Positions 1 to 62,360 of a DNA stretch of 62,360 nucleotides are shown one piece after another. The stretch is from a virus (lineage: Duplodnaviria > Caudoviricetes). Made by a program: the position numbers and the translations under genes. Every line of letters begins with the position of its first letter. Position 1 is the first letter of the stretch. The notes below the pieces were generated by a model. It saw only the letters and a program-made list of their open reading frames with translations. It made no database searches and was not told the origin of the DNA. The stretch lies in IMG/VR virus record IMGVR_UViG_3300005607_000002, positions 1 to 62,360 of that record; one strand, written 5' to 3'.

Positions 1-120
1 GTCGGTGGCGAGAGCAGCGCCGACGCGGGTAAGGGCATAGACCAGGGTGGGAATGGCCACCCCGAGCGTTACGGCCGCGGCCATCATTACGTAGCCGCCC
101 GCCTGGGAGGCGAACGCGAA
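1..120 (+). repeat. Terminal direct repeat, left copy (probable circular-assembly overlap)
   Basis: 1-120 identical to 62241-62360. Confidence 0.95.
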
Positions 121-510
121 CGCATTCATCGCGGCCGAACCGGCAAGCGTGCCAAGGATCGCGGGTCGCGCAAAGCGTGCGACCTGCTTGCGCAGCCGGT
201 CGCCGATGGCGAGCTGCGAGAGCTCTAAGGCGACAAAGCCGAGATCGATGCCCACGGCCATTGCCCAGCCCTCCCACGGCTCGCAGTGGGTGACGATCTC
301 GATTCCGTGGGCCAGGTGGGAGAGAGACAGCGCCGTCAGGGTGACGGCAACCGCTCCGACGCCGGCCGCGGTTGCGGCCTGACGCCGCAGGGCGCGCACC
401 GCCCTGCGGATGCGCCGCGAGGGCGCGCGCGGCGCGCCCTCCCTGGCGGCCGGCATCAGGCGATGCACCTTGCCGCCGCCGCCAGAGAGTGTATTTACGG
501 TTTCAGCCAT
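1..510 (-). CDS. Multi-pass membrane protein spanning the contig junction (continues 62240 to 62220)
   Basis: ATG at 510 with upstream GAGGAGGG; own translation MAETVNTLSGG...GIDLGFVALE...LGVAIPTLVYALTRVG; frame continues after circularisation to TGA at 62220-62222, overlapping the next ATG. Confidence 0.75.
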   Translation of the reverse strand, partial: MAETVNTLSGGGGKVHRLMPAAREGAPRAPSRRIRRAVRALRRQAATAAGVGAVAVTLTALSLSHLAHGIEIVTHCEPWEGWAMAVGIDLGFVALELSQLAIGDRLRKQVARFARPAILGTLAGSAAMNAFAFASQAGGYVMMAAAVTLGVAIPTLVYALTRVGAALATD

Positions 511-599
511 TAAATCCCTCCTCGTCAGGGGTTTGGTGGTCAGGACCGGGGCGAGGTGGCCGCCTTGCCTCCGGTCCGCAATTTTGGTACGACCTTTTT

Positions 600-797
600 A
601 TGACGATGTCAACAAAAAAGGTCGGACCAAAAAAGCGCGGCCGTCCCTATGCCGGAGGCCGCGACCCGTCGTACTCGCTGCGCATGCCGCCCGAGATGCG
701 CAGGCAGATGGAAAAGCTCGCGCGGGAGGACGGGGTGACCCTGTCCAGGAAGATCCTGCAGGTGCTGGCCGAGCATCTGGCGAAGAGGCCGCAATGA
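600..797 (+). CDS. Arc/ribbon-helix-helix DNA-binding protein
   Basis: KKRGRP...SYSLRMPPEMRRQMEKLAREDGVTLSRKILQVL is an Arc-like pattern; divergent from the left operon. Confidence 0.75.
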   Translation: MTMSTKKVGPKKRGRPYAGGRDPSYSLRMPPEMRRQMEKLAREDGVTLSRKILQVLAEHLAKRPQ

Positions 798-1087
798 GCC
801 AGGCGACGCGGCATCGAGCGCAGCATGAAAGAGAGATAGCTTTGTCTCCGCATTTACCAGAGACGACCGGTCCCGCGGACGCTGGGGTGCTCGCAACCGA
901 ACATCCATTAGACAGAGAATGCGCATTGGAACGGTTGGCGCGTACTCTCCATTGGAAGATGGAGCACCTTGATCCCACGGACGACTCGGATTGGGAAAGT
1001 CTGAACGAGCGGAAAAGAGATTTTTATCGATTGTGCATCAAAGCGATATTGAACGAGGCAGATGCGATAAGGGCTGCCTTGGGATGA
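794..1087 (+). CDS. Hypothetical protein
   Basis: ATGA overlap with the RHH gene; 97 aa. Confidence 0.5.
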   Translation: MSQATRHRAQHEREIALSPHLPETTGPADAGVLATEHPLDRECALERLARTLHWKMEHLDPTDDSDWESLNERKRDFYRLCIKAILNEADAIRAALG

Positions 1088-1134
1088 TCTTTCGCCGCCC
1101 TTCCGCGCCGAAAGTCTGATCGACCACGATGGCC

Positions 1135-1163
1135 TTGCAATCCGCCGCGCGGCGCAATAAAAG
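1135..1163 (+). promoter_or_regulatory. Putative sigma70 promoter for the mini-array
   Basis: TTGCAA-17 bp-TAAAAG just upstream of the first repeat. Confidence 0.55.
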
Positions 1164-1177
1164 GGAATGAGGCGCGC

Positions 1178-1293
1178 CTTTCCGCGGATGCCGGCGCCGG
1201 CGCCGCGGCCTCATTGAAGCGATAGGTGGGGCGTTCCTCTAAAGTAAAGCCTTGTCAATTTCCGCGGCGTCAACGCCGCGGCCTCATTGAAAG
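1178..1293 (+). CRISPR. CRISPR mini-array (repeat-spacer-repeat) with type I-G (I-U)-like repeats
   Basis: Repeat 1 1178-1220 CTTTCCGCGG(N)CGCCGCGGCCTCATTGAAGC with expanded loop; 37-bp spacer 1221-1257; repeat 2 1258-1293 ATTTCCGCGGCGTCAACGCCGCGGCCTCATTGAAAG; palindromic stem and ATTGAAG(C)-type 3' end. Confidence 0.8.
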
Positions 1294-1322
1294 AACCGCC
1301 CTCCGGGGCGGTTCTTTTTTTT
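1292..1322 (+). terminator. Intrinsic terminator
   Basis: AGAACCGCCC-TCCG-GGGCGGTTCT followed by a T run. Confidence 0.85.
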
Positions 1323-1362
1323 CATCATACGGTCAGAAGGCTGAAGAACAACGGAGACCTTC

Positions 1363-1527
1363 ATGGCCTGGGTGCTGATATTTTTCGTGTCGTTTGACGA
1401 AGGCGCGATCGCGCGCATCGCTCCGCAACTGTTTTCGACGCAGGAGGAATGCCTGCTCAGCGCCCGTGTCTATCATCGCATCGAGCCGCGTGCGCAGGCG
1501 GTCTGCGTCGAAGCGGCAAAGCCGTGA
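1363..1527 (+). CDS. Small hypothetical protein (54 aa)
   Basis: GGAG RBS, ATG; MAWVLIFFVSF...EECL...AVCVEAAKP. Confidence 0.5.
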   Translation: MAWVLIFFVSFDEGAIARIAPQLFSTQEECLLSARVYHRIEPRAQAVCVEAAKP

Positions 1528-1721
1528 GCCTCCCTCCGCCCCATCCGCCGCGGCAGGCGAAAAAGCCGCCGAAGCCGCGGGCGGCGCCGCACCGGCGCCA
1601 TGAGCAGGTCATGCGGCGCCCGAACGAGCAGCTGGCGCTCGCCAGGCATAGCTTGCAGCCGCATCCGGTGCAGCCGCACCGCGGCCAGGAACGCAAGTAG
1701 AGAGAGATCCAAGGAGAATCC

Positions 1722-4127
1722 ATGACCTCGATCCGCCGCTTTATCGCGGGAGCGCTCGCGCTCGGCTGGATGTTCGCGGCGCCGGCTGTCGTGCTGCTGC
1801 CGTCCGGGCCGGCCGGAGCGACCGTCAACACCTCGGCCAACAAGACGATCGTCGCCGGCAACGGCGCGCAGACGGTCTTTACGTTCAACTTTATCGGCGT
1901 GGCGGCGCAATACATCAGCGTCGTCTATACCGATGCGTTCGGCAACCAGACCACGCTGACCCAAGGCTCGGGCGCGACGCAATACCAGTTGAGCCTCAAT
2001 CCGCCGGTCCAGGGCGCGGTGTGGGGCGTCGGCGGCACGGTCACCTACAATCCGAACGGCACGCCGATCGCGGCCGGGACGACGCTCACCATCATGCGGA
2101 CGCTGCCGCTTACCCAGGCGGTGAGCCTCGCCAATCAGCAATCGGTGCAGGCGCTCGGCAACGGGGCGGAGACCGCGGTCGATACCGCAGTGATGCAGGG
2201 CCAGCAGATCTCGGAGCAGATCGGCCGCGCGCTGCAGATGAACGCCTCGAATGCCTCGTCCCCCAACCCGCTGCCGCCGGCCGCCCAGGCCGCCGGGCAG
2301 GGCCTGTGCTTTGACGGCAGCGGCAACAACGTGATTGCCTGTTCGCTCGCGCCCTCCGGCGTGATCTCCTCGGCGATGGCGCCCGTGGTGGACGCGGCGA
2401 GCCTCGCCGCCGGCCGCACCGCGCTCGGGCTTGGCACCATGGCGCAGGAGAACATCAACGCCGGGACCTGCGGCGGTGCGACCATCCAGGACGACGGGTC
2501 AGGCAATGCCCGTGCGAATCTGTTTTCCACGGTCGCAGACTCGGTCAGTCAGACCGTGACCTGCGCGTTCCATGGCACCCAGCGCATTGCGACCGGGCCC
2601 ATCACCTATACCCTGCCCCGGGCCAGCACTCTCTTTAACGGTTTCACTTTCAGGATCACGGCGCTTGCCGGTATCGAGACGCTTACTCCTAATGCCGCAG
2701 ATTCTTTCGCCGGCGGCGTCCCGTCAGGAACAAGCGCCACGATCCCTTCAGGCTCGACCTGCGCCATCACGACGGACGCGAAAACCTCCGGCACCTGGTA
2801 CATCGATTGCAATGCCGCGGGCGGCGTCGTCTCGCCGCTCACCTACGGGGCGCGTTGCGATGGCGGCACCGATGACACGGCTGCCGTTGCGCGGGCGATT
2901 AGCGCGCTAGGCTCGACGGGCGGCACCGTCCAGTTTCCCAATGCCAATTGCGCTTTCGCCGGCACGATTGCGATCGGAACCAGCGGCATTCATCTCAAAG
3001 GTGCGGGGATCAACGGCACCACGCTGACTTTCACCGGCGCTGGCGCTGCCGACGCCATCACGATCGGCACCTTTCCGGCCAGCGCCAATTGCACGGGCGC
3101 ATCGCCGCCGAGCAGTTGCCTGCAGATCACCGGCGTCTCCGTTGAGGACATGACGATTACCGCGCCGAATCGCACCGGAGGCTACCTGTTTGACATCAAT
3201 GGCGCCCGCGAGGTTCTGATACAGAAAATCTTTTATCCTTCGTCGTGGCTTCTCGCCGCCACGGCATATGTCAACAACGTCGAATTTCACCAGCTCAACG
3301 GCTATATCCGTTCGACGAGCGGCAGCTCGTACGGCATTCTCTTATATAACGCGATTACGACCGGCACGAACAGCGGCTGGTATCGCTCAGATCAGATCGG
3401 GTTCGATCATGTCTTCATGAACGCTCAAGCGGCCGGTGCCAACTGCTTTGGCTGGGACGGCATGGTCAATACCGTCGTGATGACGCATGTCGCGCTGCTC
3501 TCATGCGCCAACGGCCTCGTTGTGAACAACAGTCAGGCCAGCACCATGTGGTTTCCGCTGTTTCTTATGGCGGATGACTTGGAGGTCGACGGCTCGAGCC
3601 TGAATTCTGTTCTCATCAATGCCGGCCGCGACTTCCACATCGTCAACGGCGAACTGAACAATTCAGGGAACGGCAGCAGCCTGGCCAACTATCCGCTTGC
3701 GGTCAACTTCGACGCCAACTCCAACACGTGCTGTGTCTTCATCGACAATACGGCGATTCACGACACGTGGGGAGGCGCTGCTAAAATCGATGTCCAGGAT
3801 GTCACGATCTCGAACAGCCATTTTTTCGATACGAATCATGCCGGCAACGGCATGGCGCCAACGATAGACATCACCGCGCACGCATCCAACGTCCTTGTCA
3901 CCGGCTCATTTCTTGGTCAGCGCTACGGCGATTCCAACAAGCCGAGTTACGGCATCCAGGTCGAAGCCGGCGCAGGCGTGGTCTCCGCGGCGCACAACAG
4001 TTATTCCGGGACGACCGTCAACAACGTCAACAATCTCTCGGCCAATATAATGGGTTTTCTCGGCGGCATCACAAGAACAAACGGAATCAATACGGCAACG
4101 ACATGCGCCGCCGCAACGGCCTGCTGA
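1722..4127 (+). CDS. Tail fibre/spike with podovirus-type N-terminal anchor and beta-helix (pectate-lyase-like) domain
   Basis: AAGGAG RBS; GNGAQTVFTFNF...GGTVTY...GTTLTIMRTLP anchor pattern; YGARCDGGTDDTAAVARAI beta-helix start; G/N/T/S rich. Confidence 0.8.
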   Translation: MTSIRRFIAGALALGWMFAAPAVVLLPSGPAGATVNTSANKTIVAGNGAQTVFTFNFIGVAAQYISVVYTDAFGNQTTLTQGSGATQYQLSLNPPVQGAVWGVGGTVTYNPNGTPIAAGTTLTIMRTLPLTQAVSLANQQSVQALGNGAETAVDTAVMQGQQISEQIGRALQMNASNASSPNPLPPAAQAAGQGLCFDGSGNNVIACSLAPSGVISSAMAPVVDAASLAAGRTALGLGTMAQENINAGTCGGATIQDDGSGNARANLFSTVADSVSQTVTCAFHGTQRIATGPITYTLPRASTLFNGFTFRITALAGIETLTPNAADSFAGGVPSGTSATIPSGSTCAITTDAKTSGTWYIDCNAAGGVVSPLTYGARCDGGTDDTAAVARAISALGSTGGTVQFPNANCAFAGTIAIGTSGIHLKGAGINGTTLTFTGAGAADAITIGTFPASANCTGASPPSSCLQITGVSVEDMTITAPNRTGGYLFDINGAREVLIQKIFYPSSWLLAATAYVNNVEFHQLNGYIRSTSGSSYGILLYNAITTGTNSGWYRSDQIGFDHVFMNAQAAGANCFGWDGMVNTVVMTHVALLSCANGLVVNNSQASTMWFPLFLMADDLEVDGSSLNSVLINAGRDFHIVNGELNNSGNGSSLANYPLAVNFDANSNTCCVFIDNTAIHDTWGGAAKIDVQDVTISNSHFFDTNHAGNGMAPTIDITAHASNVLVTGSFLGQRYGDSNKPSYGIQVEAGAGVVSAAHNSYSGTTVNNVNNLSANIMGFLGGITRTNGINTATTCAAATAC

Positions 4128-4172
4128 AGAATTAATGATGACCGCGCCCGCGCCGCCGAAAGAAACAAGCCG

Positions 4173-4874
4173 ATGACGATCTCCCGCTCCTATCTTGCTC
4201 ATGACATTCCGGTGCCGGGGCCGATCGGCGTCGCCGTGACGGGCATCGGCAACTCGCCGGTCGCCGCGATCGCCGCCGATTCGCTGCGCCACGGCATGCT
4301 GTTCCACAACCCGAACGCCGCCGTGGTGCTGCGCGTCGCCCCCGCCAATCTGACGCTCGTCAGCGGCAGCGGCGGCATCGCCATCGAGCCGTTCAGCTAT
4401 TTCGAGATTTACGACAGCCTCGGCGGCGATTTCGGCGCCGGCAGCGGCCTGGTGCGCGTCAACTGCGCCTGGAACGTGGTGGCCGACGCCGCCGGCAGCT
4501 TCGGCCTGACCATATGGAATTTCACTGACGCCAATCCGGCGGGGAGCCCTCCCAATCCGGTCGCCTATCCTAACCTCGATATCGACATCACGTCGCCGAA
4601 CGGCTGGCAGACCTCGGCGCTCACCACCGCGTCGCAAGCCTTCCTGCCGGCGAACCAGAACCGGCGCGGCGTGCTGTTTCACAATCCCGGCACGCAGAAC
4701 AAGGCGGTGTGCCCGGCCAATCTTGCGGCCTCGCAGGGCGCTGGCTCGATCATCCTGCTGCCGAAGGCAAGCAAGGAGATCCGCGCCTGCGGCAAGGTGC
4801 GGGTAAACTGCGCATTCAATGCGGCGACGGCGAACAACGCCGACGGCGCGCTGACGGCGCTCGAATACGTGTGA
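4173..4874 (+). CDS. Putative virion protein with two tandem homologous domains
   Basis: R(H/R)G(M/V)LFHNP...PANL...VRVNCA(W/F)N occurs twice; lies between spike genes. Confidence 0.6.
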   Translation: MTISRSYLAHDIPVPGPIGVAVTGIGNSPVAAIAADSLRHGMLFHNPNAAVVLRVAPANLTLVSGSGGIAIEPFSYFEIYDSLGGDFGAGSGLVRVNCAWNVVADAAGSFGLTIWNFTDANPAGSPPNPVAYPNLDIDITSPNGWQTSALTTASQAFLPANQNRRGVLFHNPGTQNKAVCPANLAASQGAGSIILLPKASKEIRACGKVRVNCAFNAATANNADGALTALEYV

Positions 4875-4903
4875 TCGTCCATCTCTCCCGAGGAAATCGT
4901 TCG

Positions 4904-6859
4904 ATGACGTTCTGGATCACGGCCGCATGGCGGCTGGCGCTAGCGTGCGCCGCCACCCTGCTCATGCACGGCGGCGCGGCGGCGCAGAACATCGTGTGCC
5001 CGACCATGCCGCCGGGCGACAGGAGCAACGCCTGCGCGAGCACTGCGTTCGTGCAGCAGAATGCGCCAGGCGTAAGCGTCCTGGCTTATGGCGCTGCGTG
5101 CGATGGCTCCACGGATGACAGCTTGGCTTTTTCCGCCGCAATCTCGGCACAAAATTCCATCTTTGTCCCAAGTGGGAAAACCTGCATCATCCATGATGTG
5201 ACGCTTTCTGCAGATCAATCTCTTGATTGCGGCGGCTCTGTACTACAAGCGCCGCCTGTCGCGGGCGCAAACCAGTGGATACTCAGGAAGACCGGATTCA
5301 ATTCCCGCGTCCGGAATTGTCAGTTCAACGATCCCAATGGCGCGACGAAACACGCAACGACGCTTTCCGGCGCGGCCACTCCCGGCAGTACGACGATCGG
5401 CGTCAACAGCGCGACGGGGATGCAGGTCAATCAGCCCATCGCGATCGCGCTGGACAGTGGCGCGTATCACCTTACAAAGATCACCAACATTGCCGGCTCG
5501 ACGATCACGCTAGCGGACGCGATTCCCTCGACACAGGCGATTGCGCCGACCGTAGCGGCTGGCGGGTCGAACTACAGCGTCAATGATCATCTTGTTGCAC
5601 AGGGCGGCATCGGGCCTCCGACGATCGTACACGTGACGGCAGTCAGCGGCGGCGCGGTGATGGCTGTGGCAGTTGATGCGCCGGGGCTTTATTCTACATT
5701 CCCGACAAGCCCGGTCGCGACGATGGATACCAACAACGCGAGCGGCTCGGGCGCAACGCTGACGCTCACCGCTGCCGGCGCGAGCAGCGGCAACATCGTC
5801 GAATCCGCCTGGGGAACGCTGGTCATCGATAATGCGACCGAAGGTGTCGTCAGTGATGTCATATTCAGCAGCGTTCCCGCGGGGTTGCAAATTAGCAACA
5901 CAAGCGGCTCCGGGAGTTTTGGTGCTCAAGAGACAGTGCGCGGCGCCGTGGTCAACGCCGCTCAACTGTTCGCGATCTTCAAGGACGTCGGCGTCAACAA
6001 TAGCCGCTTCAGCGACATCGTGGCTTACGGTACTACCCACAATGCAAGCAGCTACGGCGTGGCCGGTGTCTACATCAGCGGTGACAATCTAGGTGCTGCG
6101 CCCACTGGCGGAAACATGTTCCGTGGCATCACCATGCTCGGCTTCGAGACGGGCTGGCTCGACAATGCCGGGCAGCTCGATTTCTTTTCGGCCGTTATAG
6201 GCGATACAATCAGGAACTACAGCTTCGTCTGTAATCATTGTATCGGGAATACGTTCAGCAGCGATATATGGATGCAGTTCACCGGGCCGAACGCGTTATC
6301 AGGGACCGGCGGTTTCGGTGGCGGGATGTATTTCGGTAATTCTGCGACCAATAACGTGCTGGGCGGTCTTGCAACCGGCAACAACGCATTCGATCTCCAC
6401 ATCGCTGATGCAACGTCTTCGATCTGGCTGAATGGTCAGGCGTGGGGATCCAAGAAGGCGGCGAGCGGCTTTACCGGTGCGCTGTTCTCGGGGCAGACTA
6501 TTTTTGCTGCGACGACGCCCGCTTCAGTCGGGGGCGCTGGCGCGACGTTCTATCTGGGCGCTTCCGGTTATGCCACGACGGAAGGTGCGGTGGAGACCGC
6601 GATCGCGCTGACACAAGTTGTCACCAAGTTCTCCTGTCTATCAACAGGCGCACCTGGAGTAGGCCAGAGCTATACATGCAACTTGCGTAATAACGCGACG
6701 ACACTGGCATCGTGTTCTTATTCTGGAGCGTCATCATTTGGGTGTGAGTATGACGGACCGGGTGTAAACATTTTTCCCGGGTATACGCTTGATCTTCAAG
6801 TTGTATCTTCAGCAGGTGCAGCGTCAAGCCAGTTTCGCGCTTATGTATCCGGGCTTTAG
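4904..6859 (+). CDS. Second tail spike / depolymerase-like protein
   Basis: ASTAFVQ collar-like motif, YGAACDGSTDDSLAFSAAI beta-helix start; GAGG RBS; lower GC than the core. Confidence 0.75.
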   Translation: MTFWITAAWRLALACAATLLMHGGAAAQNIVCPTMPPGDRSNACASTAFVQQNAPGVSVLAYGAACDGSTDDSLAFSAAISAQNSIFVPSGKTCIIHDVTLSADQSLDCGGSVLQAPPVAGANQWILRKTGFNSRVRNCQFNDPNGATKHATTLSGAATPGSTTIGVNSATGMQVNQPIAIALDSGAYHLTKITNIAGSTITLADAIPSTQAIAPTVAAGGSNYSVNDHLVAQGGIGPPTIVHVTAVSGGAVMAVAVDAPGLYSTFPTSPVATMDTNNASGSGATLTLTAAGASSGNIVESAWGTLVIDNATEGVVSDVIFSSVPAGLQISNTSGSGSFGAQETVRGAVVNAAQLFAIFKDVGVNNSRFSDIVAYGTTHNASSYGVAGVYISGDNLGAAPTGGNMFRGITMLGFETGWLDNAGQLDFFSAVIGDTIRNYSFVCNHCIGNTFSSDIWMQFTGPNALSGTGGFGGGMYFGNSATNNVLGGLATGNNAFDLHIADATSSIWLNGQAWGSKKAASGFTGALFSGQTIFAATTPASVGGAGATFYLGASGYATTEGAVETAIALTQVVTKFSCLSTGAPGVGQSYTCNLRNNATTLASCSYSGASSFGCEYDGPGVNIFPGYTLDLQVVSSAGAASSQFRAYVSGL

Positions 6860-6878
6860 AAGGTGAAGCCAACGCAAT

Positions 6879-7103
6879 GTGCGCCCGCAGAATCCGACGT
6901 GCTGGCGTCCGTTGCGGGCCGCCGGCGCGCAGCAGGCCGATCCCGCCATCCTTCAGCGCCTCATTCCTGTGCTTCAGGCGCAGCGCAACGAATGGCTAGA
7001 CCGCGCCGCATTGGCGGAGGCCCGCGCCGCGCAGCTTGCTGAAGAAGTGCAGAGATTAAAGAGCGAACTGGAGAAGGCGAAGACGGAGAAGCGGGCGCAA
7101 TGA
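6879..7103 (+). CDS. Small coiled-coil hypothetical protein
   Basis: LQAQRNEWLDRAALAEARAAQLAEEVQRLKSELEK; start uncertain. Confidence 0.4.
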   Translation: MRPQNPTCWRPLRAAGAQQADPAILQRLIPVLQAQRNEWLDRAALAEARAAQLAEEVQRLKSELEKAKTEKRAQ

Positions 7104-7149
7104 CGCGGCCGCCGCGCCCGCGTTTCAACCCCGCAGAGAGAAAAGCCCG

Positions 7150-7773
7150 ATGAACATCAATCCGAAAGTGATCGACCTCTACCACGGCGATGCCGTGTCG
7201 AGCTTCGAGGACGCCTACAAGGCCGGCATCCGCGGCGTCATCCACAAGGCGACCGAGGGCGCGACGCTTTCCGACCGCGCCTATGCGCGGCGTCGCGTCA
7301 TGGCGCTCGATGCCGGCATGCTGTGGGGCGCCTATCATTTTCTCAGGCCCGGCGATCCGGCCGGCCAGGCGCGCCGCTTCCTCGATGAGGCGCGGCCCAC
7401 CGAGGCGACGCTGATCGCGGTCGATCACGAGGATACGCGTGTCCCGCTTGCGGCGCTCGTCCGTTTCCTCGACGAGCTTGAGGCCGCGGGCATCAGGAAG
7501 CGCGTCGTCTATTCCGGTTTCCTCATCAAGGAGCAGCTTCCCCGCGCCGATGATTATCAGCGCGCCGTCCTCGCGCAATGCGAGCTGTGGCTCGCGCATT
7601 ACGCCGCGGCGCCGAGATGGCCGGCGCTGTGGAAGACGCCGTTCCTGTGGCAATTCACCGGCGGCGGCGAAGGCCCCGAGCCGCATTCGACGCCCGGCAT
7701 CCACGGCGCGGCCGACCTCAGCGCTTTCGACGGCGGCGACGACGAGCTCGCCGCGCAATGGAACGCGGCATGA
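7150..7773 (+). CDS. Endolysin, glycoside hydrolase family 25
   Basis: VIDLYH...HKATEG...WGAYHF...AVDHE...LWLAHY...LWQFT...DLS motifs of GH25 lysozymes. Confidence 0.9.
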   Translation: MNINPKVIDLYHGDAVSSFEDAYKAGIRGVIHKATEGATLSDRAYARRRVMALDAGMLWGAYHFLRPGDPAGQARRFLDEARPTEATLIAVDHEDTRVPLAALVRFLDELEAAGIRKRVVYSGFLIKEQLPRADDYQRAVLAQCELWLAHYAAAPRWPALWKTPFLWQFTGGGEGPEPHSTPGIHGAADLSAFDGGDDELAAQWNAA

Positions 7774-7808
7774 GCGCATTTCGCGCACATTTCGCAACGG
7801 AGACCAAA

Positions 7809-8015
7809 ATGAACGGATTCAAGCCTCTGATCGAAAGCAGGACCTTCTGGGGCGCGGTGATGTCGCTTGCCGGCTCTGGCCTCGCGGCCGGCCATTATAC
7901 GCTGACGCCGGCCGACGCCGCGAGCGCGGTGGACATCATCGTCTCCATCATTTCCGGCATCGGCGGCCTTATCGCCATCTACGGCCGCGTCGCGGCGTCG
8001 AAGAAGATCGGCTGA
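7809..8015 (+). CDS. Holin-like membrane protein
   Basis: KPLIESRTFWG, two hydrophobic segments, AIYGRVAASKKIG; follows the endolysin. Confidence 0.7.
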   Translation: MNGFKPLIESRTFWGAVMSLAGSGLAAGHYTLTPADAASAVDIIVSIISGIGGLIAIYGRVAASKKIG

Positions 8016-8044
8016 CGGGCGCCGCCGGACGCGCGGATATTCCG

Positions 8045-8293
8045 ATGGGCCATTCCCATCGGCGCCGAGAGCGCATCGAATTTCCGGTCATCTGCCCGAT
8101 ACACGCGGTTCCGTTCGTCCGGTTCACGGGCGTAGGCGGACGCTACTCGATGGGCTGCCCGCAATGTGTCGCCAAGCTGCGGGCCGACGTCCGGGCTGCG
8201 AAGGAGATCCATCGCAGATGGTCGCCGCTTAAGCGCGGCCGTAAACCGAAAAACCGTGTGCCGGACGACACAGGCGATGCGCCTGCGGCGTGA
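8045..8293 (+). CDS. Small basic putative Zn-binding protein
   Basis: CPIH...CPQC motifs. Confidence 0.4.
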   Translation: MGHSHRRRERIEFPVICPIHAVPFVRFTGVGGRYSMGCPQCVAKLRADVRAAKEIHRRWSPLKRGRKPKNRVPDDTGDAPAA

Positions 8294-8345
8294 TATCCGG
8301 GCCGCAGGGACTTCAAAAGGATTCGAGTCGACGAAAGGAAAGCCG

Positions 8346-9035
8346 ATGCTGAAGCGGATTGATCTTGTCGTTCTCTATAGTTTGATGGCGAGCTGGCCGG
8401 CGCTCGCGGCCGACCAGAACCCGCCCGCGAGGCCGCCCGTGAACGCCGCCGCGGGGGCGCCGGCCGTGTGCACGGTGTCAAGCTGCAGCGGCTTCTATCT
8501 CGGCGGCCATATCGAGGGCGTCGGTTCGAACGCCGATATCCTCGGCAGCGGGATCAACGGGTCGATCTTCGCCAACGGCGCGGGCCTCGGCCTGCATGCG
8601 GGCTATCAGCTCTGGAACGGCAATTTCTTTGCGGCCGGCGAGATCGGCGGCACATGGTATACCGGCGGCACGTCGATCATCACCGACACCGCCAATGTCG
8701 ATCCGCGCTGGTCGGTCGATTACCTTGCCAAGTTCGGCTATGGGCTGCAGGGCCTGTTCAATTCCGCTCCGGCGCCGTCGCAGGGGCCGGTCAACGTCAT
8801 CCAGCAGCTTAACGCCGCGCTGATCTCGCCTTATTTTCTGATCGGCGGACGCACGCGCAACTTCGGCAGCGGCCTCGCGACCGGCGGCGGCGTGCAATAT
8901 GCGATCGGCGGCGGCTGGAACGCATTCGCGGAATATCTCCACGTGAATTACGAGCAGACCGTCACCTCCGGCGCCGCGCCGGTTTCGATCGGCACGGAGA
9001 ACATCGTGCGCGCCGGCGTCAACCTGATGTTCTGA
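8346..9035 (+). CDS. Outer-membrane beta-barrel protein (Omp25/RopB-like)
   Basis: AAGGA RBS, signal peptide ending ALA-AD, SGFYLGG, GLHAGY, GGGVQYA, AEYLHV, terminal VRAGVNLMF. Confidence 0.8.
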   Translation: MLKRIDLVVLYSLMASWPALAADQNPPARPPVNAAAGAPAVCTVSSCSGFYLGGHIEGVGSNADILGSGINGSIFANGAGLGLHAGYQLWNGNFFAAGEIGGTWYTGGTSIITDTANVDPRWSVDYLAKFGYGLQGLFNSAPAPSQGPVNVIQQLNAALISPYFLIGGRTRNFGSGLATGGGVQYAIGGGWNAFAEYLHVNYEQTVTSGAAPVSIGTENIVRAGVNLMF

Positions 9036-9449
9036 CATACCGGGTTCCTCGGCCACAGGTCGGACGCGACCGGCACGCTCGATCCGCAGAATCTCGACCA
9101 CCTCAAATGGTGCATTCAGCTGTTCGGGACATGCCGCATCGGCGTCGATCTGCCGCGCTCGGCGATAGACCAGTTCGACGCGGGCGAGCCGTGGGACGTG
9201 CGCGGCGACGGCGCGATCCTCGGCGGCCATGACGTGCCGCTGGTGAAATATGACGGCGCCGGCGGCGGTATGTTCTATTGCGTGACCTGGGGCCGGCTGC
9301 AGCCGGTCACGCCCCGGGGCTTGACCTTGATGGCCTCGCGAAAAAACTGGCGGCGCTGTGAGGCTTGCCGGGCGGGCGCGAGCCGTGCCTGGCGATGCGC
9401 CGCCGCAAGCGGCTATGCCTGCGGCGGCGCTCAGGTCAGGGAGGCGTGA
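9036..9449 (+). pseudogene. 5'-truncated remnant of a papain-like phage peptidase gene
   Basis: Open frame from 9036 with no start: LKWCIQLFGTCRIGVDLP...QFDAGEPWD...GGHDVPLVKYD...CVTWGRLQPVT. Confidence 0.5.
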
Positions 9450-9828
9450 CGAAGCCCAGGTGGCGGAACACCTGGGTTTTGCGGACGATGCCGAACGGAT
9501 GTTCGGCATCGCGCACGATCTCTTCCACGCTCTCGCGTTTCGAGAAGGCGTAGCGGGGCTCGATGCCCCGGAGCCGCAGGGCGCATTCCAGCGCGCCCAT
9601 GAGAAACGGCGCGCCGCCGATCATGGCCAGGGCGGGAACGGGATAACCCGCGCTCGCCGTGGCGAGATCGGTGATTGCTTTGGCCCGCGCCGCGATTTCG
9701 CGCGGCGCGGGGAGATCCTCAAAGGTGAGGAGCTCCCGCAGGCGAGCGAGATGCTCGCCTTCGAGGTCGTACACGCCGGCAGCGATTTGCTCCGGCCTCG
9801 CCTCATGCTGGGTGAGATTGATAATCAT
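9436..9828 (-). CDS. Csx20-like small protein, candidate cyclic-oligoadenylate ring nuclease
   Basis: AAGAGGG RBS; NLTQH-x4-EQ, MIGG, PRYAFSKRESVEE, RKTQVFRHLGF resemble remembered Csx20 motifs. Confidence 0.55.
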   Translation of the reverse strand: MIINLTQHEARPEQIAAGVYDLEGEHLARLRELLTFEDLPAPREIAARAKAITDLATASAGYPVPALAMIGGAPFLMGALECALRLRGIEPRYAFSKRESVEEIVRDAEHPFGIVRKTQVFRHLGFVTPP

Positions 9829-9841
9829 GCTTACCCTCTTC

Positions 9842-9879
9842 AAAAAAAAGGACGCGCGGCGGCCACGCCGGCGCGTCCC
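9842..9879 (-). terminator. Intrinsic terminator directly upstream of the Csx20-like RBS
   Basis: Minus strand GGACGCGC...GCGCGTCC then T8. Confidence 0.75.
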
Positions 9880-10190
9880 CATTTTCCCCCGCAGGGCAGG
9901 CCGTAGCCTGTGCCGGTCCCGTCCCGTTCCGGGTGTTACCTCGGGCCGCGGCTTAAGCCGCGGAAGGCCGCTCCCTTATCATCCCGGCCGCGCTATCCGG
10001 CATTTCGCCGGCCGGTCCCCGCGGATCGGCGCATACTGGCAGGCCGCGGGAGTTCCTCCAGATGATTTCTCGGCGCGCGGGTCGCTGGAGGCCGAAGGCC
10101 CGCGTCTGCTGCCCAGTCAGCGCCCGACAATCAGGTCAGTGGCCGGGAGCGTCCGCTGCCACGGACGCCAGATTGTCTCGCTAACGGAAT
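9842..10190 (-). ncRNA. Candidate structured non-coding RNA or leader (~350 nt)
   Basis: No convincing ORF; multiple hairpins (GGCC-TTC-GGCC, CCGGC-GAAAT-GCCGG, CCGCGGCTTAAGCCGCGG, GACAATC/GATTGTC enclosing GCGTCCG/CGGACGC); ends at terminator. Confidence 0.4.
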
Positions 10191-10267
10191 GGTTATCGCA
10201 CGCTGCGCCCGCTGATGCAGAGCCCGCAAGCTTGCGGCGGAATGAAAGACTCTAGACGTCGGAAAAT

Positions 10268-10561
10268 ATGCAGACCTTCCTCAACTTCTGGCCGGTACTG
10301 GTGTTCATCCTCGGCCTCTGGTTCGGCGGCCTCGGCCTCGCTGTCGGTCTGACGATGTGGATCATGGGCCAGCTCGCGCGTCAGGACGGCAGCCGCATCG
10401 AGCTCAAGGAAATTCTGCTCAAGGAAATCAGGGCTACGAGCGACGGACTGCGCAGCCACATGGACCGCCAGCACGATCAGATGTGGTCGAAGATCAACGA
10501 TCTCGGCAACCGTCTGACGCGGGTCGAGACTAAGCTGAAGGTCAACGAGCATATCTCCTGA
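10268..10561 (+). CDS. Small membrane-anchored coiled-coil protein
   Basis: N-terminal hydrophobic helix, C-terminal RLTRVETKL coiled coil. Confidence 0.65.
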   Translation: MQTFLNFWPVLVFILGLWFGGLGLAVGLTMWIMGQLARQDGSRIELKEILLKEIRATSDGLRSHMDRQHDQMWSKINDLGNRLTRVETKLKVNEHIS

Positions 10562-10640
10562 TGGAACGCCGCGCCTCCGCAAGTGCGTCAGCGCATGGCG
10601 CACGCATGCGTGCGCAGGTCACCGCGCCGGCACGGCGGCT

Positions 10641-10918
10641 ACTGCACCGGTTACTGCACCGGTTTTTGTCGCGCTCCACCGGTTTTCAGGGGTTTTTTTC
10701 CTGTTTTTTGTTGAATTTCCACGGCCGCGCCGAAGGCGATTGATGGCGTTATGTGATTGATTTGTATAATTATTTTTTAGTTTTCCAATGAGGTTTAAGA
10801 CGCCATAATTGCAATTGGCCCCAGGGTGGCGCACTGGGGGCGGTATCTTGAATTAGATCGAGAAATCAATCTGTTGTGCCCGTAAGATTGTCCGGCTGCA
10901 CCGGCTGCTGCACCGGTT
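10641..10918. other. Putative attP region with integrase arm-type repeats
   Basis: (A/G)CTGCACCGG(T/C)T at 10641, 10653, 10895, 10907 and a variant at 10673 flank an AT-rich core at the integrase 3' end. Confidence 0.7.
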
Positions 10919-12062
10919 TTTGCGCCTGCCGGCGCATCTCGCGCGCGCGGCGCTCCTGGGCGAGGCGCTCGATCGCGGCGGCGCGCTCGCCGTCGGCGAC
11001 ATCGGCGTAGGCCCTCAGCGTGGTCTTGATGTCCTCGTGGTCAAGCGCAAGCTGAACGATCTTCATGCCTTGCGCGGTGGGCACGGAGCGCAGGAGCTTG
11101 GTCGCAAAATCGCTGCGCAGGTCATGCCAGCGGAACCGGCTGACGCCGGTGAGGCCGGCCGCGGCGCGCACCGCATTCCATGCCCCGCGCAGCCCCTCGC
11201 GCGTCCACGGATAGCGCTCGCCCCTGACGATGCCGAGCCGCCGCACCGTATAGCGCGCCTCGAAGGTGAAGACGCGCGCCGGATGATGGCCGCGCAGCGG
11301 CCACAGGATGGCGCGGATGCTGGGCGTGATCGCGACGGCGATATCCTTGCCGCCGGCGCGGCCCTTGCCGGTCATCCGGATGACGCCGTCCTCCCAGTTC
11401 ACCTGCCGCCACTCGAGCGTATAGCAGTTGGTCTTGCGCTTGCCGCAGGTGCGGGCAAATTCGATCAGGGGCCAGAGGTCCGGGCGCAGCTCGGATATTG
11501 CCGCCGCCAGACGGCGCTCTTCGTCGGCCGTAAGCTCGCGCGGCTTGCGCTTCGGCTCGTCGAGCCAGAGCCTCCTCCACTCCGGCTCATGAGGAAAATG
11601 CCGTACGGCCGGCCGCAGATAGGTGAACAGCTTCTTGAGCTGCTCGGTCGTATCGTTGACCGCATAGGCCGAGACCGGGCGCGCCTTCTCGCCCTTGCCG
11701 ACGAGGTGGGCGCGCCGCCAGCGGATGAGGCCGAGCGCGTCGTCATGGGTGATGTCGGTGATAAGCTTCGCCGGCCCGAAATAGGTGATGAGCAGATTGA
11801 TCAGGCGCCGCGTGTTGTCGGCCCCGACGTGATGGTCGCCGACGTCGATCATGTAGCGGGCCGCCACCGCATCGAGCGTCAGCGCGACGCCGGCGTCCGC
11901 CTGCGCCTGCCGCTCGCTCTTTAATCTCTTTTCGATTTCGGCGGCGGCGATTTCCGCCTCGCGGCGGCTCGTTCGGCCTGTTGAGCGAGAAAGCTGACGA
12001 CCGTCGATCCAGACGTTGGTGTAGTAGAATTTCGATTGGCGCTTTTTGTAGACGGTGGGCAC
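10866..12062 (-). CDS. int: Tyrosine recombinase / phage integrase
   Basis: Arm-binding N-terminus (RSTGRTSRREAE), CGKR, WHDLRSDFAT, LDHEDIKTTLRAY catalytic motifs. Confidence 0.93.
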   Translation of the reverse strand: MPTVYKKRQSKFYYTNVWIDGRQLSRSTGRTSRREAEIAAAEIEKRLKSERQAQADAGVALTLDAVAARYMIDVGDHHVGADNTRRLINLLITYFGPAKLITDITHDDALGLIRWRRAHLVGKGEKARPVSAYAVNDTTEQLKKLFTYLRPAVRHFPHEPEWRRLWLDEPKRKPRELTADEERRLAAAISELRPDLWPLIEFARTCGKRKTNCYTLEWRQVNWEDGVIRMTGKGRAGGKDIAVAITPSIRAILWPLRGHHPARVFTFEARYTVRRLGIVRGERYPWTREGLRGAWNAVRAAAGLTGVSRFRWHDLRSDFATKLLRSVPTAQGMKIVQLALDHEDIKTTLRAYADVADGERAAAIERLAQERRAREMRRQAQKPVQQPVQPDNLTGTTD

Positions 12063-12298
12063 GGCGCAAGCCTCCGCTTCCTGGCCTTGATGAAGGCCTC
12101 AATGTCGGCGCGGTCGAACGCCTTGCGCGGCCGCTTCTTGCTGCGGCCGATGACGACATAGGTGAGCTCGCCGTCTCGGACATAGCCGTGCAGCGTCTCC
12201 AGCGAGACGCCGAGAGCCTCGGCGGCCTGCCGCGGCGTGAGAAGCCCGGCGGCGGCGCCGAACCGCGCGGCCGGACGGCACGGAAAGAGTCTGCTCAT
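11921..12298 (-). CDS. xis: Excisionase-like HTH protein overlapping the integrase start
   Basis: LLTPRQAAEALGVSLETLHGYVRDGEL...FDRADIEAFI. Confidence 0.8.
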   Translation of the reverse strand: MSRLFPCRPAARFGAAAGLLTPRQAAEALGVSLETLHGYVRDGELTYVVIGRSKKRPRKAFDRADIEAFIKARKRRLAPCPPSTKSANRNSTTPTSGSTVVSFLAQQAERAAARRKSPPPKSKRD

Positions 12299-12757
12299 CA
12301 GCCGGCGTTCATTCGCAAGTGCCGCGCCCGGACGGCGGATGGGGACATGCCATCCGGGCGCGGCGCCGCGCTTTTCTGAGGCGAGGGGGAAAAGCGCGGC
12401 ATCCGGAGAAAGTTGCGGAAGGAAAGCCCCGCCCCGGGCGGCCGAGGGGCAGCCGCCGGGGCGGGACGCCGCGTCCTCCGGGAGGGTCGGTGGACAGACG
12501 CGGCCAGAGATCCCGCCCCGGACGATGGTCCAGGATATCGCCGGGGCGGGGCAGCCGCCGCACCCTTCAGGGCTGAGGGTCCCGGATGCGGCAAGCGGCG
12601 AATGGGTTTCATGGCGCGCCTCTGCGGCGCGAGAGAGCGGGCCTGAGCACGGCCGCGATGTGCCGCCGCAGCGCAGGGGCGGCCCCGGCCGCGGCGACGA
12701 AAATGAGCGCGGCGGCGAGCGCCGCAAGCGCGAGGCGCACCGCTGCGAAGCGGCCGG

Positions 12758-13060
12758 TCATGTCGTCATCCCGGAGATCGGCCGGCCCGCGACTTTCGCC
12801 TGCGTCGCCAGGCCGCAAAATCCGGCGTCGGTTTTGCGCGTCATCTGATAAAGCGGACCAAAATGTCCGGTTTTGCCGCCGCGGATTTGCCAGCCCTCTG
12901 CTTTGCGTCTTTCCACGTCGACCTCGGCCACGTTTACGATTTCATCGAAATGCCAGGTCCACACGGCGCAGCGCGAGGCCATGCAGCATCGTTCCGCTCC
13001 GAGGCCGCGGCCGAGCGTCATCGGGCAGATTTTTTTCCGCGCCTGTTCTTCCGTGTGCAT
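12758..13060 (-). CDS. Cys-rich hypothetical phage protein
   Basis: MHTEEQARKKICP...CMASRCAVW...GFCGLA. Confidence 0.6.
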   Translation of the reverse strand: MHTEEQARKKICPMTLGRGLGAERCCMASRCAVWTWHFDEIVNVAEVDVERRKAEGWQIRGGKTGHFGPLYQMTRKTDAGFCGLATQAKVAGRPISGMTT

Positions 13061-13084
13061 CGTCGCCGGCCCTCAGGATGAAGA

Positions 13085-13300
13085 ATGAGAGGCGCGCGAG
13101 ACCTCCGGCAGAGGCCCGGCGTTGTTGTTGACGAGAACGACCGCGCCTTCCACGGCCGGCTGCCAGCCCCGCGGGGTATGGTAGGACACGTCGCATTTCA
13201 CGGCGTCGATTCCCGCCGGAACGCCTTCCTCGGCCATGCGGGCCAGCGCATGGCCGAGGCTTTGATTGATGGCGGCCGTGAGCCTGTCATCCAGCGTCAT
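13085..13300 (-). CDS. Hypothetical protein
   Basis: AGGAGG RBS before MTLDDRLTAAINQ. Confidence 0.5.
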
Positions 13301-13668
13301 GCTTTGCCTCCTGCGTGCGGTGAGGAGGCCGGCCCTCCTGACCTGGTGGGCCGCGCGCCTGACTGCGCGTTCGGCTCTGTCGAGCAGCTCGTGAGTGCGG
13401 CCGAGCTGCCAGTAGAAATAGACGGCGGCGGCCCAGCCGGCCCAGCCGACGAGCGCGACGCCGGCGTTGGCGATGAGTTCAATCGCCGGCACGTTCCGGT
13501 TCCTCGACGATGAGGGTTCCGGCGGCGGCGGCGGCAATGATTTCGGCGCCGCGCGACACCGGCGCGGCATCGGACTTGCGGCGGAAGATCGCGGCGAGCT
13601 GGTCAAGCCGCGCCGCGAGAGCGCGGAGCTCCTTGCGGGTGGCAACGATGCGCGACGGCGCCAGCATT

Positions 13669-13915
13669 TCAGCGCTCCATCGGCACAGGAGCGCGCCTGC
13701 AGGCGGCGAGCCGTTCCAGCGCCGCCAGCGCTTCGGCCGCGTCGGCGAGCTTGGTGCGGGCGTCGGCCCGCTGGATCGCATTGGGCAGGTTATCGTTGCC
13801 GAGCGCCTGCAGATGGCCGGCGAGCTTCATCAGCGTCGCGCCGGCGATCTCGAGGTCGATGGAGATGCGCGCCCACTGGGGGACGGGCGGTGCTGACGTG
13901 CTGTTTTCGCCCATG
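13669..13915 (-). CDS. Hypothetical early protein
   Basis: MGENSTSAPP...; first gene downstream of the left operators. Confidence 0.5.
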
Positions 13916-13950
13916 AGGTTTCTCGCCCTCTTCGATGCGAGCGGGATCGT

Positions 13951-13998
13951 AAGACACAATTTGTGTCTTTGCAAGCGAAAAGACACAGAACGTGTCTT
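13951..13998. promoter_or_regulatory. Tandem repressor operators (left)
   Basis: AAGACACAATTTGTGTCTT (13951-13969) and AAGACACAGAACGTGTCTT (13980-13998). Confidence 0.85.
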
Positions 13999-14126
13999 AA
14001 CTATAATTGACACAATTCCGACAGATCTGCGAAATCCAATTTGCGCCAAATACCCGCCATGATAGAAACAAGCATAGATGCGGTGATCATCGGAACGAGG
14101 CCTCCGAGTAAAAAGCGGGGAGCAGG

Positions 14127-14396
14127 ATGAATACGACAAAAAAAGAAGCGCCGGAAAAAGAAACGGCGTCATTCGAAGGCGAAGTTATTGGCAAGACGGA
14201 ACTAACATTTGCGGAGACGGAACGGCTTTTACCTCCCGCTGTAGAATTCATCTCGCAGGCCGGGTGGGACCAGGTGCCGAAAATGCTTGCAGTAGCTCTC
14301 GCAGTACATCAAGTAGTCGACGAACAAGCCGAGCGGGTGCATCAGCTTGCCCGCGCTCTTCTTGAGCGCAAGCAGCAAAAACGGCCAACGGAATAA
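14127..14396 (+). CDS. Hypothetical protein in the immunity region
   Basis: GGGGAG RBS, 89 aa, convergent with the repressor. Confidence 0.55.
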   Translation: MNTTKKEAPEKETASFEGEVIGKTELTFAETERLLPPAVEFISQAGWDQVPKMLAVALAVHQVVDEQAERVHQLARALLERKQQKRPTE

Positions 14397-14398
14397 AT

Positions 14399-14797
14399 CT
14401 ATTTGGATGGCCCCGAATTCGGGGGCTTTTGGGGCCTTCCGCGTTCTCGCCACCAGCCCAGTTCTTGCGCGCGCTTGAGCTGTTCCGATTGCGGCAGGGC
14501 TTCGAATTCTTCGATGGCGTCGCGGATATCGCTGCGCAGCACCGAGCGCTCGCCCTCTGTCAGCCATATCGAGAGAACATTGAGCTCGCGGCTTATTTTA
14601 CGGAGGGCCCCGTCGGGCGTCGTAATTTCCCGGCCATGGAAAAAACGCGTGGCATCCTGATAGCTATTGAGGCGGCTCTTTTTTAGCCCGGTCTTTTCGA
14701 TCATTCTCGCCTTGCTGATGCCGCGCGCGCAGCAGGTAATGACGAGCCGTTCGGCGAATTCTAGGAATTCTTCTTTAGGTTGGTCTTTCGACATCAT
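14399..14797 (-). CDS. CI-like XRE-family HTH repressor
   Basis: FAERL...GISKARMIEKTGLKKSRLNSY...LRKISRELNVLSIWLTEGE; divergent from the Cro-like gene; no peptidase domain seen. Confidence 0.7.
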   Translation of the reverse strand: MMSKDQPKEEFLEFAERLVITCCARGISKARMIEKTGLKKSRLNSYQDATRFFHGREITTPDGALRKISRELNVLSIWLTEGERSVLRSDIRDAIEEFEALPQSEQLKRAQELGWWRERGRPQKPPNSGPSK

Positions 14798-14842
14798 TGG
14801 TCGCAATTCTCCCCAGGAATATGAAGGGTGGCATGTTGAAAA

Positions 14843-14861
14843 AAGACACAGACTGTGTCTT
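14843..14861. promoter_or_regulatory. Repressor operator (right)
   Basis: AAGACACAGACTGTGTCTT, same palindrome as at 13951 and 13980. Confidence 0.85.
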
Positions 14862-14872
14862 TTGTTGCCAGC

Positions 14873-15109
14873 ATGAGTCGTCAACTCGCCATCGTTCGCA
14901 CCGTCAAACAGGCTGTCCTTCTACTTGGCGGCCCGGCGCTTGCTGCGCGGCGCTTCGGCCGTACCCGCCAAGCCGCTCAGAACTGGATAGATAGAGGTGC
15001 TATTCCTGCCGTTCTGCGCCCCGAAATAGACGCCGCATTGGAGAAAGAGGGCTACGTAGCGGCGCCCTCTATATATAGGAGGGACAAGCGTCCGCCCCCG
15101 GGCGGATGA
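14873..15109 (+). CDS. Cro-like HTH protein
   Basis: LGGPALAARRFGRTRQAAQNWIDRGAIP. Confidence 0.8.
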   Translation: MSRQLAIVRTVKQAVLLLGGPALAARRFGRTRQAAQNWIDRGAIPAVLRPEIDAALEKEGYVAAPSIYRRDKRPPPGG

Positions 15110-15197
15110 AAATATCCCATTCCTTGCACCTGAGTCCAATTCGTTTCGCGCGTGCCTCGGCAGCTGCCCTGCAGCCGCCGCACAGGAGAATTTTGCG

Positions 15198-15514
15198 TGA
15201 CGCGTCCCGATTCCAAAATCCTCGAGGAGCTGATCGCCGTCGGCCGCGACATCCTGCGCACGCCGGCGAGCGCCTTCGGCCACCGCGGCCGCATCATGCG
15301 GCTGCGCGGCGAGGTTGACGCCGCGGTGCGCCGGCCGGCCCCGGACGGCCGCGTCATCGACGATCTTGCCGCGATCACGGTCACGGCGCTCGGTCATATT
15401 TGCTTCGAGCCGGCCGCACGCTGGGAGCAGCTCGCCGCCTTCCTCCTGCCCTGCCTGGAAGAGGATTACCGCCGCGCGCTGGAGCGCGAGCTGAGGGCGG
15501 CCCATGAACCATGA
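15198..15514 (+). CDS. Hypothetical protein
   Basis: AGGAG RBS before GTG ACG CGT; start approximate. Confidence 0.45.
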
Positions 15515-15785
15515 AGAAAGCTGCAAGCCGGTCGAGATCGGGCGTCTGATGATGCGCGCCGAAGGCAAGATGTGGAACGCATACTATTCGCCGACGGGAG
15601 CGGCGGATGATGCGGTCCTGCTTGCCTCGATCGCAACGCGGATAGTCGCCGACCAAGTGCGCAAGGCCGCGTTTCAATGGATCGTGACCGATTTCGTTGC
15701 GCAATTCATCAAGGAAATAATCGGCAAAGAACCGGCGATGGAAATGCGCGCAGCGCCAGCGCACGAAAAGGCAGGCAGCGCATGA
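15504..15785 (+). CDS. Hypothetical protein
   Basis: IGRLMMRAEGKMWNAYY; coupled to ssb. Confidence 0.6.
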   Translation: MNHEESCKPVEIGRLMMRAEGKMWNAYYSPTGAADDAVLLASIATRIVADQVRKAAFQWIVTDFVAQFIKEIIGKEPAMEMRAAPAHEKAGSA

Positions 15786-16210
15786 GCGGCGTCAACAAGG
15801 CGATCATCGTCGGCTTCCTCGGCGGCGATCCGAAGATCCGCACCGTGCCCGGCGGCGCGAAGGTGGCCGAACTTTCGGTCGCCACTGCGGAAACCTGGCG
15901 CGACAAGGCGACCGGAGAGAAGAAGCAGGCGACCGAATGGCACCGCGTGGTGATCTTCAACGAGGGCCTCGTCAAGGTGGCGGAGCAGTACGCGCGCAAG
16001 GGCGCGCGGCTCTATGTCTGCGGCCAGATGAAAACGCGCAAATGGACCGATCGCGCCGGCGTCGAACGCTTTACGACGGAGATCGTGCTCGGCGCATTCG
16101 GCGCGGAGCTGCAGCTGCTTGACCGCCGCGAGGCGGCGCCGGCCGCCGCGAGCGAAGAAGAATACGGCGGCGGCGCGCCCGCTGACCCCAACGACGAAAT
16201 TCCGTTCTGA
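15782..16210 (+). CDS. ssb: Single-stranded DNA-binding protein
   Basis: MSGVNKAIIVGFLGGDP...TEWHRVVIF...C-terminal DEIPF. Confidence 0.95.
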   Translation: MSGVNKAIIVGFLGGDPKIRTVPGGAKVAELSVATAETWRDKATGEKKQATEWHRVVIFNEGLVKVAEQYARKGARLYVCGQMKTRKWTDRAGVERFTTEIVLGAFGAELQLLDRREAAPAAASEEEYGGGAPADPNDEIPF

Positions 16211-16230
16211 GCCGCAAACCTGAGCCAGCC

Positions 16231-16644
16231 ATGCCCTTTGAAATTTGCGAGACCGTCGCGGGAAAGCTCAAAGAGGTGAAGGCCTCGATCAGCTACACGC
16301 GGTACCCTATCCGGGAGGGGCGAAGGCGGCGCAAGCCGGAGAGCGAATATCTGCCCCGGCTCGTCATCGGCATTCCGAAGGCGGCGGTGACGGCGGCCAA
16401 AAAGGCCGCGTCTCAGGCCTATGTGCTGCAGATCGGCGCCGGCGCCGATGCCGGCAAGGCCCGCCTCCTGCCCTGCGACAAGGGTCAGGTAAGGCCGCGC
16501 GAGCTCAAGGGCGGCCTTGCGTTCCGCTTCGGCTATGTGCCGCTGCTCGGCAACGCCATCGCCGACCGTGAATATGTCGATGTGAAGGCGCTGCCGGGCG
16601 GCGGCTTCGAGATCGCGCTGCCGGCGTGGTTCAGAGCGGATTAA
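16231..16644 (+). CDS. Hypothetical protein
   Basis: ORF in operon context. Confidence 0.55.
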   Translation: MPFEICETVAGKLKEVKASISYTRYPIREGRRRRKPESEYLPRLVIGIPKAAVTAAKKAASQAYVLQIGAGADAGKARLLPCDKGQVRPRELKGGLAFRFGYVPLLGNAIADREYVDVKALPGGGFEIALPAWFRAD

Positions 16645-16647
16645 GCC

Positions 16648-16890
16648 ATGGCCGCGGGCTCCGGCGTCATCGATCTCGAAATGGCGCTCCACTGCAAGAC
16701 GCGCGCCGCCGTGCGCGTCTCCGGCGACGGCGATGACAGGCGCGCCGTCTGGCTGCCGGCGTCGCTGATCGAGATCGCAGAAACCGGTCGCCTGATCACA
16801 GGCATCGAAAGCAGCGGGCAGACGGTGAAGCTGCCGCTGGTGACGGTGACGCTGCCGCAATGGCTTGCGGCCGACAAGGGGCTGATATAA
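16648..16890 (+). CDS. Hypothetical phage protein
   Basis: AVWLPASLIE...VTLPQWLAADKGLI pattern common in alphaproteobacterial phages. Confidence 0.65.
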   Translation: MAAGSGVIDLEMALHCKTRAAVRVSGDGDDRRAVWLPASLIEIAETGRLITGIESSGQTVKLPLVTVTLPQWLAADKGLI

Positions 16891-18260
16891 TGGGCCGGCG
16901 CAGCAAGCCGCCGCCGCGCCGCACGGCCGCGAAGATCAGGCGCATGCTGGAGGCCGGCGCCGGCGACGGCAAGATCGCGCGTGCGCTCAACGTGACGCGC
17001 CATGCGGTGCGCAAGATCGCAGCCGAGCGCGCCGCGGAGCTTGCGGCGCAAGCCGCGCGGCGGCGGCCGGATATGACGCTGCCGCTGGACTGCATCCATA
17101 TCGGCGACCGCATCCGCAAGGATTACGGCGACATCGCCTCGCTGGCGCGCTCGATCGACGCCAATGGGCTGCTCCACCCCGTCGTCGTGCGCGTGCGCGG
17201 CCCTCATCCCGACCGCAGCGTTGCGATGGGCGGCGGTTACGAGCTGGTCGCCGGCGAACGGCGGATGCGGGCGTGGCGGCAATCCCGGCGTTGCAACGAG
17301 CCGATTCCGGTGCGCGTCGTCGATCTCGCCTCGATCCGGCGCGGCGAATTTGCCGAGAATCACGAGCGCAAGAATTTCACGCCGTCGGAGCTGGTCGAGA
17401 TCAAGCGCCAGCTTGAAATCGAGTTCGATCTCAAGGGCGCGGCGGCGCAGCGTCGGCGCGCCGGCAAGAAGGCGGCGCCGGGCGAGGCCGGCCGCGCGCT
17501 GGATACGGTGGCCGCCTATGCCGGCCGCAGCGGCCGCACCATCGAGAAGGCCGAGCTGGTCGTTGCGGCGGCCGAGCGCGATCCGGAGCGCTTCGGGCCG
17601 ATCCAGGAGCAGATGGACAGATCCGGCAAGGTGGACGGGCCGGCGCGGCGGGTGCGCAACATGCTGGCGGCGGACGCCATCAAGGCCGAACCGCCGCCGC
17701 TGCCGATGCAGGGGCCTTACCGCACGATCGTCATCGACCCGCCGTGGCCGGCCGATCTTGACGGCGGCCGCGCCGTCGAAGGGCGCGGCTATTACCCTTA
17801 CGCGACGATGACGATCGAGGAGATCGCGGCGCTCGACGTGGCCTCGATCGCGCATCCGGACGGCTGCGCGCTGTGGCTTTGGATCACCAATTTCCACCTT
17901 GTGCGCGGCTGCCAGCTGCCGCTGCTCAAGGCCTGGGGATTTAATGCTTCGACGCTGCTGACCTGGTGCAAGCCTCAATTCGGCCACGGCCAGCGCCTGC
18001 GCGGCGCCACGGAACATGCGATTCTTGCGGTGCGCGGCGAGGTGCCGTGCCTCGCCGGCGAGCAGAGGACCTGGTTCGCCGACGAGCGGGGCAGAAAGCG
18101 CGAGCATTCCGGCAAGCCGGGCGAATTCTTCGATATCGTCCGCGAGGTCACTCCCGCGCCGCGCTATGCCTATCTCTTCGCCGGCCGCACTTTGCCGGCG
18201 GACTGGGACGGCCATGGCGACCGCTTCGGCGCGCCGGCCCAGGCGGAGGCCGCCGAATGA
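16890..18260 (+). CDS. ParB-like N-terminal domain fused to MT-A70-family adenine methyltransferase
   Basis: LARSIDANGLLHPVVV, LVAGERRMRA, ENHERKNFT; then TIVIDPPW, YATMTIEEI, LWLWITN, HSGKP. Confidence 0.88.
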   Translation: MGRRSKPPPRRTAAKIRRMLEAGAGDGKIARALNVTRHAVRKIAAERAAELAAQAARRRPDMTLPLDCIHIGDRIRKDYGDIASLARSIDANGLLHPVVVRVRGPHPDRSVAMGGGYELVAGERRMRAWRQSRRCNEPIPVRVVDLASIRRGEFAENHERKNFTPSELVEIKRQLEIEFDLKGAAAQRRRAGKKAAPGEAGRALDTVAAYAGRSGRTIEKAELVVAAAERDPERFGPIQEQMDRSGKVDGPARRVRNMLAADAIKAEPPPLPMQGPYRTIVIDPPWPADLDGGRAVEGRGYYPYATMTIEEIAALDVASIAHPDGCALWLWITNFHLVRGCQLPLLKAWGFNASTLLTWCKPQFGHGQRLRGATEHAILAVRGEVPCLAGEQRTWFADERGRKREHSGKPGEFFDIVREVTPAPRYAYLFAGRTLPADWDGHGDRFGAPAQAEAAE

Positions 18261-18571
18261 GCGCGCAGAGAGAAATCCTTCCGCCGCGGCGCTTCCACGG
18301 CTCGTTCCGCTTCGAGATCGAGCGCATCGTCTATGCGGCCGGAGTCGGCCGCATGCCGGACGGCCGCGCCGCCGAAATCTGGCTCGATGCAGGAAAGGTC
18401 GGCACCTCGCTCGCGGCGCTCGCCAATGACGCCGCCATCATGGCGAGCCTCCTTTTGCAATACGGCTGTCCGCTGGAGACGATCCGGCGCGCCCTCACTC
18501 GCAATCCCGACGGCGTCGCGGCGGGGCCGGTGGGCCGCGTGCTCGATGAAATCGCGGAGGGGCGCATATGA
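18257..18571 (+). CDS. TSCPD-like small protein (resembles class II ribonucleotide reductase C-terminal domain)
   Basis: DGRAAEIWLDAGKVG...DAAIMASLLLQYGCPLETI. Confidence 0.65.
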   Translation: MSAQREILPPRRFHGSFRFEIERIVYAAGVGRMPDGRAAEIWLDAGKVGTSLAALANDAAIMASLLLQYGCPLETIRRALTRNPDGVAAGPVGRVLDEIAEGRI

Positions 18572-18906
18572 CCGGATTCGTCTGCGAGGCCGAGCTTTTT
18601 CAGGGCCGCATGTGCTGCGGGCGCTGCGGTCTCTCGTGGGATGTTGACGACGAGGGCGCCGCCGCCGGCGCATGCAAGCCCAAGGCCGATCCGCCGATCG
18701 GTCTTGCCGAGATGGAGCAGGCGGTGCGCAGCCAGGCGCGCATGCTCGTGCATTCGCAGCATGCGGCGGTGAGCGCCGGCTACCGCAGCGCGCCCTATAT
18801 GCCCGAGCTGCGCAAGGCCGCTGTTTTGATGGCGGCAGCGGCCGTGCTCGAGCGCATTGCCGGCGATCCGCGGCTTGTCGCGATGCTCAAGGAGGACCGG
18901 AAATGA
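18568..18906 (+). CDS. Hypothetical protein with Cys cluster
   Basis: MCCGRCGLSWDVDD. Confidence 0.55.
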   Translation: MTGFVCEAELFQGRMCCGRCGLSWDVDDEGAAAGACKPKADPPIGLAEMEQAVRSQARMLVHSQHAAVSAGYRSAPYMPELRKAAVLMAAAAVLERIAGDPRLVAMLKEDRK

Positions 18907-18925
18907 TCAGGCGGAGGACCGGAAG

Positions 18926-19588
18926 ATGATCAGGGTGAATGCGAGGCTGTTCAAGGCGGCGAGCGTCTGCCAGGCGAGAGAAGAGGAAACAACGCGGCAT
19001 TACCTTTGCGGCGTCAGCATCGAGCCGCATCCCGACGGCGCGCTCCTCGCCGCAACCGACGGGCACTGCCTGGTCGTGATCCTCGACCGCGGCGGCGCGG
19101 CCAAGCGCAAGGCGATCGTCGCGCTGCCCGGGGTCTTGCAGGGCGCGCTGGTCGAAGAGGCGGATGAAGAGGACGAGTTCGGAAACCGTGCTCGTCCCGA
19201 GGACCGCACGCTGCGCATCGATGACGCCGGCATTGCGGTGATCGAGGGATACGCCGCCTCGGCCGCGAGCTGCCTTATCGCCGACGAATTTCCGCCTTGG
19301 CGCAAGGTGTTTCCGCGCGCCGCCCCAACGCAGCAGCCCGCGCCGGCTTTCGGCGCACGATACTTTGCCAGACTCGCCGAGGTCGCCGGCCTGCTCTGCG
19401 ATCACGAGGGCGGGGCCGTTCAGATCGCGGCGATGGGTCCCGAGGATCCGGCGCTGGTGTTCTTTCCGCGTTTCCGCGACGCGGTCGGCGTGCTGATGCC
19501 GGTGCGGGACGGTCTCACCGAGAGCGAGCTGACGACGCCCGCATGGACGGGCGCTGCGGCGCCCGATGCGCAAGAGCCGGAGCAATGA
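18926..19588 (+). CDS. DNA polymerase III beta-clamp-like protein
   Basis: TRHYLCGVSIE, LAATDGHCL, EFPPWRKVFP, GVLMPVR. Confidence 0.75.
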   Translation: MIRVNARLFKAASVCQAREEETTRHYLCGVSIEPHPDGALLAATDGHCLVVILDRGGAAKRKAIVALPGVLQGALVEEADEEDEFGNRARPEDRTLRIDDAGIAVIEGYAASAASCLIADEFPPWRKVFPRAAPTQQPAPAFGARYFARLAEVAGLLCDHEGGAVQIAAMGPEDPALVFFPRFRDAVGVLMPVRDGLTESELTTPAWTGAAAPDAQEPEQ

Positions 19589-20772
19589 CCCCGGCGGAGC
19601 TCGATGAGTTAAAGATGCGCCCCGGCAACGGCTGCGCCGAAGTGGCGGCGCGCTACGTGGCGCTGCGGCGGCACGGCAGGGGCTATATCGGCCCCTGCCC
19701 GGTGTGCTCGGCGGACCGGCAGGATCGTCATGCGACGCGCTTCGAGATCAAGGCCGACGGCGGCTGGGTCTGCGCGGTCTGCAATGACGGCGGCGACGTG
19801 ATCGCGCTCGTCATGCGGGCCGAAGGGGTGGATTTTCTCCGGGCGGTGGAGATCCTGGGCGGCCGGCGCGAAGCTGACGCGGCGGCGCAGGCCGCGCGCG
19901 AGCGCGAGCGCGCCGCAGAGGAGGCGCGGCGCGCCGCCGAAGCCGAAAAATATCGCGAGCGGGAACGCAGCGCGCTTTACCGGATGTGGCGGCAGGCGGC
20001 GGACCCGCGCGGGACGCCGGTCGAAGCCTATCTCGCCCATCGCGGTCTGCCGTTGCCGCCGTGGCCGGAAGGGGGCGCGCGGCTGCGCTATGTGGCCGAT
20101 ATGCCCTATTTCCACGGGCAGAGCATTGACGCGGCCGGGCGCAGGCAGCCGCGCATCGTGCACCGCGGGCCGGCGATGACGGCGGCGATCGTCAAGGGCG
20201 GCAGGTTTGCAGGCATGCACATCACCTGGCTCGATCCGGCGGGGGGCGGCAAGGCGTGCATTGCGGACGCGGAATCCGGCGAGGCGCTGCCGGCCAAAAA
20301 AGTGCGCGGCTCGAAGACGGGCGGCGCGATCGAGCTCGTCAAGGCGGCATCCGCGCAGCCGCACCGCATCATCATCGGCGAGGGCATCGAGACGGTGCTG
20401 ACGGTATGGCACGCCATGCGCGCATGCGCCGTGGACCTTTCCGACGCCGAATTCTGGTCGGCGGTCGATCTCGGCAATCTCGGCGGCCGGTCCGCGGGCC
20501 TGGTCGTTCATCCCGAGCTGCGGACGCCGACAGGACGGCCGCGCCGCGTGCCGGGGCCGGATCCGGATCTGACGTCATCAGGCATCACGCTGCCGGAGGG
20601 CGTTAGTGAAATCACGGTGCTGGTCGACGGAGACAGCGACCCGGTGACGACGATCGGGGCGGTCTGCCGCGCCGCGGTGCGGTTCCAGGCAGCGCATCCG
20701 GGTCTGACGGTGCAGGCACGTTTCCCTCGGCGAGGCATGGATTTTAACGACATGCTGAGGAGCGCAATATGA
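19585..20772 (+). CDS. DNA primase (CHC2-type Zn finger + Toprim)
   Basis: GPCPVC...WVCAVCNDGGDVI; IIGEGIETVL, DGDSD, GMDFND. Confidence 0.85.
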   Translation: MTPAELDELKMRPGNGCAEVAARYVALRRHGRGYIGPCPVCSADRQDRHATRFEIKADGGWVCAVCNDGGDVIALVMRAEGVDFLRAVEILGGRREADAAAQAARERERAAEEARRAAEAEKYRERERSALYRMWRQAADPRGTPVEAYLAHRGLPLPPWPEGGARLRYVADMPYFHGQSIDAAGRRQPRIVHRGPAMTAAIVKGGRFAGMHITWLDPAGGGKACIADAESGEALPAKKVRGSKTGGAIELVKAASAQPHRIIIGEGIETVLTVWHAMRACAVDLSDAEFWSAVDLGNLGGRSAGLVVHPELRTPTGRPRRVPGPDPDLTSSGITLPEGVSEITVLVDGDSDPVTTIGAVCRAAVRFQAAHPGLTVQARFPRRGMDFNDMLRSAI

Positions 20773-21020
20773 AGCTGGCGAGAGACGTGAAGACGGCGCA
20801 TTCGATCAGTGTCGTGGGCTGCGATTTCAAGAATTGTAATTGCGGCGCCGTCTATGTGCGGCTGCACGATGATATGGGCGAGATCTTTGCAGTCGGCGTC
20901 GTTAGCCCCGAAATCGCGATCGAATTTTCCGACGATATCGCCAGCGAAGTGGAGCGGATGCGGTCGGAGGGGAAGCCCAAATGCCGGAATGCCAGCGGGC
21001 GAATTGAGGTCCGACCTTGA
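20769..21020 (+). CDS. Hypothetical protein
   Basis: ATGA overlap with primase; lower GC. Confidence 0.5.
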   Translation: MKLARDVKTAHSISVVGCDFKNCNCGAVYVRLHDDMGEIFAVGVVSPEIAIEFSDDIASEVERMRSEGKPKCRNASGRIEVRP

Positions 21021-21058
21021 AATGAAGGTGGTGGCGCTGGGCTGCCGACGGGGAAGCC

Positions 21059-22834
21059 ATGCCTGTCGTTACCGACACTCGGATTTTAGAGGAGATCCTC
21101 GCATGTCCTTGCGTGCCAGTGACGCGCAGCTTGTTCGAGGAGGCGGTGGAGGCCGAAAAGCAGGTGTCGCCTGGTGCGGAATTGCCCTCGCCCGAGGGGT
21201 TGTCGGCTGCGGCGTCATCGGTGGCGCAGAAATCGGCATCCTCCCAAATGGGAAGGTCTGCGCGACGCGACCGCGGAAGCGGAAGCGGTACGCCGGAGAG
21301 CCGGGCGGCGCTCGACCGCCGGCTCGCATTCTATCCGCTGACCGATCTCGGCAATGCCGAGCGCTTCCGCGAACGTCAGCGCGGACGCCTGATCTGGGTA
21401 GCGGCAATGGGCTGGCACTGGTGGGACGGCCGCCGGTGGGCGCGCGACGGCGCGGAAGGGCGCGTGATGCTGGCCGCTCATGAGACCGTGCGTGCGATCC
21501 AGAACGAGGCTGCGGCGATCGCCGGCAGCGCCGACGACATTGCGGTGGTGATGCGCACGGTGTCGCGCCCGCTGAGCGAAATGCTCCGCGCCCACGGCCG
21601 GCAGTCGGAGAGCAACGACAAGCTTAACCGGCTGGCGAAGCAGGCTCAGGCCTATCTGGAAGTCTCGCCCGCGCAGCTTGATGCCGATCCGTTTGCGATC
21701 AACGTGCTCAACGGCACCATCTTCGTGCGGCGGCCGGGCGATCCGCTGCCGGCCGGCGTCGCCGGCCGGAGCGAGGGCTATGTGTATTTCCGCGAGCACC
21801 GGCCGGAGGACTACATCACGCGGCTTGCGCCGGTGGAGTATGACCCCGCCGCGCCGCGCGAGCGGTGGGACCGGTTTCTGGCCGAGGTGCAGCCGGTAGC
21901 GGCGATGCGGCGTCAGCTTGCGGCGTGGCGCGGCTACAGTCTCACGGGCGACATCAGCGAACAGAAGCTTTGCGTGTTCTTCGGCACCGGCCAGAACGGC
22001 AAGAGCGTGTTCGAGGACGTATGCTGCCATGTCGCCGGCGATTATGCGGCGACGACTCCGATCGAGACGTTCCTTGATGAAGGCCAGGCGCGCCGCGCCG
22101 GCCAGCCGACGCCCGATCTCGCCGGCCTCGCCGGCGTGCGCATGCTGCGCACCAGCGAACCCAATCGGGAGGGGCGTCTCAATGAGGGCCTGATCAAGCT
22201 TGCGACCGGCGGCGAGCCGATCCGGGCGCGGCACCTCAATCGCGATTTCTTCGAGTTCTATCCGCAGTTCAAGCTGACCATGAGCGGCAATCACCGGCCT
22301 CAGATTCGCGGGGCCGACGAGGGCATCTGGCGCCGCGTCGTGCTGGTGCCGTGGTCGGTGACGATCGCGCCCGAGCGCAAGGACCCGCGCTTGCGCCTGA
22401 AGCTGCGGGCGGAAGCGTCCGGGATTTTGAATTGGATGCTGGACGGCCTGTGCGACTGGCTCGACCACGGACTCGTGCTCGCGGCCGAGACGCAGGAAGC
22501 GACGGTTGAATACCGGCGCGACAGCGACCAGCTTGGCCGCTTCCTTGAGGCCTGCACCGAGCGGGCGCCGGGCGAGCGCGTGCAGTCGAGCGTGCTGCAC
22601 GACGTGTTCTGCGCCTGGTGCACGGCGAACGCGCTGACGGCCTGGAAGGGCCGCGGCTTTTCGGACGCCATGACCGAGCGCGGGTTCCGCAAGGACAAGT
22701 CAAGCGTGATGTTCTGGCTCGATTTGCGGCTGACGAAATCGCGCAGCGATTTTGTGGATGCCGAGGGGCGGCCTCGTCATCTGGCCGGCGCCGGCCAGCA
22801 GGAGGCGTTCGGCGCTGATGATTTTGTGATGTGA
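21059..22834 (+). CDS. P4-family / D5-like SF3 helicase
   Basis: TDLGNAERF, INVLNG, Walker A GTGQNGKS, IKLATGGEPIRARHL, GIWRRVVLVPW. Confidence 0.9.
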   Translation: MPVVTDTRILEEILACPCVPVTRSLFEEAVEAEKQVSPGAELPSPEGLSAAASSVAQKSASSQMGRSARRDRGSGSGTPESRAALDRRLAFYPLTDLGNAERFRERQRGRLIWVAAMGWHWWDGRRWARDGAEGRVMLAAHETVRAIQNEAAAIAGSADDIAVVMRTVSRPLSEMLRAHGRQSESNDKLNRLAKQAQAYLEVSPAQLDADPFAINVLNGTIFVRRPGDPLPAGVAGRSEGYVYFREHRPEDYITRLAPVEYDPAAPRERWDRFLAEVQPVAAMRRQLAAWRGYSLTGDISEQKLCVFFGTGQNGKSVFEDVCCHVAGDYAATTPIETFLDEGQARRAGQPTPDLAGLAGVRMLRTSEPNREGRLNEGLIKLATGGEPIRARHLNRDFFEFYPQFKLTMSGNHRPQIRGADEGIWRRVVLVPWSVTIAPERKDPRLRLKLRAEASGILNWMLDGLCDWLDHGLVLAAETQEATVEYRRDSDQLGRFLEACTERAPGERVQSSVLHDVFCAWCTANALTAWKGRGFSDAMTERGFRKDKSSVMFWLDLRLTKSRSDFVDAEGRPRHLAGAGQQEAFGADDFVM

Positions 22835-22840
22835 GGTTCC

Positions 22841-23100
22841 CACCCTCCCGGAATTGGGAGGGTGACGGCGATGCGGAAGCGCCCGCCCCACAGCGGGTTG
22901 GGAGGGTTTACGCCATCCGGGAGGGTTAACGCCATTAGCTCTTATGGACTCGGGACTCGTATGCAATGAATTCAAAAAAACCCTCCCAAGTCTCCCCGGG
23001 CATAAGAGCCGGCGCTGGAAAAACTGTTGGCAACCTTGGGGAAAGCCTGTGGATAACGCAAACGAACCAATCTTCCGGACCCTCCCGCGGACTCTCCCGG
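22841..23100. repeat. Cluster of GGGAGGGT/ACCCTCCC repeats, candidate replication origin
   Basis: About six copies in both orientations, including the inverted pair CACCCTCCC...GGGAGGGTG, right after the helicase gene. Confidence 0.5.
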
Positions 23101-23123
23101 CCGCATTGCAGCCGCCGAAAAGC

Positions 23124-23753
23124 ATGCGGCCGTGGACCGAGGTGCTCGCCGAGCTTGAGGCGCGCCACCATGCGCAGCCCGGTCCGCGCTGGCATCTCGT
23201 GCAGTGTGAGCCGGGCGAGCATGACGCGCATGCGTGCGAGTGGCTCGGCCGGCTCGGCTACGAGGTGTATTACCCGCGCGTGCGCAAGCTCAAGGCGGTG
23301 AGCCGCAAGGGGCTGTCGAAACGGCAGCGCCGGCTACGGGCGACGGTGATGCGTGAGGTGCTGGCGCCGCTGTGGCCGCGCTATGTGATGACGCGGTTCG
23401 ACGTGCAGGACGGGCAGTGGCACCGCATCTTCGACATCGCCGGGGTGACGGGCCTGGTGTGCGCGCAGAACCGGCCGGTGCCGATCGCGGATGATCTCAT
23501 CGCGCGCATGCGCGCCGCCGAGGTAGGGGGCGCTATTCCGGCGGCGACGCCGGCGGCGCGGATCTATCGGCTGGGCGCGCTCGCGGAGATTACGGAGGGT
23601 CCGTTCACGGGCTTCCGCGGCGCGATCGAGCGGGTGCGGACGGAGACGATCGCCGGCGTTTCCGCGGCGGTGCAGCTGACCGTCGCGATCAATATTTTCG
23701 GCCGGCTGACGCCGGTGGACCTGGAGGCCTGGCAGGCCCGGCCGGCCGATTAG
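23124..23753 (+). CDS. NusG-family transcription antitermination factor
   Basis: WHLVQCEPG, PLWPRYV, KOW-like ITEGPFTGFRGAI, INIFGRLTPV. Confidence 0.85.
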   Translation: MRPWTEVLAELEARHHAQPGPRWHLVQCEPGEHDAHACEWLGRLGYEVYYPRVRKLKAVSRKGLSKRQRRLRATVMREVLAPLWPRYVMTRFDVQDGQWHRIFDIAGVTGLVCAQNRPVPIADDLIARMRAAEVGGAIPAATPAARIYRLGALAEITEGPFTGFRGAIERVRTETIAGVSAAVQLTVAINIFGRLTPVDLEAWQARPAD

Positions 23754-24190
23754 GATCTTTGCGGCCTGTTTGGTTTGGGGGGCAGGAAATCGGCCGCATG
23801 CTGGGGCGCAGGCAGCCAGCGCTCCGACAGATTGTCGTAGCCGTCGGCCTCGACCCATCGGCTGCCGACGATCAGGACCGAAAGATGGTCCTCATATTGC
23901 AGGCCGCGGGGAAAATCCGGCGGCCGTTGCCGGTTGACGACGCGTACGTGCACCGGCTTGAGGCCCGCCTCGTCGCAGGCTTTTTGCACGAGCGCTATGG
24001 CGGCCTTGCGTTCGGCGGGGGGTGGTGGGCCGCACTTCGTCCGGCGTGAGGGCTCTCCCCCGCGGTAGGCCGGGCGGCCAATCGAGGAGGAGATTGATGC
24101 CGCCGAGGCGATCGGCGGCTTTAATCAGGTTGCGGGAGAATTTCATTGTGGCCTCGCGCCGCGCCAGCGGCGCGATGGTAACTGATCGAA

Positions 24191-24511
24191 TTAGGGGGCA
24201 TCATAAAACTGCGGAAACATGTAATGGAGACGCCGGGCCTCATTATAGGTACGTGGCCGCAAATTGGACTCGTGGACGACGGTGAGTGTCTCGGCTTGCG
24301 CGAGCTGGCACGCCCCATAATCACTGCCGGTGCGAGCTATCCGTTCGGCGGCGTCGATTTTGTCTTGGATGTATTGCCACGCCTCGTCCTCGGTGTCCCT
24401 ATAGATCTCCCCGTAGGGGGGGAGAGATGGGCACCCGTGCGTGACGTACTCTCGTGGTACGATGTACCACCTCTCTCGCTTGGACTGTCTGCGGCTGCTA
24501 CGGCTGGTCAT
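24191..24511 (-). CDS. Hypothetical protein
   Basis: AAGGAG RBS; 106 aa. Confidence 0.55.
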   Translation of the reverse strand: MTSRSSRRQSKRERWYIVPREYVTHGCPSLPPYGEIYRDTEDEAWQYIQDKIDAAERIARTGSDYGACQLAQAETLTVVHESNLRPRTYNEARRLHYMFPQFYDAP

Positions 24512-24550
24512 TTGTTTCTCCTTGCTCTGGTCTTGATTACGTCCCTAATA

Positions 24551-24589
24551 TCTCATATGACTTATTCGCTGTCAATAAGTCATATGAGA
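24551..24589. promoter_or_regulatory. Perfect 16-bp inverted repeat, likely operator between divergent genes
   Basis: TCTCATATGACTTATT-N7-AATAAGTCATATGAGA. Confidence 0.7.
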
Positions 24590-24596
24590 AAATTCG

Positions 24597-24782
24597 ATGC
24601 GAGGGCGAAAAAAAATCTGGCCGGAGCGCCGCGAAATGGCGCTGCCGGCGGGCACGCTCGACCGCATCGCGGCGGTGCTGCGGGACGGCGAGGATCGTTC
24701 GGATTTCGTCCGGCTCGCAATCGAGCGCGAGCTGGCGCGACGCGAGGGCGAGGAAATCGAGTCAAAATCGAGTCGCGCGTGA
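24597..24782 (+). CDS. Ribbon-helix-helix protein
   Basis: GRKKIW...LPAGTLDRIAAVL...RSDFVRLAIERELARR. Confidence 0.7.
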   Translation: MRGRKKIWPERREMALPAGTLDRIAAVLRDGEDRSDFVRLAIERELARREGEEIESKSSRA

Positions 24783-24830
24783 TAACTTTTGACTCCGGGC
24801 TCGACTCGGCGCTATGAGAGGCGCGGGGAC

Positions 24831-24914
24831 GGCAGCCACCCTGGCAGCCACCCTGGCAGCCACCCTGGCAGCCACCCTGGCAGCCACCCTGGCAGCCACC
24901 CTGGCAGCCACCCT
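24831..24914 (+). repeat. Tandem repeat, 7 x GGCAGCCACCCT
   Basis: Seven perfect 12-bp copies, intergenic, downstream of TTGACT-N18-TATGAG. Confidence 0.95.
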
Positions 24915-24997
24915 GGCGACCGGCCGGGGCGGCGGAGCGTACCTTAAGCGGCGCGCTGCGACCTTCGCGAAATTTTCGCGAAGGTCATAAAATTCGC

Positions 24998-25531
24998 ATG
25001 GCCAAAGACATCGGCGTGATCGTCGCCCTGCCGCCCGCAGTGCGGGACTGGGTGGAGGCGCAGGCGGAAGATCTCGGCGTAACGGCTGCGATCTGGATTC
25101 GCATGCTCGTCGTCGCTGCGGCCAGAGGGCGCAGCGCGCTGCCGGCCGGGCCGGCCATCCAGCCCGCGCATGCGGCCCCGCGCGCCCCGGCGCCGGCGCC
25201 CGCAGCGCTGGGTCTCCCCGATGGTGATGATGACGCCGGCGCATCCGGCGGCCTCGATCCGGACGCCTGGCGCGGATCGCCGGATGACGAATCGCCCGGT
25301 GATGACGCGGCACAGGACGCAGCGCAGGACGCCGATATCGATGCGATCGTTGCCGGCCGCGTGGCCGAGGCCGCAGCCTCCGCGCCGCCGGCCGCGCTCC
25401 CTGATGCCTATTCCGCGCCCGCGCCCGTGATCCTCGGACCCGCCAACGGCGGCGGCGCACGGCCGCTCCGGCGTCCGCCTCCCGCCTATTCCCCCGCGCG
25501 CCAGCCCTCGCATCTGCGCGGACTGATGTGA
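24998..25531 (+). CDS. Hypothetical protein with possible RHH N-terminus and low-complexity tail
   Basis: VIVALPPAVRDWVEAQAEDLGVTAAIWIRMLV. Confidence 0.55.
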   Translation: MAKDIGVIVALPPAVRDWVEAQAEDLGVTAAIWIRMLVVAAARGRSALPAGPAIQPAHAAPRAPAPAPAALGLPDGDDDAGASGGLDPDAWRGSPDDESPGDDAAQDAAQDADIDAIVAGRVAEAAASAPPAALPDAYSAPAPVILGPANGGGARPLRRPPPAYSPARQPSHLRGLM

Positions 25532-25559
25532 CTGCCCGCCTGACCATGCTCGCCTGACC

Positions 25560-26168
25560 ATGCCTGCCTGCCGCGACCCTCAGCACGAGCGCTTCGCCCG
25601 CGCGCTCGCCGAGCAGTATCTCGCGGTGCCGCCGCCGCGCCGGCCGGTGCTGGAGGCCTTCAAGGCCGCGGGCTATGCCCCGCACAAGGGCAATGCCAGC
25701 CGGCTTGCCAGGCGGCCGGAGATCCGCGCCCGCGTCGCCGAGCTCCTCGAGGAGGCGCGCGAATACGCCGACATCCGCCTCGTCAAGGCGCTGGTGCGCG
25801 TCGATCGCATCGCCGACGCCAAGCTGCCGGACTATTACGAGCGCCGCGACGGCGCGCTGGTGCTGCGCGACATCACCGCGCTGCCGCCGCGCCTCGCCGA
25901 GGCCATCGCCGAGCTTGAATATCACGACGACGGCCGCATCAAGCGCATCAAGCTGCACGACAAGGCGCAGGCCAACCTCGCGCTGCTCAAGCATTTCGGC
26001 GGCGCCGGAGAGGCGGCCGAGCGCCGCGCCGACGTGAACATCTGGAATGTCCTCTCAGTCGAAGATCAGCGCGTGCTTGCCGATCTTGTCGAAGCTCTCG
26101 CCCGAGGGTCTGCGCCTGCTCTCGCGGGAGCTGCGGGCGAGAGCGCAGCAGCAGGCGCGGGAGCGTAA
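25560..26168 (+). CDS. terS: Terminase small subunit
   Basis: HERFARAL, AFKAAGY, NASRLARRPEIRARVAEL, IKLHDKAQANLALLKHFG; upstream of terL. Confidence 0.8.
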   Translation: MPACRDPQHERFARALAEQYLAVPPPRRPVLEAFKAAGYAPHKGNASRLARRPEIRARVAELLEEAREYADIRLVKALVRVDRIADAKLPDYYERRDGALVLRDITALPPRLAEAIAELEYHDDGRIKRIKLHDKAQANLALLKHFGGAGEAAERRADVNIWNVLSVEDQRVLADLVEALARGSAPALAGAAGESAAAGAGA

Positions 26169-26910
26169 GCTCTACTCCTATTACCCGGACGACGGCCCGC
26201 TCCGGCGCGAGCTCTATCCGCGCCATATGGAGTTTTTCGCCGCCGGCGGCTGGCATCAGCGGTTGCCGTCCTGTCCGGCCGATTGCGACGGCTCACCGCA
26301 TCGCGACCGGCTGATGCTCGCCGCCAATCGCGTCGGCAAGACCGAATCGGTCGGCGGCTACGAGGTCGCGCTGCACGCCACCGGCCGCTACCCCGCCTGG
26401 TGGCCGGGGCTGAAATTCCGCCGGCCGGTCGAGATCTGGGCGAGCGGCAAGAAGAATGAGACCACCCGCGACATCATCCAGGCCAAGCTGTTCGGCCCGG
26501 TCGCCTGGCGCGGGCGCGTCAAGACGCTGGCGGGCACCGGCCTCATCCCGGCCGAGGACATCGGCGCCGTGACGTGGAAGCGCGGCGTCGCCGATCTCGC
26601 CGACACCGTGCAGGTGCGCCACCGCTCCGGCGGATGGAGCGTGATCGGCCTCAAGAGCTATGAGCAGGGACGCGGCGCCTATGAAGGCACCGAGAAGGAT
26701 ATCATCTGGTTCGATGAGGAGCCGCCCGTCGATGTCTATGTGGAGGCCGGCATCCGCACCATGACCACGCAGGGCCATACGCTGCTCACCTTCACCCCGC
26801 TGGAGGGCATGAGCGAAGTGGTGCTCGAGTTCCTGCCCGGCGGCACGCTGCCGCCGCGGGACGAAAGCATGGCCCCTCATGTGCTCGAGGCGATCGGCCG
26901 CGGGGCCTAA
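26047..26910 (+). CDS. terL: Terminase large subunit, N-terminal ATPase part (P22-like)
   Basis: RLMLAANRVGKT, KSYEQGR, IIWFDEEPP, LTFTPLEGMSEVV. Confidence 0.88.
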   Translation: MSSQSKISACLPILSKLSPEGLRLLSRELRARAQQQARERKLYSYYPDDGPLRRELYPRHMEFFAAGGWHQRLPSCPADCDGSPHRDRLMLAANRVGKTESVGGYEVALHATGRYPAWWPGLKFRRPVEIWASGKKNETTRDIIQAKLFGPVAWRGRVKTLAGTGLIPAEDIGAVTWKRGVADLADTVQVRHRSGGWSVIGLKSYEQGRGAYEGTEKDIIWFDEEPPVDVYVEAGIRTMTTQGHTLLTFTPLEGMSEVVLEFLPGGTLPPRDESMAPHVLEAIGRGA

Positions 26911-26912
26911 GC

Positions 26913-27671
26913 ATGGGGGGCAAGTTCGTGGTCAACGCCGGCTGGGATCACGTGCCCCACTTGAGCGAGGAGCAGAAGGCGGCCGAGCTCGCCCGCATCC
27001 AGCCCTATCAGCGCGAGGCGCGCTCCAAAGGCATTCCGGCCCTGGGCGCCGGCGCGATCTATCCGGTGCCCGAAGACTATGTCCTGTGCGACCCGTTCGA
27101 GATTCCCGACTGGATGCCCCAGTGTTACGCCCTCGATGTCGGGTGGCACCGCACCGCGGCGCTGTGGGCGGCGCACGACATCAACTCGGATGTCGTCTAT
27201 CTCTACAGCGAGCATTACCGGGCCGAGGCCGAGCCGCCGGTGCACGCCAATGCGATACTCGCGCGAGGCAAGTGGATTCCCGGCGTCATCGACCCGGCGG
27301 CGCGCGGGCGCGGCCAGCGCGACGGCGAGCGGCTGATCAGGGTGTACCAGGAGCTCGGGCTGCAGCTTCTTTTCCCGGCGGCCAACGACATCGAGGCGGG
27401 CATCTACGAATGCTGGATAAGGCTTTCGACCGGCCGCATGAAGGCATTCCGCAGCCTGCAGAACTGGCTTGCGGAATTCCGCTTCTACCAGCGCGACGAG
27501 AGAGGCCGCGTGAAGGACGGCCAGCCGGACCACCTCATGGACTGCATGCGCTACATTCTACTCTCCGGACTTCCCCGCGCCGTGGTGCGGCCGCCCTCGA
27601 TGTGGACGGCGCGCGGCCTCGTCGCGCGGCATACGGCCGACTATGATCCGCTCGCCTACGGAGACCGCTGA
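26913..27671 (+). CDS. terL: Terminase large subunit, C-terminal nuclease part
   Basis: WDHVPHL, REARSKGIPALGAGAIYP, ALDVGWHRTAA, DHLMDCMRY. Confidence 0.88.
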   Translation: MGGKFVVNAGWDHVPHLSEEQKAAELARIQPYQREARSKGIPALGAGAIYPVPEDYVLCDPFEIPDWMPQCYALDVGWHRTAALWAAHDINSDVVYLYSEHYRAEAEPPVHANAILARGKWIPGVIDPAARGRGQRDGERLIRVYQELGLQLLFPAANDIEAGIYECWIRLSTGRMKAFRSLQNWLAEFRFYQRDERGRVKDGQPDHLMDCMRYILLSGLPRAVVRPPSMWTARGLVARHTADYDPLAYGDR

Positions 27672-27918
27672 ATGCGCACGCGCCGCAGCTACCGCCCGCG
27701 CGGCCAGCAACATGACCCTGTTGAGCAGGGCGCCGGACGGCTTGACCCGCGGCCGTCGGCGGAGGCGCTCGCCGACCGCGACCGCCGGCTGAACTATGTC
27801 GAGACGCTGCATATGGCTCTGCTCGGCGATCCGCCGCCCGGCCGCAGCGCGCTTGACGGCTGGATTCCGAGGGGCGTCAGCGCATGCGGAGTCCGCGAGC
27901 GATGGTAGGAGCATAGTC

Positions 27919-28131
27919 ATGACCAACAAGGCAATCGCCACTCTGGTGCCGACGCAATCCGACGCTGAGATTGCGGCTGACCTCAAGCGCCGCGTCATCG
28001 AGGCGCACGAGCCAGTGCTGGCGCTGCTTGACGAGGCTCATGCCGCAGGATTTGAGATCATTTGCGGATGCGGCCTGGCGCCGACCGGACGCCATGTGAT
28101 CACGCATCTGCGTATCGCGAAGCTGTATTAG
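27919..28131 (+). CDS. Hypothetical protein
   Basis: AGGAG RBS before MTNKAIATLVP. Confidence 0.5.
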   Translation: MTNKAIATLVPTQSDAEIAADLKRRVIEAHEPVLALLDEAHAAGFEIICGCGLAPTGRHVITHLRIAKLY

Positions 28132-28137
28132 CCCCGC

Positions 28138-28440
28138 ATGGCCCGCGCTCTTTGGCGGCCCGGCCGGTCGGCCGCGCCGCTGCCCGACGGCCGGGCTTTG
28201 CCGCAGGGAATGTCGCCGGAGGCGCGCGCGCAGCGCGAGGATATTGCGGCGGCGCTCGCGGACCCTGAATGTCCGGCGCATGTGTCCAAGCCGCTGCACG
28301 CCACCCGCGATCAATATGACGCGCTTGTCGCCGAGCGCATGCGCACCATGACGCTCGCCGAGCGTATCGATATCGAGATTGCGCTCACCCAGCGCCGCCG
28401 GCGCGTGCACGCGTTCGACTATGATCCACTGAGGTATTGA
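28138..28440 (+). CDS. Hypothetical protein ending in DYDPLRY
   Basis: ORF in late operon. Confidence 0.5.
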   Translation: MARALWRPGRSAAPLPDGRALPQGMSPEARAQREDIAAALADPECPAHVSKPLHATRDQYDALVAERMRTMTLAERIDIEIALTQRRRRVHAFDYDPLRY

Positions 28441-28743
28441 TGGGCCTCTATACTCCGCCGCCGGCCGGCACGCCGCCCCCTCCGCTATTCGGCGCTGCCG
28501 AAAGCCAGCAGCCGCCCTTCATGCGGGCATGGATGCTGCCGATGGACTACCTCGGCGACATCACCGGCATGACGGGGAAAATACAGCAGATGCGGGCCCA
28601 AGCCGGCGCCTCCGCGGGTGCCCCCGGTATCCCGTCCGGCACGCCGGGCCTGCGCCGCCAGCCGGTCGGCAACATCGGTGGAGGGGCTGGACGGTAGTCC
28701 GAATGCGCCGCTGTCCGACTTTGGATCATCCGCCGAGGTATTG

Positions 28744-28965
28744 ATGGGCCTGTTTGCTCCTTCTCCCCCGCCTGCGCCGCCGCCTCCGCCGCCTCCGCCC
28801 CCGGCGGCGTCGCCGCCGGTCTATGCCAGCGCGGCGACCATGGGAGCGCTGGCCCGCCGCACCCAGGGGAGACCGATGGGCGGCACTGACCTGACCACCG
28901 GGCAGAAGCAGGCCGGCGTTGTGCAGACCGCCGCTCTCGGGCTGGGCGGGACAGGGACGCCGTGA
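28744..28965 (+). CDS. Small proline-rich protein of the kind found upstream of podoviral portals
   Basis: GAGG RBS, MGLFAPSPPPAPPPPPPPPP...GGTDLTTGQ. Confidence 0.6.
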   Translation: MGLFAPSPPPAPPPPPPPPPAASPPVYASAATMGALARRTQGRPMGGTDLTTGQKQAGVVQTAALGLGGTGTP

Positions 28966-29146
28966 TGCTGGCCTATACCGAGCCTGAGATCGAGCTGGCT
29001 CGCGAAATCATGTGCGAGCAACTCGGCGGGACAGAGACCAATCGGCGTTTTGCGAGGCATGCGGCCGGTCTCCATGCCGAACATGTCGATTTCTGCCTGC
29101 AGCTCGCCCGCTGTGTCCTCAGAAGGGCCGGCACGGGATCGCCGTG

Positions 29147-30910
29147 ATGCTGCGGCGCTATACCTTCAAGGTGCATTTCAGCAAGCGCCGCGCCATGCGG
29201 CGCGCGCAGGAGGAAGCCGCGATGCGCTTCGCGCGGATGGCGGCCGAGCTGCGCAATGCTCTGATTGAGCTATGCTACAACACCTACTGCTGCCGCTGCG
29301 AGAGGGCCGGCGCGCCTCCTCCCGTCGACCCTCGTGTGGTTGCCTATGCCGTACGGGACAGGACCAAGGCAGAGGCGCGCGAGATCATCGCCTCCTACCG
29401 GCGCGGCCTCGGCGGCTCGATGCGGCGCAGCGAGCCGCAATGGCACAAGCCCGAGCGCCCATGGCCGCAGGAGCGCAAGGAAAAGCTGCGCGCCACGATG
29501 CGGCGTCGCGAAGAGGAAAAGCGCGCCAGGCGCAAGGCGCCGGCGAAGCCGCGCAAGCCGCCCCGGCAAGCCAGCGTGCGGGCGCTCGCGCTGGCGGAGC
29601 TCACCGGCGAGATCACGGCCTTGCGCTGGGCCTGCCCCGAGTGGGCCGAAATGCCGACCCATATGCAGCATCGGGTCGCCGACGGGCTCGTCAAGTCGCT
29701 CGCCGCCCTCATGCGCGGCGACGCGAAAGCGCCGCGATTCAAGCGGACCGATCGCGCGAACCGGCTCCCGCTCGGCGCCAAAGGCTATAAGCTCGCGCCG
29801 CAGGGCCGCGAGCGGTCGCGCGCCGGCCGGTCCCGCGCGAGCGCTCGAAACTGGAAATTGACCGTCACGGGGCTGCCGGGGCACATGCGCGCCGTCGGCG
29901 AGTTCCCGGCCGAGGTCAGGCAATGGAAGACGGCCGATCTGATTTTCCATGCCGGATCATGGTGGCTATCGGTATGCGTTGAGATTGAGCGCGAGCGCTC
30001 TCACGGCGCAGAAGAGGTTACGGTCAGGCTCGGCCTGATCGACGAGTTTGCCCATGTGGAAGGGGCAACGGGTCCACGCTGGTGCCCGGGCGAGGGCGTT
30101 CGCGCCTGCGCCGAAAGTCCGCATCGTTTCCACGACTTGGCAGGAGGCTCTGACAACGCCGCAGATGCCGTTGCGGATGGGCGGGCCGGATTGGCCGGCA
30201 TTGGCCACATAGGAGCGAGGTCTGACAACGCCGCAGATGCCGTTGCGGATGGGCGGGATCAGGACGGTTGCCGGAATCCTCGGCGACTACCACCTGACAA
30301 CGCCGCAGATGCCGTTGCGGATGGGCGGGATCAGGACGGTTGCCGGAATCCTCGGCGACTACCACCTGACAACGCCGCAGATGCCGTTGCGGATGGGCGG
30401 GTTATCAAACCTTTCTCGATCCCTCAATCAAAACGGCCGGCCGAGCCGGTCGCAGACGCCGCCGCCGACGCCCTCAAGGCCGAGCGCGACCGCCGCTACC
30501 GCCGCGGCTCGCGGCGATGGCGCCGCGCCGCCCGGCGCATCGCCAGGATCGAGGCCCGCGCCGCCCGCAGGCGGCGCGAGCGCCATCATCTGTGGACATC
30601 GCAACTCGTGCGCTGCGCCGGCGCCATAACGGTGATCGCTCCCGACATTCCGCAATTCACGAAATCAGGGCGCGGCGACGCGCGGAACTGGGGCGCCAAC
30701 GTCAAGCTCGCCGCCGCCCTCAACCGTCACATCCTCGGCCAGGCGCCGATGCTCGCCGTATCGATGCTGCAATACAAGGCCGAGGAAGCCGGAATCCGGT
30801 GCGACCTCATCGAAGACGACGCGCCGGAGATCGCCGTCGGCCGCGACCACGTCGCCGCCGGCAAAGCCCAGCGCCGCCTGCGGCGCGCCATCAGAAAGGA
30901 CGCAGCATGA
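29147..30910 (+). CDS. TnpB/Cas12-like RNA-guided DNA-binding protein, predicted nuclease-dead, with internal in-frame CRISPR-like array
   Basis: TnpB-like order: RRYTFKV, LRNAL, ITALR..CPEW, APRFK, WWLSVCVE, degenerate RuvC-I VTVRLGLIDEFA, Arg-rich helix RRGSRRWRRAARRIARIEARAARRRRERHH, degenerate RuvC-II ITVIAPDI, LNRHILGQA...MLQYKAEEAG; no Zn finger or RuvC-III. Confidence 0.8.
   Translation: MLRRYTFKVHFSKRRAMRRAQEEAAMRFARMAAELRNALIELCYNTYCCRCERAGAPPPVDPRVVAYAVRDRTKAEAREIIASYRRGLGGSMRRSEPQWHKPERPWPQERKEKLRATMRRREEEKRARRKAPAKPRKPPRQASVRALALAELTGEITALRWACPEWAEMPTHMQHRVADGLVKSLAALMRGDAKAPRFKRTDRANRLPLGAKGYKLAPQGRERSRAGRSRASARNWKLTVTGLPGHMRAVGEFPAEVRQWKTADLIFHAGSWWLSVCVEIERERSHGAEEVTVRLGLIDEFAHVEGATGPRWCPGEGVRACAESPHRFHDLAGGSDNAADAVADGRAGLAGIGHIGARSDNAADAVADGRDQDGCRNPRRLPPDNAADAVADGRDQDGCRNPRRLPPDNAADAVADGRVIKPFSIPQSKRPAEPVADAAADALKAERDRRYRRGSRRWRRAARRIARIEARAARRRRERHHLWTSQLVRCAGAITVIAPDIPQFTKSGRGDARNWGANVKLAAALNRHILGQAPMLAVSMLQYKAEEAGIRCDLIEDDAPEIAVGRDHVAAGKAQRRLRRAIRKDAA
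30150..30401. CRISPR. Intragenic CRISPR-like array: 4 x 36-bp repeat, 3 x 36-bp spacers
   Basis: CTGACAACGCCGCAGATGCCGTTGCGGATGGGCGGG at 30150, 30222, 30294, 30366; hairpin CCGCA/TGCGG; spacers 2 and 3 identical; possible degenerate fifth repeat at 30441-30476. Confidence 0.85.
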
Positions 30911-31188
30911 GCTACGACGTGAAGACTCCGGTGCTTGCCGATACCATCCGCTTCCTGCGCAACGCCTCCAACGGCCTCGCCAAAGGCACGATGGAAGCCA
31001 AAGAGGCCAAGGCCATCGCAGCCGTTGAGAACGAGGTGATCAAGGCGGTCGGCATGGACGTCAAGGCGCGTCTGGCGCTCCCCAAGATCAGCGCAATGGA
31101 AGCCCAGCTCATCGAAGAGCGCCCGGCCGCTCCCGCGATCGAAAAGGCTGCGCACGCGGCTGCTCCGGCGATCGAAAAGGCCGCGTAA
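30907..31188 (+). CDS. Small helical protein translationally coupled to the Cas12-like gene
   Basis: AAGGA RBS, ATGA overlap; MSYDVKTPVLADTIRFLRNAS... Confidence 0.65.
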   Translation: MSYDVKTPVLADTIRFLRNASNGLAKGTMEAKEAKAIAAVENEVIKAVGMDVKARLALPKISAMEAQLIEERPAAPAIEKAAHAAAPAIEKAA

Positions 31189-31208
31189 GCGGCGATGGGA
31201 GCCGTCTG

Positions 31209-31391
31209 ATGGACCGGCTGTTCCTGCAGCGCGGCACCTCGTTCAGCTTCGAGCGCACGGTGGCCGATGACGCGGACGTGCGCTGGTCCGTCTATCACGA
31301 CGGCGAAGCGCAGATCGGCTTTGCCGCCGCGTCCGACGCGTATGCGTGGCTCAAGAAGCGGCTGAGCCGCAAGGGCGCGGGGGCCGGATAA
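31209..31391 (+). CDS. Hypothetical protein
   Basis: GGGAG RBS; abuts the portal start. Confidence 0.45.
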   Translation: MDRLFLQRGTSFSFERTVADDADVRWSVYHDGEAQIGFAAASDAYAWLKKRLSRKGAGAG

Positions 31392-33263
31392 ATGCTCTCC
31401 CCCTCCGCCATCGCCCGCCGCTTCGGCGACGCGCTCCTCGCCCATTACGAGCTCGCAGGTGACGCTCTGCTCGCCCGCGCGCCCGCGCTGGCCAAGCAGC
31501 GGTGGTACGAGGAATCCGGCGGCTGGGAGGAAACGCGCCTGCAGCTTGAGGGTCGCCTCTACGGCCTGCGCAACTGGCGGCTTTCGTGGTGGCAGCACTG
31601 GGGGAAGATCGCCGAGGCGATCCTGCCGCGCCGCTACCACTGGCTGGTCGTGCCGAACACCATGACGCGCGGGCTTGCCATCAATCAGGCGATCAAGGAC
31701 CCGACCGGCGCGCAGGCGGTGTCGGTGTGCGTCGCCGGCATGCGCTCGGGCCTGATGTCGTCGTCGCGGCCGTGGTTCAAGATCGGCGCAGGCCTCGCCG
31801 GCCGCAAGCTCGACCGCGCCGCCGAATTATGGTTCGAGGACACCAACGATCGCGTCTACCGCGTCCTCGCCGGCTCGAACTATTACAACGCCGGCACCCA
31901 GATGTTCGAGGACCTCGTCGTCTTCGGCACCGCGCCGAAGCTGCTCTACGAGGACCGCATCAGCGTCATCCGCTGCTATAACCCGTGCGCCGGCGAATAT
32001 TATCTCGGCGCCGGCTTCGACGGCCGCATCAATTCGTTCTACCGCACTTTCGTGCTGACCGCGCTGCAATGCGTGCAGATGTTCGGGCTCGAGCGCTGCG
32101 CGGAACAGCTGCGCGGCCTGTGGGAGCAGAAGGGCGCGTCCCTCGAAACCGAGGTGATCGTCGCCCACGCGATCGAGCCGAACTTCTCCCTGCAGACGCC
32201 CGGCACAAGCGAAAATCTCGGCGTCGTCCCCGGCGGTTTTCCCTATCGGGAATATTACTGGGAATGGGGCAAATACTCCCCGCAGCCGCTTTCCGTCCGC
32301 GGCTTCCGCGACAAGCCCTTCATCGCCCCGCGCTGGACCACGGTTTCGAACGACGCCTATGGCCGCAGCGTCGGCATGGATGCGCTGCCCGACATTCTCC
32401 AGCTGCACGTGATGACGATGCGCCAGGCCGAAGGCATCGAAAAGATGCTGCGGCCGCCGCTGCTCGCGAGCCTCGGCCTCAAGAACCAGCCGTCCTCGAT
32501 CCTGCCCGGCAAGGTCACCTATGTGGAGGACGTGAACAAGGGCATGAAGTCGATCTACGACGTGCGGTTTGACGTCGAGCACATGACTGCGCTGATCGAA
32601 AAGATCGAGGCGCGCATCGAGAAATGGTTCTTCAACGACGCCTTCATGATGATGGACAACCTCGAAGGCGTGCAGCCGCGCAACGAGATGGAGATCGCCG
32701 AGCGCCGCGGCGAAAAACTCCAGCGCCTCGGGCCGGTGGTCGAGAACGTCGAGCAGGAGCTTGCCGACGATATCCGCCGCGTCGTCAATATCATGGCGCG
32801 CCGGCGCCTGCTGGCGCCGATGCCGCCGAGCCTCGCCGGCATCCCTCTGGAAATCGAATTCGATTCGATGATCCGCATCGCCCAGCGCGCCGCCGAAACC
32901 GCGGTCATGGAGCGCGCGCTCACCGTGGTGACGAATCTCAGGCAGGCTTATCCGGACCAGCACCCGGAGGACAACATCGACATCGACGCCGCCGTGCGGC
33001 GCTATCTCGACCGCTCCAATTTTCCCAAGGAATGCCTGCGCAGCGAGGACGAAGTGCAGCAGGTGCGCGCCGGCCGCGCCAAGGCGATGGCCGAGCAGGC
33101 GCAGCAGGCGCAGGCGATGCAGGCGATTACTCACGCGGCGCCGGCCGCCGCCGGCGCGGCCAAGACCGCAAGCGAAATCGACACCGGCGGCATGCTCAAC
33201 GCCCTGCAGATGATGTCCGGAATGGGCGGCGCTGCGCCCGGCGCGACGGGGCTGCCCCAATAG
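31392..33263 (+). CDS. Portal protein (head-to-tail connector, BPP-1 Bbp21-like)
   Basis: SGLMSSSRPWF, SNYY, DLVVFGTA, APRW...AYGRS..MDALPD, EIAERRGEKLQRLGPVVE. Confidence 0.9.
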   Translation: MLSPSAIARRFGDALLAHYELAGDALLARAPALAKQRWYEESGGWEETRLQLEGRLYGLRNWRLSWWQHWGKIAEAILPRRYHWLVVPNTMTRGLAINQAIKDPTGAQAVSVCVAGMRSGLMSSSRPWFKIGAGLAGRKLDRAAELWFEDTNDRVYRVLAGSNYYNAGTQMFEDLVVFGTAPKLLYEDRISVIRCYNPCAGEYYLGAGFDGRINSFYRTFVLTALQCVQMFGLERCAEQLRGLWEQKGASLETEVIVAHAIEPNFSLQTPGTSENLGVVPGGFPYREYYWEWGKYSPQPLSVRGFRDKPFIAPRWTTVSNDAYGRSVGMDALPDILQLHVMTMRQAEGIEKMLRPPLLASLGLKNQPSSILPGKVTYVEDVNKGMKSIYDVRFDVEHMTALIEKIEARIEKWFFNDAFMMMDNLEGVQPRNEMEIAERRGEKLQRLGPVVENVEQELADDIRRVVNIMARRRLLAPMPPSLAGIPLEIEFDSMIRIAQRAAETAVMERALTVVTNLRQAYPDQHPEDNIDIDAAVRRYLDRSNFPKECLRSEDEVQQVRAGRAKAMAEQAQQAQAMQAITHAAPAAAGAAKTASEIDTGGMLNALQMMSGMGGAAPGATGLPQ

Positions 33264-33274
33264 AGGAGACGCAA

Positions 33275-33649
33275 ATGGCGCTCATGGGACCCGACGGCGA
33301 CACCCACAGCTACCTCAACTATCCTCAGCACCCGCAGGTGCAGGCTAACGCGCCCCGCGCCGATCTACCCGACCGCGGCCATTGGGTTGGCCCGCGCGGC
33401 GGCCGGCATCAGCACGAGTTGCCGAGTGCCCCGCGGCATCCGCGCAATGCCGCGCCTCCGTACGACAATCGCCTGCCGCCCGAACCGCCGGCCCCGCCTC
33501 CGGTCCCGGCCGAAAGCGCGCGCGCGCCGTTTGGCTCTGTCCTGGAGGCCCGCGGCGCGCTTCGATACGTGCTGGAGCACCAGCCGATGACCGCGCCCCA
33601 GCGCCGCATCCTCCTTGAGGCCCTGACGGTCCTGGAGTCGTTCCGATGA
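33275..33649 (+). CDS. Hypothetical protein
   Basis: GAGGAG RBS. Confidence 0.55.
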   Translation: MALMGPDGDTHSYLNYPQHPQVQANAPRADLPDRGHWVGPRGGRHQHELPSAPRHPRNAAPPYDNRLPPEPPAPPPVPAESARAPFGSVLEARGALRYVLEHQPMTAPQRRILLEALTVLESFR

Positions 33650-34161
33650 CCGACGCTCTCCCGCCCGACGACGACCAGGGCCCCGGCATCCAGGTTGACA
33701 AGCACGGCGACCCGCTGCCGCAGGGCACGCGGATGATCGAGTATGAGTCCTACGAGCGCGTCATCGAAGGGCTCAAGATTGCGGCCGACGCCTGCATGCA
33801 CCTCGCCAAGCGTGAGCGGACGCCCGAGGGCGTTGACAACCGCCGCCGCCTGGCGCTGACGCTCGACCAGTGCCGGCGCATTTGTATCCGCCTTGCCGGC
33901 ATTGACGATACCGTCCGCGCCAATCCGACGCCCGAAATGCGCGGCGAGCCGCTGCCGTTCCGCGAGGCGCGTGACCGCCTGATCGACGGCCTTACCCAGG
34001 CTGCGGGCGGCGCGCGGCAGCTCGCCACCTGCTTTCGCATCGATCTCGCGTGGTCGCGGGTCGCCTCGCAGCTCGAAGACCTCATCCGCAAGATCCGCAC
34101 CCCCAAACTGATGCGCACCCCCAATCCGCTGCTGCTGCCGACCGGCTATGTGAGGCATTGA
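33646..34161 (+). CDS. Hypothetical protein with internal helical duplication
   Basis: ESYERVIEGLKIAA / EARDRLIDGLTQAA. Confidence 0.6.
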   Translation: MTDALPPDDDQGPGIQVDKHGDPLPQGTRMIEYESYERVIEGLKIAADACMHLAKRERTPEGVDNRRRLALTLDQCRRICIRLAGIDDTVRANPTPEMRGEPLPFREARDRLIDGLTQAAGGARQLATCFRIDLAWSRVASQLEDLIRKIRTPKLMRTPNPLLLPTGYVRH

Positions 34162-34349
34162 ATCATGTGTCGCGCAATTATCTCACCTGTCCGCGCTGCG
34201 GCTGGAGCAGCCGCATCTGGGGCCGCAGGCTTGACGCCGTGATCGCCCAGGCGCGCCGCGCCGACCACTTCGGCTTCCATCATTCCCAAAGCGCCGCAGC
34301 CGCGGCGGCGCCTCTTCGTCAGCCCGCGGCAATCGCACAGGAGAAGGAC

Positions 34350-34532
34350 ATGTCGCATTCGGTCGTCACGCATGTGAAGCACAGCGAACACGTCGGCCAC
34401 GACGACGCCAACGGCGTCGCCGCGATCACGGCGAAATACATCGCCGACCTCGAGGCCGCCGGCCATACCGTGCATCATCATCACGTGCATCGCCACGCCG
34501 ACGCGCATCATCACAGCCACACCCACGGTTAG
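34350..34532 (+). CDS. Histidine-rich small protein
   Basis: AGGAG RBS; 17 His in 60 aa. Confidence 0.6.
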   Translation: MSHSVVTHVKHSEHVGHDDANGVAAITAKYIADLEAAGHTVHHHHVHRHADAHHHSHTHG

Positions 34533-34641
34533 GCGCGCCGCCTGCAATGGCTCCATCGTCCCCGGTGAATCCGCCCGACCGCCTGACCGCGGCGGATTCC
34601 CCTGTTCCTGCCGGATCCAGGGCGTAGCGGGCCGGGAGACG

Positions 34642-35019
34642 ATGGAGACAATGAGCGCAAGTCCGTTCGCCGTCCGGCATGACAACGGCGTTACCTGGAT
34701 CGACCGCAACGCCGACGCCGCATTCCGCAAGGCGCTGATCGACATCGCGCCGGCGGCGCTGCGCGGCCGGATACGGCGCGCGCTTGCGGCGACGCCCGAC
34801 CCCGCCCGCGACTACGCCCACAGCAAGCGCTATTTCGGCGACCGCCTATCGGAAATCACCGCCCGCATCCAGCCGCTCGCGCGGCGGCTCGACCGCTATA
34901 TGGAGACTTCGCTCCGGCTGCCGGGCTTCTGCGAATGGCTCATTCTCACGGGCTATACCAACCATTATGAAATGGTGAAGGCGTTCGACGAATGGGCGCA
35001 GATGAAGAAGGACTCGTGA
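34642..35019 (+). CDS. Hypothetical protein
   Basis: ORF with RBS in late operon. Confidence 0.55.
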   Translation: METMSASPFAVRHDNGVTWIDRNADAAFRKALIDIAPAALRGRIRRALAATPDPARDYAHSKRYFGDRLSEITARIQPLARRLDRYMETSLRLPGFCEWLILTGYTNHYEMVKAFDEWAQMKKDS

Positions 35020-35200
35020 ATTATGCTGGAGACGATCGGCAGAGACGTCCGGGCATTGCTTGACGGCGCGGAGGCCGACCCCGGCAGCCCACAGCAAGAT
35101 GCGGCCAGAACTGCGGCGGCAAGTTTGTTGACGACGGCGTTATGGAATTTGCATCGCATCGCTGACGCATTGCAAATTCTCGCGGAGCGCCACGACTGAC

Positions 35201-35348
35201 ATGATCGACGACGCCGAAGACGCCGCCTCGGCGCCGGCCGCAACGGGACGCTCTATGAGGAATCCTCGATCGTCGTCACCGGCGCGGCGCCGTATGTCCA
35301 TACGGAGCCGTTCAACCGCGCGGCGGCGCTCAACTATGTGAAATGGCA
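35201..35348 (+). pseudogene. Deleted partial duplicate of the 38685 gene
   Basis: 35201-35227 resembles 38685-38711; 35247-35348 matches 38888-38989 with 9 mismatches in 102 bp. Confidence 0.75.
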
Positions 35349-35603
35349 CATGAGCAACATGCTGGAACGCGTAGTCCGGGCAATCTGTATGCCCGATCAC
35401 GACCATACGGCCGAGCCAAAAGCGTGCTGCGGCAAATGTAACGCAATCGTTGATAAGGCACGCGCCGCCATCAAGGCCATGCGCGAGCCCACGCAAGCCA
35501 TGGTCAACGACGGCATCCTAAATGGAGTCGAGAATGGCTTCGGTTGCGGATACAGCGACTATGTTGATCTTTGGCAAGCCATGGTCGACGGGGCGCTCAA
35601 GGA

Positions 35604-36059
35604 ATGATCGACGACGGCCTCCGCGCCGGCTACGACGCCGCCGATCCGGCCGCCGAGAACAATGCCCGCCGCGACGAGGCGCGCCGCCGGCGCGAGGACG
35701 CCGAGACCGTCCGGCGGCTCCTCAATCATAAGAACGGGCGCGCCTGGTTCCACCGGCTGCTCAGCCGCTGCCACATCTACGGCACGCCCTTCGCCCCCGG
35801 CGAACCGGAGACCACGTTCTTCCGCATGGGCGAGGAGAACATCGGCAAGGGGCTCATGATGCAGGCGATCGACGCTTGTGCGGATCTCTACCTGCTGATG
35901 TTGGACGAAGCGCGCAAGGAAGAGGAGCGCGTCGCCCTTATGCGCGCCGAAGAAGAGACCAAGCGCGACGCCGCCGACAGCGCCGCAGCTCATGCGCAGG
36001 GGCTTGACCTGCCGCCGCCGGCCGGATGGCCGGCGCGGCCGGCGGCGGCGCCAACCTGA
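35604..36059 (+). CDS. Bbp19-like head-module protein
   Basis: LLNHKNGRAWFHRLLSRCHIY...TFFRMGEENIG. Confidence 0.7.
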   Translation: MIDDGLRAGYDAADPAAENNARRDEARRRREDAETVRRLLNHKNGRAWFHRLLSRCHIYGTPFAPGEPETTFFRMGEENIGKGLMMQAIDACADLYLLMLDEARKEEERVALMRAEEETKRDAADSAAAHAQGLDLPPPAGWPARPAAAPT

Positions 36060-36091
36060 CGGACGCCCCGAAGCACAGAGGAAAATGACCG

Positions 36092-36973
36092 ATGTCGAGC
36101 GATCAGATCGCCGCTGCGGCCGACGGACCCGCGCTTGCAGCCGACGCCGAGCCGGCCGCCGCCAATGCAGCCGCGGCCGCCGAGGGGGCGGCCTCGACGG
36201 CCGCGCCCGAATCAGCTACGCCGGAATCCGCGCCGAGCCTGCTCAGTTCGGCGGCGGGAAAACAACCCGCACAGCCGGCCCCGGCTGCAGACGCCGAATC
36301 AGAGCCTGACGCCAAAGCGGCCGATGCCCCCGAGTCCGGCAAGGACGGCGGGCAACCCGCGAAGCCGGATGACCCCGGCAAGGCCAAGGCCGAAGGCAAG
36401 GCGGATGCCGCGACCGACCCGGCCAAGGACGCCACGGCGAAAGATCCCCCGGATCAGCCCCCGGCCCTGAGCCTTGAGGACTTGAAATTCCCTGAGGGCA
36501 TGGCGCTCGACGCCGAGGCCGGCAAAGCATTCGTTGATCTCCTCAACAATGCTGCGCTCACCGGCAAGGACCGCGGCCAGGCGCTCATTGACCTTCACCT
36601 CAAGGAAATCGACCGCGTTGCGCAGCACATCGCCGCCCATCAGCGCAAGGTCTGGAATGACCTCAACGCCGGATGGCAGGATCAGTTGCGCAAGGACCCC
36701 GAACTCGGAGGCAACAGGCTCGACACCACTCTGTCGCGCGCCAAGGCCGTGATCGAGGAATTCCTGTCGCCGGAGGACGCCAAGGCCCTGCTTATCCATA
36801 CCGACAACAACGGAATGGGGAATTTTCCCGTGTTCATCCGCCTGCTGAGCAACATCGGAAAGAGGCTCAACGTGTTTGAGGACAATATCGTCGCCGCCAA
36901 TCCGGCGCCCGCGCGCAGCCGCGCGCCCGGCAGCCGCGGCTGGTACGACAAGAGTCTTAACGCCGGCGGCTGA
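36092..36973 (+). CDS. Capsid scaffolding protein
   Basis: A/P/D-rich N-terminus, KDPELGG, GMGNFPVFIRLL; immediately before the capsid gene. Confidence 0.75.
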   Translation: MSSDQIAAAADGPALAADAEPAAANAAAAAEGAASTAAPESATPESAPSLLSSAAGKQPAQPAPAADAESEPDAKAADAPESGKDGGQPAKPDDPGKAKAEGKADAATDPAKDATAKDPPDQPPALSLEDLKFPEGMALDAEAGKAFVDLLNNAALTGKDRGQALIDLHLKEIDRVAQHIAAHQRKVWNDLNAGWQDQLRKDPELGGNRLDTTLSRAKAVIEEFLSPEDAKALLIHTDNNGMGNFPVFIRLLSNIGKRLNVFEDNIVAANPAPARSRAPGSRGWYDKSLNAGG

Positions 36974-37054
36974 GCCGCTCCGCTTCCCCGCCGCTACGGG
37001 GACTGTCCGATCCGGCTCTGTCTGCCGCCCGCTTGCGGGCGCCGGAGCTGACGA

Positions 37055-38092
37055 ATGGCCTTTCTGACCCTGGCTGACGTCGGGCGTCATTTCGACCCCG
37101 AAGGTAAAATCGCTGACATGGCTGAGCTGCTCAGCCAGAGCAACGAGATGATCGACGACATGCCGCTCGTCGAGGCCAACGGCCTGACTTCGCATGTCAC
37201 CACGGTGCGCACCTCGCTGCCGAAGGGCAGCTACATCCGCTACTATCAGGGCACCGCCTATTCGAAATCCAACCGGGCCCAGCTCGAGTTCGGCATGTCG
37301 CTCCTGCGCGACTATTCGCAGATCGACAAGGAGCTGTGCCGGCTCGGCGGCCAGGAAGCCGTGCTGCGCGAGAAGGAAGACATCGCTCACATGGAGGGGC
37401 TGTCGCAGCAGCAGTCGGCGACCTTGCCCTACGGCAATTCCTGGACCACGCCCGAGCAGTTCACTGGCTTTGCGCCCTATTTCAATACGGTGAATCCCGC
37501 CAATGCCCAGAACGCCGTGAACGTGTTCGACTGCGGAGGCACCGGTTCCTCCAACACGTCGATATGGCTGATCGGCTGGGGCGAATCGACCTGCTACGGC
37601 ATCTATCCCAAGGGCTCCAAGGGCGGCCTTGTCTTCGAGGACAAAGGCGATGTGGTGCCGGGCTTTGACGCCAACCAGCAGCGCTTCGAGGCCTACACCT
37701 CCCTGTTCCAGTGGCAGCTCGGGCTCGTGATCGAGGATTGGCGCTACATCGTGCGTCTGTGCAACATCGACACCACCACGGCGGGCCTGCTCGGCCCGAC
37801 GCCGCCCGACCTCTTCGCCATCCTCGCCCGCGCCATCGTGCGCCTGCCGACCGCTGGCCGCACCGTCTCCGGCATCGTCAAGACCGATGCGCCCGACCGC
37901 ATGGCGCCTGCGGTGCGGCTCAAGCTCTATTGCGATCGCGTCGCGCGCGCCGCCATGGACGTGCAGGCGATCCGCGACAAGAACGTGCTGCTGTCGCCCA
38001 CCGACTATGCCGGCCGCCCGATCGTCAACTGGCGCAACGTTCCGATCGGCGTGCAGGACTCGCTCCTGAACACCGAAGCGCGCGTGGTCTAA
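37055..38092 (+). CDS. Major capsid protein (BPP-1 Bbp17-like)
   Basis: ELLSQSNEMIDDMP..EAN, TTVRTSLP, TSIWLIGWG...GIYPKGSKGGL, DWRYIVRLCNID, DSLLNTEARV. Confidence 0.92.
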   Translation: MAFLTLADVGRHFDPEGKIADMAELLSQSNEMIDDMPLVEANGLTSHVTTVRTSLPKGSYIRYYQGTAYSKSNRAQLEFGMSLLRDYSQIDKELCRLGGQEAVLREKEDIAHMEGLSQQQSATLPYGNSWTTPEQFTGFAPYFNTVNPANAQNAVNVFDCGGTGSSNTSIWLIGWGESTCYGIYPKGSKGGLVFEDKGDVVPGFDANQQRFEAYTSLFQWQLGLVIEDWRYIVRLCNIDTTTAGLLGPTPPDLFAILARAIVRLPTAGRTVSGIVKTDAPDRMAPAVRLKLYCDRVARAAMDVQAIRDKNVLLSPTDYAGRPIVNWRNVPIGVQDSLLNTEARVV

Positions 38093-38104
38093 GGGAGGAC
38101 CGCC

Positions 38105-38671
38105 ATGTCTCTGATGGACCAGAATCTCGTCCTCACCGCCAACAGCGGCAGCGGCACCGCCTACCAGACCGTGACCGCAACGGCCGTCTCCGCGAGCACC
38201 TATGACCAGCTCAACGGCGCGCTGATCCCGACCTCGGGAGGCACCTATGCGACGCCGCCCAATTCGATCATCGGCAATGCCCAGTTCTTCGGCGAGGATC
38301 TCGGCCTCGGCCGCGGCGTGGGAACGCCGCAGCTCGTAGGCTTTACCGGCCCCGGCACGCCGGGCGCGGCGACTTCGCTCACCGTGCAGCTCCAGGGAGC
38401 GCCCGACAACGGCGGCGGCACCATCGCGGGCCTCACCTTCGTGCCCTACATCCAGACCCGCGCCATCGCGCTCGCCTCGATCATCGCCAGCCGCAGGCTG
38501 TTCGCCTTCGATTTCCCGCGCCGCCAGGAGGGCGACGGCTTGCCCCGCTTCATCAACCTCAACTTCGTGGTGGCGGGATCGAACTTCACCGGCCTGTCGA
38601 TCGCCGCCTATATCAACCTCGGCGAGACCTCCGCCCAGGCGACGCTCGGCCAGTATCCGGCGAACTATTAG
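38105..38671 (+). CDS. Capsid cement/decoration protein (Bbp16-like)
   Basis: Follows the capsid gene; GEDLG, SLTVQLQGAPD, PRFINLNFVV. Confidence 0.7.
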   Translation: MSLMDQNLVLTANSGSGTAYQTVTATAVSASTYDQLNGALIPTSGGTYATPPNSIIGNAQFFGEDLGLGRGVGTPQLVGFTGPGTPGAATSLTVQLQGAPDNGGGTIAGLTFVPYIQTRAIALASIIASRRLFAFDFPRRQEGDGLPRFINLNFVVAGSNFTGLSIAAYINLGETSAQATLGQYPANY

Positions 38672-38684
38672 CGGAGGCGGCGCA

Positions 38685-39359
38685 ATGACCGACGACGCCG
38701 AAGACGCCGCCAGACGCGGCCGCCGTGCGGGAACCGTCGCGGAGCCCGCCGACCCCCTCGCCGGCACCGGCTACGAGCGGCTGCCCGAGGTCTTCGCCAT
38801 GCGGCAGGATGACGGCTCGATCGTGCAGGAAACCGAGCCCTGCTATATCTGCCGGGCCGACTGCTTCCTCGGGTCCGGCCGCGACGTGACGCTCTATGAG
38901 GAATCCTCGATCGTCGTCACCGGCGCGGTGCCGAATATCCACATGGAGCCGCTCAACCGCGCGGCGGCCATCAACTACGTGAAATGGCAGCGGCGGCTGC
39001 CGGAGACGAGGGCGCCGATCGATGTCGGCGACATGGCCGAGGCGGCGCAGATGCTTGCCGCCGATCCGGAGGCGCTCAAGCTCAACAAGCTGCACTGGCA
39101 GCAGGCGGTGGTGAAGCTCGCCGGCGAACTGCGGCTGCGGCGCGAGGGCGCCGAGGCGCGCGAGCTGCCGCCGATCGGCCACAATTTTGCGCGCGGCGCG
39201 CGCATCCAGGCGCCTCCGATCCTCGGCGCGAAGCTTGCCGACATGAGCCAGAATCTGCCGGGCCAGACCCGCTTTGCCGCGGCGATCCCGGCGTTCTCGC
39301 CCGGCCCGCTGACGCGCCGGGCCGGCCCGGCGCCCATGAACATGCCGGCCGGGAGGTGA
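38685..39359 (+). CDS. Hypothetical head-module protein
   Basis: GGAGG RBS; PNIHMEPLNRAA. Confidence 0.65.
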   Translation: MTDDAEDAARRGRRAGTVAEPADPLAGTGYERLPEVFAMRQDDGSIVQETEPCYICRADCFLGSGRDVTLYEESSIVVTGAVPNIHMEPLNRAAAINYVKWQRRLPETRAPIDVGDMAEAAQMLAADPEALKLNKLHWQQAVVKLAGELRLRREGAEARELPPIGHNFARGARIQAPPILGAKLADMSQNLPGQTRFAAAIPAFSPGPLTRRAGPAPMNMPAGR

Positions 39360-39361
39360 CC

Positions 39362-39874
39362 ATGACGAAACTGCGCCTGTTGCTTTTGCTCGCCGGCGCC
39401 ATGCTCGCCGGCGCGATCGGGTTTGCCCTCGGACAGGGCTCGCCGGGTTCGCTCGTTACCAGTCTCCAGGGCAATGAGCTTGTTCAGATTCAGGGTGTCC
39501 AGGCCAACGGACAGCCGGCCCCGCTCATCAATGTGGTCGCCGCCAGCCAGCTGCGCAATGCGACCGGCTACCAGCTTCTCGCCTCAGCGAGCGGCACCAT
39601 CTCGCCGACCAACCTTGTTGACAATCTTCTGATCAACGCGCAGCCGGCGAATGGCACGGTCATCAATACGCCGTCGTCGCCCTACGATGCAGAGCTGTTC
39701 GCAGTCTGCAACGTTACCTCTACCGCCTGGGCCACCAATACCGTGACGCTCTCCGCGGCTTCCGGCTCCAGCCTCAATGCGGGCACCGTCACCGCGCTCA
39801 CCACCCTCGCGGCGCATACCTGTGAAGAGTTGACCTATGATGCGGCTAACACGACCTGGTACCAGGTGAGGTAG
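39362..39874 (+). CDS. Putative virion protein with signal-peptide-like N-terminus
   Basis: GGAGG RBS; MTKLRLLLLLAGAMLAGAIGFALG-Q; beta-rich, ends NTTWYQVR. Confidence 0.65.
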   Translation: MTKLRLLLLLAGAMLAGAIGFALGQGSPGSLVTSLQGNELVQIQGVQANGQPAPLINVVAASQLRNATGYQLLASASGTISPTNLVDNLLINAQPANGTVINTPSSPYDAELFAVCNVTSTAWATNTVTLSAASGSSLNAGTVTALTTLAAHTCEELTYDAANTTWYQVR

Positions 39875-39877
39875 GTT

Positions 39878-40075
39878 GTGCCGTGGACCGCCAGGAGTTT
39901 TGCCGCGCGGCATAACCACAAGCTCAAGGGCGAGGCTGCGGCCAAAGCGGCCCGCATCGCCACGGCCATGGTTGAGCGCGGCGTTCCCGAAGGGGAGGCG
40001 ATTGCTACGGCGAATAAGCGGGCCGCCGCAGTCACCCGGCGGTCCCGCGCCGAACGCTGGTACGACAGGAAATAA
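39878..40075 (+). CDS. Small basic protein
   Basis: MPWT...IATAMVERGVPEGEAIATAN...RWYDRK. Confidence 0.6.
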   Translation: MPWTARSFAARHNHKLKGEAAAKAARIATAMVERGVPEGEAIATANKRAAAVTRRSRAERWYDRK

Positions 40076-40099
40076 ACGCCGCACCCGCGGAGTGGCCAG

Positions 40100-40315
40100 A
40101 TGGCGAAGAAATGGATCAGCAAGGCGATCAAGCGTCCCGGCCGCGAAAAGGAACGCGCCAGGGAGCACGGCATTTCCGTGCACGAGCAGATGGAGCGCGA
40201 CGCCCACAGCAAGAATCCGTCGCTGCGCGCTGCCGGCAATCTCGGGCTGCGGCTTTCCGCAATGAGCAAAAGCCGGGCCAGAAAGCGCAACTGGTATGAT
40301 CACAAATCCGGCTGA
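40100..40315 (+). CDS. Small basic protein
   Basis: MAKKWISKAIKRPG...NWYDHKSG. Confidence 0.65.
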   Translation: MAKKWISKAIKRPGREKERAREHGISVHEQMERDAHSKNPSLRAAGNLGLRLSAMSKSRARKRNWYDHKSG

Positions 40316-40563
40316 TGATTGCGCAGCACGCGGCGCGCTACCGCAGCCGTCCGCACGGCGAAAAATGGTGCGCCCGTTGCACGAGCTTCCGGCCGCCGCA
40401 GGCCTGCGCGCAGATCGCAGGCAGAATCAGCGCGAGCGGATATTGCCTGCGCTTCGCGCGCATCGATGAGCGGGGAGAAGAACATGGCGAAAGCGAGCTG
40501 GTACGATCGCGGCGGCAAGGCCAGGCACGGCGAGGCCGACAGGCGGCCGAAGAGCATTCATGA
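40315..40563 (+). CDS. HiPIP-like four-cysteine protein
   Basis: ARYRSRPHGEKWCARCTSFRPPQACAQIAGRISASGYCLRF. Confidence 0.55.
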   Translation: MIAQHAARYRSRPHGEKWCARCTSFRPPQACAQIAGRISASGYCLRFARIDERGEEHGESELVRSRRQGQARRGRQAAEEHS

Positions 40564-40801
40564 GCGGCACGCCGCCGAACGCGAGGAAACCCATGCGCGC
40601 CACGCCAAGGCGCGCGACGCGCTGCACAAGCAGCACGAGGAGGAGCTGGCGGCGCTTGCGCAGCGCCACGGCGACGAACTTGCCAATGCGCCGGGCGAGG
40701 GCGACACCGGAGCCCCTGCGGCGGCCGGCGCCATGAACACGGCGGGCGCCGGCGCTGCGGCTGGGACGCCGGCCGGCGTCGCCGGGACCAACGCCGCGTA
40801 G
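40484..40801 (+). CDS. Hypothetical His/Glu-rich helical protein
   Basis: GGGGAG RBS; MAKASWYDRGG. Confidence 0.6.
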   Translation: MAKASWYDRGGKARHGEADRRPKSIHERHAAEREETHARHAKARDALHKQHEEELAALAQRHGDELANAPGEGDTGAPAAAGAMNTAGAGAAAGTPAGVAGTNAA

Positions 40802-40816
40802 AAGGAGAGCAAAGGC

Positions 40817-41287
40817 ATGGCAGCCTACAACGGCCGCGGCGCGGAATGGCCGGAGGGCGGCATGATCGACATGGCGAAATCTCCGGCGCGCATCGCCGAG
40901 GAGGCGACGCCCGCAAAATGCGCGCCATCCCCGGTGGCGGAATATCCCTATGGGCTGTGCATCAGCTTCGATGACGACACCCTCGCCAAGCTCGGCCTTG
41001 ACGGCGAGCTGCCCCAGGTGGGCGACATCTTCGAATTCTGCGCGGTCGCCAAGGTCACCTGCGCGTCGAGCAATGAAAGCATCGACCCCGCCACCGGCGA
41101 GACCAAAGCCTGCAAACGGGTGGAGCTGCAGATCATTGCCATGGCCCCGCGCGAGGACGACGCCGTGGAGCAGGCGATGCAGCAATCCGCCGCGCGCCGC
41201 AGGCGCTTTTACGGCGGTTCGATGCAATCCTATGACCGCGACGTCGCCGCCTATAACCCCGGCCGCGACGCCGGAGCGCGGCCGTGA
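40817..41287 (+). CDS. Capsid staple-like protein
   Basis: MIDMA, YPYGLCISFDDDTLAKLG, RVELQI. Confidence 0.65.
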   Translation: MAAYNGRGAEWPEGGMIDMAKSPARIAEEATPAKCAPSPVAEYPYGLCISFDDDTLAKLGLDGELPQVGDIFEFCAVAKVTCASSNESIDPATGETKACKRVELQIIAMAPREDDAVEQAMQQSAARRRRFYGGSMQSYDRDVAAYNPGRDAGARP

Positions 41288-41538
41288 CACAGGGCCTGCG
41301 GCGCTGCCGCCTGCTGGCGCCCGCGCAGATCGGCGGCGCGCTGTGCGCGCCCGGCCACGAGTTTTTTCTTGCCCCCGGCGCGGCCGGACCGCGCCGCACC
41401 GTTGTCCATGCCCATGAGAAGCTTGATGTCGCCAATGACGCGGCGCGCCTGCTGCCAGACCTCGTTGACGAGCCGCTGTACGAGGAATGGGACGGCGAGC
41501 GGTGGACCAGGCCGGCGGCCACGGAGGTGACGCCATGA
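41284..41538 (+). CDS. Hypothetical protein
   Basis: Overlaps both neighbours at stop/start junctions. Confidence 0.5.
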   Translation: MTQGLRRCRLLAPAQIGGALCAPGHEFFLAPGAAGPRRTVVHAHEKLDVANDAARLLPDLVDEPLYEEWDGERWTRPAATEVTP

Positions 41539-41972
41539 TGCCGCCCGCCCGCTTCCTTGCCGCGCTCGCTTTTGCGCTCGCTCTCGCCTGCGGGGCCGCC
41601 TTCGGCCAGACCGCGGGCGTGTCGCCGAGCCAGATGTTCGGCTGCAACCGCTCGGCGTTCTATGACAACAACATCGCCACGCCGACGCGCCTCGTGCAAG
41701 GCGCGTCTACCGGGCAGATTTATGTCTGCGGCTGGAACATCCTCGCCGCCGCGGCGGTGAACGTCGATCTCATCTATGGAACCGGCGGTACGTGCGGGAC
41801 CGGCACGACCAAGATCACGCCGATGTTCCAGCTCACCGGCTCGGCGCTCGGCAATGTCGATCACCTGCCGGTCTATACCGGCATAACGCCGGTGCCGGCC
41901 GGCAACGATCTCTGCATCAATCCGAGCGCCGCCGTCGCCATCCAGGCGATCGTCTATTACACGCAGTTCTGA
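41535..41972 (+). CDS. Cys-containing protein with signal-peptide-like N-terminus
   Basis: GGAGG RBS; RFLAALAFALALACGAAFG-Q; IYVCG, YGTGGTCGTGT. Confidence 0.65.
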   Translation: MMPPARFLAALAFALALACGAAFGQTAGVSPSQMFGCNRSAFYDNNIATPTRLVQGASTGQIYVCGWNILAAAAVNVDLIYGTGGTCGTGTTKITPMFQLTGSALGNVDHLPVYTGITPVPAGNDLCINPSAAVAIQAIVYYTQF

Positions 41973-41985
41973 CGCGATTCACTCA

Positions 41986-43449
41986 ATGCAACGATTGTTC
42001 GCCGCAGCGTTGGCGCTGCTTGGCCTGACCGCGCTCGCCGCCGGCCAGGCGTGGCTCTTTTCGCCCGCCGCGCAGACGCAGCCGGCCGGAGGCTTTGTCT
42101 CGCAGGTCGATCCGAACTGGTGGAAGCGCTTCCAGTTTGCCGGCGTCAACCCGACCGTGGTAATGGATTTCGCCGACGGGCTTTATTGGAACGGGTCGCA
42201 GACCCTCACGAGTCCCTCTTCCTTTATCAGCGGGAGCGGAGCGGTCACATCGGGGTCAGGACTTGGCGGATTTTCGACCAATACGACCGCAACCGGCGCG
42301 CTGCTTACCGCCTTCCAGAATACCTCCGGATATAACGTCCAGATCGCCACCTTCGGCGCTCCGGCGGCCGGCGGAACAAACATCGGGTTCATCCAGGACA
42401 ACGCCGTCAACGGCGTGCTGATGAACATCACAAACGGCGCGTTTATGACCTTCAACAACAGTAACTCGACGCTGCTGGAGGACACGAACGCCTATGACTG
42501 GACCAAGACAAACTGGGGATCGGTATCCGTCGCGGGCGCTCTTTCGACGCGGCGGCTGTCCTCGGTGGGGACCGGCGCCGGCACCGCCGGAGCAGCCGGA
42601 ACCCACGCCGCCGACGCGAACGGATATGGGAGTCCGACCAGCATTACGCTCGGTTCGTGGAACGGCGCCAACGTGTTCGGCGGCTTTATCGCCAGCATGG
42701 CGGTGTTCAACAATACCGTTCTCGCCGATCGCGTCATCCCGCCCGCGGCCTTTACCGGAACAAACGGCTGGTGGTGGAACGGGGATCTCACCAATTCAGG
42801 AATTTCCTACGGCAACATCCTCCAATACGAGCGCACTCAGCCGTGGACCGTGGTGGTCGCCCAGATTCTGTTTGCCTTGGGCGGCGGCGGCCACAACGGC
42901 GTGTCGGGCATCTATTTCACCAACGTCACGGCAGCCTCGCCGTTTCCCGGCTACGAATTCTGGGTTGACGGCAACGGCAACGCCACCGTGCGCGTCATCA
43001 ACACGAACGGCACCAACCTGATCGACGTGCATGGCGGCACGGTGCTGGCCGACGGCAAGTGGCACGTCGTCGCCGCGACTTATGACGGCTCGAGCCGCGC
43101 CGCCGGCGTGCAGATCTACGTGGACGGCAATCCCGAGACGATGACCGTTGTCTCGGACACGCTGACGGCCTCGATCGTCGCGTCCGGCCAGGACTACATT
43201 ATCGGCAATCAGCAGGCCGTGAATTTTGCGCTGATGGGCGCGATCGGCCTGTTCCGCCAGTTCAACGTGGTGAAGAGCCAGGCCTTCATCCAGAACTTCA
43301 AGATCAATTACACTGTGCCGCCGTGCGACTCCACCTGCGTGCTTGCCCCCAAACTTAACGAAGGCGGGTCGAGCACGACAACCGGAGATTATTCGTCGAA
43401 TAATTTCACCGGCACGATGGCCAACGGCAATCAGTGGCTGAGAGGTTGA
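41986..43449 (+). CDS. LamG/concanavalin-A-like domain protein with signal-peptide-like N-terminus
   Basis: DGKWHVVAATYDG...IYVDG LamG signature. Confidence 0.75.
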   Translation: MQRLFAAALALLGLTALAAGQAWLFSPAAQTQPAGGFVSQVDPNWWKRFQFAGVNPTVVMDFADGLYWNGSQTLTSPSSFISGSGAVTSGSGLGGFSTNTTATGALLTAFQNTSGYNVQIATFGAPAAGGTNIGFIQDNAVNGVLMNITNGAFMTFNNSNSTLLEDTNAYDWTKTNWGSVSVAGALSTRRLSSVGTGAGTAGAAGTHAADANGYGSPTSITLGSWNGANVFGGFIASMAVFNNTVLADRVIPPAAFTGTNGWWWNGDLTNSGISYGNILQYERTQPWTVVVAQILFALGGGGHNGVSGIYFTNVTAASPFPGYEFWVDGNGNATVRVINTNGTNLIDVHGGTVLADGKWHVVAATYDGSSRAAGVQIYVDGNPETMTVVSDTLTASIVASGQDYIIGNQQAVNFALMGAIGLFRQFNVVKSQAFIQNFKINYTVPPCDSTCVLAPKLNEGGSSTTTGDYSSNNFTGTMANGNQWLRG

Positions 43450-43462
43450 GCCGGGGTCGCCC

Positions 43463-44269
43463 GTGACCGCTCCCGTCGATCTCTGCAATATGGCGCTCGG
43501 CCAGATCGCCGCGCGCACCTCGATCACCGGGATCAATCCGGCCTCGCCGCCCAACAACAAGGCGGCGGAGACGGCGTCGAGCCTTTATCAGATACAGGCT
43601 GACGCCGTGTTCCGCGCGGCGCATTGGAATTCGGCGCGCATTCAGAATCCGCTTACCCTGCTGCGCGCCGCCCAGGGCACGCCGGAAAATCCTTCCGGCA
43701 CGACGCTTCCCCTGCCCCCGACGCCGTGGCTCTACGAATACGCGTGGCCGCCCGATTGTCTGCTCATGCGCTTCGTCGTTCCGAAGCCGTTGCTCCAGGC
43801 TGCCTCCTCCGTTCCGCTGATGACCGGCCTCGGCTGCATGAGCCGGCCGTTGGTCAGCACGGCGGTTCCGTTTGTGCCGGCCGTTGATCTTGACGCCAAC
43901 GGCAACCAGATCAAGGTCATTCTCACCAACGCGCGCAACGCCGACGGCGTCTACACCGGCCGCGTCGCCAATGTGGATCTGTGGGACGTGAGCCTCCAGA
44001 ACGCGGTGGTGGGCGCGCTGGCGGCGTGGTTCGTCATGCCGATCACCGGCGACAAGTCGTTGCTGGCGGCGCGCGTGCAGCTTGCGGTGGGCCTTATCAA
44101 TGCCGGGCGTATCTCGGACGGCAACGAGGGCATTACCACGGGCGACGTTCCGGTTGACTGGATGGAGGTGCGCAATGCCGGCGCCGGCTGGGGCGACGGC
44201 TTCTCCGCCGGCCGGCCCTATGTGGCCGCCTGGCAGCCGATCGCCATGCCGGACGGGGTGAGCTATTGA
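43463..44269 (+). CDS. Tail tubular protein A / head-tail adaptor
   Basis: VDLCNMALGQI, RAAHWN, WLYEYAWPPDCL. Confidence 0.8.
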   Translation: MTAPVDLCNMALGQIAARTSITGINPASPPNNKAAETASSLYQIQADAVFRAAHWNSARIQNPLTLLRAAQGTPENPSGTTLPLPPTPWLYEYAWPPDCLLMRFVVPKPLLQAASSVPLMTGLGCMSRPLVSTAVPFVPAVDLDANGNQIKVILTNARNADGVYTGRVANVDLWDVSLQNAVVGALAAWFVMPITGDKSLLAARVQLAVGLINAGRISDGNEGITTGDVPVDWMEVRNAGAGWGDGFSAGRPYVAAWQPIAMPDGVSY

Positions 44270-44985
44270 GGCGCAAAGAGACGCTGGCCGAAGGCGTCGA
44301 GCTTTGGTTTGGCGATTGTCGCGAGGTGCTGCCGAAGCTGGGCAAGGTCGACGCGGTGGTGACAGATCCGCCGTATGGGATGAACTACGACACCAATAGC
44401 AAGCGCTTTAGCGGCGGCAAGCGGAAGCGCGGGGAGGGTCGCGATGATCGTTATTGCATCGACGACGACGAGCCGTTTGATCCTGCTTGTTGGCTTGCCT
44501 TCAGACATGTCATTCTATGGGGCGCCAATCACTATGCTCAACGTCTTCCGCGGGGCTCGACGCTGGTCTGGCTAAAGCGGCACCCGAAAAATTATGGCAC
44601 GTTTTTGTCCGACGCCGAGATCGGCTGGCAAAACCGCGGTCATGGCGTTTATGTCTTTCATGCTCCTGACAGTATCGGCCGCCGCCAACTGGAATATCTC
44701 GGTGATGCGTTTGGAGGTCAGACGGCCCATCCGTTTCAGAAGCCGATTGCGCTGATGCGATGGTGCATCGAGCGAGTCGGCGACGCCTATAGCATCCTCG
44801 ACCCCTTCATGGGCTCGGGCACCACCGGCGTCGCCGCCATCCAGCTGGGCCGAAGATTTATCGGCGTTGAAATCGACGAAAAATACTTCGACGTCGCCGT
44901 ACGCCGCGTTTCCGAAGCTCTGAAGCAGACTGATTTTTTCATTGAGAAGGCGAAGCCTCCGAAGCAAGAGTCGTTGACGTTTTGA
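44266..44985 (+). CDS. DNA methyltransferase (N4-C/N6-A, beta class)
   Basis: GDCREVL, VTDPPYG, HPFQKP, ILDPFMGSGTTG, FIGVEID. Confidence 0.92.
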   Translation: MRRKETLAEGVELWFGDCREVLPKLGKVDAVVTDPPYGMNYDTNSKRFSGGKRKRGEGRDDRYCIDDDEPFDPACWLAFRHVILWGANHYAQRLPRGSTLVWLKRHPKNYGTFLSDAEIGWQNRGHGVYVFHAPDSIGRRQLEYLGDAFGGQTAHPFQKPIALMRWCIERVGDAYSILDPFMGSGTTGVAAIQLGRRFIGVEIDEKYFDVAVRRVSEALKQTDFFIEKAKPPKQESLTF

Positions 44986-47900
44986 CCGCCACCCTCCTCA
45001 AGTCCTCCTTCAGCGGCGGCGAGATCGCGCCCAGCGTGTGGGGACGCCTCGATGCCGATCGCGTGCGCATGGGCGCGAGCGTCATGCGCAATTGCTTCGT
45101 CTCCTATCGCGGGCCGGCGTCGAGCCGCGCCGGCACGCTGTTCGTCGGCCAGTCGATGACGCCCGCCTCGCCGTCGTCGCTGCCGCCCGTGCTGGTGCGC
45201 TTCCAGTTCAACATCTTCCAGAGCTACATCCTGGAATTCGGCGCCGGGCCGCGCGGGCCCTACATGCGGGTCATCGCCAACGGCGGCTATGTCACCGAGA
45301 CGCCGTTCGCCGCAACCGGCGCGACGCAGGCCAATCCGTGCCAGATCACCGCGCCGGGCCACAATTTCGTCAACGGCGATTGGGTCTACGGCGCGGGCTT
45401 TGCGGGCATGACCCAGCTCAACGGCCGCATCTTCATTGTTCAGAATGTCGCCGGAAGCACCTTCACCCTCGCCGACACCTTCGGCAACCCCGTCAATTCG
45501 CTCGCCTTCGGCGCCTATGCCGGCGGCGGCAGCTTTGCCCGCATCTACACCAATTACAGCGTTCCCTACGCGCTCGCCGACCTGCCCTATCTCAAGGCGG
45601 TGCAGTCGGCCGACGTGCTGACCCTCACCTGCGTCAACCAGGCGACCGGCGCGGAATATCCGCCCGCGGATCTGTCGCGGCTCGCCGCCACGAACTGGCA
45701 ATATGCGGTCACCAGCTTCGGCGCGGCGATCGCGGCCCCCGCGAGCTGCACGGCGACGCCCAATACCCTGGTCTCGACCATCGACACCACCAACCATAAC
45801 GTCCCGGCCGCGCAATATGCCTATTGCGTGACGGCGGTCGACGCTAACGGCGACGAGAGCGTCGCCTCGCCCGTCGCCTACACGCCGAATTCCTCGTCAA
45901 GCGCGGCTTCGGTCGATATCGGCATCACCGCCGGTTCGATCACCGTCAACTGGTCGCCGGTTTCCGGCGCGGTCAGCTACAACATCTATAAGGCGCCCGC
46001 GGCGATCTGGAACACCGGCACGTCCGGCACCGCGACGCCGGCCAGCGTGCCGGTCGGCTCGGCCTTCGGCTTCGCCGGCTCAGCGGTCGGCACGCAATGG
46101 GTCGATCAGAACGTGGTGGCGGATTTTACCGTGACGCCGCCCTTGCACCGCAATCCGTTTGCGCGCGGGCAGATCCTGTCGGTCGGCGCAATTCCGCAGC
46201 CCGGCGCCTTTTCCCAGTCCACCACCGCGGCGACGATCAACTCGGCCACCGGTTCGAACGGCGTTATCATCCCGGTCGTCGTCAACGGCAATGTCTCGGC
46301 CGGCATCGTCGAGAACGCCGGGCAGGGCTATCAGGCCGGCGACACCGTCACGTTTCACGATTCATCGAGCGGCGCCAATGCGGTCGCCCCGCTCAATATC
46401 GGGCCGCAGAGCGGCACTTATCCCTCGGTGCCGGGCTATTTCCAGTCGCGCCGCATCTATGCGGCGACGCTCAACAATCCCGACACGCTCTATTTCAGCC
46501 AGACCGGCGCCTACACCAATATGGACGCCGCCGATCCGCCGATCGACAGCGACGCCATCGTGATGACGCCGTGGGGCCAGCAGGTCAACACCGTGCAATG
46601 GCTGCTGCCGATGCCCGGCGGCCTCATCACCTGCACCGGCCTCGACGCATGGCAGATCGCGGGCACCTCCGGGGCGGGCTCCCCGCTGACTCCCTCGAGC
46701 GAAAGCGCGCAGCCGCAGGAGTCCAACGGCTTTTCGCCGCTGCTGCCGCCGATCCGCGCGGGCTACGACATCCTGTATGTCCAGGAGCTCGGCTATACGG
46801 TGCGCGACTTCCAGTACAATTTCTTCACCAATGTTTATTCCGGCGCCGACCTGTCGGTGGTCTCAAATCACTTGTTCGAGGGCTTCACGCTCGCCTCCTG
46901 GGCGTGGTCGCGGGTGCCGTGGAAGATCGTGTGGGCGTGCCGCAACGACGGCAAGCTATTGTCGCTGACTTACGACAAGGATCTCCAGCTTGCCGGCTGG
47001 GGGCGGCATGACACCAACGGCCTGTTCGAGCGCGTCGCGATCGCGACCGAGCCGCCGGCCGATGCGCCGTATTTCGTCGTCAAGCGCTACATCCCCGGCG
47101 TCCGGCAATGGGCCTACTACATCGAGCGCATGGACAACCACTTCTGGAACGGGCCGGAAGATCCGTGGTGCATCGATTGCGGGCTTGCGCTGCCGCAGCC
47201 TGCGCCCAACGCTACGCTCTCCGCCGCCGCCGCCGAAGGCCCCGGCAACATCACCGGCGGCTACATCGCCTCCGGCGGCCAGGGCTATACCGACCCGTCC
47301 GGCTATGCGGTCGATCCGACCGGCGAGGGCTCGGGATTCGCGATCACGTTCACGCAGACCGGCGGCGTCATCACCGGCTTCACGATTACGTCTCAGGGTG
47401 CGAATTATTCGCTGGCGAGCTATGTCGTCATCAATGATCCGACCGGCGCCGGCGCGACGTTCGTCCCGCTGGTGTCGCAGAACGTCATCTTTACCGCCGA
47501 TCAGCCGGTATTCGCCGGCAATCACCCGGGCGACGTGATTCGGATCGGCGGCGGCCAGGCCGTGGTGACGAACGTCATTTCGGCGACGCAGGTGCTCGCC
47601 GCGATCACCGTGCCGATCGTTCAGACGGTCCCGAACGATCCGAACAATCTTCCCGTCCCGGCGCCGGCCGGGACCTGGACCATCACGACGCCGGTCTCCG
47701 TCATCACCAATCTCAACCACCTCGAAGGCATGACCGTGACCGGGCTTGCCGACGGCAACGTGATCCCGCCGGCGACCGTAAGCGGCGGGACCATTGCGCT
47801 GCCGCAGCCCGCTTCCAGCGTGAAGATCGGCCTGCCCTTCACGGCCCAGCTTCAGACCTTGCATCTCGAGGAGCAGTCGCAGGGCACGATCCAGGGCCGG

Positions 47901-48233
47901 CGCAAGATCATCAAGGGCGTCACCGTGCGGATGGAAAAGAGCCGCGGCGTGCAGCTCGGCTGCAACCAGCCGGTCGCCGCCGCGCTCGATTTTCAGCAGG
48001 AAATTCCGTGGACCAATCTCGTCGATCTCCCGGAGGTGCCGAACGCCGATATTCCGGCGGCGGCTCTTCCGCTTTTCTCCGGCGACAAGTTCCAGCCGGT
48101 CGATGACGACTGGCAGAACTGGAACGGCTGGGAGGCGTCGCCCGGCATGATCGCCGTGCAGCAGAGCCTGCCGCTGCCGATGAACATCACGGCGCTGGCG
48201 CCGACATTCGAGACCGGCGATACGCCGGGCTGA
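44982..48233 (+). CDS. Tail tubular protein B / nozzle
   Basis: SFSGGEIAPSVWGR, QSADVL, YPSVPGYFQSR, GWGRHDT, IGLPFTA. Confidence 0.85.
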   Translation: MTATLLKSSFSGGEIAPSVWGRLDADRVRMGASVMRNCFVSYRGPASSRAGTLFVGQSMTPASPSSLPPVLVRFQFNIFQSYILEFGAGPRGPYMRVIANGGYVTETPFAATGATQANPCQITAPGHNFVNGDWVYGAGFAGMTQLNGRIFIVQNVAGSTFTLADTFGNPVNSLAFGAYAGGGSFARIYTNYSVPYALADLPYLKAVQSADVLTLTCVNQATGAEYPPADLSRLAATNWQYAVTSFGAAIAAPASCTATPNTLVSTIDTTNHNVPAAQYAYCVTAVDANGDESVASPVAYTPNSSSSAASVDIGITAGSITVNWSPVSGAVSYNIYKAPAAIWNTGTSGTATPASVPVGSAFGFAGSAVGTQWVDQNVVADFTVTPPLHRNPFARGQILSVGAIPQPGAFSQSTTAATINSATGSNGVIIPVVVNGNVSAGIVENAGQGYQAGDTVTFHDSSSGANAVAPLNIGPQSGTYPSVPGYFQSRRIYAATLNNPDTLYFSQTGAYTNMDAADPPIDSDAIVMTPWGQQVNTVQWLLPMPGGLITCTGLDAWQIAGTSGAGSPLTPSSESAQPQESNGFSPLLPPIRAGYDILYVQELGYTVRDFQYNFFTNVYSGADLSVVSNHLFEGFTLASWAWSRVPWKIVWACRNDGKLLSLTYDKDLQLAGWGRHDTNGLFERVAIATEPPADAPYFVVKRYIPGVRQWAYYIERMDNHFWNGPEDPWCIDCGLALPQPAPNATLSAAAAEGPGNITGGYIASGGQGYTDPSGYAVDPTGEGSGFAITFTQTGGVITGFTITSQGANYSLASYVVINDPTGAGATFVPLVSQNVIFTADQPVFAGNHPGDVIRIGGGQAVVTNVISATQVLAAITVPIVQTVPNDPNNLPVPAPAGTWTITTPVSVITNLNHLEGMTVTGLADGNVIPPATVSGGTIALPQPASSVKIGLPFTAQLQTLHLEEQSQGTIQGRRKIIKGVTVRMEKSRGVQLGCNQPVAAALDFQQEIPWTNLVDLPEVPNADIPAAALPLFSGDKFQPVDDDWQNWNGWEASPGMIAVQQSLPLPMNITALAPTFETGDTPG

Positions 48234-48688
48234 TGCGCGCGTACCTCATCCGCGACGCGGAAATCGCTGACGTCTATGCGCTTGCGCGCAACCTGCGCGA
48301 CGGCGACCGCCTGGAATGTGCGGGCTACGGCTTGTCGCCGCGCGAGGGGCTGCGCAGGGCCTATCGTGCGGCCCTCTACCGCCGCGTCGCGGCGATTGGC
48401 GGCGAAGTGGCCGCCATGTGGGGCATTTGCGGGCCGGCGCTCGGCCGCACCGGTTATCCCTGGCTGATGACTGCGCCTGCGGTCGAGCGCGTTCCGGTGT
48501 CGTTTTTTCGCGAGGCGCGGCGGGAGCTTGGCAGGATGCGCCGGATGTATCTCCGGCTCGAAGGCCAGGTGGCGGCCGAATATGTGATGGCCTGCCGGTT
48601 TCTTGAGGTGCTGGGATTTGCTCTGGGTCCGGCGCGGGAATTCGGGCCGTGCAAGGCGAAATTCCGCGCTTTCGTTCTGGAGGATTGA
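48233..48688 (+). CDS. GNAT-fold T7 gp13-like protein
   Basis: NLRDGDRLE, GYPWLM, RFLEVLGF; position after the nozzle gene. Confidence 0.7.
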   Translation: MRAYLIRDAEIADVYALARNLRDGDRLECAGYGLSPREGLRRAYRAALYRRVAAIGGEVAAMWGICGPALGRTGYPWLMTAPAVERVPVSFFREARRELGRMRRMYLRLEGQVAAEYVMACRFLEVLGFALGPAREFGPCKAKFRAFVLED

Positions 48689-49272
48689 TGGTTCACGTGA
48701 TGCTCGACCTCGAAACCTGGGGCGTCATGCCGGGGAGCGCGCTGCGTTCGATCGGCGCGGTCCTGTTCGACCCGCGCGGCGGCTGCGTCTGTTCCCTCGA
48801 GCCGCGCGAATTCTACGCCAATATCGACCGCGCCTCCTGCGAGCTCGCGGGCCTTGCGGTCGATCCGGCGACGGTCCGATGGTGGGAGCGCCAGCCGCAG
48901 GAGGCGCAGGATGCGCTGCTTGCGGATGCAAAACCGCTCCGTGTCGCGGCGATGGAATTTCACGAATGGTGGCGTCTCGCCCGTGCGCGGTATCTGTGGT
49001 CGAACGGCGCGAATTTCGACGAGCCGCTGTGGCGCGCCGCCTGCAGCGCGGTCGGCCTGCGCGTTCCCTGGGCCTACTGGGATGTGCGCGACACCCGCAC
49101 CGCATGGGATCTTGCCGGCGTTGACGCGCGGGCGGTCCGGCGCAGCGGCGTCGTTCACAACGCCCTCGATGACGCGCGGCATCAGGCGCATTGCGTGGCT
49201 CTTGCGTACCGTCGGCTCGGGCTTGCGCGCGGGTCCGAGCCCGCGCCTCCCGTGGCCATGGAGCTGATCTGA
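48688..49272 (+). CDS. DEDDh 3'-5' exonuclease
   Basis: HVMLDLETWG, SIGAV, WSNGANFD, RDTRT, HNALDDARHQA. Confidence 0.88.
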   Translation: MVHVMLDLETWGVMPGSALRSIGAVLFDPRGGCVCSLEPREFYANIDRASCELAGLAVDPATVRWWERQPQEAQDALLADAKPLRVAAMEFHEWWRLARARYLWSNGANFDEPLWRAACSAVGLRVPWAYWDVRDTRTAWDLAGVDARAVRRSGVVHNALDDARHQAHCVALAYRRLGLARGSEPAPPVAMELI

Positions 49273-49274
49273 AC

Positions 49275-49805
49275 ATGGGCCTTCCCGCCGTCCTGCTCGG
49301 CGTCGGCCTTGCCGGGACCGCCGTCAACGCCTACGGCCAATACGAGGCCGGCCAGGCGCAATCCGAGGCGGCCGCCTACCAGGCCCAGGTTGCGGCCAAC
49401 AACGCCGCCATCGCGCGCCAGAACGCCAGCATGGAAAGCGCGGCGGGGGAGGCGCAGACGGTCGCCCAGGGGCTTAAGACTCGCGCTCTGATCGGCAAAG
49501 AGCGCGCCTATGCCGGCGCGTCCGGCGTCGATACGAATGTGGGTTCGACTGCGGCGGTGCGCGCCGGAACCGAGCAGATGGGCATGCTCGATGCGCTGAC
49601 GATCCGCTCCAATGCCGCCAAGCGCGCCTGGGCTTCCGAGGTGCAGGCGACAAGCGAGGAGGCGCAGTCGCAGCTTTATCAATTCGCGAGCTCGCAGGCC
49701 GCCGAGGCCGGCGGCATCGCCGCGGCCGGCTCGCTATTGTCCGGCGCGAGCACCGTGGGCGGCAACTATCTGCGCTGGCAGAATGCCGGCGGCTCAGGAT
49801 TCTGA
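49275..49805 (+). CDS. Internal virion (ejection) protein
   Basis: Gly/Ala-rich, AYQAQVAANNA, GASGVD. Confidence 0.75.
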   Translation: MGLPAVLLGVGLAGTAVNAYGQYEAGQAQSEAAAYQAQVAANNAAIARQNASMESAAGEAQTVAQGLKTRALIGKERAYAGASGVDTNVGSTAAVRAGTEQMGMLDALTIRSNAAKRAWASEVQATSEEAQSQLYQFASSQAAEAGGIAAAGSLLSGASTVGGNYLRWQNAGGSGF

Positions 49806-49823
49806 GGCGTAAGGACCGCAGCC

Positions 49824-52235
49824 GTGCCCGGCTATGCGCTCAACATCGATCCGCTGCCGTCGGTCAGTCCGATCGGCGCCCCGGGCGGCGATTTCGAACG
49901 CATCCAGGCGTCGCCGGAGATGTTCGGCGGCGCGATCGCGCGCGCGCTCGGCCAGCTCGGCCAGGGCGCGGAAGCCGTTGGTAATGCCGGTTTCGATGTG
50001 CTGCGGCAGCGCCAGGAGCGGACCAACGAGATCGGCACTTCCGAGACTAATACCTGGCTCGCCAAGGCGTTCACCGACAGGCTCAACGATTTTCAGCGGC
50101 TGCAGGGGCGCGCCGCGCAGGACGCGCTGCCGAAATACAAGCAGGACATCGAAGACCTCTACCAGCAATCGCTCAAGAGCGCGGGCGACAATCTCGCCAT
50201 GAAGGCGATGCTGGCGAGATCCGGCCGCTATCTGACCGACGCCTATTACCGCTACGGCGCCCAGCATGCCGCTTCGCAGTGGCGGCAATGGCAGGACAAG
50301 ACCGCCGCCGACCGCGCGGCGGAATACGGCAATCAGGCGGCGATCGCCGCGGAGCACGGGACCTGGGACGACGTGGCGGCGTTCCTCCACACGTCCGACG
50401 ACGAAACATCGAAGCGCTTCGAAGCGCAGGGCTGGCAGACCCAGGATATCGCCCCCGAGATCGCCAGGAACCGGGGCCGCAATGTGCGCAATATCGTCGA
50501 AACGCTCGCGGCCCAGGGCGATTTTCGCACTGCCCGGGCGGTCTACGACAGATATCAGGACGGCATGGACGCGGCGTCGCGGCTTGCCGTCGTCTCCAGG
50601 CTGCGCACCGCCAATGCGCAGATCGAAGGCCATCGCATCGCCGATGAGGAGACGGGCCGGGCGCTGCGCGCGGACGCGGCGGAATTTCTCAAGGAGCGCA
50701 CGAAGGCCCGGGTCGAGGGGCTCAATCCGGATTTTGCCGGACGGCTTGCCGAGGCAGGGCGGGACTTCGAGGCGCAGACCGGCGGCAAGGCCGCGTTCGA
50801 GAGCCTCAAGCGCACCACCGAAGAGCAGGCCGAGATCTACGAGCGGCATCTTGCGATGCCCGGCGGCGTCGCGGCCCATCCCGCCGCGCCTCCGGGCCGC
50901 TCGCGCCACGAACGCGGCGAGGCGGCGGACATCCCCGCCGGCCCGTTCCGCGACTGGCTGCACGAGAACGCCGGCCGCTACGGCCTTGAATTTCTCAAGG
51001 GCGAGACCGGCCGCAATGATCCCGGCCATGTGCAGCTCGCGGCCGGGCCGCCCGGCCCGCACGAGGGCGACAAGGGCGCGGTCTTTGACCGCATCGTCGA
51101 GAGGACGAAGGACAATCCGCTGGCGCAGAGCTACGCCGTCGCCCGGATGAACCAGATTTTTGCGGTTGCGCGCGATGAACGCGTGCAGGGCCTTGCGCTG
51201 TTCAACCGCCGCCAGCAGGATACGACGATCGAGGCGCTGGCGACGGGAACGGTGCGCGAGCCGTTGACCGAGGACGATTTCCTCACCCACCGCAAGCCCG
51301 GCGAAAGCGCCGATGATGCGCTTGACCGCTATCAGAGCTATCTCGCCGATCTCCGCAACGGCGCCGACCGCCATGCGATGGACGGCATGTCGGCCGCCGA
51401 TATGCGCGCCATGATCGCCGCGGCCGAACCGCGGCCCGACGTTCCGGGCGGCATGACCCGCGCGGTGGAGCGTCAGGCGTTTCTCATCAAGGCGATGGAG
51501 GAGATCGAAAAGAAGCGCCGCGACGATCCGGCCGGCGCGGTTGCAAAATCGCCGGCTGTGATGATGGCCCTGCAGCAATACGACCCGCAGAAGCCAGAGA
51601 CCTTCCGTTCGGTGGCCGATGCGCGGCTTGCCGCCCAGGCCGAACTCGGCATTCCGCCGGAGGAGCGCTCCGCGATCGCCAAGGACGAGGCGCTCGAGAT
51701 GATCGCCCCGGTGTGGCGGGCGCTGCCCGGACAGCAGCGTGACGCCGTGACTGCGGCGGCTGCGCGCTTCGAGGCGATGTTCGGCCCGGCATGGCCGCAG
51801 GCCTTTGCCTATGCGCTGCGCACCCACGCCGCCGATGCGGCGGTCAAGGAGAGGGCGGCCGCGGTGATCGGCAAATGGCTCAAGGGACAGCCGGCGTCCG
51901 CCGCCGAGGCCCGCGTCGCCGACCAGGAGAACGAGATCGCGGCCGCCGATATGGCGGTGCGCGCGATGACCCCTGAGCAGATCCGCGAGACCGCCGAAGC
52001 GGTAAGGATGGGCGCCGGCCCGTTCGTGCCGGCCGATTTTGCGCAGCCGCCGGCGACGCCGGAAAAAAGCGCCGCAAAAAGCGGGGAAGCAAGGCCCGTG
52101 CCTCCCGCGGCCGATATCATTGCGCTGCGGCGCAACCCCGCGCTCGGGGCTCGCTTCGACGAGAAATACGGCAAGGGCGCGGCCAAGCAGATTCTTGAGC
52201 GCTATCCGCTCGGAGCAGGCGATGGCGGACGATGA
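49824..52235 (+). CDS. Internal virion protein with M15-type peptidoglycan peptidase domain
   Basis: SLKRTTEEQAEIY, AAPPGRSRHERGEAADI, WLHENAGRYGL, DPGHVQ. Confidence 0.75.
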   Translation: MPGYALNIDPLPSVSPIGAPGGDFERIQASPEMFGGAIARALGQLGQGAEAVGNAGFDVLRQRQERTNEIGTSETNTWLAKAFTDRLNDFQRLQGRAAQDALPKYKQDIEDLYQQSLKSAGDNLAMKAMLARSGRYLTDAYYRYGAQHAASQWRQWQDKTAADRAAEYGNQAAIAAEHGTWDDVAAFLHTSDDETSKRFEAQGWQTQDIAPEIARNRGRNVRNIVETLAAQGDFRTARAVYDRYQDGMDAASRLAVVSRLRTANAQIEGHRIADEETGRALRADAAEFLKERTKARVEGLNPDFAGRLAEAGRDFEAQTGGKAAFESLKRTTEEQAEIYERHLAMPGGVAAHPAAPPGRSRHERGEAADIPAGPFRDWLHENAGRYGLEFLKGETGRNDPGHVQLAAGPPGPHEGDKGAVFDRIVERTKDNPLAQSYAVARMNQIFAVARDERVQGLALFNRRQQDTTIEALATGTVREPLTEDDFLTHRKPGESADDALDRYQSYLADLRNGADRHAMDGMSAADMRAMIAAAEPRPDVPGGMTRAVERQAFLIKAMEEIEKKRRDDPAGAVAKSPAVMMALQQYDPQKPETFRSVADARLAAQAELGIPPEERSAIAKDEALEMIAPVWRALPGQQRDAVTAAAARFEAMFGPAWPQAFAYALRTHAADAAVKERAAAVIGKWLKGQPASAAEARVADQENEIAAADMAVRAMTPEQIRETAEAVRMGAGPFVPADFAQPPATPEKSAAKSGEARPVPPAADIIALRRNPALGARFDEKYGKGAAKQILERYPLGAGDGGR

Positions 52236-55200
52236 CGTGCTGACCGCCGATCCGGCGGTGCAGGCCGGGGAAGCCCGCGAGGCCGCAGCCGCGCGGCTCG
52301 CCCGGCCGCTCGGCCTCGGGCATGGCCTCGTCCCCGGCCCCGGCCCCGAACCGCCGGAGGAAGATTATTCCGTCCTGCCGTCCGACCGCGAGGAGACGCA
52401 GGCAGGCGATGTCGATATCGGCGAGCGCTTCAGGCTGGGACGGATCAACTCGTATTATCGCGGCACCATCGCCGGCAGCGGACGCCTCGCCGAGCTGGCG
52501 CGCGTTGCGACCGCGCCGGAAGACCGGCTGACCGATGCCGAACGCAAGCTTCGTCCGGCGTGGAAAAAGGAATATGACGGCATCGTCGCCGACCTCGCCC
52601 GCTATGACCTGATGCAGCCGTGGGGCACGACGCTGGAGGGCGCGGCGGCGCTCGGCGGCGCGCTCGCGGGCGGCATGATGAGCCCCGAGAGCTTCCTTGG
52701 CGCTCCGGCGCGCGGCGCGACCTGGCTTGCCCGCACCGTCACCGCCGCCGTCCAGCAGGGCGGCATCCAGGCTGCGGCCGATCCCGTTGTGCAATGGCTC
52801 AGCCGCGAGGGCGGGACGGAGCAGGAGTACGATCCCTGGCGCACCGCCGAGACGGCGGGCCTGGGCGCCGTCATCGGCGGCGGCCTGCACGGCATTCTGG
52901 GCGAGCTTGTGCCGGCGGCGCGGGTGCGCAAATTGCGCGCGGATCTTGCGGCGGAGGACGAGGCCTTCGCCGGCGACGTCGAACGGCAGGCGGCGGCAGG
53001 ACCGGAGATTCCGCAGCAATTGCCGAGCGACATTGCGGAGGCGCAGGCGGCCGGGACCGCTCCTGCAGCGCCGCAGGCCGCGACGCAAGCGCCTGGGCAA
53101 GCGCCTGGGCAAGCGCCTGCGCCGCCGCAGCCGTCCACGCCCGCGCCTGGGCAAGCGCCCGCGCCGGCCGCTCCGGAAGACGCCTCGGCCTGGACCAAGA
53201 CAGGCGGCCAGAAAGGCTCCAATCCGGGCGGGACCTACAAGGACGCGCGGGGCATCGAATGGTATGTCAAGACGCCGCAGACCGAAGACCATGCCCGCAA
53301 CGAGATGCTGGCGAATGAGCTTTACCGCTATGCCGGCGCCAACGTGCCGGAGATGAAGCTCGTCACTCTTGACGGTAAGCCGGCGGTGGCGAGCCGTATG
53401 CTGCCGAGCGGAATGCAGCAGCTTGCAAAGTTTCCCTCGTCCGGCGCCCACGCGAAATTCGCAATCGACGCTATCAAGAGAGACTTTGCAGCCGATGCCT
53501 GGCTCGCCAATCACGATGTGATCGGCCTCGGCCGCGACAACATTCTCGTCAGCCCAATAGATCCGGACCAAGTCGTGCGCATCGACCAGGGCGGCGCGCT
53601 GCGCTACCGCGCGCAAGGCCAGCCTAAGCAGAATTTCGGGCCGAAGGTCGCCGAGTTCGAGACCATGCGCGATCCCAACATCGCGCCGCAGGCGGCGCAG
53701 ATATTCGGCCCGATGTCGGACCAGGAGCTGCTCTACTCGATCAACCGCGTGCTGCTTGTTCCCGAGCAGGACATCCGCGACGCGGTGGCGAAGTTCGGCC
53801 CCGCCGACCCGGCCGAAGCGCAGAAGCTCGCCGATACGCTGATCGCGCGGCAGGACGACCTGCGCGAGATCCGCAAAGATCTGATGGCGAAGATCGCAGC
53901 GAAGATGCAGTCCGCCGCGGCGGCGGCGCCTGCGGGAGCGCCCCCGGCAACCGCGCCTGCGCCTCCTCCTGCATCTGCGCCTTCGCCCGCTCCCGCGCCT
54001 GCGCCTGCGCCTCCTCCTGCATCTGCGCCTGCTCCCGCGCCTGCGCCGCAACAAAAGGCCACGGACGTCAGCGTCGTCTGGGGCAAGAGCGGCGGCGGAA
54101 AGCCGATCAGCCAGTCCAATCCGGGCGCGCCGCTTGCTCCGCTCGCACATGTTTCCGGCGGCGCGCCCGTCGCCGCCGACGCCGCGCACCTTCCCTCCGG
54201 GGCGCCGCTCAAGAGCGCTTCATGGGCCAAGAAGCCTCCGGCGAACTGGAACAATGCCGGCGGCAAGGACGCCGCGCTCGCCAAGACCGAGCCGGCGCTC
54301 AAGACGCCGCTCGGCAAGAAGCCGGCGTCCGGCGTCATCATCCGCGAGCCGGACGGACGCGTGTGGGTTGTCGCCCCCGCCAACCAGTTCGGCGGCTACG
54401 AGCATACGTTCCCGAAAGGAAAAATCAGCCCCGGCCTTTCTCCGCAGGCGAACGCCATCAAAGAGGCGTTCCAGGAGACCGGCCTCAAGGTCAAGATCAC
54501 CGGCCTCATCGGCGACTTCGAAGGCGACACCAGCATTACACGCTATTATTGGGCCGAGCGCACCGGCGGCAGCCCGGAAGACGCACATTGGGAGACCGAG
54601 GCGGTCAAGCTCGTGCCGGCCGCGCGGCTGTTCGACTATCTCAACATGCCGCGCGACCAGGAGCTCGCCAAGGCCGCGTTCGGCAATGCGCTCAAGCCCG
54701 GCAAGCACGGCGATCCTGCGGCGATCGCCGCTTCCGCCGCAACCGGCGCAGCCGCAGGCGCGAGCGCATCATCTGCAACCGCGGCCGGCCTGCCTGCAGA
54801 CGCCGAAAAATCCGCCAAGGATTGGATCAAAACCAACATGGCGAACGTGCATACGGCCGCGGAGGTAGACGCGATGCCCGCGGACCAGGCGGTCGCCTAC
54901 GCGGAGCACCACGGGTGGAAACCCGCCGGTGCGCCGAGGAAGGGGATTCCTACCGCTCCGGGCAGCCATCCTGCACTGCCGATGGACCAGGCCTCGCGCG
55001 AGGCCCGCGCCAAGCAGACAGGCTTCAAGCTGCCGGGAATGCCGGAGCCGTGGGCGCGGACCTGGTTTCACGGGACGCCGAATATTTTTGAGGCCTTCGA
55101 CCTCGGCCATGTCGGCAGCTTCCATTCGACCAGCAAAGAAAAGGCAGTTTTTCTTTCCGACAGTCCAAAGATCGCCGGGATGTTCGGCGGCGGGGGCCCG

Positions 55201-58200
55201 GTCTTTCCGATGTGGACGCGAGCGCAGAAAGTCATGGTGATCGACCCCGAGCCCGGAGAGGCCTATCGCAGTTTCACCAGCTCATTCTTCGGCGCGAAGA
55301 TCCAGGAGGCCATCAAACACGGCTACGACGCCGTGCTGTTCCGGCAGATATCCGATGTGGGCGGCGTCGGCGATCAACTGGCGGTGCTGCACCCGAACCT
55401 CCTGCGCTCGATCCACGCCGCATTTGATCCGGCCGAGATTATCAGCCCCAAGCTTGCCGCGATCAAGCCCGGAAAGAAGGAGCTGACGCCGGATGAGTTC
55501 GACCGCGCCTATCGGGAGATGCTCGAGCAGGCGGCGAGCGACATGGTTGAGGCGCAGGAACGCGGGGAGGCCGTCCATCCGGGCAGGGAAGCGCCCGCTG
55601 CCGGCGCCGCCGAAGGCGCGGCGGAAGGCGAAGGCCATCTGCAGGCCATCGCTCAGCGCAAGGCCGGGCAGACGCTCGCCGGCGAAGTGAAGCGGCCCGC
55701 GACCGGCGTCGCGGCGCCGGCGGCGACCGCGGTCACGACGCCCGCGCCCGGCGCGCCCGGCGGCGCAGCAGCGTCATCGCTTCCGGGCGTCTCCGCCGCG
55801 CTCACGCCCGCCGCGCAGCAAGCGAAGGACGCCGCAATCCGCTCGCTCCAGCAGCAGGTGACGGACCTTGCGAAAGCGATGGGCCTGACCGTGCACGAAG
55901 GCCGCGTGCAGATCAAAGGCGCGCTGGGCCAGTTCAACTCGCAAAGCGATGTCATCCGCATCAAGGAGATTCCCGATCTCGTGGCCGTGGCCCACGAAGC
56001 GGGACACGCCATCGAGCAGAAGGTCGGGCAGGACCTTACCAACGCAATAAACTCTTTTGCCTACGAGCTGGGGCCGCTCGACTACGAATGGCCGGCCCAG
56101 GCGCGGCCGGCGGAAGGCTTTGCCGAATTCATCCGCCACATGATCGGCAACCCGGCCTATGCGCAGGCGCAGGCGCCCGGCTTCATGACGGCATTTCGCA
56201 CCCTGATGCAGCAGCGCGCGCCCGATCTGCTCAAGGCGATCGACAGCGCCGCCGCGGCCTACCGGGCCTACACGGAAGCGTCATCGGCCGGCGCGATTCA
56301 ATCGATGATCCGCAGCCAGGCCGAAAAGCAGCAAGGCTGGCGCAGCATTGTCCAGGGCCTCCGCGAGGACGGCCTTGCCGCGACGGTCAATGTCGTGATG
56401 TCGCGCGCCTATGATATGACGCTCGACAAGAATTCCGACATGTTCCGCATGGTGCGCGACGTCGCCCGCGCGGTTCGCGACGAGACCGGACAGCTTGTCG
56501 ACCTCAAGGCCGCCGACAACCCCGCCATTCTTCTCCAGATGGCGCCCGACGCCGCGCGGGCCCGCGCCATCGCCGACACCAACCGCGGCACCATCCCTTA
56601 TCACGGCGTCGCGCCGCGCGGGCCGTCGCTGACCGACGCGCTCGCCAAGGCGATCGGCGCGCCCACCCGGTTCGGCCAATGGAACGAGGACAAGCGCACC
56701 TTGTTTTCGGTCTACCTCATTGCCCGCCGCGGCGAATATCTGTGGCGCCGCTTCGAAGCCGGCGAATTGCCCAATCCGCCGGTCGCCTTCAATAAGGCCG
56801 ACGCCATCCAGGCGATGGCGGACCTCGAAGCCGCCAATCCGACCTTCCGCGCCGCCTCCGACATGGTGCATGCGTGGGCGAAGGAGCAGCTCATCAAGAT
56901 GCGCGACGCCGGGCTCAAGGAGCCCGATGTCATCGACCGCCTGCTGCGTCAGGAATTCTATGTGCCGTTCATGCGCGACATGTCGGACAAGCCGATGGCC
57001 GGCGGCCCCGTCACCATGGGCGCAATGCATGAAGGGCCAGGCGTGACCGAGCTTATCAAGCGCATCAAAGGCTCGGCGCGCGACATCTTTGATCCGATCG
57101 AATCGCTGATCGGGCAGGCGCGCCTTCTCAACCGCGCCGTCGTCTATAACGACATCTATCTCGCGCTCGAACGGCTGAGCGAATTGCCGGGCGCCCGCGC
57201 CGGCCGGTTCTTCGAGCCGGTCCCGGCCTACGAGCCGCACAGGACGACGTTTAACCTCGGCGACGTCATCGAGAAGAAGCTGATCGCCAGCGGCGTGCTG
57301 CCGGATGACGCGGCCGTCGCGACCGCCGGCATCGTCAATCTGTTCGGCGAAGACCCGCTGATGGGCGCGTTCTTCCGCATGGAGAAAACCGCGCCGCACG
57401 GCGAGCCGATCGTCTTCTACCGCAAGGAGGGAAAGCTCAAGGCGGCGCGCGTCATGGCGGCGGCGGACAGCGGCGAAGGCTACAGGCTGTTCGAATTGCT
57501 GACCGCGATGCCGCAGACGATGGGCGATTTGTTTTCCGATCTGGTCGGCGCGGTCAGCCACGTCCAGCGCGCCGGCATCGTCACCAACCCGACCTTCATC
57601 CTGACCAATTACATCCGCGACCAGCTCGCTACTTTCCTGCTGCGGCCCGGCTATTTCCCGATCTTGTCGGGCCTCAAGGGCATTCTCTCGGAGGCGCGAC
57701 AGGGCGAAGCCGCGCGGCTCTATGCGCTCGGCGGCGGCGTGTCGCCCGGCGCCGCCGTCGCGCCGCTGGAGCATATGCTCCGCAACGACGTCGCGGCGCT
57801 GGCGCAGAACGGCTACCTCGTCAGCCGCCTCGGCCCGACCGGGCATCTGCTCACCACGACGCCGTCATGGGAAGAGTTCGGCAAAGGAACGCCGCAGGAC
57901 TTTTCGCGCAATGTCGCGGAAGCATTCCGCGGCTGGCTCGAATTCTCGCAGATCACCGAGGCCGGGACGCGCAATTCGGTGTTCGGCATCGTCTATAAGC
58001 AGAAGCTCGCCCAAGGGCTGTCGCCTTATGAGGCAATGGAAGAAGCCGCCTGGCAGGCCCGCGACCTGCTCGATTTCGGGCGTCACGGCTCGCATATGCT
58101 GATGGCGCAGCGCTTCATCCCGTTCCTCAATGCGCATCTGCAGGGGCTCGACAAGGCTTATCGGACCATTGCGCAGCCGATCATCGACAGGATCCGCGGC

Positions 58201-59574
58201 GACCAGGTGTTCGCCTCTGACCCGGAGAATTTCCGCAATGCGCTGATGTCGCTTGTCAAGGTGGTGGGCGTCGGCGCCGTGCTGGGCGCGGCCTGGGCGG
58301 CGCTCAACCGCGACAACGAAGCCTATCGCGACGCCAGCCCCTATCTGAAAGGGACGCATGTCATTGTCGGGATCGGCAGGAATATGCTGCTGATTCCCAA
58401 GCCGTTCGAATTAGGACTGGGCTTTACCGCCGGCGAATATGCCTACCAGCAGTTCGCGCAGGATGACCCGCGCGCCGCCGCCATGTTCGCTTCCGCGGCA
58501 TGGCAGATCCTTGAGCCGCCGACCGACGTGCCGCTGTTCCGCACCGGCTTCGAGCTCGCGGCCAACAAGAATCTCTGGTCGGGCCGCGATATCGTGCCGG
58601 AAAGCCTGCAGCGTCTGGAGCCGGCGCAGCAATACAGCGAGCGCACCAGCGCGATGGCGAAGATGATCGGCGCGGCGATCGGCGTCTCGCCCATCAAGGT
58701 CGATTACGCGATCGGCGGCTTCTTCGGCAACTGGGGCCGCGACTTCATGGCGCTCAGCCAGTCGGTCGATCCGGATTCGCCCACTGCGGCCGTGGAGGAC
58801 CGCGTGTTCCTGCGGCGCTTCATCAAGGACCCGACGCGCACCTCCGACATCACCACCCGGTTCTGGGACTACATGCGCCGGACCACCGGCGTCTACAATC
58901 GGGACGTTGCGACCTACGACAATTTCGTCAAACTGCATCGCGACCGGGATGCGGCGGATTTTTTAGCCCGCAAGCCGGGCCGCGAGCGCGCCTATATGAT
59001 CCTGCAATCGGCGGCGCGCGACGAGGACGGCAACCCTGCCTTCGGCGCCGATGAAAAACGGCTGCATCCGCTGACGCGCGCCTATGAGGCGGTGAGCCTG
59101 CTCAACGACATGAGCCGCGACCTGGCGGCCAACAATTTAAGCCGCTGGGAAAACCGCGAGCCGCTCAGGCTGACGCCCGACGGCCGCCGCGACCTGCTCG
59201 ACAGCATACGCGAGCTTAAGCAGATGGAGATGCGCAACGCCTTCGTCATCATGAAGGAGCCGGGCTATGCCGGCCGCGCGCTGTTCGACGTCAATCCCGT
59301 GCTGGCGAAGATTGCCGCCGTCGCCCCTTCGGTCGCCGATGAGATCGCCACACGCTATGCGACGCGGCGCATCTACACGACGCAGGCCGTGGCCGCCGCC
59401 TATCCGCACATGGAGCGGGCGCTGCTGCGCGAAGGCTCGGAGGCCGACCTGGAAGGACTGGCCCTCGACGCCAAGGCCGAGGGCTGGGAGTTCGGCGCAG
59501 AGCGGGTGAAACGCCCGCAGAAGCTGCGGACGGTTATTCCGGGGCAGCCCGCCGCGCAACCGATTGCGCCATAA
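52222..59574 (+). CDS. Giant polyvalent ejection protein (kinase-like, NUDIX, ART-like, zincin-like, LPD38-like domains)
   Basis: GGAG RBS; GSNPGG..WYVK..DAWLANHDVIG..DN..RIDQGG; FPKG..AIKEAFQETG; WFHGT..VFLSD..GYDAV; HEAGH; IPKPFELG..SPIKVDY. Confidence 0.8.
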   Translation: MADDDVLTADPAVQAGEAREAAAARLARPLGLGHGLVPGPGPEPPEEDYSVLPSDREETQAGDVDIGERFRLGRINSYYRGTIAGSGRLAELARVATAPEDRLTDAERKLRPAWKKEYDGIVADLARYDLMQPWGTTLEGAAALGGALAGGMMSPESFLGAPARGATWLARTVTAAVQQGGIQAAADPVVQWLSREGGTEQEYDPWRTAETAGLGAVIGGGLHGILGELVPAARVRKLRADLAAEDEAFAGDVERQAAAGPEIPQQLPSDIAEAQAAGTAPAAPQAATQAPGQAPGQAPAPPQPSTPAPGQAPAPAAPEDASAWTKTGGQKGSNPGGTYKDARGIEWYVKTPQTEDHARNEMLANELYRYAGANVPEMKLVTLDGKPAVASRMLPSGMQQLAKFPSSGAHAKFAIDAIKRDFAADAWLANHDVIGLGRDNILVSPIDPDQVVRIDQGGALRYRAQGQPKQNFGPKVAEFETMRDPNIAPQAAQIFGPMSDQELLYSINRVLLVPEQDIRDAVAKFGPADPAEAQKLADTLIARQDDLREIRKDLMAKIAAKMQSAAAAAPAGAPPATAPAPPPASAPSPAPAPAPAPPPASAPAPAPAPQQKATDVSVVWGKSGGGKPISQSNPGAPLAPLAHVSGGAPVAADAAHLPSGAPLKSASWAKKPPANWNNAGGKDAALAKTEPALKTPLGKKPASGVIIREPDGRVWVVAPANQFGGYEHTFPKGKISPGLSPQANAIKEAFQETGLKVKITGLIGDFEGDTSITRYYWAERTGGSPEDAHWETEAVKLVPAARLFDYLNMPRDQELAKAAFGNALKPGKHGDPAAIAASAATGAAAGASASSATAAGLPADAEKSAKDWIKTNMANVHTAAEVDAMPADQAVAYAEHHGWKPAGAPRKGIPTAPGSHPALPMDQASREARAKQTGFKLPGMPEPWARTWFHGTPNIFEAFDLGHVGSFHSTSKEKAVFLSDSPKIAGMFGGGGPVFPMWTRAQKVMVIDPEPGEAYRSFTSSFFGAKIQEAIKHGYDAVLFRQISDVGGVGDQLAVLHPNLLRSIHAAFDPAEIISPKLAAIKPGKKELTPDEFDRAYREMLEQAASDMVEAQERGEAVHPGREAPAAGAAEGAAEGEGHLQAIAQRKAGQTLAGEVKRPATGVAAPAATAVTTPAPGAPGGAAASSLPGVSAALTPAAQQAKDAAIRSLQQQVTDLAKAMGLTVHEGRVQIKGALGQFNSQSDVIRIKEIPDLVAVAHEAGHAIEQKVGQDLTNAINSFAYELGPLDYEWPAQARPAEGFAEFIRHMIGNPAYAQAQAPGFMTAFRTLMQQRAPDLLKAIDSAAAAYRAYTEASSAGAIQSMIRSQAEKQQGWRSIVQGLREDGLAATVNVVMSRAYDMTLDKNSDMFRMVRDVARAVRDETGQLVDLKAADNPAILLQMAPDAARARAIADTNRGTIPYHGVAPRGPSLTDALAKAIGAPTRFGQWNEDKRTLFSVYLIARRGEYLWRRFEAGELPNPPVAFNKADAIQAMADLEAANPTFRAASDMVHAWAKEQLIKMRDAGLKEPDVIDRLLRQEFYVPFMRDMSDKPMAGGPVTMGAMHEGPGVTELIKRIKGSARDIFDPIESLIGQARLLNRAVVYNDIYLALERLSELPGARAGRFFEPVPAYEPHRTTFNLGDVIEKKLIASGVLPDDAAVATAGIVNLFGEDPLMGAFFRMEKTAPHGEPIVFYRKEGKLKAARVMAAADSGEGYRLFELLTAMPQTMGDLFSDLVGAVSHVQRAGIVTNPTFILTNYIRDQLATFLLRPGYFPILSGLKGILSEARQGEAARLYALGGGVSPGAAVAPLEHMLRNDVAALAQNGYLVSRLGPTGHLLTTTPSWEEFGKGTPQDFSRNVAEAFRGWLEFSQITEAGTRNSVFGIVYKQKLAQGLSPYEAMEEAAWQARDLLDFGRHGSHMLMAQRFIPFLNAHLQGLDKAYRTIAQPIIDRIRGDQVFASDPENFRNALMSLVKVVGVGAVLGAAWAALNRDNEAYRDASPYLKGTHVIVGIGRNMLLIPKPFELGLGFTAGEYAYQQFAQDDPRAAAMFASAAWQILEPPTDVPLFRTGFELAANKNLWSGRDIVPESLQRLEPAQQYSERTSAMAKMIGAAIGVSPIKVDYAIGGFFGNWGRDFMALSQSVDPDSPTAAVEDRVFLRRFIKDPTRTSDITTRFWDYMRRTTGVYNRDVATYDNFVKLHRDRDAADFLARKPGRERAYMILQSAARDEDGNPAFGADEKRLHPLTRAYEAVSLLNDMSRDLAANNLSRWENREPLRLTPDGRRDLLDSIRELKQMEMRNAFVIMKEPGYAGRALFDVNPVLAKIAAVAPSVADEIATRYATRRIYTTQAVAAAYPHMERALLREGSEADLEGLALDAKAEGWEFGAERVKRPQKLRTVIPGQPAAQPIAP

Positions 59575-59881
59575 TCTGGTCTATTTTTTCACACCAGGAG
59601 CGATCCCCCCAGCCCTGCTGCACGCCGCGCCAACAGGATTGCCGCCAGTTCTCCATTGCATCGTTACGGTCTTCTCTGGCTTTTGCGACCGCAGCATTCC
59701 ATCGCGCTATGTCGTCAGCGGAGCGCCTGATCTGCAGCGGCTCATCGAGCTGTGCGGGCTCCCAATATGACGGCGCGAAAAATTGCATGAACGCCCAATA
59801 TCCGAACCAGAATCCGAGTACACCGATCGCGATCGCGCCGATGCGGCCTTTGGCGCAGATCAGGAAAAGAATGGTTTTCAT
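59534..59881 (-). CDS. Membrane-anchored hypothetical protein
   Basis: MKTILFLICAKGRIGAIAIGVLGFWFGYWAF. Confidence 0.5.
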   Translation of the reverse strand: MKTILFLICAKGRIGAIAIGVLGFWFGYWAFMQFFAPSYWEPAQLDEPLQIRRSADDIARWNAAVAKAREDRNDAMENWRQSCWRGVQQGWGDRSWCEKIDQIMAQSVARRAAPE

Positions 59882-59910
59882 TGTAAGCCCCAGTTGCAGG
59901 AGCCGGGAAC

Positions 59911-60276
59911 TCAACCCTTGCCGCGCCCGGAAGTCAACCGGGGCAAGGCCCGGAACGGCTGCTGCAGCTCCGCCATCACGGACCAGACGCGGAAATAAGC
60001 TTCGTGCCGGGCCTGCGTCGTGACCGTATCCTTGAAGTTCGTATAGGCGATGGCGCTCGCTCGTTCGGCGAGCGCGGCGGCCACCTCGGCGCGCGGCACG
60101 ATCGCGCGGAAGCGATAATCGGTCCCCTGGTTCGCTATAATCCTGGCGCGCGGGAAAAGCTTCTCGATGTCGCCGCGGACGCGGGCGCGAACGATCAGAA
60201 ATTTTTGCGGATCGACGCCGCGCCCCGGCCGGGGCGCGACGATCGAGACGAAGGCGTCGCTGATGAAAATCCACAT
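59911..60276 (-). CDS. Conserved-looking hypothetical phage protein
   Basis: MWIFISDAFVSIV, LIVRAR, DYRFRA, YTNFK. Confidence 0.7.
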   Translation of the reverse strand: MWIFISDAFVSIVAPRPGRGVDPQKFLIVRARVRGDIEKLFPRARIIANQGTDYRFRAIVPRAEVAAALAERASAIAYTNFKDTVTTQARHEAYFRVWSVMAELQQPFRALPRLTSGRGKG

Positions 60277-60280
60277 GGGC

Positions 60281-60529
60281 TCACAGCCGGTAGCCGTGCT
60301 CGAGCAGCAGGATCGCCATATGGCAGCCCTGCCAGGAATCGCCGCCGTCGCGCATCGCGGCGGCGACGTCCTCGAACAGGATCTTGAGAAGAACCTCCAT
60401 CGTCATCGGCCCGTGCGAGCCGTAGCGCTGGGCGTTACGAGCGATGAATTTGTTGACCCATGCCGCCGTCTCCGGCGGCATGTCGACAGGAACCATCTTT
60501 GGCGCTGGTTTCATCGGGATGATGCTCAT
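60281..60529 (-). CDS. Hypothetical protein
   Basis: GGGGA RBS; MSIIPMKP...SWQG. Confidence 0.55.
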   Translation of the reverse strand: MSIIPMKPAPKMVPVDMPPETAAWVNKFIARNAQRYGSHGPMTMEVLLKILFEDVAAAMRDGGDSWQGCHMAILLLEHGYRL

Positions 60530-60542
60530 GGCTTCCCCTGTT

Positions 60543-60968
60543 TCAATGCCGCTCGCCGGCGGCGTCGGTGTTTTCTGCCCGGCCGCCGCATGTCGCGGCC
60601 CACAGGTTGCGCAGCAGAATCGCGGCGTCATAGAGCTCGCGCTTAACGTAGCGCACTTCGCCCTTGAGAATGAGGGCGGCGAGAATGCGGCCGACGAACT
60701 CGCTTTCGGCCGCCGCGCCGGCGGCAAAGCCGCCGCCGGCCGCAGGCGCGGTAGCGCCGTTGACGCCGGCCGGCCGCGCCTGGGTGATCTTTCTGATGGT
60801 GCGGCCGTTGAACTCGCGCTCGGCGACCGTGATCTCGTAGGTCCTGCCGACCTGGATGGCGGCAAGCTTTTCCGGCCAGATTTCGAATTTCTGGCCGCCG
60901 GCCGCGACCACATGCGCGACCTTCTTGCCGGTCTGCGGCGGATGCGTCTCGGCGACCTCGATCAGCAT
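60543..60968 (-). CDS. Hypothetical protein, possible OB-fold recombination partner
   Basis: Coupled downstream of the PD-(D/E)XK nuclease; beta-rich N-terminus. Confidence 0.5.
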   Translation of the reverse strand: MLIEVAETHPPQTGKKVAHVVAAGGQKFEIWPEKLAAIQVGRTYEITVAEREFNGRTIRKITQARPAGVNGATAPAAGGGFAAGAAAESEFVGRILAALILKGEVRYVKRELYDAAILLRNLWAATCGGRAENTDAAGERH

Positions 60969-61882
60969 GACACATGTCCGTAGGCGCGGAGAATCTCCGC
61001 CATAGTTTGTGCCCTGGGCGCGATCATCGGCATCGGTTCGGCGGCCGGCCGTTCAAGGACGGCGGTCGGCTTTGGCGTGGCTGCGGCCGCCGCAAGGAAG
61101 CGCTCGACCTCCGTGGCTGCGGATCTGGGCCGGGCACGCACCGAAGCCTTGCGCGGACGCGGTTTCGGCGTCTCGGGCTTCGCCTCCGGCGCCGCGGGCT
61201 TCGGCCGGGCCGCCTGAGCTTTTGCCGGCGACGGGCAGCCCTTTTCCAGTCGGTAGGCGGCAAGCCATAGCCGAAACAGTTCCCATTGCGGTGAGAGGTC
61301 CGCATAGGCGTGGTGGCCGAAGTCGCTGCCGTCCTTCGGTAGGCAGATCAGATGATAGCCTGCCGTTAGCGGCTGATCAGGGTGGTTCTCCTCCCACAGC
61401 TTGCCGTGGGCGGCGAGCGCGACAAGGTTCTCGGGATAAGGCTTGGCCGAGGTCTTGAAATCGATCAGCCCCAGACCGCCATTGATCATGGCGATGGTGT
61501 CTGGTGTGCCGCCATATTGGAAGGCCTCCGACACCAGCGCGACTTCCTGGGCGATCGCGCGTACGTGGCATTGCTGCCGCCATTGGCGGAACGCCGCGAA
61601 TGCCGACCATGCCTTGCGCAGGTGATCCGGCGCCGCCAGGCATTCATTGCAGTAGGCCTCGATCTCGCGATCGGGCCGGCCCTTAAGATCGAGTTCGGCC
61701 ATGCCGTGCACGGTCGAACCGATGTCGATCGCCGAGCGCTGATAGAGCGGTAGGCCCTGCTGGCCCTGCTTGTGGGCCCAAATCATCAGCGCCGTGTGAT
61801 CCATGTAGCGCTTGATCGGATCATGGGTGCCGGGGATGGGCGCCCCGGCGGCGTTGAAGTAGCCATGCTTGGGGCGGGGCAT
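60962..61882 (-). CDS. PD-(D/E)XK exonuclease-like protein
   Basis: GSTVH, QEVALVS, YGGTPD, IDFKTS. Confidence 0.8.
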   Translation of the reverse strand: MPRPKHGYFNAAGAPIPGTHDPIKRYMDHTALMIWAHKQGQQGLPLYQRSAIDIGSTVHGMAELDLKGRPDREIEAYCNECLAAPDHLRKAWSAFAAFRQWRQQCHVRAIAQEVALVSEAFQYGGTPDTIAMINGGLGLIDFKTSAKPYPENLVALAAHGKLWEENHPDQPLTAGYHLICLPKDGSDFGHHAYADLSPQWELFRLWLAAYRLEKGCPSPAKAQAARPKPAAPEAKPETPKPRPRKASVRARPRSAATEVERFLAAAAATPKPTAVLERPAAEPMPMIAPRAQTMAEILRAYGHVSC

Positions 61883-62223
61883 CAGGCGGCCTCCCCGTCG
61901 ATCATGCGGTCGACTGCATTCTTGAGCGCGCCGACGATGTTGTCTTTCGCCTCGGTAAGCCGGGGCGTTTCGTTCTCGATGAAGCCGATCGGGAACTGAC
62001 GGCAGATATCGTCAATGACGGCACTCACGTAGACGGTGACGCCGCTCACGAATGCTTCGACATAGTCAGCGCGGGCAAGAATATCGAAGCGGTCGGCATT
62101 GCCGCTGATGCGGCGCGGGGGGCGTAGCACCAGAAGCTCGGCGATGCAGCGGTGGTGGGCGCGTTCCAGGTCAGAGAGGGGGCGTCGCGGCGCCCTCGGA
62201 TTGAGGTTGAAAGGCGCGTTCAT
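61882..62223 (-). CDS. Hypothetical protein
   Basis: GGAGG RBS, coupled to both neighbours. Confidence 0.55.
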   Translation of the reverse strand: MNAPFNLNPRAPRRPLSDLERAHHRCIAELLVLRPPRRISGNADRFDILARADYVEAFVSGVTVYVSAVIDDICRQFPIGFIENETPRLTEAKDNIVGALKNAVDRMIDGEAA

Positions 62224-62240
62224 GCCGCCCTCCCGTGAAC

Positions 62241-62360
62241 GTCGGTGGCGAGAGCAGCGCCGACGCGGGTAAGGGCATAGACCAGGGTGGGAATGGCCAC
62301 CCCGAGCGTTACGGCCGCGGCCATCATTACGTAGCCGCCCGCCTGGGAGGCGAACGCGAA
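62241..62360 (+). repeat. Terminal direct repeat, right copy
   Basis: Identical to 1-120. Confidence 0.95.

Follow-up and report, generated by a model that had tools for sequence, protein, structure and literature searches.

The locus and its neighbouring genes

The window, meaning the whole stretch of DNA that was analysed, is a complete virus record of 62,360 bp with terminal repeats. The phage is podovirus-like, encoding a portal, a tail protein, and a primase, and lies far from isolated phages: it has no megablast match, and its portal shares ~33% identity with those of isolated phages of many hosts. The stretch that carries the unit described here occurs in soil and mine metagenomes of several studies, some of which may have been the source of the record.

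Two small genes on the plus strand precede the unit. The first (600–797) encodes an Arc-like DNA-binding protein of the ribbon-helix-helix type, 65 aa long. It matches Pfam Arc (PF03869) with an E-value of 5.4e-6 and 26.6 bits, the cut-off being 20.4, and falls among the Arc/CopG-like repressors in PHROGs. It is a candidate regulator, possibly Aca-like. Its start codon is spanned by an inverted repeat at 577–637, with 23-nt arms (577–599 and 615–637) that are 87% complementary, and this repeat is a candidate operator of a small operon that would end with the unit. The second gene (794–1087) begins with an ATG overlapping the upstream stop codon (ATGA) and encodes an orphan protein of 97 aa with a mildly acidic pI of 5.6. 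The G+C content here is lower than that of the surroundings, at 0.45–0.52 between 900 and 1100. The orphan belongs to no Pfam or PHROG family and has only two partial homologs among 5.8 billion proteins, and the flanking ORF at 410–1087 has no viral relatives. Its AF2 model is a plain three-helix fold of moderate confidence (pLDDT 71.5). It is a candidate accessory or anti-defence gene.

Anatomy of the unit

Reading of the sequence, together with a terminator call, places a repeat, a 37-nt spacer, a second repeat, and a strong terminator at 1178–1322 on the plus strand, as the preliminary description had reported. The first repeat, R1 (1178–1220), is 43 nt long and consists of CTTTCCGCGG, a loop region 7 nt longer than that of the second repeat, and CCGCGG-CCTC-ATTGAAGC. 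Its stem base pairs CCGCGG at 1182–1187 with CCGCGG at 1203–1208 and is extended by a bulged 5-bp helix. The linker CCTC (1209–1212) and the canonical 8-nt handle ATTGAAGC (1213–1220) follow. The spacer, or guide, occupies 1221–1257. The second repeat, R2 (1258–1293), has the canonical 36 nt and reads ATTTCCGCGGCG-TCAA-CGCCGCGG-CCTC-ATTGAAAG, with an 8-bp stem (1262–1269 with 1274–1281), the loop TCAA, and the linker CCTC at 1282–1285. Its 3' end is ATTGAAAG, as against ATTGAAGC in the family consensus.

The two repeats have CTTTCCGCGG/ATTTCCGCGG and the 18-nt CGCCGCGGCCTCATTGAA in common and differ in the length of the loop region (15 nt in R1, 8 nt in R2) and in their final bases (AGC in R1, AAG in R2). 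A repeat search pairs them over 27 nt at 89% identity with a spacing of 73, and their overall identity is estimated by reading at ~70%. The 16-mer CCGCGGCCTCATTGAA has exactly two copies in the 62-kb genome and none in a reversed-pattern control. When up to three mismatches are allowed, GCGGCCTCATTGAAGC finds R1 and R2 as good matches, plus three matches with three mismatches each, for a chance expectation of 1.6. The only other array-like tandem repeat in the genome is a perfect 72-nt duplication of 2.5 copies at 30222–30401. Its sequence is unrelated to the unit, in agreement with the earlier statement that the two arrays are distinct.

The spacer ends in CTTGTCA, also as described before, and the other strand reads TTGACA at this point. 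Its G+C content is 49%, while that of the surrounding phage region is ~65%.

The claim that the unit has its own promoter and terminator held for the terminator and only weakly for the promoter. The intrinsic terminator (1289–1322) has a 13-bp stem at 1289–1318 with seven G-C pairs, a 4-nt loop, and a run of eight T, and it overlaps the last 5 nt of R2. The candidate promoter is a weak motif at 1134–1163, made up of CTTGCA/TTGCAA (1134–1140), 17 nt, and TAAAAG (1158–1163), which would put the transcription start ~8–10 nt before R1. A sigma-70 consensus scan of 500–2200 returned no site and did not call this motif.

The minimum-energy fold of 1168–1322 includes both repeat hairpins and the terminator, with a z-score of -4.1, and none of 200 shuffled sequences folds as well. 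The predicted fold also allows pairing between the 5' leader and the first bases of the spacer. Such pairing, or the overlap of terminator and R2, could hinder processing or use of the seed. No Rfam family matches the window at gathering level; CRISPR-DR16 (gathering score 35) gives sub-threshold scores of 26.0 bits at R2 (E 3.7e-4) and 23.2 bits at R1. Other sub-threshold Rfam matches at the unit (RNAI, rnk leader etc.) were set aside, being produced by the terminator hairpin. Two short ORFs, at 1226–1378 on the plus strand and 1038–1214 on the minus strand, overlap the unit.

The repeat family and its assignment to type I-G

Relatives of the repeat were sought in contigs of one genome per species as two copies of GCGGCCTCATTGAA lying 45–72 nt apart. 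This pattern covers the 14 nt that precede the two terminal bases of the repeat and so fixes consensus positions 21–34. At least 120 loci, bacterial or archaeal, carry the family as true arrays; a single locus has up to 54 matches, and the periods are 71–75. Their hosts span many phyla, for example Acidobacteriota, Pseudomonadota, Planctomycetota, and Myxococcota, and include two archaeal MAGs. The 36-nt family consensus, drawn from 94 distinct array repeats, is (G/A/C)TTTCCGCGG-loop-CCGCGGCCTCATTGAAGC, and its 3' part is CCGCGG-CCTC-ATTGAAGC. The final GC lies outside the search pattern and is conserved nonetheless, with G in 99% and C in 95% of these 94 repeats.

Genes beside the arrays identify the system. 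In four loci, six of the ten flanking ORFs match Cas3g (with its extension domain), Csb2, Cas2, or Cas4g/Cas1g above cut-offs. These come from loci L026, L041, and L055; both ORFs of L085 and two others have no match. Cas3g was also found above its cut-off in four of the five array-bearing genomes searched, the exception being G003. As the arrays adjoin Cas3g, Csb2, and Cas4g/Cas1g where examined, the family is of type I-G. Judged by its sequence, the repeat of the unit is a member of this widespread type I-G CRISPR repeat family. The preliminary description had called the repeat type I-G-like and had made its reading depend on a counterpart in genuine CRISPR arrays; since the repeat is linked to genuine repeats of the I-G kind, the reading survives that test.

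The available passages of the work on type I-G of Thioalkalivibrio sulfidiphilus (bioRxiv 10.1101/2022.08.08.503147 = PMC9638904) describe a 36-nt repeat with a 7–8-bp hairpin. Csb2 cuts 4 nt 3' of this hairpin to give an 8-nt 5' handle and a crRNA of ~72 nt, and it remains on the 3' hairpin of the crRNA; the PAM is TTN (bioRxiv 10.1101/2022.08.08.503147). Compared by geometry alone, that system and the phage unit share the order of stem, 4-nt linker, and 8-nt handle, but the former is a complete host system with an array whereas the phage carries one guide only. The general I-G pattern of ~36 nt with a G+C-rich hairpin of 7–8 bp, 4 nt, and an 8-nt handle is seen in R2; R1 shows it in its stem base, CCTC, and ATTGAAGC.

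From the published Csb2 rule, the mature crRNA is predicted to extend over 1213–1285 on the plus strand, 73 nt in all, made up of the 8-nt handle, the 37-nt guide, and a 28-nt 3' hairpin part. R1 conserves its stem base, linker, and exact handle, and R2 a perfect hairpin. The deviations are in the loop of R1 and the final 3 nt of R2 and would fall outside this predicted RNA. Among the native spacers of the family, taken from at least 120 loci, 2640 of 2865 (92%) are 35–39 nt long, with 671 of exactly 37 nt and a mode of 36–37 nt; the 37-nt spacer of the phage is hence a full-length guide.

Relatives and spacer turnover

A close relative comes from a moss metagenome, X12, in which a 1335-nt contig aligns to 1172–2200 with 78 substitutions and 10 gaps, a difference of ~8.6% (~92% identity). 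Among the differences listed, at least 14 of the 37 spacer positions are substituted and 7 more are missing, and the relative's spacer may be ~30 nt long. By the same listing the terminator region has two changes in ~70 nt, and R2 has three: T>C at 1259 gives ACTTCC, a variant of native repeats, C>T at 1268 retains a G-U pair, and T>C at 1270 affects the loop. In the relative the handle of R1 reads ATTGAAAC; other contigs overlap 1172–1218, so the R1 hairpin lies outside the comparison. As the spacer differs far more than its non-coding surroundings, it looks to have been replaced rather than to have drifted. Another contig of X12 aligns to the region of the Arc-like gene (600–806, 13 differences) and then diverges from the window. 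Together, these two separate contigs suggest that the orphan gene has also been replaced in the relative.

More distant relatives cover less of the locus. The tail-fibre gene led to a single viral relative, L167 (55% aa identity), which lacks an I-G unit at the corresponding position. L171 and L172, related through the portal, are fragments and end short of the locus.

The absence of the unit from L167 would suit a non-functional relic, that is, a piece of a host array gained by recombination and now decaying, as would the departure of the R1 loop and the R2 end from the family consensus and the failure to find a target (see below). Against this, the deviations leave untouched exactly those positions that a mature crRNA requires, and the unit has its own tight terminator. 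Furthermore, a relative of ~92% identity in another habitat retains the unit but with a different spacer, the same stretch appears in runs of several studies, and similar stand-alone units recur in unrelated viral contigs. A relic is therefore considered very unlikely.

The free divergence of the spacer in the X12 relative bears on another possibility, that the repeats serve as a decoy in the manner of RNA anti-CRISPRs (Racrs), tying up Csb2 and Cas7g in useless complexes with the intervening sequence as mere filler. Solitary repeat units of phages work in this way (PMC10651486, in the part available), and a Racr resembles the phage unit in being a small phage-encoded RNA, set apart in the genome, that imitates a CRISPR repeat. 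The ~70% identity of R1 and R2 lies below the rule of at least 90% that the same paper quotes for the two copies of a mini-array, and the unit would thus be filed there as a solitary repeat. The lack of a detected target is also as a decoy would have it. Unlike a Racr, which is a lone repeat, the unit has a second copy 73 nt away and a spacer of native length; these and the intact 8-nt handle of R1 would all be unneeded in a decoy. The contrast of at least 21 of 37 positions changed in the spacer with two in the terminator region points to replacement and not to drift, and spacers are 35–39 nt long, as in native arrays, in 24 of the 26 other viral I-G units. On this evidence a decoy is distinctly unlikely.

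Candidate hosts

Several lines of evidence bear on the host. Among the array consensus repeats listed, the closest to the unit differ at 5–6 of 36 positions and belong to L029 (a gammaproteobacterial MAG, 5/36), L038 (Nevskia), L040 (Rhodovulum sp. PH10), L112, and L145. The 33-nt core of R2 has no exact match in the JGI metagenome contigs scanned and none at up to three mismatches in 401 genomes of one order. Comparison of the 2865 host spacers, from at least 120 array loci, with the phage gave no match; the best reach 24–27 of 35–39 positions, and the best partial matches 20 nt.

In run X1, from a likely source sample, a contig of 1400x depth matches ~32 nt of R2 with one base missing, at a phage depth of 124x. 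The repeat of L100 and L080, MAGs of Rhodocyclaceae and Burkholderiales, differs from this R2 variant by two mismatches. This contig may be the collapsed array repeat of the host, and is taken as a lead only. In the alphaproteobacterial class of G007, 28 of 401 genomes have portal homologs (best identity 39%), and in the gammaproteobacterial class of G006 3 of 400 genomes do (best identity 31%). These counts give a weak hint of an alphaproteobacterial host, which conflicts with the repeat lead towards Rhodocyclaceae/Burkholderiales-type repeats.

Predicted function

The phage genome has no match to the Csb2, Cas3g, Cas7g, or Cas4g/Cas1g families. The earlier statement that it lacks type I cas genes is thus borne out for the I-G families, which were those tested. 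A virus free of these genes, with one native-length spacer between two repeats, has the makings of a mini-array; as regards identity with host repeats, the closest of the listed array consensuses stands at the 5/36 mismatches of L029. The proposal of a stand-alone unit usable by a host I-G system is consistent with this gene content and with the anatomy. The preferred reading, which we give about an even chance, is that the unit is a functional virus-borne type I-G mini-CRISPR array that borrows the host Cascade, its function being predicted from sequence. In every reading except that of a relic the RNA would engage host I-G Cas proteins, and such engagement is very probable.

Starting from the observed anatomy, repeat family, link to I-G cas genes, and different spacer of the relative, we infer how the unit would be transcribed, processed, and loaded, and what it would target. 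A transcript of ~150 nt would start at the weak promoter or arise by read-through from the operon of the Arc-like and orphan genes, and would end at the terminator. Host Csb2, a Cas5-Cas6 fusion, would bind both repeat hairpins and cut 4 nt 3' of each stem. The crRNA released in this way would carry AUUGAAGC at its 5' end, followed by the full-length guide and the R2 hairpin. Csb2 would stay on the hairpin while host Cas7g, Cas8g, and Cas3g assemble on the RNA. The phage would thereby load the host Cascade with a guide of its own choosing, and such an RNA would also vie with the crRNAs of the host for Cas proteins. As a guide of native, interference-competent length that has no counterpart in the genome of the phage itself, it would most likely be used against a rival mobile element, probably a competing phage or plasmid.

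Spacer targets

Searches for the target covered phages, plasmids, metagenomes, and host loci. The spacer has no match with up to three mismatches in its own genome. A search against phages, which the preliminary description had proposed, gave no blastn match in 50,697 phage records, and plasmids returned only 21-nt chance matches (E = 5). The exact 37-mer is absent from both IMG/VR and the JGI metagenome contigs. In stretches of the related viral contigs L167, L171, and L172 the best matches reach 19–21 of 37 positions, and the whole L167 record has none with up to three mismatches. In these searches the spacer thus matches no other virus or mobile element, the large collections having been scanned for exact matches only, so that diverged targets would be missed.

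The preliminary description also suggested that the spacer could address a promoter such as that of a cas operon. In the corresponding reading, the RNA would be a regulatory guide like the viral crRNA-like anti-CRISPR RNAs (Cracrs), processed and loaded, with a spacer that matches a host promoter only partially, by PAM and seed. The promoter might be that of the I-G cas operon, of a CRISPR-guarded toxin, or of another defence, and Cascade would bind there without cutting and silence immunity. Viral RNAs of the same layout have been reported, often near acr genes (bioRxiv 10.1101/2024.10.29.618823, in the passages available). The unit lies directly 3' of the Arc-like regulator and a fast-changing orphan, with the X12 match ending at ~806, just past the regulator gene. 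The low G+C content of the spacer and the TTGACA on its other strand would also suit a promoter target, and a partial match would fit the absence of a full protospacer. In addition, at least one host I-G locus, L169, has a CreR-like unit just upstream of cas3g.

The searches gave no support for this proposal. A TTN-flanked match to at least 9 of 10 seed positions was not found in 1.26 Mb of loci, including 123 array loci of I-G and three cas loci of 19 kb each, although the host's own locus may lie outside this set. No match with up to three mismatches exists in five I-G-bearing genomes, and the spacer shares its start with none of the 2865 host spacers from at least 120 loci. The available passages on Cracrs give spacers of ~19–21 nt for type I (bioRxiv 10.1101/2024.10.29.618823), whereas the phage spacer has the full length of 37 nt. 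The different spacer of the close X12 relative is also less expected if one host promoter must be matched, and the CreR-like unit of L169 itself has no nearby target. Silencing of a host promoter, whether that of the cas operon, a guarded toxin, or another defence, is accordingly regarded as unlikely. The L169 unit consists of a handle-only pseudo-repeat, 37 nt, and a near-complete repeat.

Comparison with known viral CRISPR RNAs

As a virus-borne mini-array or crRNA-like viral RNA, the unit is of a kind already known. The portogloboviruses SPV1 and SPV2 carry mini-CRISPR arrays that are used in interviral conflicts (PMC6858448; review PMC11656645; both as far as their available text goes). 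Like the phage studied here, they are viruses without matching cas genes, they carry one or two spacers between host-type repeats, and they are thought to borrow the host effector. The phage unit differs in being of subtype I-G and in its carrier, a podovirus-like bacterial soil phage. Its repeats also differ, being identical neither to each other nor to those of any array found. According to the available part of the review, most spacers of virus-borne mini-arrays target related viruses (PMC11656645), whereas no related-virus target was detected for the phage unit.

The unit also resembles Cracrs in layout. Both consist of a viral pseudo-repeat, spacer, pseudo-repeat, and terminator with degenerate outer repeat parts, and a Cracr often neighbours acr genes (bioRxiv 10.1101/2024.10.29.618823, available passages). 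The same source reports Cracrs for V-A, I-F, I-E, I-C, and I-B only, with short spacers that match the cas or creT promoter over at least nine PAM-proximal bases. In contrast, the phage unit has a 37-nt spacer for which no promoter match was found.

The term 'I-G' does not occur in the main text of the Cracr report (bioRxiv 10.1101/2024.10.29.618823), and both 'I-G' and 'I-U' have zero occurrences in the main text of PMC10651486, supplements aside. The main texts on viral mini-arrays, Racrs, and Cracrs, in the portions available, thus never mention I-G, and supplements may list cases. The unit would then represent a known viral trick in a CRISPR subtype for which no published case was found in these sources.

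This is of interest as, among type I systems, I-G has been studied least. The unit would extend the hijack-or-jam arms race to another subtype and ties an uncultured phage of soil or mines to hosts that bear I-G. A compact, self-terminated I-G guide gene is also a ready test substrate for the processing rules of Csb2.

Split-repeat units in other viral contigs

A search of IMG/VR for the pattern of handle, 34–46 nt, and repeat start returned 27 loci, almost all with 35–39-nt spacers, indicating that guide-like I-G units recur in viral contigs. Counting that of the window, there are 27 distinct units, of which 22 have neither a full R1 nor a full R2. The 22 have a split-repeat layout in which X is followed by GCGG-CCTC-ATTGAAGC, the guide, NTTTCCGC, and X'. 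Their guides are 35–39 nt long in all but one, the exception being L009 with 50 nt. The flanks vary between units yet remain complementary: the pairing of X with X' lengthens the 4-bp GCGG/CCGC core by at least five pairs in 19 of the 22 units and by at least six in 17, while only 3.3% of 702 mismatched-partner controls reach six pairs. As this complementarity flanks the guide, the Csb2 hairpin appears to be formed across it. A single Csb2 cut would then release the handle, with a 3' hairpin of two pieces left behind, and the genome would contain no direct repeat.

No mention of such a layout was found in the passages on hairpins, stems, and processing of bioRxiv 10.1101/2024.10.29.618823, or under partial or half repeats in the available text of the review PMC11656645. 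If processed, split-repeat units would be a new minimal way of encoding a class 1 guide. Avoidance of long direct repeats may be the theme that they have in common with the varying loops of R1 and R2.

A broader proposal is put forward tentatively, as possible but short of an even chance. Phages of I-G hosts would have a repertoire of stand-alone guide genes that has not been described so far, with the window's unit as the canonical form and the split-repeat unit as the one most often seen in viral contigs. The difference in loop between R1 and R2, the swapped spacer, and the variable orphan behind a conserved Arc-like regulator would then mark an exchangeable cassette for counter-defence or competition, possibly the first I-G pair of a Cracr and an Acr.

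Targets were also sought for some of the other viral units. The split-unit guides of L017 and L153 match only their own contigs in IMG/VR. The guide of L156 seemed to fall on a conserved cas4g/cas1g site, with 15–17 nt in common with five of six aligned loci (L122 being in another register). This match is not seed-anchored and was therefore rejected as probably due to chance.

Several contigs carry two or three split units, for example L017, L153, and L161/L164. By reading, motifs resembling CTTGAC-N17-TAnnnT lie just before many of the viral I-G units, in the same position as the motif at 1134–1163 of the window.

Split-repeat I-G units in viral contigs

Several viral contigs carry type I-G units in which the guide lies between two halves of a repeat and not between full repeats. 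In these split-repeat units a 3′ repeat half (GCGG-CCTC-ATTGAAGC) precedes a 35–39-nt guide, which is followed by a 5′ repeat half (NTTTCCGC). The outer flanks are mutually complementary and covary, adding at least five pairs in 19 of the 22 units and at least six in 17 of the 22, versus 3.3% of mismatched-partner controls for the latter threshold. Promoter-like motifs lie upstream of many units, and several contigs hold two or three. Examples occur in L017 (6845–6907, 7792–7853 and 11222–11282), L153 (1265–1325 and 6165–6224), L161 (3534–3593 and 164–224) and L018 (2837–2897), with further units in L146, L152, L154, L158, L162, L163 and other loci.

The IMG/VR contig that holds L161 also contains a viral mini-array (L156, 6852–6905), with short 30-nt repeats with 4-bp stems and a 30-nt spacer. 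In five I-G loci, a conserved cas4g/cas1g site has 15–17 contiguous bases in common with this spacer. This match lacks a PAM-proximal anchor and was rejected as probably fortuitous.

A related element in a host and a possible host repeat

A CreR-like unit was found in the host I-G locus L169 of a Rhodospirillales MAG (14020–14098, minus strand), between cas3g and cas4g/cas1g and on the same strand as cas3g. It consists of a handle-only pseudo-repeat (GACCTCATTGAAGT), 37 nt, and a degenerate, near-complete repeat. A search within 6 kb revealed no PAM-flanked target of the unit.

In metagenome run X1, a contig of 1400x depth matches the second mini-array repeat of the phage (about 1259–1291) minus one base (1274), versus a phage depth of 124x there. 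This variant differs by two mismatches from the repeat of array loci L100 and L080. The contig possibly represents the host's array repeat in collapsed form, X1 being a likely source sample.

Genomic setting and relatives of the phage

Immediately 5′ of the mini-array is a small operon (577–1087). An Arc-like RHH gene (600–797) has an inverted repeat over its start and is translationally coupled through an ATGA overlap to a near-orphan gene of 97 aa and lower G+C (794–1087). In the relative from moss run X12, the RHH region is ~94% conserved and the contig diverges past ~806. The layout resembles that of a conserved regulator paired with a variable anti-defence gene.

Close relatives of the phage exist, as the portals of two IMG/VR fragments, L171 and L172, are 95% and 82% identical to its own. 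L172 shares a metagenome id with L009, itself a carrier of a split I-G unit.

Within an ORF (29012–30910) that has a transposase PHROG match in its C-terminal part, a 72-nt sequence is perfectly duplicated in tandem (30222–30401, 2.5 copies). The duplication probably corresponds to the intragenic array of the preliminary description and has no relation to the I-G repeat. Elsewhere, the sole PHROG match of a 2511-aa ORF (52039–59574) is weak and of unknown function, and 16860–18260 encodes a ParB-like/DNA methyltransferase fusion.

Follow-up and report, generated by a model that had tools for sequence, protein, structure and literature searches.

What does a small gene with a likeness to csx20, the gene of a ring nuclease found in type III CRISPR loci, do beside the integrase of a phage? 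It depends on ring nucleases whether cells recover from a type III CRISPR response or stop growing, and the viral members of this group act as anti-CRISPRs. To our knowledge, AcrIII-1 is the only viral ring nuclease so far shown to act as an anti-CRISPR. What is at stake at this locus is whether viruses have another large family of ring nucleases, and which substrate it cleaves. A preliminary description of this DNA had proposed that the gene product, here called P0001, is a Csx20-like protein and a candidate phage ring nuclease directed against type III CRISPR.

The window, that is, the whole stretch of DNA that was analysed, makes up one entire virus record of IMG/VR; it is 62,360 bp long, carries direct terminal repeats and has a G+C content of 66%. 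A profile scan of its ORFs showed that it encodes SSB, a ParB/MT-A70 methyltransferase, a primase, a D5-type helicase and a NusG-like protein, and also a terminase, a T7-type portal, a GP7 capsid protein and a polyvalent protein of 2,511 aa. Because a whole record with direct terminal repeats carries these phage functions, the window is the complete genome of a temperate phage, with the P0001 gene in an accessory stretch beside the integrase. On one side of the gene are a GH25 lysozyme (7150-7773, plus strand) and then an outer-membrane beta-barrel protein gene (8166-9035, plus strand), which stands between lysozyme and integrase; on the other side is the tyrosine integrase (10866-12062), which is encoded on the minus strand like P0001. 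The earlier observation that the 130-aa ORF runs opposite to the lysis genes therefore holds, with the lysozyme on the plus strand and the P0001 gene on the minus strand. No Cas protein was found among the 40 window ORFs that were scanned, PADLOC reported nothing on 10 minus-strand window ORFs, and scans of the window for Rfam families and for tRNAs gave none. Beside the P0001 gene itself there are no cas or known anti-defence genes, no small regulator ORF of the ribbon-helix-helix (RHH) or HTH type among the ORFs next to it, and neither a linked Aca-type regulator nor known acr genes of the kind that mark anti-CRISPR loci. The only named relative found for the portal is from Bradyrhizobium (68% identity), and no relative of the integrase was found in IMG/VR. 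Public sequencing runs that contain the phage stretch are soil and mine metagenomes, with no RNA run among them. At nine loci with a related lysozyme (37-47% identity) a member of the P0001 family was absent within 7 kb, though these loci are too distant to say much.

The coding sequence of P0001 occupies 9436..9828 on the minus strand, stop codon included, and encodes 130 aa. A putative ribosome-binding site, AAGAGGG (9834..9840, minus strand), lies 5 nt before the ATG at 9828. Directly upstream of this site is a GC-rich hairpin with a run of eight T (9843..9885, minus strand) that resembles a terminator: a terminator scan placed minus-strand sites at 9868-9854 and 9869-9851, and an inverted-repeat scan placed the arms at 9843-9857 and 9871-9885. 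This hairpin may insulate the gene from transcription coming from the integrase side, or attenuate that transcription. A second hairpin (9397..9430, minus strand), with 14-bp arms that are 93% complementary and a 6-nt loop, begins 6 nt past the stop codon of P0001 and has no T run after it; it is likely the end of a single-gene transcript. The P0001 gene forms a cassette of one gene, with the lysis genes on one side, the integrase on the other and a hairpin at each end. A longer reading of 148 aa from an ATG at 9882 was also considered and is disfavoured because the homologues begin at MI(I/L)NLTQH and because the extension would cross the terminator-like hairpin.

The window, at 66% GC, has many overlapping ORFs, and P0001 might on that account be a chance ORF in GC-rich DNA and not a real gene. 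However, a word-indexed search found 223 proteins that match P0001 at E<=0.01, and an exhaustive search of 1.84 billion representatives, each standing for a cluster at 50% identity, found 1,710 cluster representatives at E<=0.001 and 1,156 at E<=1e-10. Together with a ribosome-binding site and a confident model of the fold, these numbers leave the chance-ORF reading with next to no probability, and the homologues and the confident model were taken to rule it out. Most of the homologues, among the matches listed, measure 117-140 aa and share 43-61% identity with P0001; a protein identical to P0001 is encoded on a 235-kb contig. Four motifs had been picked out in the preliminary description, and all of them are present in P0001: H8-x4-E13-Q14, I70-G71-G72, P91-x-Y93-A94-x-S96-x-R98-E-S-V-E102 and K117-x-x-V120-F121-x-H123-x-x-F126. 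Because they fall on invariant or near-invariant columns of a 141-sequence family alignment, these motifs are conserved features of the family and not chance strings. In that alignment T6, H8, G71, G72, L80, F95, R98 and F121 are invariant, and at least 90% of the members also have N4, Q7, Q14, Y93, S96, K117 and H123.

A precomputed tag, PF27247.1, is attached to P0001 and to all 120 of the best homologues listed out of the 223. PF27247 is named MJ1673 in the ESM Atlas (Pfam 38.1), where the same domain also occurs in a 767-aa cluster named TIGR02221 family CRISPR-associated protein, and where, of the members with a record, 81%, 50% and 60% are viral in the clusters nearest to P0001. Methanocaldococcus jannaschii, used as a control genome, passes the cut-off of the CAS_Csx20 model, and the protein that does so is presumably MJ1673 itself. 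A local Pfam search of P0001, with a library that lacks PF27247, returned no family at E<=10, and a PHROGs search returned no match. Two-domain and fused forms are found among the 1,710 clusters; when 10 longer, fused or duplicated forms were searched against Pfam, there were only sub-threshold matches and DUF4116 in one of them. The clade, with at least 1,710 clusters at 50% identity, is found in phages whose hosts are Proteobacteria, Firmicutes, bacteria of the candidate phyla radiation (CPR) or archaea.

Only 2 of 50,697 cultured-phage records contain a family match: Rhodothermus phage RM378, with a protein that is 44% identical and annotated as hypothetical, and Pasteurella phage Pm86, which matches over the C-terminal half only. 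Pattern scans located 73 loci in genomes sampled at one per species, together with 189 IMG/VR stretches confirmed to encode relatives, of which 80 were kept, and the family profile recovered a member in 149 of 153 fetched loci. The clade looks far more abundant in uncultured viruses, with its 189 IMG/VR stretches, than in cultured phages with their two records.

The relation of P0001 to Csx20 is weak when the single protein is compared with the existing models. Against the NCBIfam model CAS_Csx20 (NF040559) P0001 gives an E of 0.019 and 15.4 bits over its C-terminal residues 84-126 only, far below the curated whole-protein cut-off of 70 bits, and against the PADLOC Csx20 model it gives a weak C-terminal match as well (E 0.0051). 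P0001 is the sole exception in its family at E<=0.01, as the other 140 of the 141 members match CAS_Csx20 at that threshold (best 1.4e-12), and in whole-genome searches several members match over model positions 2-121 of 124 with 25-39 bits. The preliminary description had named HHpred and Foldseek comparisons with Csx20, Csx15 and Csx16 as a check on its proposal. For a profile-profile comparison a set of genuine Csx20 proteins was collected from the class of one Thermoanaerobacter genome, in which 26 of 40 genomes were over the cut-off with 142-171 bits, and 16 of the 28 over-cut-off matches, picked by hand to cut near-duplicates, were aligned; in the cyanobacterial phylum none of 301 genomes was over the cut-off. 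When the 141-sequence family was compared with these 16 genuine Csx20 sequences, hhalign gave a probability of 95.5% and an E of 1.3e-8 over 109 columns, which is nearly the full length of both.

In the merged alignment the same residue is at least 85% conserved in both groups at ten positions (family/Csx20): H8/H7, Q14/Q13, L34/L33, G72/G72, P91/P91, Y93/Y93, R98/R98, F121/F116, H123/H118 and F126/F121, and S96 of the family aligns with T96 of Csx20. The polar residues H8, Q14, Y93, S96, R98 and H123 are all present in P0001 and are at least 85% conserved in the aligned columns of both groups (S96 against T96). Conserved polar residues, His and Arg among them, have been proposed to serve ring-nuclease function (Makarova 2020, as cited in PMC8284326). 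The central glycine loop around G71-G72 differs, however, being M-I-G-G-A-P in the family and L-x-Q-G-D-F-G-A in Csx20. One Thermoanaerobacter genome encodes both a genuine Csx20 (157 bits) and a family member (36 bits), and the two are therefore distinct paralogous lines. In a quick maximum-likelihood tree, for which family rows were taken by random sampling from the eligible ones (71 viral and 57 genomic), the 16 Csx20 rows are split from P0001 and its 30 viral and 30 genomic companions by a very long branch with an SH-aLRT of 100, and on the P0001 side viral and cellular rows, and rows from distant phyla, are intermixed. P0001 belongs to a large clade that is carried by phages and other mobile elements and is distinct from the Csx20 of type III loci.

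The models of the two proteins agree with this relationship. An AlphaFold2 model of P0001 from the 141-row alignment has a pLDDT of 93.6 and a pTM of 0.82, with elements E2-4, H12-16, E19-21, H24-34, H42-59, E67-70, H74-86, E90-105 and E114-127, and a model of a genuine Csx20 (pLDDT 90.7) has E2-4, H11-21, E26-28, H31-38, H44-60, E67-69, H74-86, E90-104 and E110-123. Both show a five-stranded sheet flanked by helices, and their elements, compared as lists and not by superposition, come in identical order at near-identical positions. The fold of P0001 is predicted to be a small Rossmann-derived alpha/beta domain, with the order beta-alpha-beta-alpha-alpha-beta-alpha-beta-beta hairpin. The same BFVD viral protein, A0A5Q2WBQ4, is one of the first two matches of both models (P0001, E 3e-15 and TM 0.78; Csx20, E 1.2e-7 and TM 0.69), and A0A6J5NYB9 is the other of the first two matches for both. 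When the P0001 monomer model was compared with the PDB by Foldseek, nothing matched at E<=0.001, the best match being a methyltransferase with an E of 0.059, and the extended hairpin of the monomer model may depress Foldseek scores. PDB sequence searches, with the single sequence and with a profile, gave chance matches only (coiled coils or a dehydratase). With no significant PDB match by Foldseek or by sequence, a direct link between P0001 and the CARF ring nucleases (Crn1, e.g. Sso2081, PDB 7YGH) was not reproduced.

Modelling also supports a symmetric homodimer of P0001. Two copies, with two AMP riding along, were modelled from a custom alignment and scored 0.83, compared with 0.00 for the best of three controls; this mark is reached by 20 of 30 proteins solved as one-chain pairs and by 1 of 23 solved as single chains, a calibration that is only rough for a model built in this way. 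The homodimer runs agree in at least 97% of contacts, with a partner pLDDT of at least 88, and the predicted symmetric interface comprises residues 36, 38-43, 45-46, 49, 70-75, 77-79, 81, 93, 95 and 124-130. Because residues 70-75 are in the predicted interface, the invariant M-I-G-G-A-P loop would lie on the two-fold axis. Csx20 has likewise been modelled as a dimer (PMC12409355).

The Csx20 likeness that the preliminary description had pointed out is thus backed by profiles, by hhalign, by the fold models and by shared conserved polar residues. P0001 and Csx20 (NF040559) have in common a length class of about 125-130 aa, an alignment over the full length, the order of elements, a dimer at least in prediction, and conserved H, Q, G, P, Y, S/T, R, F and H. 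These data support P0001 as a distant but real relative of Csx20, homologous over its full length at the level of superfamily and fold. However, P0001 is not the equivalog of CRISPR-locus Csx20: it scores 15.4 bits where 70 are required, its clade is separate, its glycine loop is different, it has no cas neighbours, and it is encoded outside a type III locus in a complete phage with no Cas among the 40 ORFs.

The function favoured in this study, with a confidence slightly above even, is that of a phage-borne member of the MJ1673/Csx20 superfamily (PF27247) that would bind and cut cyclic tetra-adenylate (cA4) and so counter type III CRISPR. By analogy with Csx20, which is cA4-specific in vitro in the assays described in PMC12409355, the P0001 dimer would bind cA4 and cut it to linear products, possibly with the residues that it shares with Csx20, namely His8, Gln14, Tyr93, Ser96 (Thr in Csx20), Arg98 and His123. 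With cA4 removed, type III effectors that it activates, such as Csx1 and Can1/2, would stay off; the beneficiary would be either the infecting phage or a lysogen that would otherwise suffer type III toxicity directed at itself. Here we infer the ligand, the catalysis, the target system and the timing of expression of P0001. What the analysis shows is a real gene, full-length Csx20 homology, a common fold order and common conserved residues, a predicted dimer, carriage on mobile elements and a truncated relative in a published anti-CRISPR operon.

The same fold and the same dimer would also suit a sponge, a protein that binds cA4 or another cyclic oligoadenylate tightly and sequesters the signal without cutting it. 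Some members of the related Csx15 family are reported to be non-enzymatic in PMC13148439, a sponge role has been raised for Csx15 in PMC12409355, and the copy number of a phage could suffice for sequestration. However, H8, Q14, Y93, S/T96, R98 and H123 are shared with active Csx20 and are invariant or nearly so in the 141 members, which fits catalysis better, and a sponge is accordingly considered quite unlikely.

The proposed role of P0001 is comparable to that of AcrIII-1/Crn2 (DUF1874), a viral enzyme, small and dimeric, by which cA4 is destroyed and type III CRISPR overcome (PMC12409355). The two are nevertheless unrelated in sequence, as P0001 matches no Pfam family, DUF1874 included, at E<=10, and DUF1874 is described as a different fold class. 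The statement in the preliminary description that viruses use the unrelated AcrIII-1 for this purpose has been overtaken by the literature, as Csx20 in phages is reported in the genome survey of PMC12409355 and csx20 in anti-CRISPR operons is described in PMC13551039. According to the survey of PMC12409355, Csx20 is the commonest extrinsic ring nuclease of type III loci (78 loci), and among 28,114 phage genomes 4 encode Csx20 and 36 encode AcrIII-1. In PMC13551039, csx20 homologues are found in anti-defence operons under the RHH repressor Aca14, among them the csx20-aca14 operon of Pasteurella multocida, behind which lie homologues of AcrIF6 and Cas5-IF, and it is suggested that the csx20 homologues have been co-opted for counter-defence. 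In the published passages on Csx20 ring nucleases and anti-CRISPRs, an assay of a phage-encoded Csx20 homologue was not found.

The family member of phage Pm86 connects these operons with P0001. It lacks the N-terminal part and is 51.7% identical to P0001 over residues 68-127, and downstream of its gene come a 71-aa ORF that to the eye looks like RHH and then ORFs of 106 aa and 406 aa. This is the gene layout of the csx20-aca14 operon as it is described in PMC13551039, and the published csx20 homologues therefore belong to the P0001 clade. P0001 shares with the Aca14-regulated homologues its clade, its carriage on a mobile element and a proposed role in counter-defence. In contrast to them, the P0001 gene stands without an RHH or HTH partner, alone between two hairpins near the integrase, and its phage presumably infects not Pasteurella multocida but another bacterium, GC-rich and from soil or a mine. 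When the RHH-like ORF of Pm86 was used as a jackhmmer query, no relative was found among 3,462 small ORFs near 150 family members.

Beyond Pm86 the neighbourhoods of the family are varied. Counted over 150 loci, namely the 149 fetched loci and the window with shadow ORFs removed, no neighbour family is conserved. The most frequent is a TrmB-like regulator at 13 loci, all of them in CPR genomes, followed by an SNF2 helicase at 11 and a terminase at 9. Family genes in phages are found with SNF2 helicase, terminase, YqaJ and ParB genes, and those in CPR genomes with TrmB, ClpP and RNase Y, copies near the genes of RNase Y and ClpP being found there. The CPR neighbourhood raised a cellular housekeeping role as a candidate, which was rejected because the family was found in none of 150 other sampled genomes of one CPR order; the family is therefore sporadic in CPR bacteria too.

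This variety, the lack of cas or known anti-defence genes beside the P0001 gene, and the lack of any fused domain that Pfam could make informative in the 10 longer forms are all what would be expected if P0001 shared only its fold with Csx20 and had a non-defence function, for example as a small nucleotide- or RNA-handling protein for the phage or the lysogen. However, a phage gene with a housekeeping function should have constant neighbours, and the genes of this family do not. Additionally, its conserved polar residues are those of active Csx20, it is sporadic and carried by mobile elements, and one relative is in an experimentally regulated anti-CRISPR operon. A role outside defence is therefore rather improbable.

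The Cas10/Cmr2 model TIGR02577 was searched in 50 family-bearing genomes, taken as the first 50 of the 73 genome loci with second loci of the same assembly left out, and matched in 10 of them at E<=1e-5, of which 7 were over the cut-off; sub-threshold matches may be other cyclase domains. Among family-bearing Pseudomonadota the match was found in 5 of 13 genomes at E<=1e-5, compared with 23 of 200 in an even sample of the phylum (one-sided Fisher p 0.017), and over the cut-off the counts were 3 of 13 and 12 of 200 (one-sided Fisher p 0.053). This enrichment of Cas10 is suggestive only, because the numbers are small, the assemblies are incomplete and the statistics ignore kinship. In all 10 Cas10-positive genomes the family member and Cas10 are on different contigs, and the P0001 clade is not CRISPR-associated in a positional sense.

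None of the 18 family-bearing CPR genomes, classed as CPR by record title and consisting of small, incomplete metagenome assemblies, had a Cas10/Cmr2 match with this one model. This would suit a protein that acts on another nucleotide signal, such as cA3 or a CBASS-like cyclic oligonucleotide, so that the target defence would not be CRISPR. The deep separation of the clade from CRISPR-locus Csx20 and the altered loop at G71-G72 (M-I-G-G-A-P where Csx20 has L-x-Q-G-D-F-G-A) are consistent with another ligand, and Csx20 itself degraded cA3, though only at a tenfold higher enzyme concentration (PMC12409355). However, the assemblies in question are small and incomplete, and the Cmr2 model, the only one used, also missed the Thermoanaerobacter genome that holds a genuine Csx20. 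Furthermore, family-bearing Pseudomonadota are enriched for Cas10, the Pm86 relative is in an anti-CRISPR operon, and the only relatives assayed, Csx20 and Csx16, both degrade cA4 in vitro and prefer it (PMC12409355). A different signal is thus regarded as unlikely, and cA4 remains the favoured ligand.

Because phage Csx20 homologues are already in print (2025 and 2026) as probable counter-defence genes, P0001 adds to a known type of phage gene; as an example of that type it is clean and full-length, its gene stands by itself, and the temperate phage that carries it is complete. The remaining interest lies in the size and distinctness of the mobile-element clade, and in a CRISPR-like mini-array that is found in the same phage at 30149-30401. 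The preliminary description had counted P0001 as a third CRISPR-related element of this phage; besides P0001, the analysis saw this one mini-array, and no Cas protein among the 40 ORFs scanned. The 36-nt repeat of this mini-array was absent from 401 sampled genomes of one class, with up to 3 mismatches allowed, and from IMG/VR contigs by exact match.

A more far-reaching view is that the P0001 clade is a separate and very widespread viral family of cyclic-oligonucleotide nucleases, perhaps not confined to type III CRISPR but with broader or different substrates and directed against several nucleotide-signalling defences, in which Csx20 may be a captured viral gene and P0001 may be paired with the mini-array. 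This view is rather doubtful as it stands. If it is true, the Csx20 of CRISPR loci may be a captured viral gene, as has been proposed for AcrIII-1/Crn2, and P0001 together with the mini-array might let the phage use the CRISPR machinery of its host while damping the toxic cyclic oligoadenylate response.

Positions 9843-9885, upstream of the Csx20-like gene on its own strand and directly abutting its ribosome-binding site, hold a terminator-like hairpin with eight consecutive T residues. A promoter-like site was looked for at this gene and none was found, and its expression may require read-through. The phage also encodes a NusG-like protein (22944-23753). An outer-membrane beta-barrel protein (OMP_b-brl, slightly under the Pfam cut-off) is encoded at 8166-9035, with the lysis genes on one side and the Csx20-like gene on the other. 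This beta-barrel gene is probably lysogenic-conversion cargo, and it points to a Gram-negative host.

The preliminary description counted the Csx20-like gene as a third CRISPR-related element in this phage, and a CRISPR-like mini-array at 30149-30401 is probably one of the others it had in mind. The mini-array consists of four copies of a 36-37 nt direct repeat at 72-nt spacing, with spacers of 35-36 nt, two of which are identical to each other. It is contained in a mechanical ORF (29012-30910(+)) that gave 0 matches in a Pfam search, and the Rfam scan matched no family at the array itself. Additionally, the repeat was not detected in 401 sampled genomes of one class when up to 3 mismatches were allowed, and an exact-match search of IMG/VR returned none.

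Elsewhere in the phage, the terminase large subunit is represented by two adjoining ORFs (26047-26910 and 26913-27671), which hold an N-terminal ATPase domain (Terminase_6N) and a C-terminal nuclease domain (Terminase_6C, a weak match), respectively. The subunit may be split, frameshifted or recoded. Ahead of the terminase region is an intergenic, perfect repeat of a 12-nt unit (24831-24917, 7.2 copies), which resembles iterons or an array of binding sites. Proline/alanine-rich tandem repeats (53943-54047) lie within a polyvalent protein of 2,511 aa (52039-59574) that has NUDIX, ADP-ribosyltransferase and LPD38 domains, the match to the polyvalent-type ADP-ribosyltransferase being weak.

Outside this phage, the family to which the Csx20-like protein belongs is present as two copies in some loci (L008, 174-1084; L133, 7904-10396; L031, 4793-8147), and in the first of these the copies are in tandem. 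Many database proteins of 260-670 aa (among them P0121-P0131) hold two family domains or extra regions for which Pfam gave no informative match. An unannotated, N-terminally truncated member was found at the end of the record of Pasteurella phage Pm86 (MH238467.1; locus L194, 309-699), where it overlaps a 71-aa ORF, judged by eye to encode a ribbon-helix-helix protein, that is followed downstream by ORFs of 106 aa and 406 aa. This gene layout agrees with that of the csx20-aca14 operon in PMC13551039. In one Thermoanaerobacter sp. genome (G306), a genuine Csx20 (157 bits) coexists with a member of the mobile-element clade (36 bits), the two being encoded on separate contigs (L160, L165), and a search of that genome with the Cmr2 model found no Cas10.

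Family members also occur in candidate phyla radiation genomes. In assemblies of Saccharibacteria and Paceibacteria, the member adjoins a gene for a TrmB-like regulator, with ClpP and RNase Y genes nearby (loci L015, L017, L034, L035, L041-L043 and L054), and a search of 150 other genomes from one order of this kind found the family in none. This neighbourhood may be a hot spot for insertion.

Follow-up and report, generated by a model that had tools for sequence, protein, structure and literature searches.

A putatively nuclease-dead TnpB relative of uncultured phages with a repeat-spacer array in its reading frame

Repeat-spacer arrays are usually regarded as non-coding loci that lie beside effector genes. 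The closest described systems are TnpB and its derivatives. TnpB produces its guide out of the message that encodes it, the guide scaffold overlapping the 3′ end of the ORF (PMC10278001), and nuclease-dead, truncated TnpB relatives (TldR), 506 of which form Supplementary Dataset 1 of the paper that describes them, are reported to retain RNA-guided DNA binding and to repress transcription (10.1101/2023.11.30.569447). For type V, a further source describes V-M (Cas12m) as silencing transcription without cleaving its target, as residing on plasmids and some prophages and as taking part in mobile-element conflicts, and Cas12k as inactivated through point substitutions (PMC11656645). Cas12r of Thermus phages is described as a nuclease that is active in interference and has an array of the usual kind outside its gene (10.64898/2026.04.20.719267).

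Here we describe a phage gene whose array lies within the coding sequence. The window analysed, a stretch of 62,360 nt, is the complete 62-kb genome of a soil phage, and a preliminary description of this DNA had read the locus as a one-gene RNA-guided system; its observation is confirmed by our analysis and its interpretation is partly supported. We think it probable that the locus encodes a nuclease-dead, TnpB-derived guide-RNA system of type V-like character, carried by the phage without adaptation genes and with the array inside the effector's own frame. In the literature searched, which included few subscription journals, we found no effector ORF described as containing an array.

The effector gene and its TnpB ancestry

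The effector is the stop-free, 587-residue translation of positions 29147-30910 (P0001). The features of the gene outside the array, and of the gene that overlaps its end, are as follows.

29147-30910, plus strand: effector ORF, 587 codons (P0001), TnpB-derived, predicted RuvC-inactive, C-terminally truncated, with an in-frame array (profile matches, translation)
29147-30046, plus strand: N-terminal part, WED/REC-like up to the RuvC-I strand, GC3 about 0.8-0.9 (phrog_506 64-193; TnpB residues 10-273 aligned; GC3)
30032-30034, plus strand: Gly296 codon, aligned with the RuvC-I catalytic Asp, which in ISDra2 TnpB belongs to 'GVDVG' (profile alignment)
30437-30910, plus strand: C-terminal part, with an Arg-rich helix, the remaining RuvC-like core up to the 'YKAEEAG' block and a basic tail, without Zn finger or RuvC-III (guided_TnpB 240-336 of 389; Cas12f and Cas12u4 models)
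30635-30637, plus strand: Ile497 codon, aligned with the RuvC-II catalytic Glu (profile alignment)
30907-31188, plus strand: small partner gene, 93 aa, its ATG overlapping the effector TGA; in relatives, homologues trail the effector gene; assigned to no known family (locus comparison, family searches)

That the flanks of the array are TnpB-like, as had been claimed from the letters, is borne out by profile searches. The ORF matches guided_TnpB (NCBIfam) at E 1.4e-13 and 50.9 bits, under the cut-off of 100; its N half matches positions 64-193 and its C half positions 224-312 of phrog_506 (403 positions); and the ISDra2 TnpB chains 8bf8/8h1j match the family profile at E 7e-24. The best sequence matches also include the chain 9j09 ('Transposase'; E 4e-26 against the family profile) and IS607_TnpB (NCBIfam), and the Cas12f, Cas12u4 and Cas12u2 models of PADLOC match at E 2e-16 to 1e-6. 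No Cas12m chain is among the 13 PDB hits of the family profile. Sequence similarity thus extends over the WED/REC/RuvC core by which TnpB is recognized, and the effector is, to judge from these matches, a TnpB descendant.

Profile alignment to solved TnpB puts Gly296 of P0001 at the RuvC-I catalytic Asp position, and not Arg294, as the preliminary description had it; most family members, unlike P0001, keep the Asp there in 'FDL'. The RuvC-II catalytic Glu position is held by Ile497 in P0001 and by Ile or Val across the whole family. P0001 terminates ahead of the Zn finger and RuvC-III, its alignments stopping at 312 of 403 in phrog_506 and at 336 of 389 in guided_TnpB, and most family representatives share this end point; both the missing Glu and the absent C-terminal motifs had been read correctly beforehand. 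P0001 accordingly has neither an intact RuvC Asp-Glu-Asp triad (Gly296, Ile497, third motif missing) nor the complete three-motif RuvC-like domain of type V effectors, motif III and the Zn finger being absent. On this alignment the RuvC-I Asp has been lost in this phage, and the RuvC-II Glu and the Zn-finger/RuvC-III end family-wide. With all three RuvC catalytic positions missing, the effector is predicted to be nuclease-dead, as first proposed.

The effector has terminase-like and portal-like neighbours besides the small gene, and the phage has 0 tRNA genes. Also as noted earlier, the complete phage yields neither Cas1 nor Cas2, an adaptation module that is optional in several type V subtypes, and no match to a Y1 transposase (PF01797) or a serine recombinase (PF00239), the controls for which were positive; unlike TnpB, the effector is not part of an IS that also encodes TnpA, whether of the Y1 or the serine recombinase type. 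The label 'one-gene' is doubtful, because the small partner gene accompanies the effector in 16 of the 37 loci examined. It has no family in Pfam, PHROG or PADLOC, and in the atlas it falls into unnamed viral clusters only.

The array within the reading frame

In the window the 36-nt repeat is present in four identical copies, starting at 30150, 30222, 30294 and 30366 with a period of exactly 72 nt, so that repeat search and translation both uphold the observation made earlier, four identical 36-bp repeats in a 72-nt unit within a 587-codon ORF. The segment is laid out as follows.

30047-30149, plus strand: pre-array segment, GC3 about 0.63, peptide kept in the closest relatives; possible leader-like element (GC3, alignment)
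30150-30185, plus strand: repeat 1, 36 nt (repeat search)
30186-30221, plus strand: spacer 1, 36 nt, without a match elsewhere (window, INPHARED and IMG/VR searches)
30222-30257, plus strand: repeat 2 (repeat search)
30258-30293, plus strand: spacer 2, 36 nt (spacer searches)
30294-30329, plus strand: repeat 3 (repeat search)
30330-30365, plus strand: spacer 3, a copy of spacer 2; apparently a recent unit duplication, missing in P0002 (sequence comparison)
30366-30401, plus strand: repeat 4 (repeat search)
30402-30437, plus strand: 36 nt past the last repeat, 42% G+C (genome 66%), unstructured; terminal spacer without a closing repeat, or junction (composition, folding)

With up to 3 mismatches allowed, the 62,360 nt contain 4 forward and 0 reverse copies of the repeat (reversed-pattern control, 0). 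The spacing of three 36-bp spacers stands as first described, but not their separateness: spacers 2 and 3 are identical, and there are therefore only two distinct spacers among the three. A near-identical protein, P0002, has exactly one 24-aa unit fewer than P0001. The array stretch contains 0 stops in the effector frame and 1 and 4 in the other two forward frames, and its GC3 is 0.53, the flanking values being 0.82 and 0.86, so that the coding signature of the phage is missing there. Searches around the array gave nothing relevant in Rfam (28000-32000), no promoter (28500-31500), no anti-repeat (the top candidate pairs 14 of 15 nt, E 0.31) and no match of a repeat 22-mer in the IMG/VR records searched.

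Evidence for an RNA or DNA fold comes from relatives whose arrays lie outside the gene. In this external-array clade, covariation supports a two-helix fold of the repeat: 93.8% of cells are paired in the two helices, compared with 21-48% when the helices are slid, and double-change cells number 26, compared with 5.7 for shuffled data (none of 500 shuffles reached 26). The repeat of this clade is thus, on the aligned sequences, a structured element with covariation; the wobble pairs, with 5 G.U and 10 A.C cells, do not point to the sense strand. For the window repeat alone the earlier term 'hairpin' fares poorly, since its folding z-scores against shuffles are -0.35 and -0.14; its loop is 4 nt longer than in the modelled repeats, and it is out of register in alignment A4.

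Frame keeping is a property of the arrays inside ORFs. All 19 in-ORF units have a length divisible by 3, whereas among the 37 external spacers 12 do (Fisher p 3.7e-7), as had been foreseen for spacers selected to keep frame, and the N and C halves share one frame at 21 of the 21 loci where both were found. Purifying selection is seen on both sides of the array, with pN/pS of 0.10, 0.10 and 0.00 (about 0.1) in the post-array domain. Units of 3n length, the lack of stops and purifying selection behind the array together argue that in-ORF arrays are translated. Two sibling contigs (L031 and L032) show 0 differences over 447 flanking codons and differ in their spacers, which shows that spacer content turns over faster than point mutations accumulate.

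Translation is also what a feature acting only at the protein level would need, a variable tandem peptide repeat that might form, for example, a hypervariable surface loop; the peptides encoded by the repeats are hydrophilic, and those of different members resemble one another by descent. Yet the repeats are nucleotide-identical with unrelated stretches between them, GC3 falls within the array, the sister clade has homologous repeats as non-coding external arrays that read in all three frames, and the covariation indicates a nucleic-acid fold. We regard a purely peptide-level role as highly improbable. Because the repeats are identical in nucleotides, the spacers are unrelated and siblings with identical flanks differ in their spacers, we regard the array as CRISPR-like, in keeping with the preliminary description, and not as a protein repeat.

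The same data weigh on the idea of a decaying IS-element gene, its frame open by chance in G+C-rich DNA and its tandem repeat made by chance or by assembly. High G+C does make long spurious ORFs common in this phage, the catalytic residues and the C-terminus are lost, and assembly unitigs break at the repeats. However, the array is assembled from the same unitig set in X1, X2 and X4, runs that are possibly the source samples, and run X8 covers R1-S1-R2, with 30287-30438 uncovered; the truncation is common to a large conserved family, the selection just described acts on both sides of the array, every one of the 19 units is in frame, and the phage has no transposase. Contradicted by family conservation, the 77-row clade described below, purifying selection and frame keeping, a pseudogene was rejected as an explanation and retains almost no credibility.

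Array layouts and spacers across the family

The family comprises 542 representatives at E<=1e-3 and 96 at E<=1e-30. In a tree of 106 rows, a 77-row clade (support 98) has in-ORF arrays at the site seen in P0001 and a 28-row clade is without them; in the sister clade the array lies downstream of the effector gene, not inside it. Homologues with variable-spacer arrays at the same site, which the preliminary description had asked after, therefore exist on a large scale. The arrangement is not unique to this phage, and relatives carry such arrays outside the gene. Repeated 5-mers occur in 63 of 151 proteins, and the in-ORF unit is 22 aa long in 68 of 93 units and 24 aa in 13 of 93. Array-free proteins have about 400 aa (L009, 408 aa); 44 of the 151 representatives are shorter than 380 aa, and some of these may have a broken frame and not simply be cut off at a contig end.

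Repeat copies keep close company with the effector. Overall, 79 of 80 repeat-pattern matches lie on the strand of the effector gene (reversed-pattern control, 0), and in G001, G003 and G005 all 33 of 33 are at the effector locus. At the loci with in-ORF arrays, every copy is inside the ORF (window 4/4, L031 6/6, L032 7/7, L034 5/5); L006 has one repeat within the ORF and further copies outside. The repeats of the window and L031 are identical at 26 of 35 positions, that of L034 is of another type, and repeat types track protein clades. On these patterns the repeat-spacer array is a conserved partner of the effector family, and the in-ORF arrays of the large clade share a single, fixed insertion point, presumably in a surface loop, that follows the RuvC-I strands, a layout common to a large family of uncultured phages.

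Such constancy is difficult to reconcile with a virus-borne mini-CRISPR array that borrows host Cas proteins and has settled by chance in a permissive loop of a domesticated TnpB-like gene to which it is unrelated. Viruses are known to carry arrays of one or two spacers, unaccompanied by cas genes, that are directed against related viruses (PMC11656645), and the window has just two distinct spacers and no cas1/cas2. The array nonetheless accompanies the effector family in every layout (inside, downstream and on both sides) and almost always in its orientation, its repeat types follow the protein clades, and the insertion site recurs over the 77-row clade. We judge chance residence of this kind very unlikely.

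A single-protein query found no close relative in IMG/VR, a protein scan of the genome contigs gave one weak locus, and INPHARED, which covers cultured phages, holds no homologue of the effector. Invisible in cultured phages, the family has therefore probably been overlooked wherever annotation pipelines mask ORFs or break them up at repeats.

Spacer targets are scarce. The two spacers of the window match nothing in the window, INPHARED or IMG/VR (exact 22-mers), the two private spacers of L032 nothing in IMG/VR, the array of L011 nothing in phages or plasmids and that of L032 nothing in plasmids. One spacer of G005 agrees at 35 of 37 positions with a tail-fibre-like gene in its own phage, the sole protospacer and an imperfect one; in IMG/VR this spacer finds only itself. 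All spacers compared with the family-locus DNA analysed returned duplicates, shared spacers and this self-match only.

These results bear on the possibility that the repeats are protein-binding RNA (or DNA) elements and not guides: autoregulatory operators on the effector message, RNA-processing or stability sites, or late-region regulatory sites, with the spacers as tolerated filler. Consistent with this are the near-absence of spacers with a detectable target, the duplicate spacers (in the window and G003), the absence of adaptation genes, the solo in-ORF repeat in L006, L044 and L045, and the 21-26 copies that flank the gene on both sides in G002 and G004, where irregular gaps of 11-59 nt (for a 36-nt repeat window) are unlike a ruler-made CRISPR array. 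Against it stand the regular external arrays with unique spacers of 36-41 nt in G001, G003, G005, L007 and L013, the match of one spacer to a phage gene, an ancestry among guide-using enzymes, and the fast replacement of spacers between siblings with identical flanks, which is hard to square with filler. Non-guide elements are in our view unlikely.

Possible function and comparison with known systems

If the locus is the guide-RNA system that we favour, its sense transcript would be both mRNA and guide precursor. The effector would bind the repeat and retain the adjoining spacer as a guide, like TnpB and Cas12; the complex would bind matching DNA without cutting it and, once bound, could keep a competing mobile element, or else a host or phage gene, from being transcribed or replicated; and binding or cutting of its own message would limit the effector's own synthesis.

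A fuller version of this reading, possible and put forward tentatively, is that the array is truly dual-coding. The sense transcript would be translated through the array, and the protein so made would in turn cut or bind that transcript to give rise to guides, so that the effector would throttle its own synthesis, and each spacer gained would rewrite a loop of the effector. Spacers would enter without Cas1-Cas2, selection admitting only stop-free 3n units, and the whole would be a minimal, self-contained phage RNA-guided DNA-binding system and a living intermediate between TnpB, whose guide scaffold overlaps its ORF, and CRISPR-Cas12, with its separate array.

What matters irrespective of mechanism is that a whole clade of phage effectors keeps an array in its reading frame, where selection appears to preserve the frame and spacers to turn over quickly. 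Should the RNAs prove to be guides, one message could serve as a multi-guide precursor and the gene would embody a natural negative-feedback design; the family would bear on the passage from TnpB, with a guide overlapping the ORF, to Cas12, with a separate array; spacer gain without Cas1-Cas2 would become a concrete puzzle; and the array-free, nuclease-free proteins would be of interest as compact programmable DNA binders.

Among known systems, TldR resembles the effector in its TnpB descent, mutated RuvC triad, truncated Zn-finger/RuvC C-terminus, carriage by phages and lack of a transposase, and P0001 has what marks TldR proteins, at least two mutated positions of the RuvC triad, often with C-terminal truncation. 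By the published description, TldR of prophages and enterococci has a single, omegaRNA-like guide RNA beside the gene and a linkage to fliC/oppF. The effector family instead has multi-unit arrays of short repeats with changing spacers, often inside the ORF, and a different conserved small partner gene.

TnpB-omegaRNA (IS200/IS605, IS607) provides the best sequence matches and the closest parallel to a message doubling as guide precursor. TnpB, however, is nuclease-active, possesses a DED triad and a Zn finger, has one guide per element and resides in an IS with TnpA, whereas the effector has no triad, Zn finger or transposase and carries many short repeat-spacer units in mid-ORF.

With Cas12m, Cas12k and the small V-F/V-U effectors it shares the plan of a TnpB-descended single effector with a repeat-spacer array, and the combination that defines type V, one effector of TnpB/RuvC ancestry and a direct-repeat array with variable spacers, is found here with the array within or beside the gene. 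Those effectors have a complete RuvC fold and arrays outside the gene; the phage effector lacks the RuvC-III/Zn-finger part, and its array appears to be translated within the gene.

Viral mini-arrays and Cas12r, finally, resemble it as arrays in viral genomes without adaptation genes and in their association with mobile-element conflicts (PMC11656645; 10.64898/2026.04.20.719267). Viral mini-arrays rely on host Cas proteins and host repeats, and in the parts of these sources that describe them neither the mini-arrays nor Cas12r have their array within a coding sequence, unlike the phage effector.

Array within the effector reading frame

The viral record is complete (62,360 bases, direct terminal repeats, 66% G+C), and the reading frame under study translates without stops into a protein of 587 residues, P0001. 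As the preliminary description had proposed, four repeats spaced 72 nt apart lie inside this uninterrupted 587-codon ORF:

29147–30910, + strand, effector ORF encoding P0001
30150, 30222, 30294 and 30366, + strand, four copies of a 36-nt repeat with a period of exactly 72 nt, inside the ORF

Allowing ≤3 mismatches, a scan of the genome recovers these four forward copies, none in reverse and no further copies, and a reversed-pattern control gives zero. Spacers 2 and 3 are identical in sequence, so the array holds only two distinct spacers; P0002, a related protein from another contig, equals P0001 minus one 24-residue unit and is otherwise identical. Unitigs of sequencing runs X1, X2 and X4, which may be the source samples, reproduce the array at depths, relative to the flanks, of 1.3–1.9 times for spacer 2 and about 3.3–3.6 times for the repeat, and a further run, X8, covers the first two repeats and spacer 1 with identical sequence.

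GC3 is 0.53 in the array segment, against 0.82 and 0.86 in its flanks and 0.88 in a portal-like gene, a contrast by which the flanks, unlike the array, resemble evolved coding sequence. Stops across the array number none in the ORF frame and one and four in the other two forward frames. The segment at 30047–30149, the roughly 100 nt leading up to repeat 1, has a lowered GC3, but the closest relatives conserve the peptide it encodes; the segment may be leader-like. The 36 nt past the last repeat (30402–30437) have 42% G+C, compared with 66% for the genome, and are unstructured.

Effector protein and neighbouring genes

Both halves of P0001 are colinear on TnpB-type profiles, in line with the initial reading of the flanks as TnpB-like. 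On phrog_506 ('transposase', 403 positions) the N-terminal half aligns with positions 64–193 and the C-terminal half with 224–312, and NCBIfam guided_TnpB places residues 445–551 on positions 240–336 of 389 (E = 1.4e-13; 50.9 bits, below the curated 100). Further matches are to IS607_TnpB (E = 2e-7), the type V c2c8 model (E = 5e-7) and the PADLOC models Cas12f (E = 2e-16) and Cas12u4 (E = 7e-16). Among solved structures, a 106-member family profile matches ISDra2 TnpB (E = 7e-24) and chain 9j09_A (E = 4e-26), and these sequence comparisons predict a TnpB-type fold for P0001.

The family's 'FDL' Asp aligns with the Asp of the TnpB 'GVDVG' motif, where the profile alignment puts Gly296 of P0001 and not the Arg first assigned to the RuvC-I catalytic position. 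The absence of the RuvC-II Glu, the Zn finger and RuvC-III was correctly noted: the Glu of TnpB 'IEDL'/'FEDL' aligns with Ile or Val in all members shown (Ile497 in P0001), and the protein ends about 40 residues past the 'YKAEEAG' block, short of the Zn finger and RuvC-III, an end point found throughout the effector family. In the profile alignment, the array site is the loop between the RuvC-I strands and the Arg-rich helix. A basic Pro/Arg/Lys-rich N-terminal insertion (29276–29566; P0001 residues ~44–140) is shared, among aligned members, only by the related protein P0003. Profile searches of the phage genome, with positive controls in each, returned no Cas1, Cas2, Y1 transposase or serine recombinase, which agrees with the earlier statement that cas1/cas2 and transposase genes are absent.

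A small gene directly follows the effector:

30907–31188, + strand, small gene (93 aa), its ATG overlapping the TGA of the effector gene

Homologues lie directly 3′ of the effector gene at 16 of the 37 loci examined (2 duplicates of other loci), and the gene may supply the system with a second component. It is not assigned to any family in Pfam, PHROG or PADLOC, and its atlas matches are unnamed viral clusters only. A 33-nt tandem duplication lies within it at 31119–31184.

Other features of the genome are as follows:

10866–12062, − strand, integrase
16860–18260, + strand, ParB-like/DNA methyltransferase fusion
21059–22834, + strand, primase
26047–26910 and 26913–27671, two adjacent ORFs, the first with an unknown PHROG match

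Because of the integrase, the phage is probably temperate. The similarity of ORF 26913–27671 to large terminase profiles is confined to their C-terminal part (phrog_2 425–595 of 807), and the two adjacent ORFs may correspond to an unusual terminase or to one that is split. The 62,360-nt genome has no tRNA genes.

Two array layouts and the keeping of frame

An exhaustive search returned 542 effector family representatives at E ≤ 1e-3, a number that falls to 185 at a cut-off of 1e-10 and to 96 at 1e-30, with no member found in cultured phages. In a 36-member alignment, many relatives have a repeated peptide of their own, its copies separated by variable stretches, at exactly the window site, as anticipated for homologues of an array-bearing gene, and others have nothing there. 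A repeated exact 5-mer occurs in 63 of 151 proteins, a count in which a few hits are likely to be false and diverged repeats, for instance those in P0003, are overlooked; among 93 units, 68 are of 22 aa and 13 of 24 aa. A FastTree phylogeny of the 106 proteins with 380 aa or more (P0002 and 44 shorter ones left out; midpoint root, long-branch warnings) splits into a clade of 28 rows, 27 without repeats, and one of 78 rows, in which in-ORF arrays dominate a 77-row branch (support 98). All 41 rows with 22-aa units fall in one 62-row subclade (support 100), and P0001 clusters with other 24-aa-unit members.

For the relatives, DNA was taken from 14 IMG/VR and 22 metagenome loci, 4 of the latter duplicating IMG/VR contigs. 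At eight loci (L007, L009–L013, L016, L017) the halves are contiguous and a 36-nt repeat array lies downstream of the gene. At L009 the effector gene (408 aa) is followed by a gene of 78 aa with a start overlapping the effector stop codon, then by seven pattern-matching repeats and more diverged copies. Locus L006, which also has external copies, holds a single repeat (3543–3570) at the array site within the effector ORF, matching its own external core at 24 of 28 positions, and may be an intermediate between the layouts; the other eight external-array loci have no copy inside the gene, and the available DNA of in-ORF-array loci, from a few members of that clade, has none outside the ORF.

Scanning five whole phage records with the consensus pattern gave 80 matches, 79 on the gene's strand, and none in the control. 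In G001, G003 and G005 all 33 lie at the effector locus; in G002 and G004 most form clusters immediately on either side of the gene. A repeat core of ~28 nt recurs in 26 copies in the record of L010 (G002) and 21 in that of L012 (G004), nearly all on the gene's strand. Gaps in these two records are irregular (11–59 nt by the 36-nt repeat window), unlike a ruler-made array, and this spacing, the occurrence of duplicated spacers and the lack of adaptation genes call for caution with a strict 'CRISPR array' label. The same three features favour the main rival reading, in which the repeats have a non-guide role and which we consider unlikely.

An alignment of 32 repeats, taken from the window and the external-array loci, supports two short helices, with the loop of the first hairpin pairing with a downstream stretch. 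Paired cells amount to 93.8%, against 21–48% with partners slid, and double-sided changes to 26 cells, against 5.7 in shuffles (0 of 500 as high), a control that yields no probability for related sequences. The window repeat has a loop 4 nt longer and is out of register, so the structure is established for the family and not for this repeat, which alone folds no better than shuffled sequence (z = −0.35 and −0.14). Wobble cells (5 G·U versus 10 A·C) do not tell the strands apart, and a sense-strand reading would rest on co-orientation with the gene.

The expectation that spacers are kept in frame holds. Units within ORFs measure 72, 72 and 72 nt in the window; 75, 72, 72, 75 and 75 in L031; 72, 72, 75, 72, 75 and 75 in L032; 66, 66, 66 and 57 in L034; and 66 in L036. 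All 19 are divisible by three (14 of 14 with shared spacers counted once), compared with 12 of 37 external spacers (Fisher p = 3.7e-7), whose lengths take every value from 35 to 41, plus shorter ones. Loci were retrieved by peptide patterns in either half, with an intact frame not required; in all 21 with both halves the two share one frame uninterrupted by a stop, and 4 of 25 lack one half. Some of the 44 short representatives may be genes with a broken frame, which would weaken this argument.

The 35-nt repeats of L031 (6 copies) and L032 (7 copies) do not differ in a single nucleotide and agree with the window repeat at 26 of 35 positions. The two loci show no differences in 447 flanking codons and have their three 3′-most spacers in common. 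L032 has an extra 5′-end spacer, one other spacer replaced and a 3-nt indel. Array content outpaces point mutation, by acquisition or recombination. Repeat copies number five in L034, two in L036 and one in L044/L045. Behind the array, pN/pS is 0.10 (L034–L044), 0.10 (L034–L036) and 0.00 (L036–L044), so that translation must pass through the array and the downstream domain is needed; in the N-terminal part the values are 0.65, 0.82 and 0.07, respectively.

Proposed function and relation to known systems

TldRs are described as truncated, RuvC-dead TnpB relatives that retain RNA-guided DNA binding and transcription repression (10.1101/2023.11.30.569447), TnpB as producing its own guide from its own mRNA (PMC10278001), and Cas12m and Cas12k as working without cutting; viral and plasmid arrays are reported to be used in mobile-element conflicts (PMC11656645). 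From TnpB ancestry and the precedents of TldR, TnpB and Cas12m/Cas12k, we infer that the effector would be an RNA-guided DNA binder with guides derived from the mRNA that encodes it; effector synthesis would be limited when this mRNA is bound or cut.

Evidence for targets is thin. The only protospacer found is a self-match in G005, whose spacer (L030 16214–16249, that is, G005 36214–36249) agrees with 8075–8113 at 35 of 37 positions, at the 3′ end of the same phage's tail-fibre-like gene. A gap and a mismatch lie near the repeat-proximal end, a pattern that would fit targeting of a related competitor; a search of IMG/VR gave no perfect target for this spacer. Comparing every spacer with all the retrieved DNA yielded, apart from duplicated and shared spacers, just this self-match. 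The window spacers match nothing else in the window and nothing in INPHARED, and their exact 22-mers have no match in IMG/VR; the two private L032 spacers have no target in IMG/VR, and no target emerged for the L011 array in phages and plasmids or the L032 array in plasmids.

The literature searched, which included few subscription journals and no supplements, describes no case of an array located within an effector ORF and translated as part of it. By its sequence the effector is a TnpB derivative, although P0001, with neither the RuvC triad nor the Zn finger nor an IS, falls outside TnpB proper. Structurally it fits the definition of a TldR, whereas the guide architecture and gene linkage of TldRs are not matched. 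Although P0001 lacks a complete RuvC domain, its locus combines the effector and array by which a type V locus is operationally defined.
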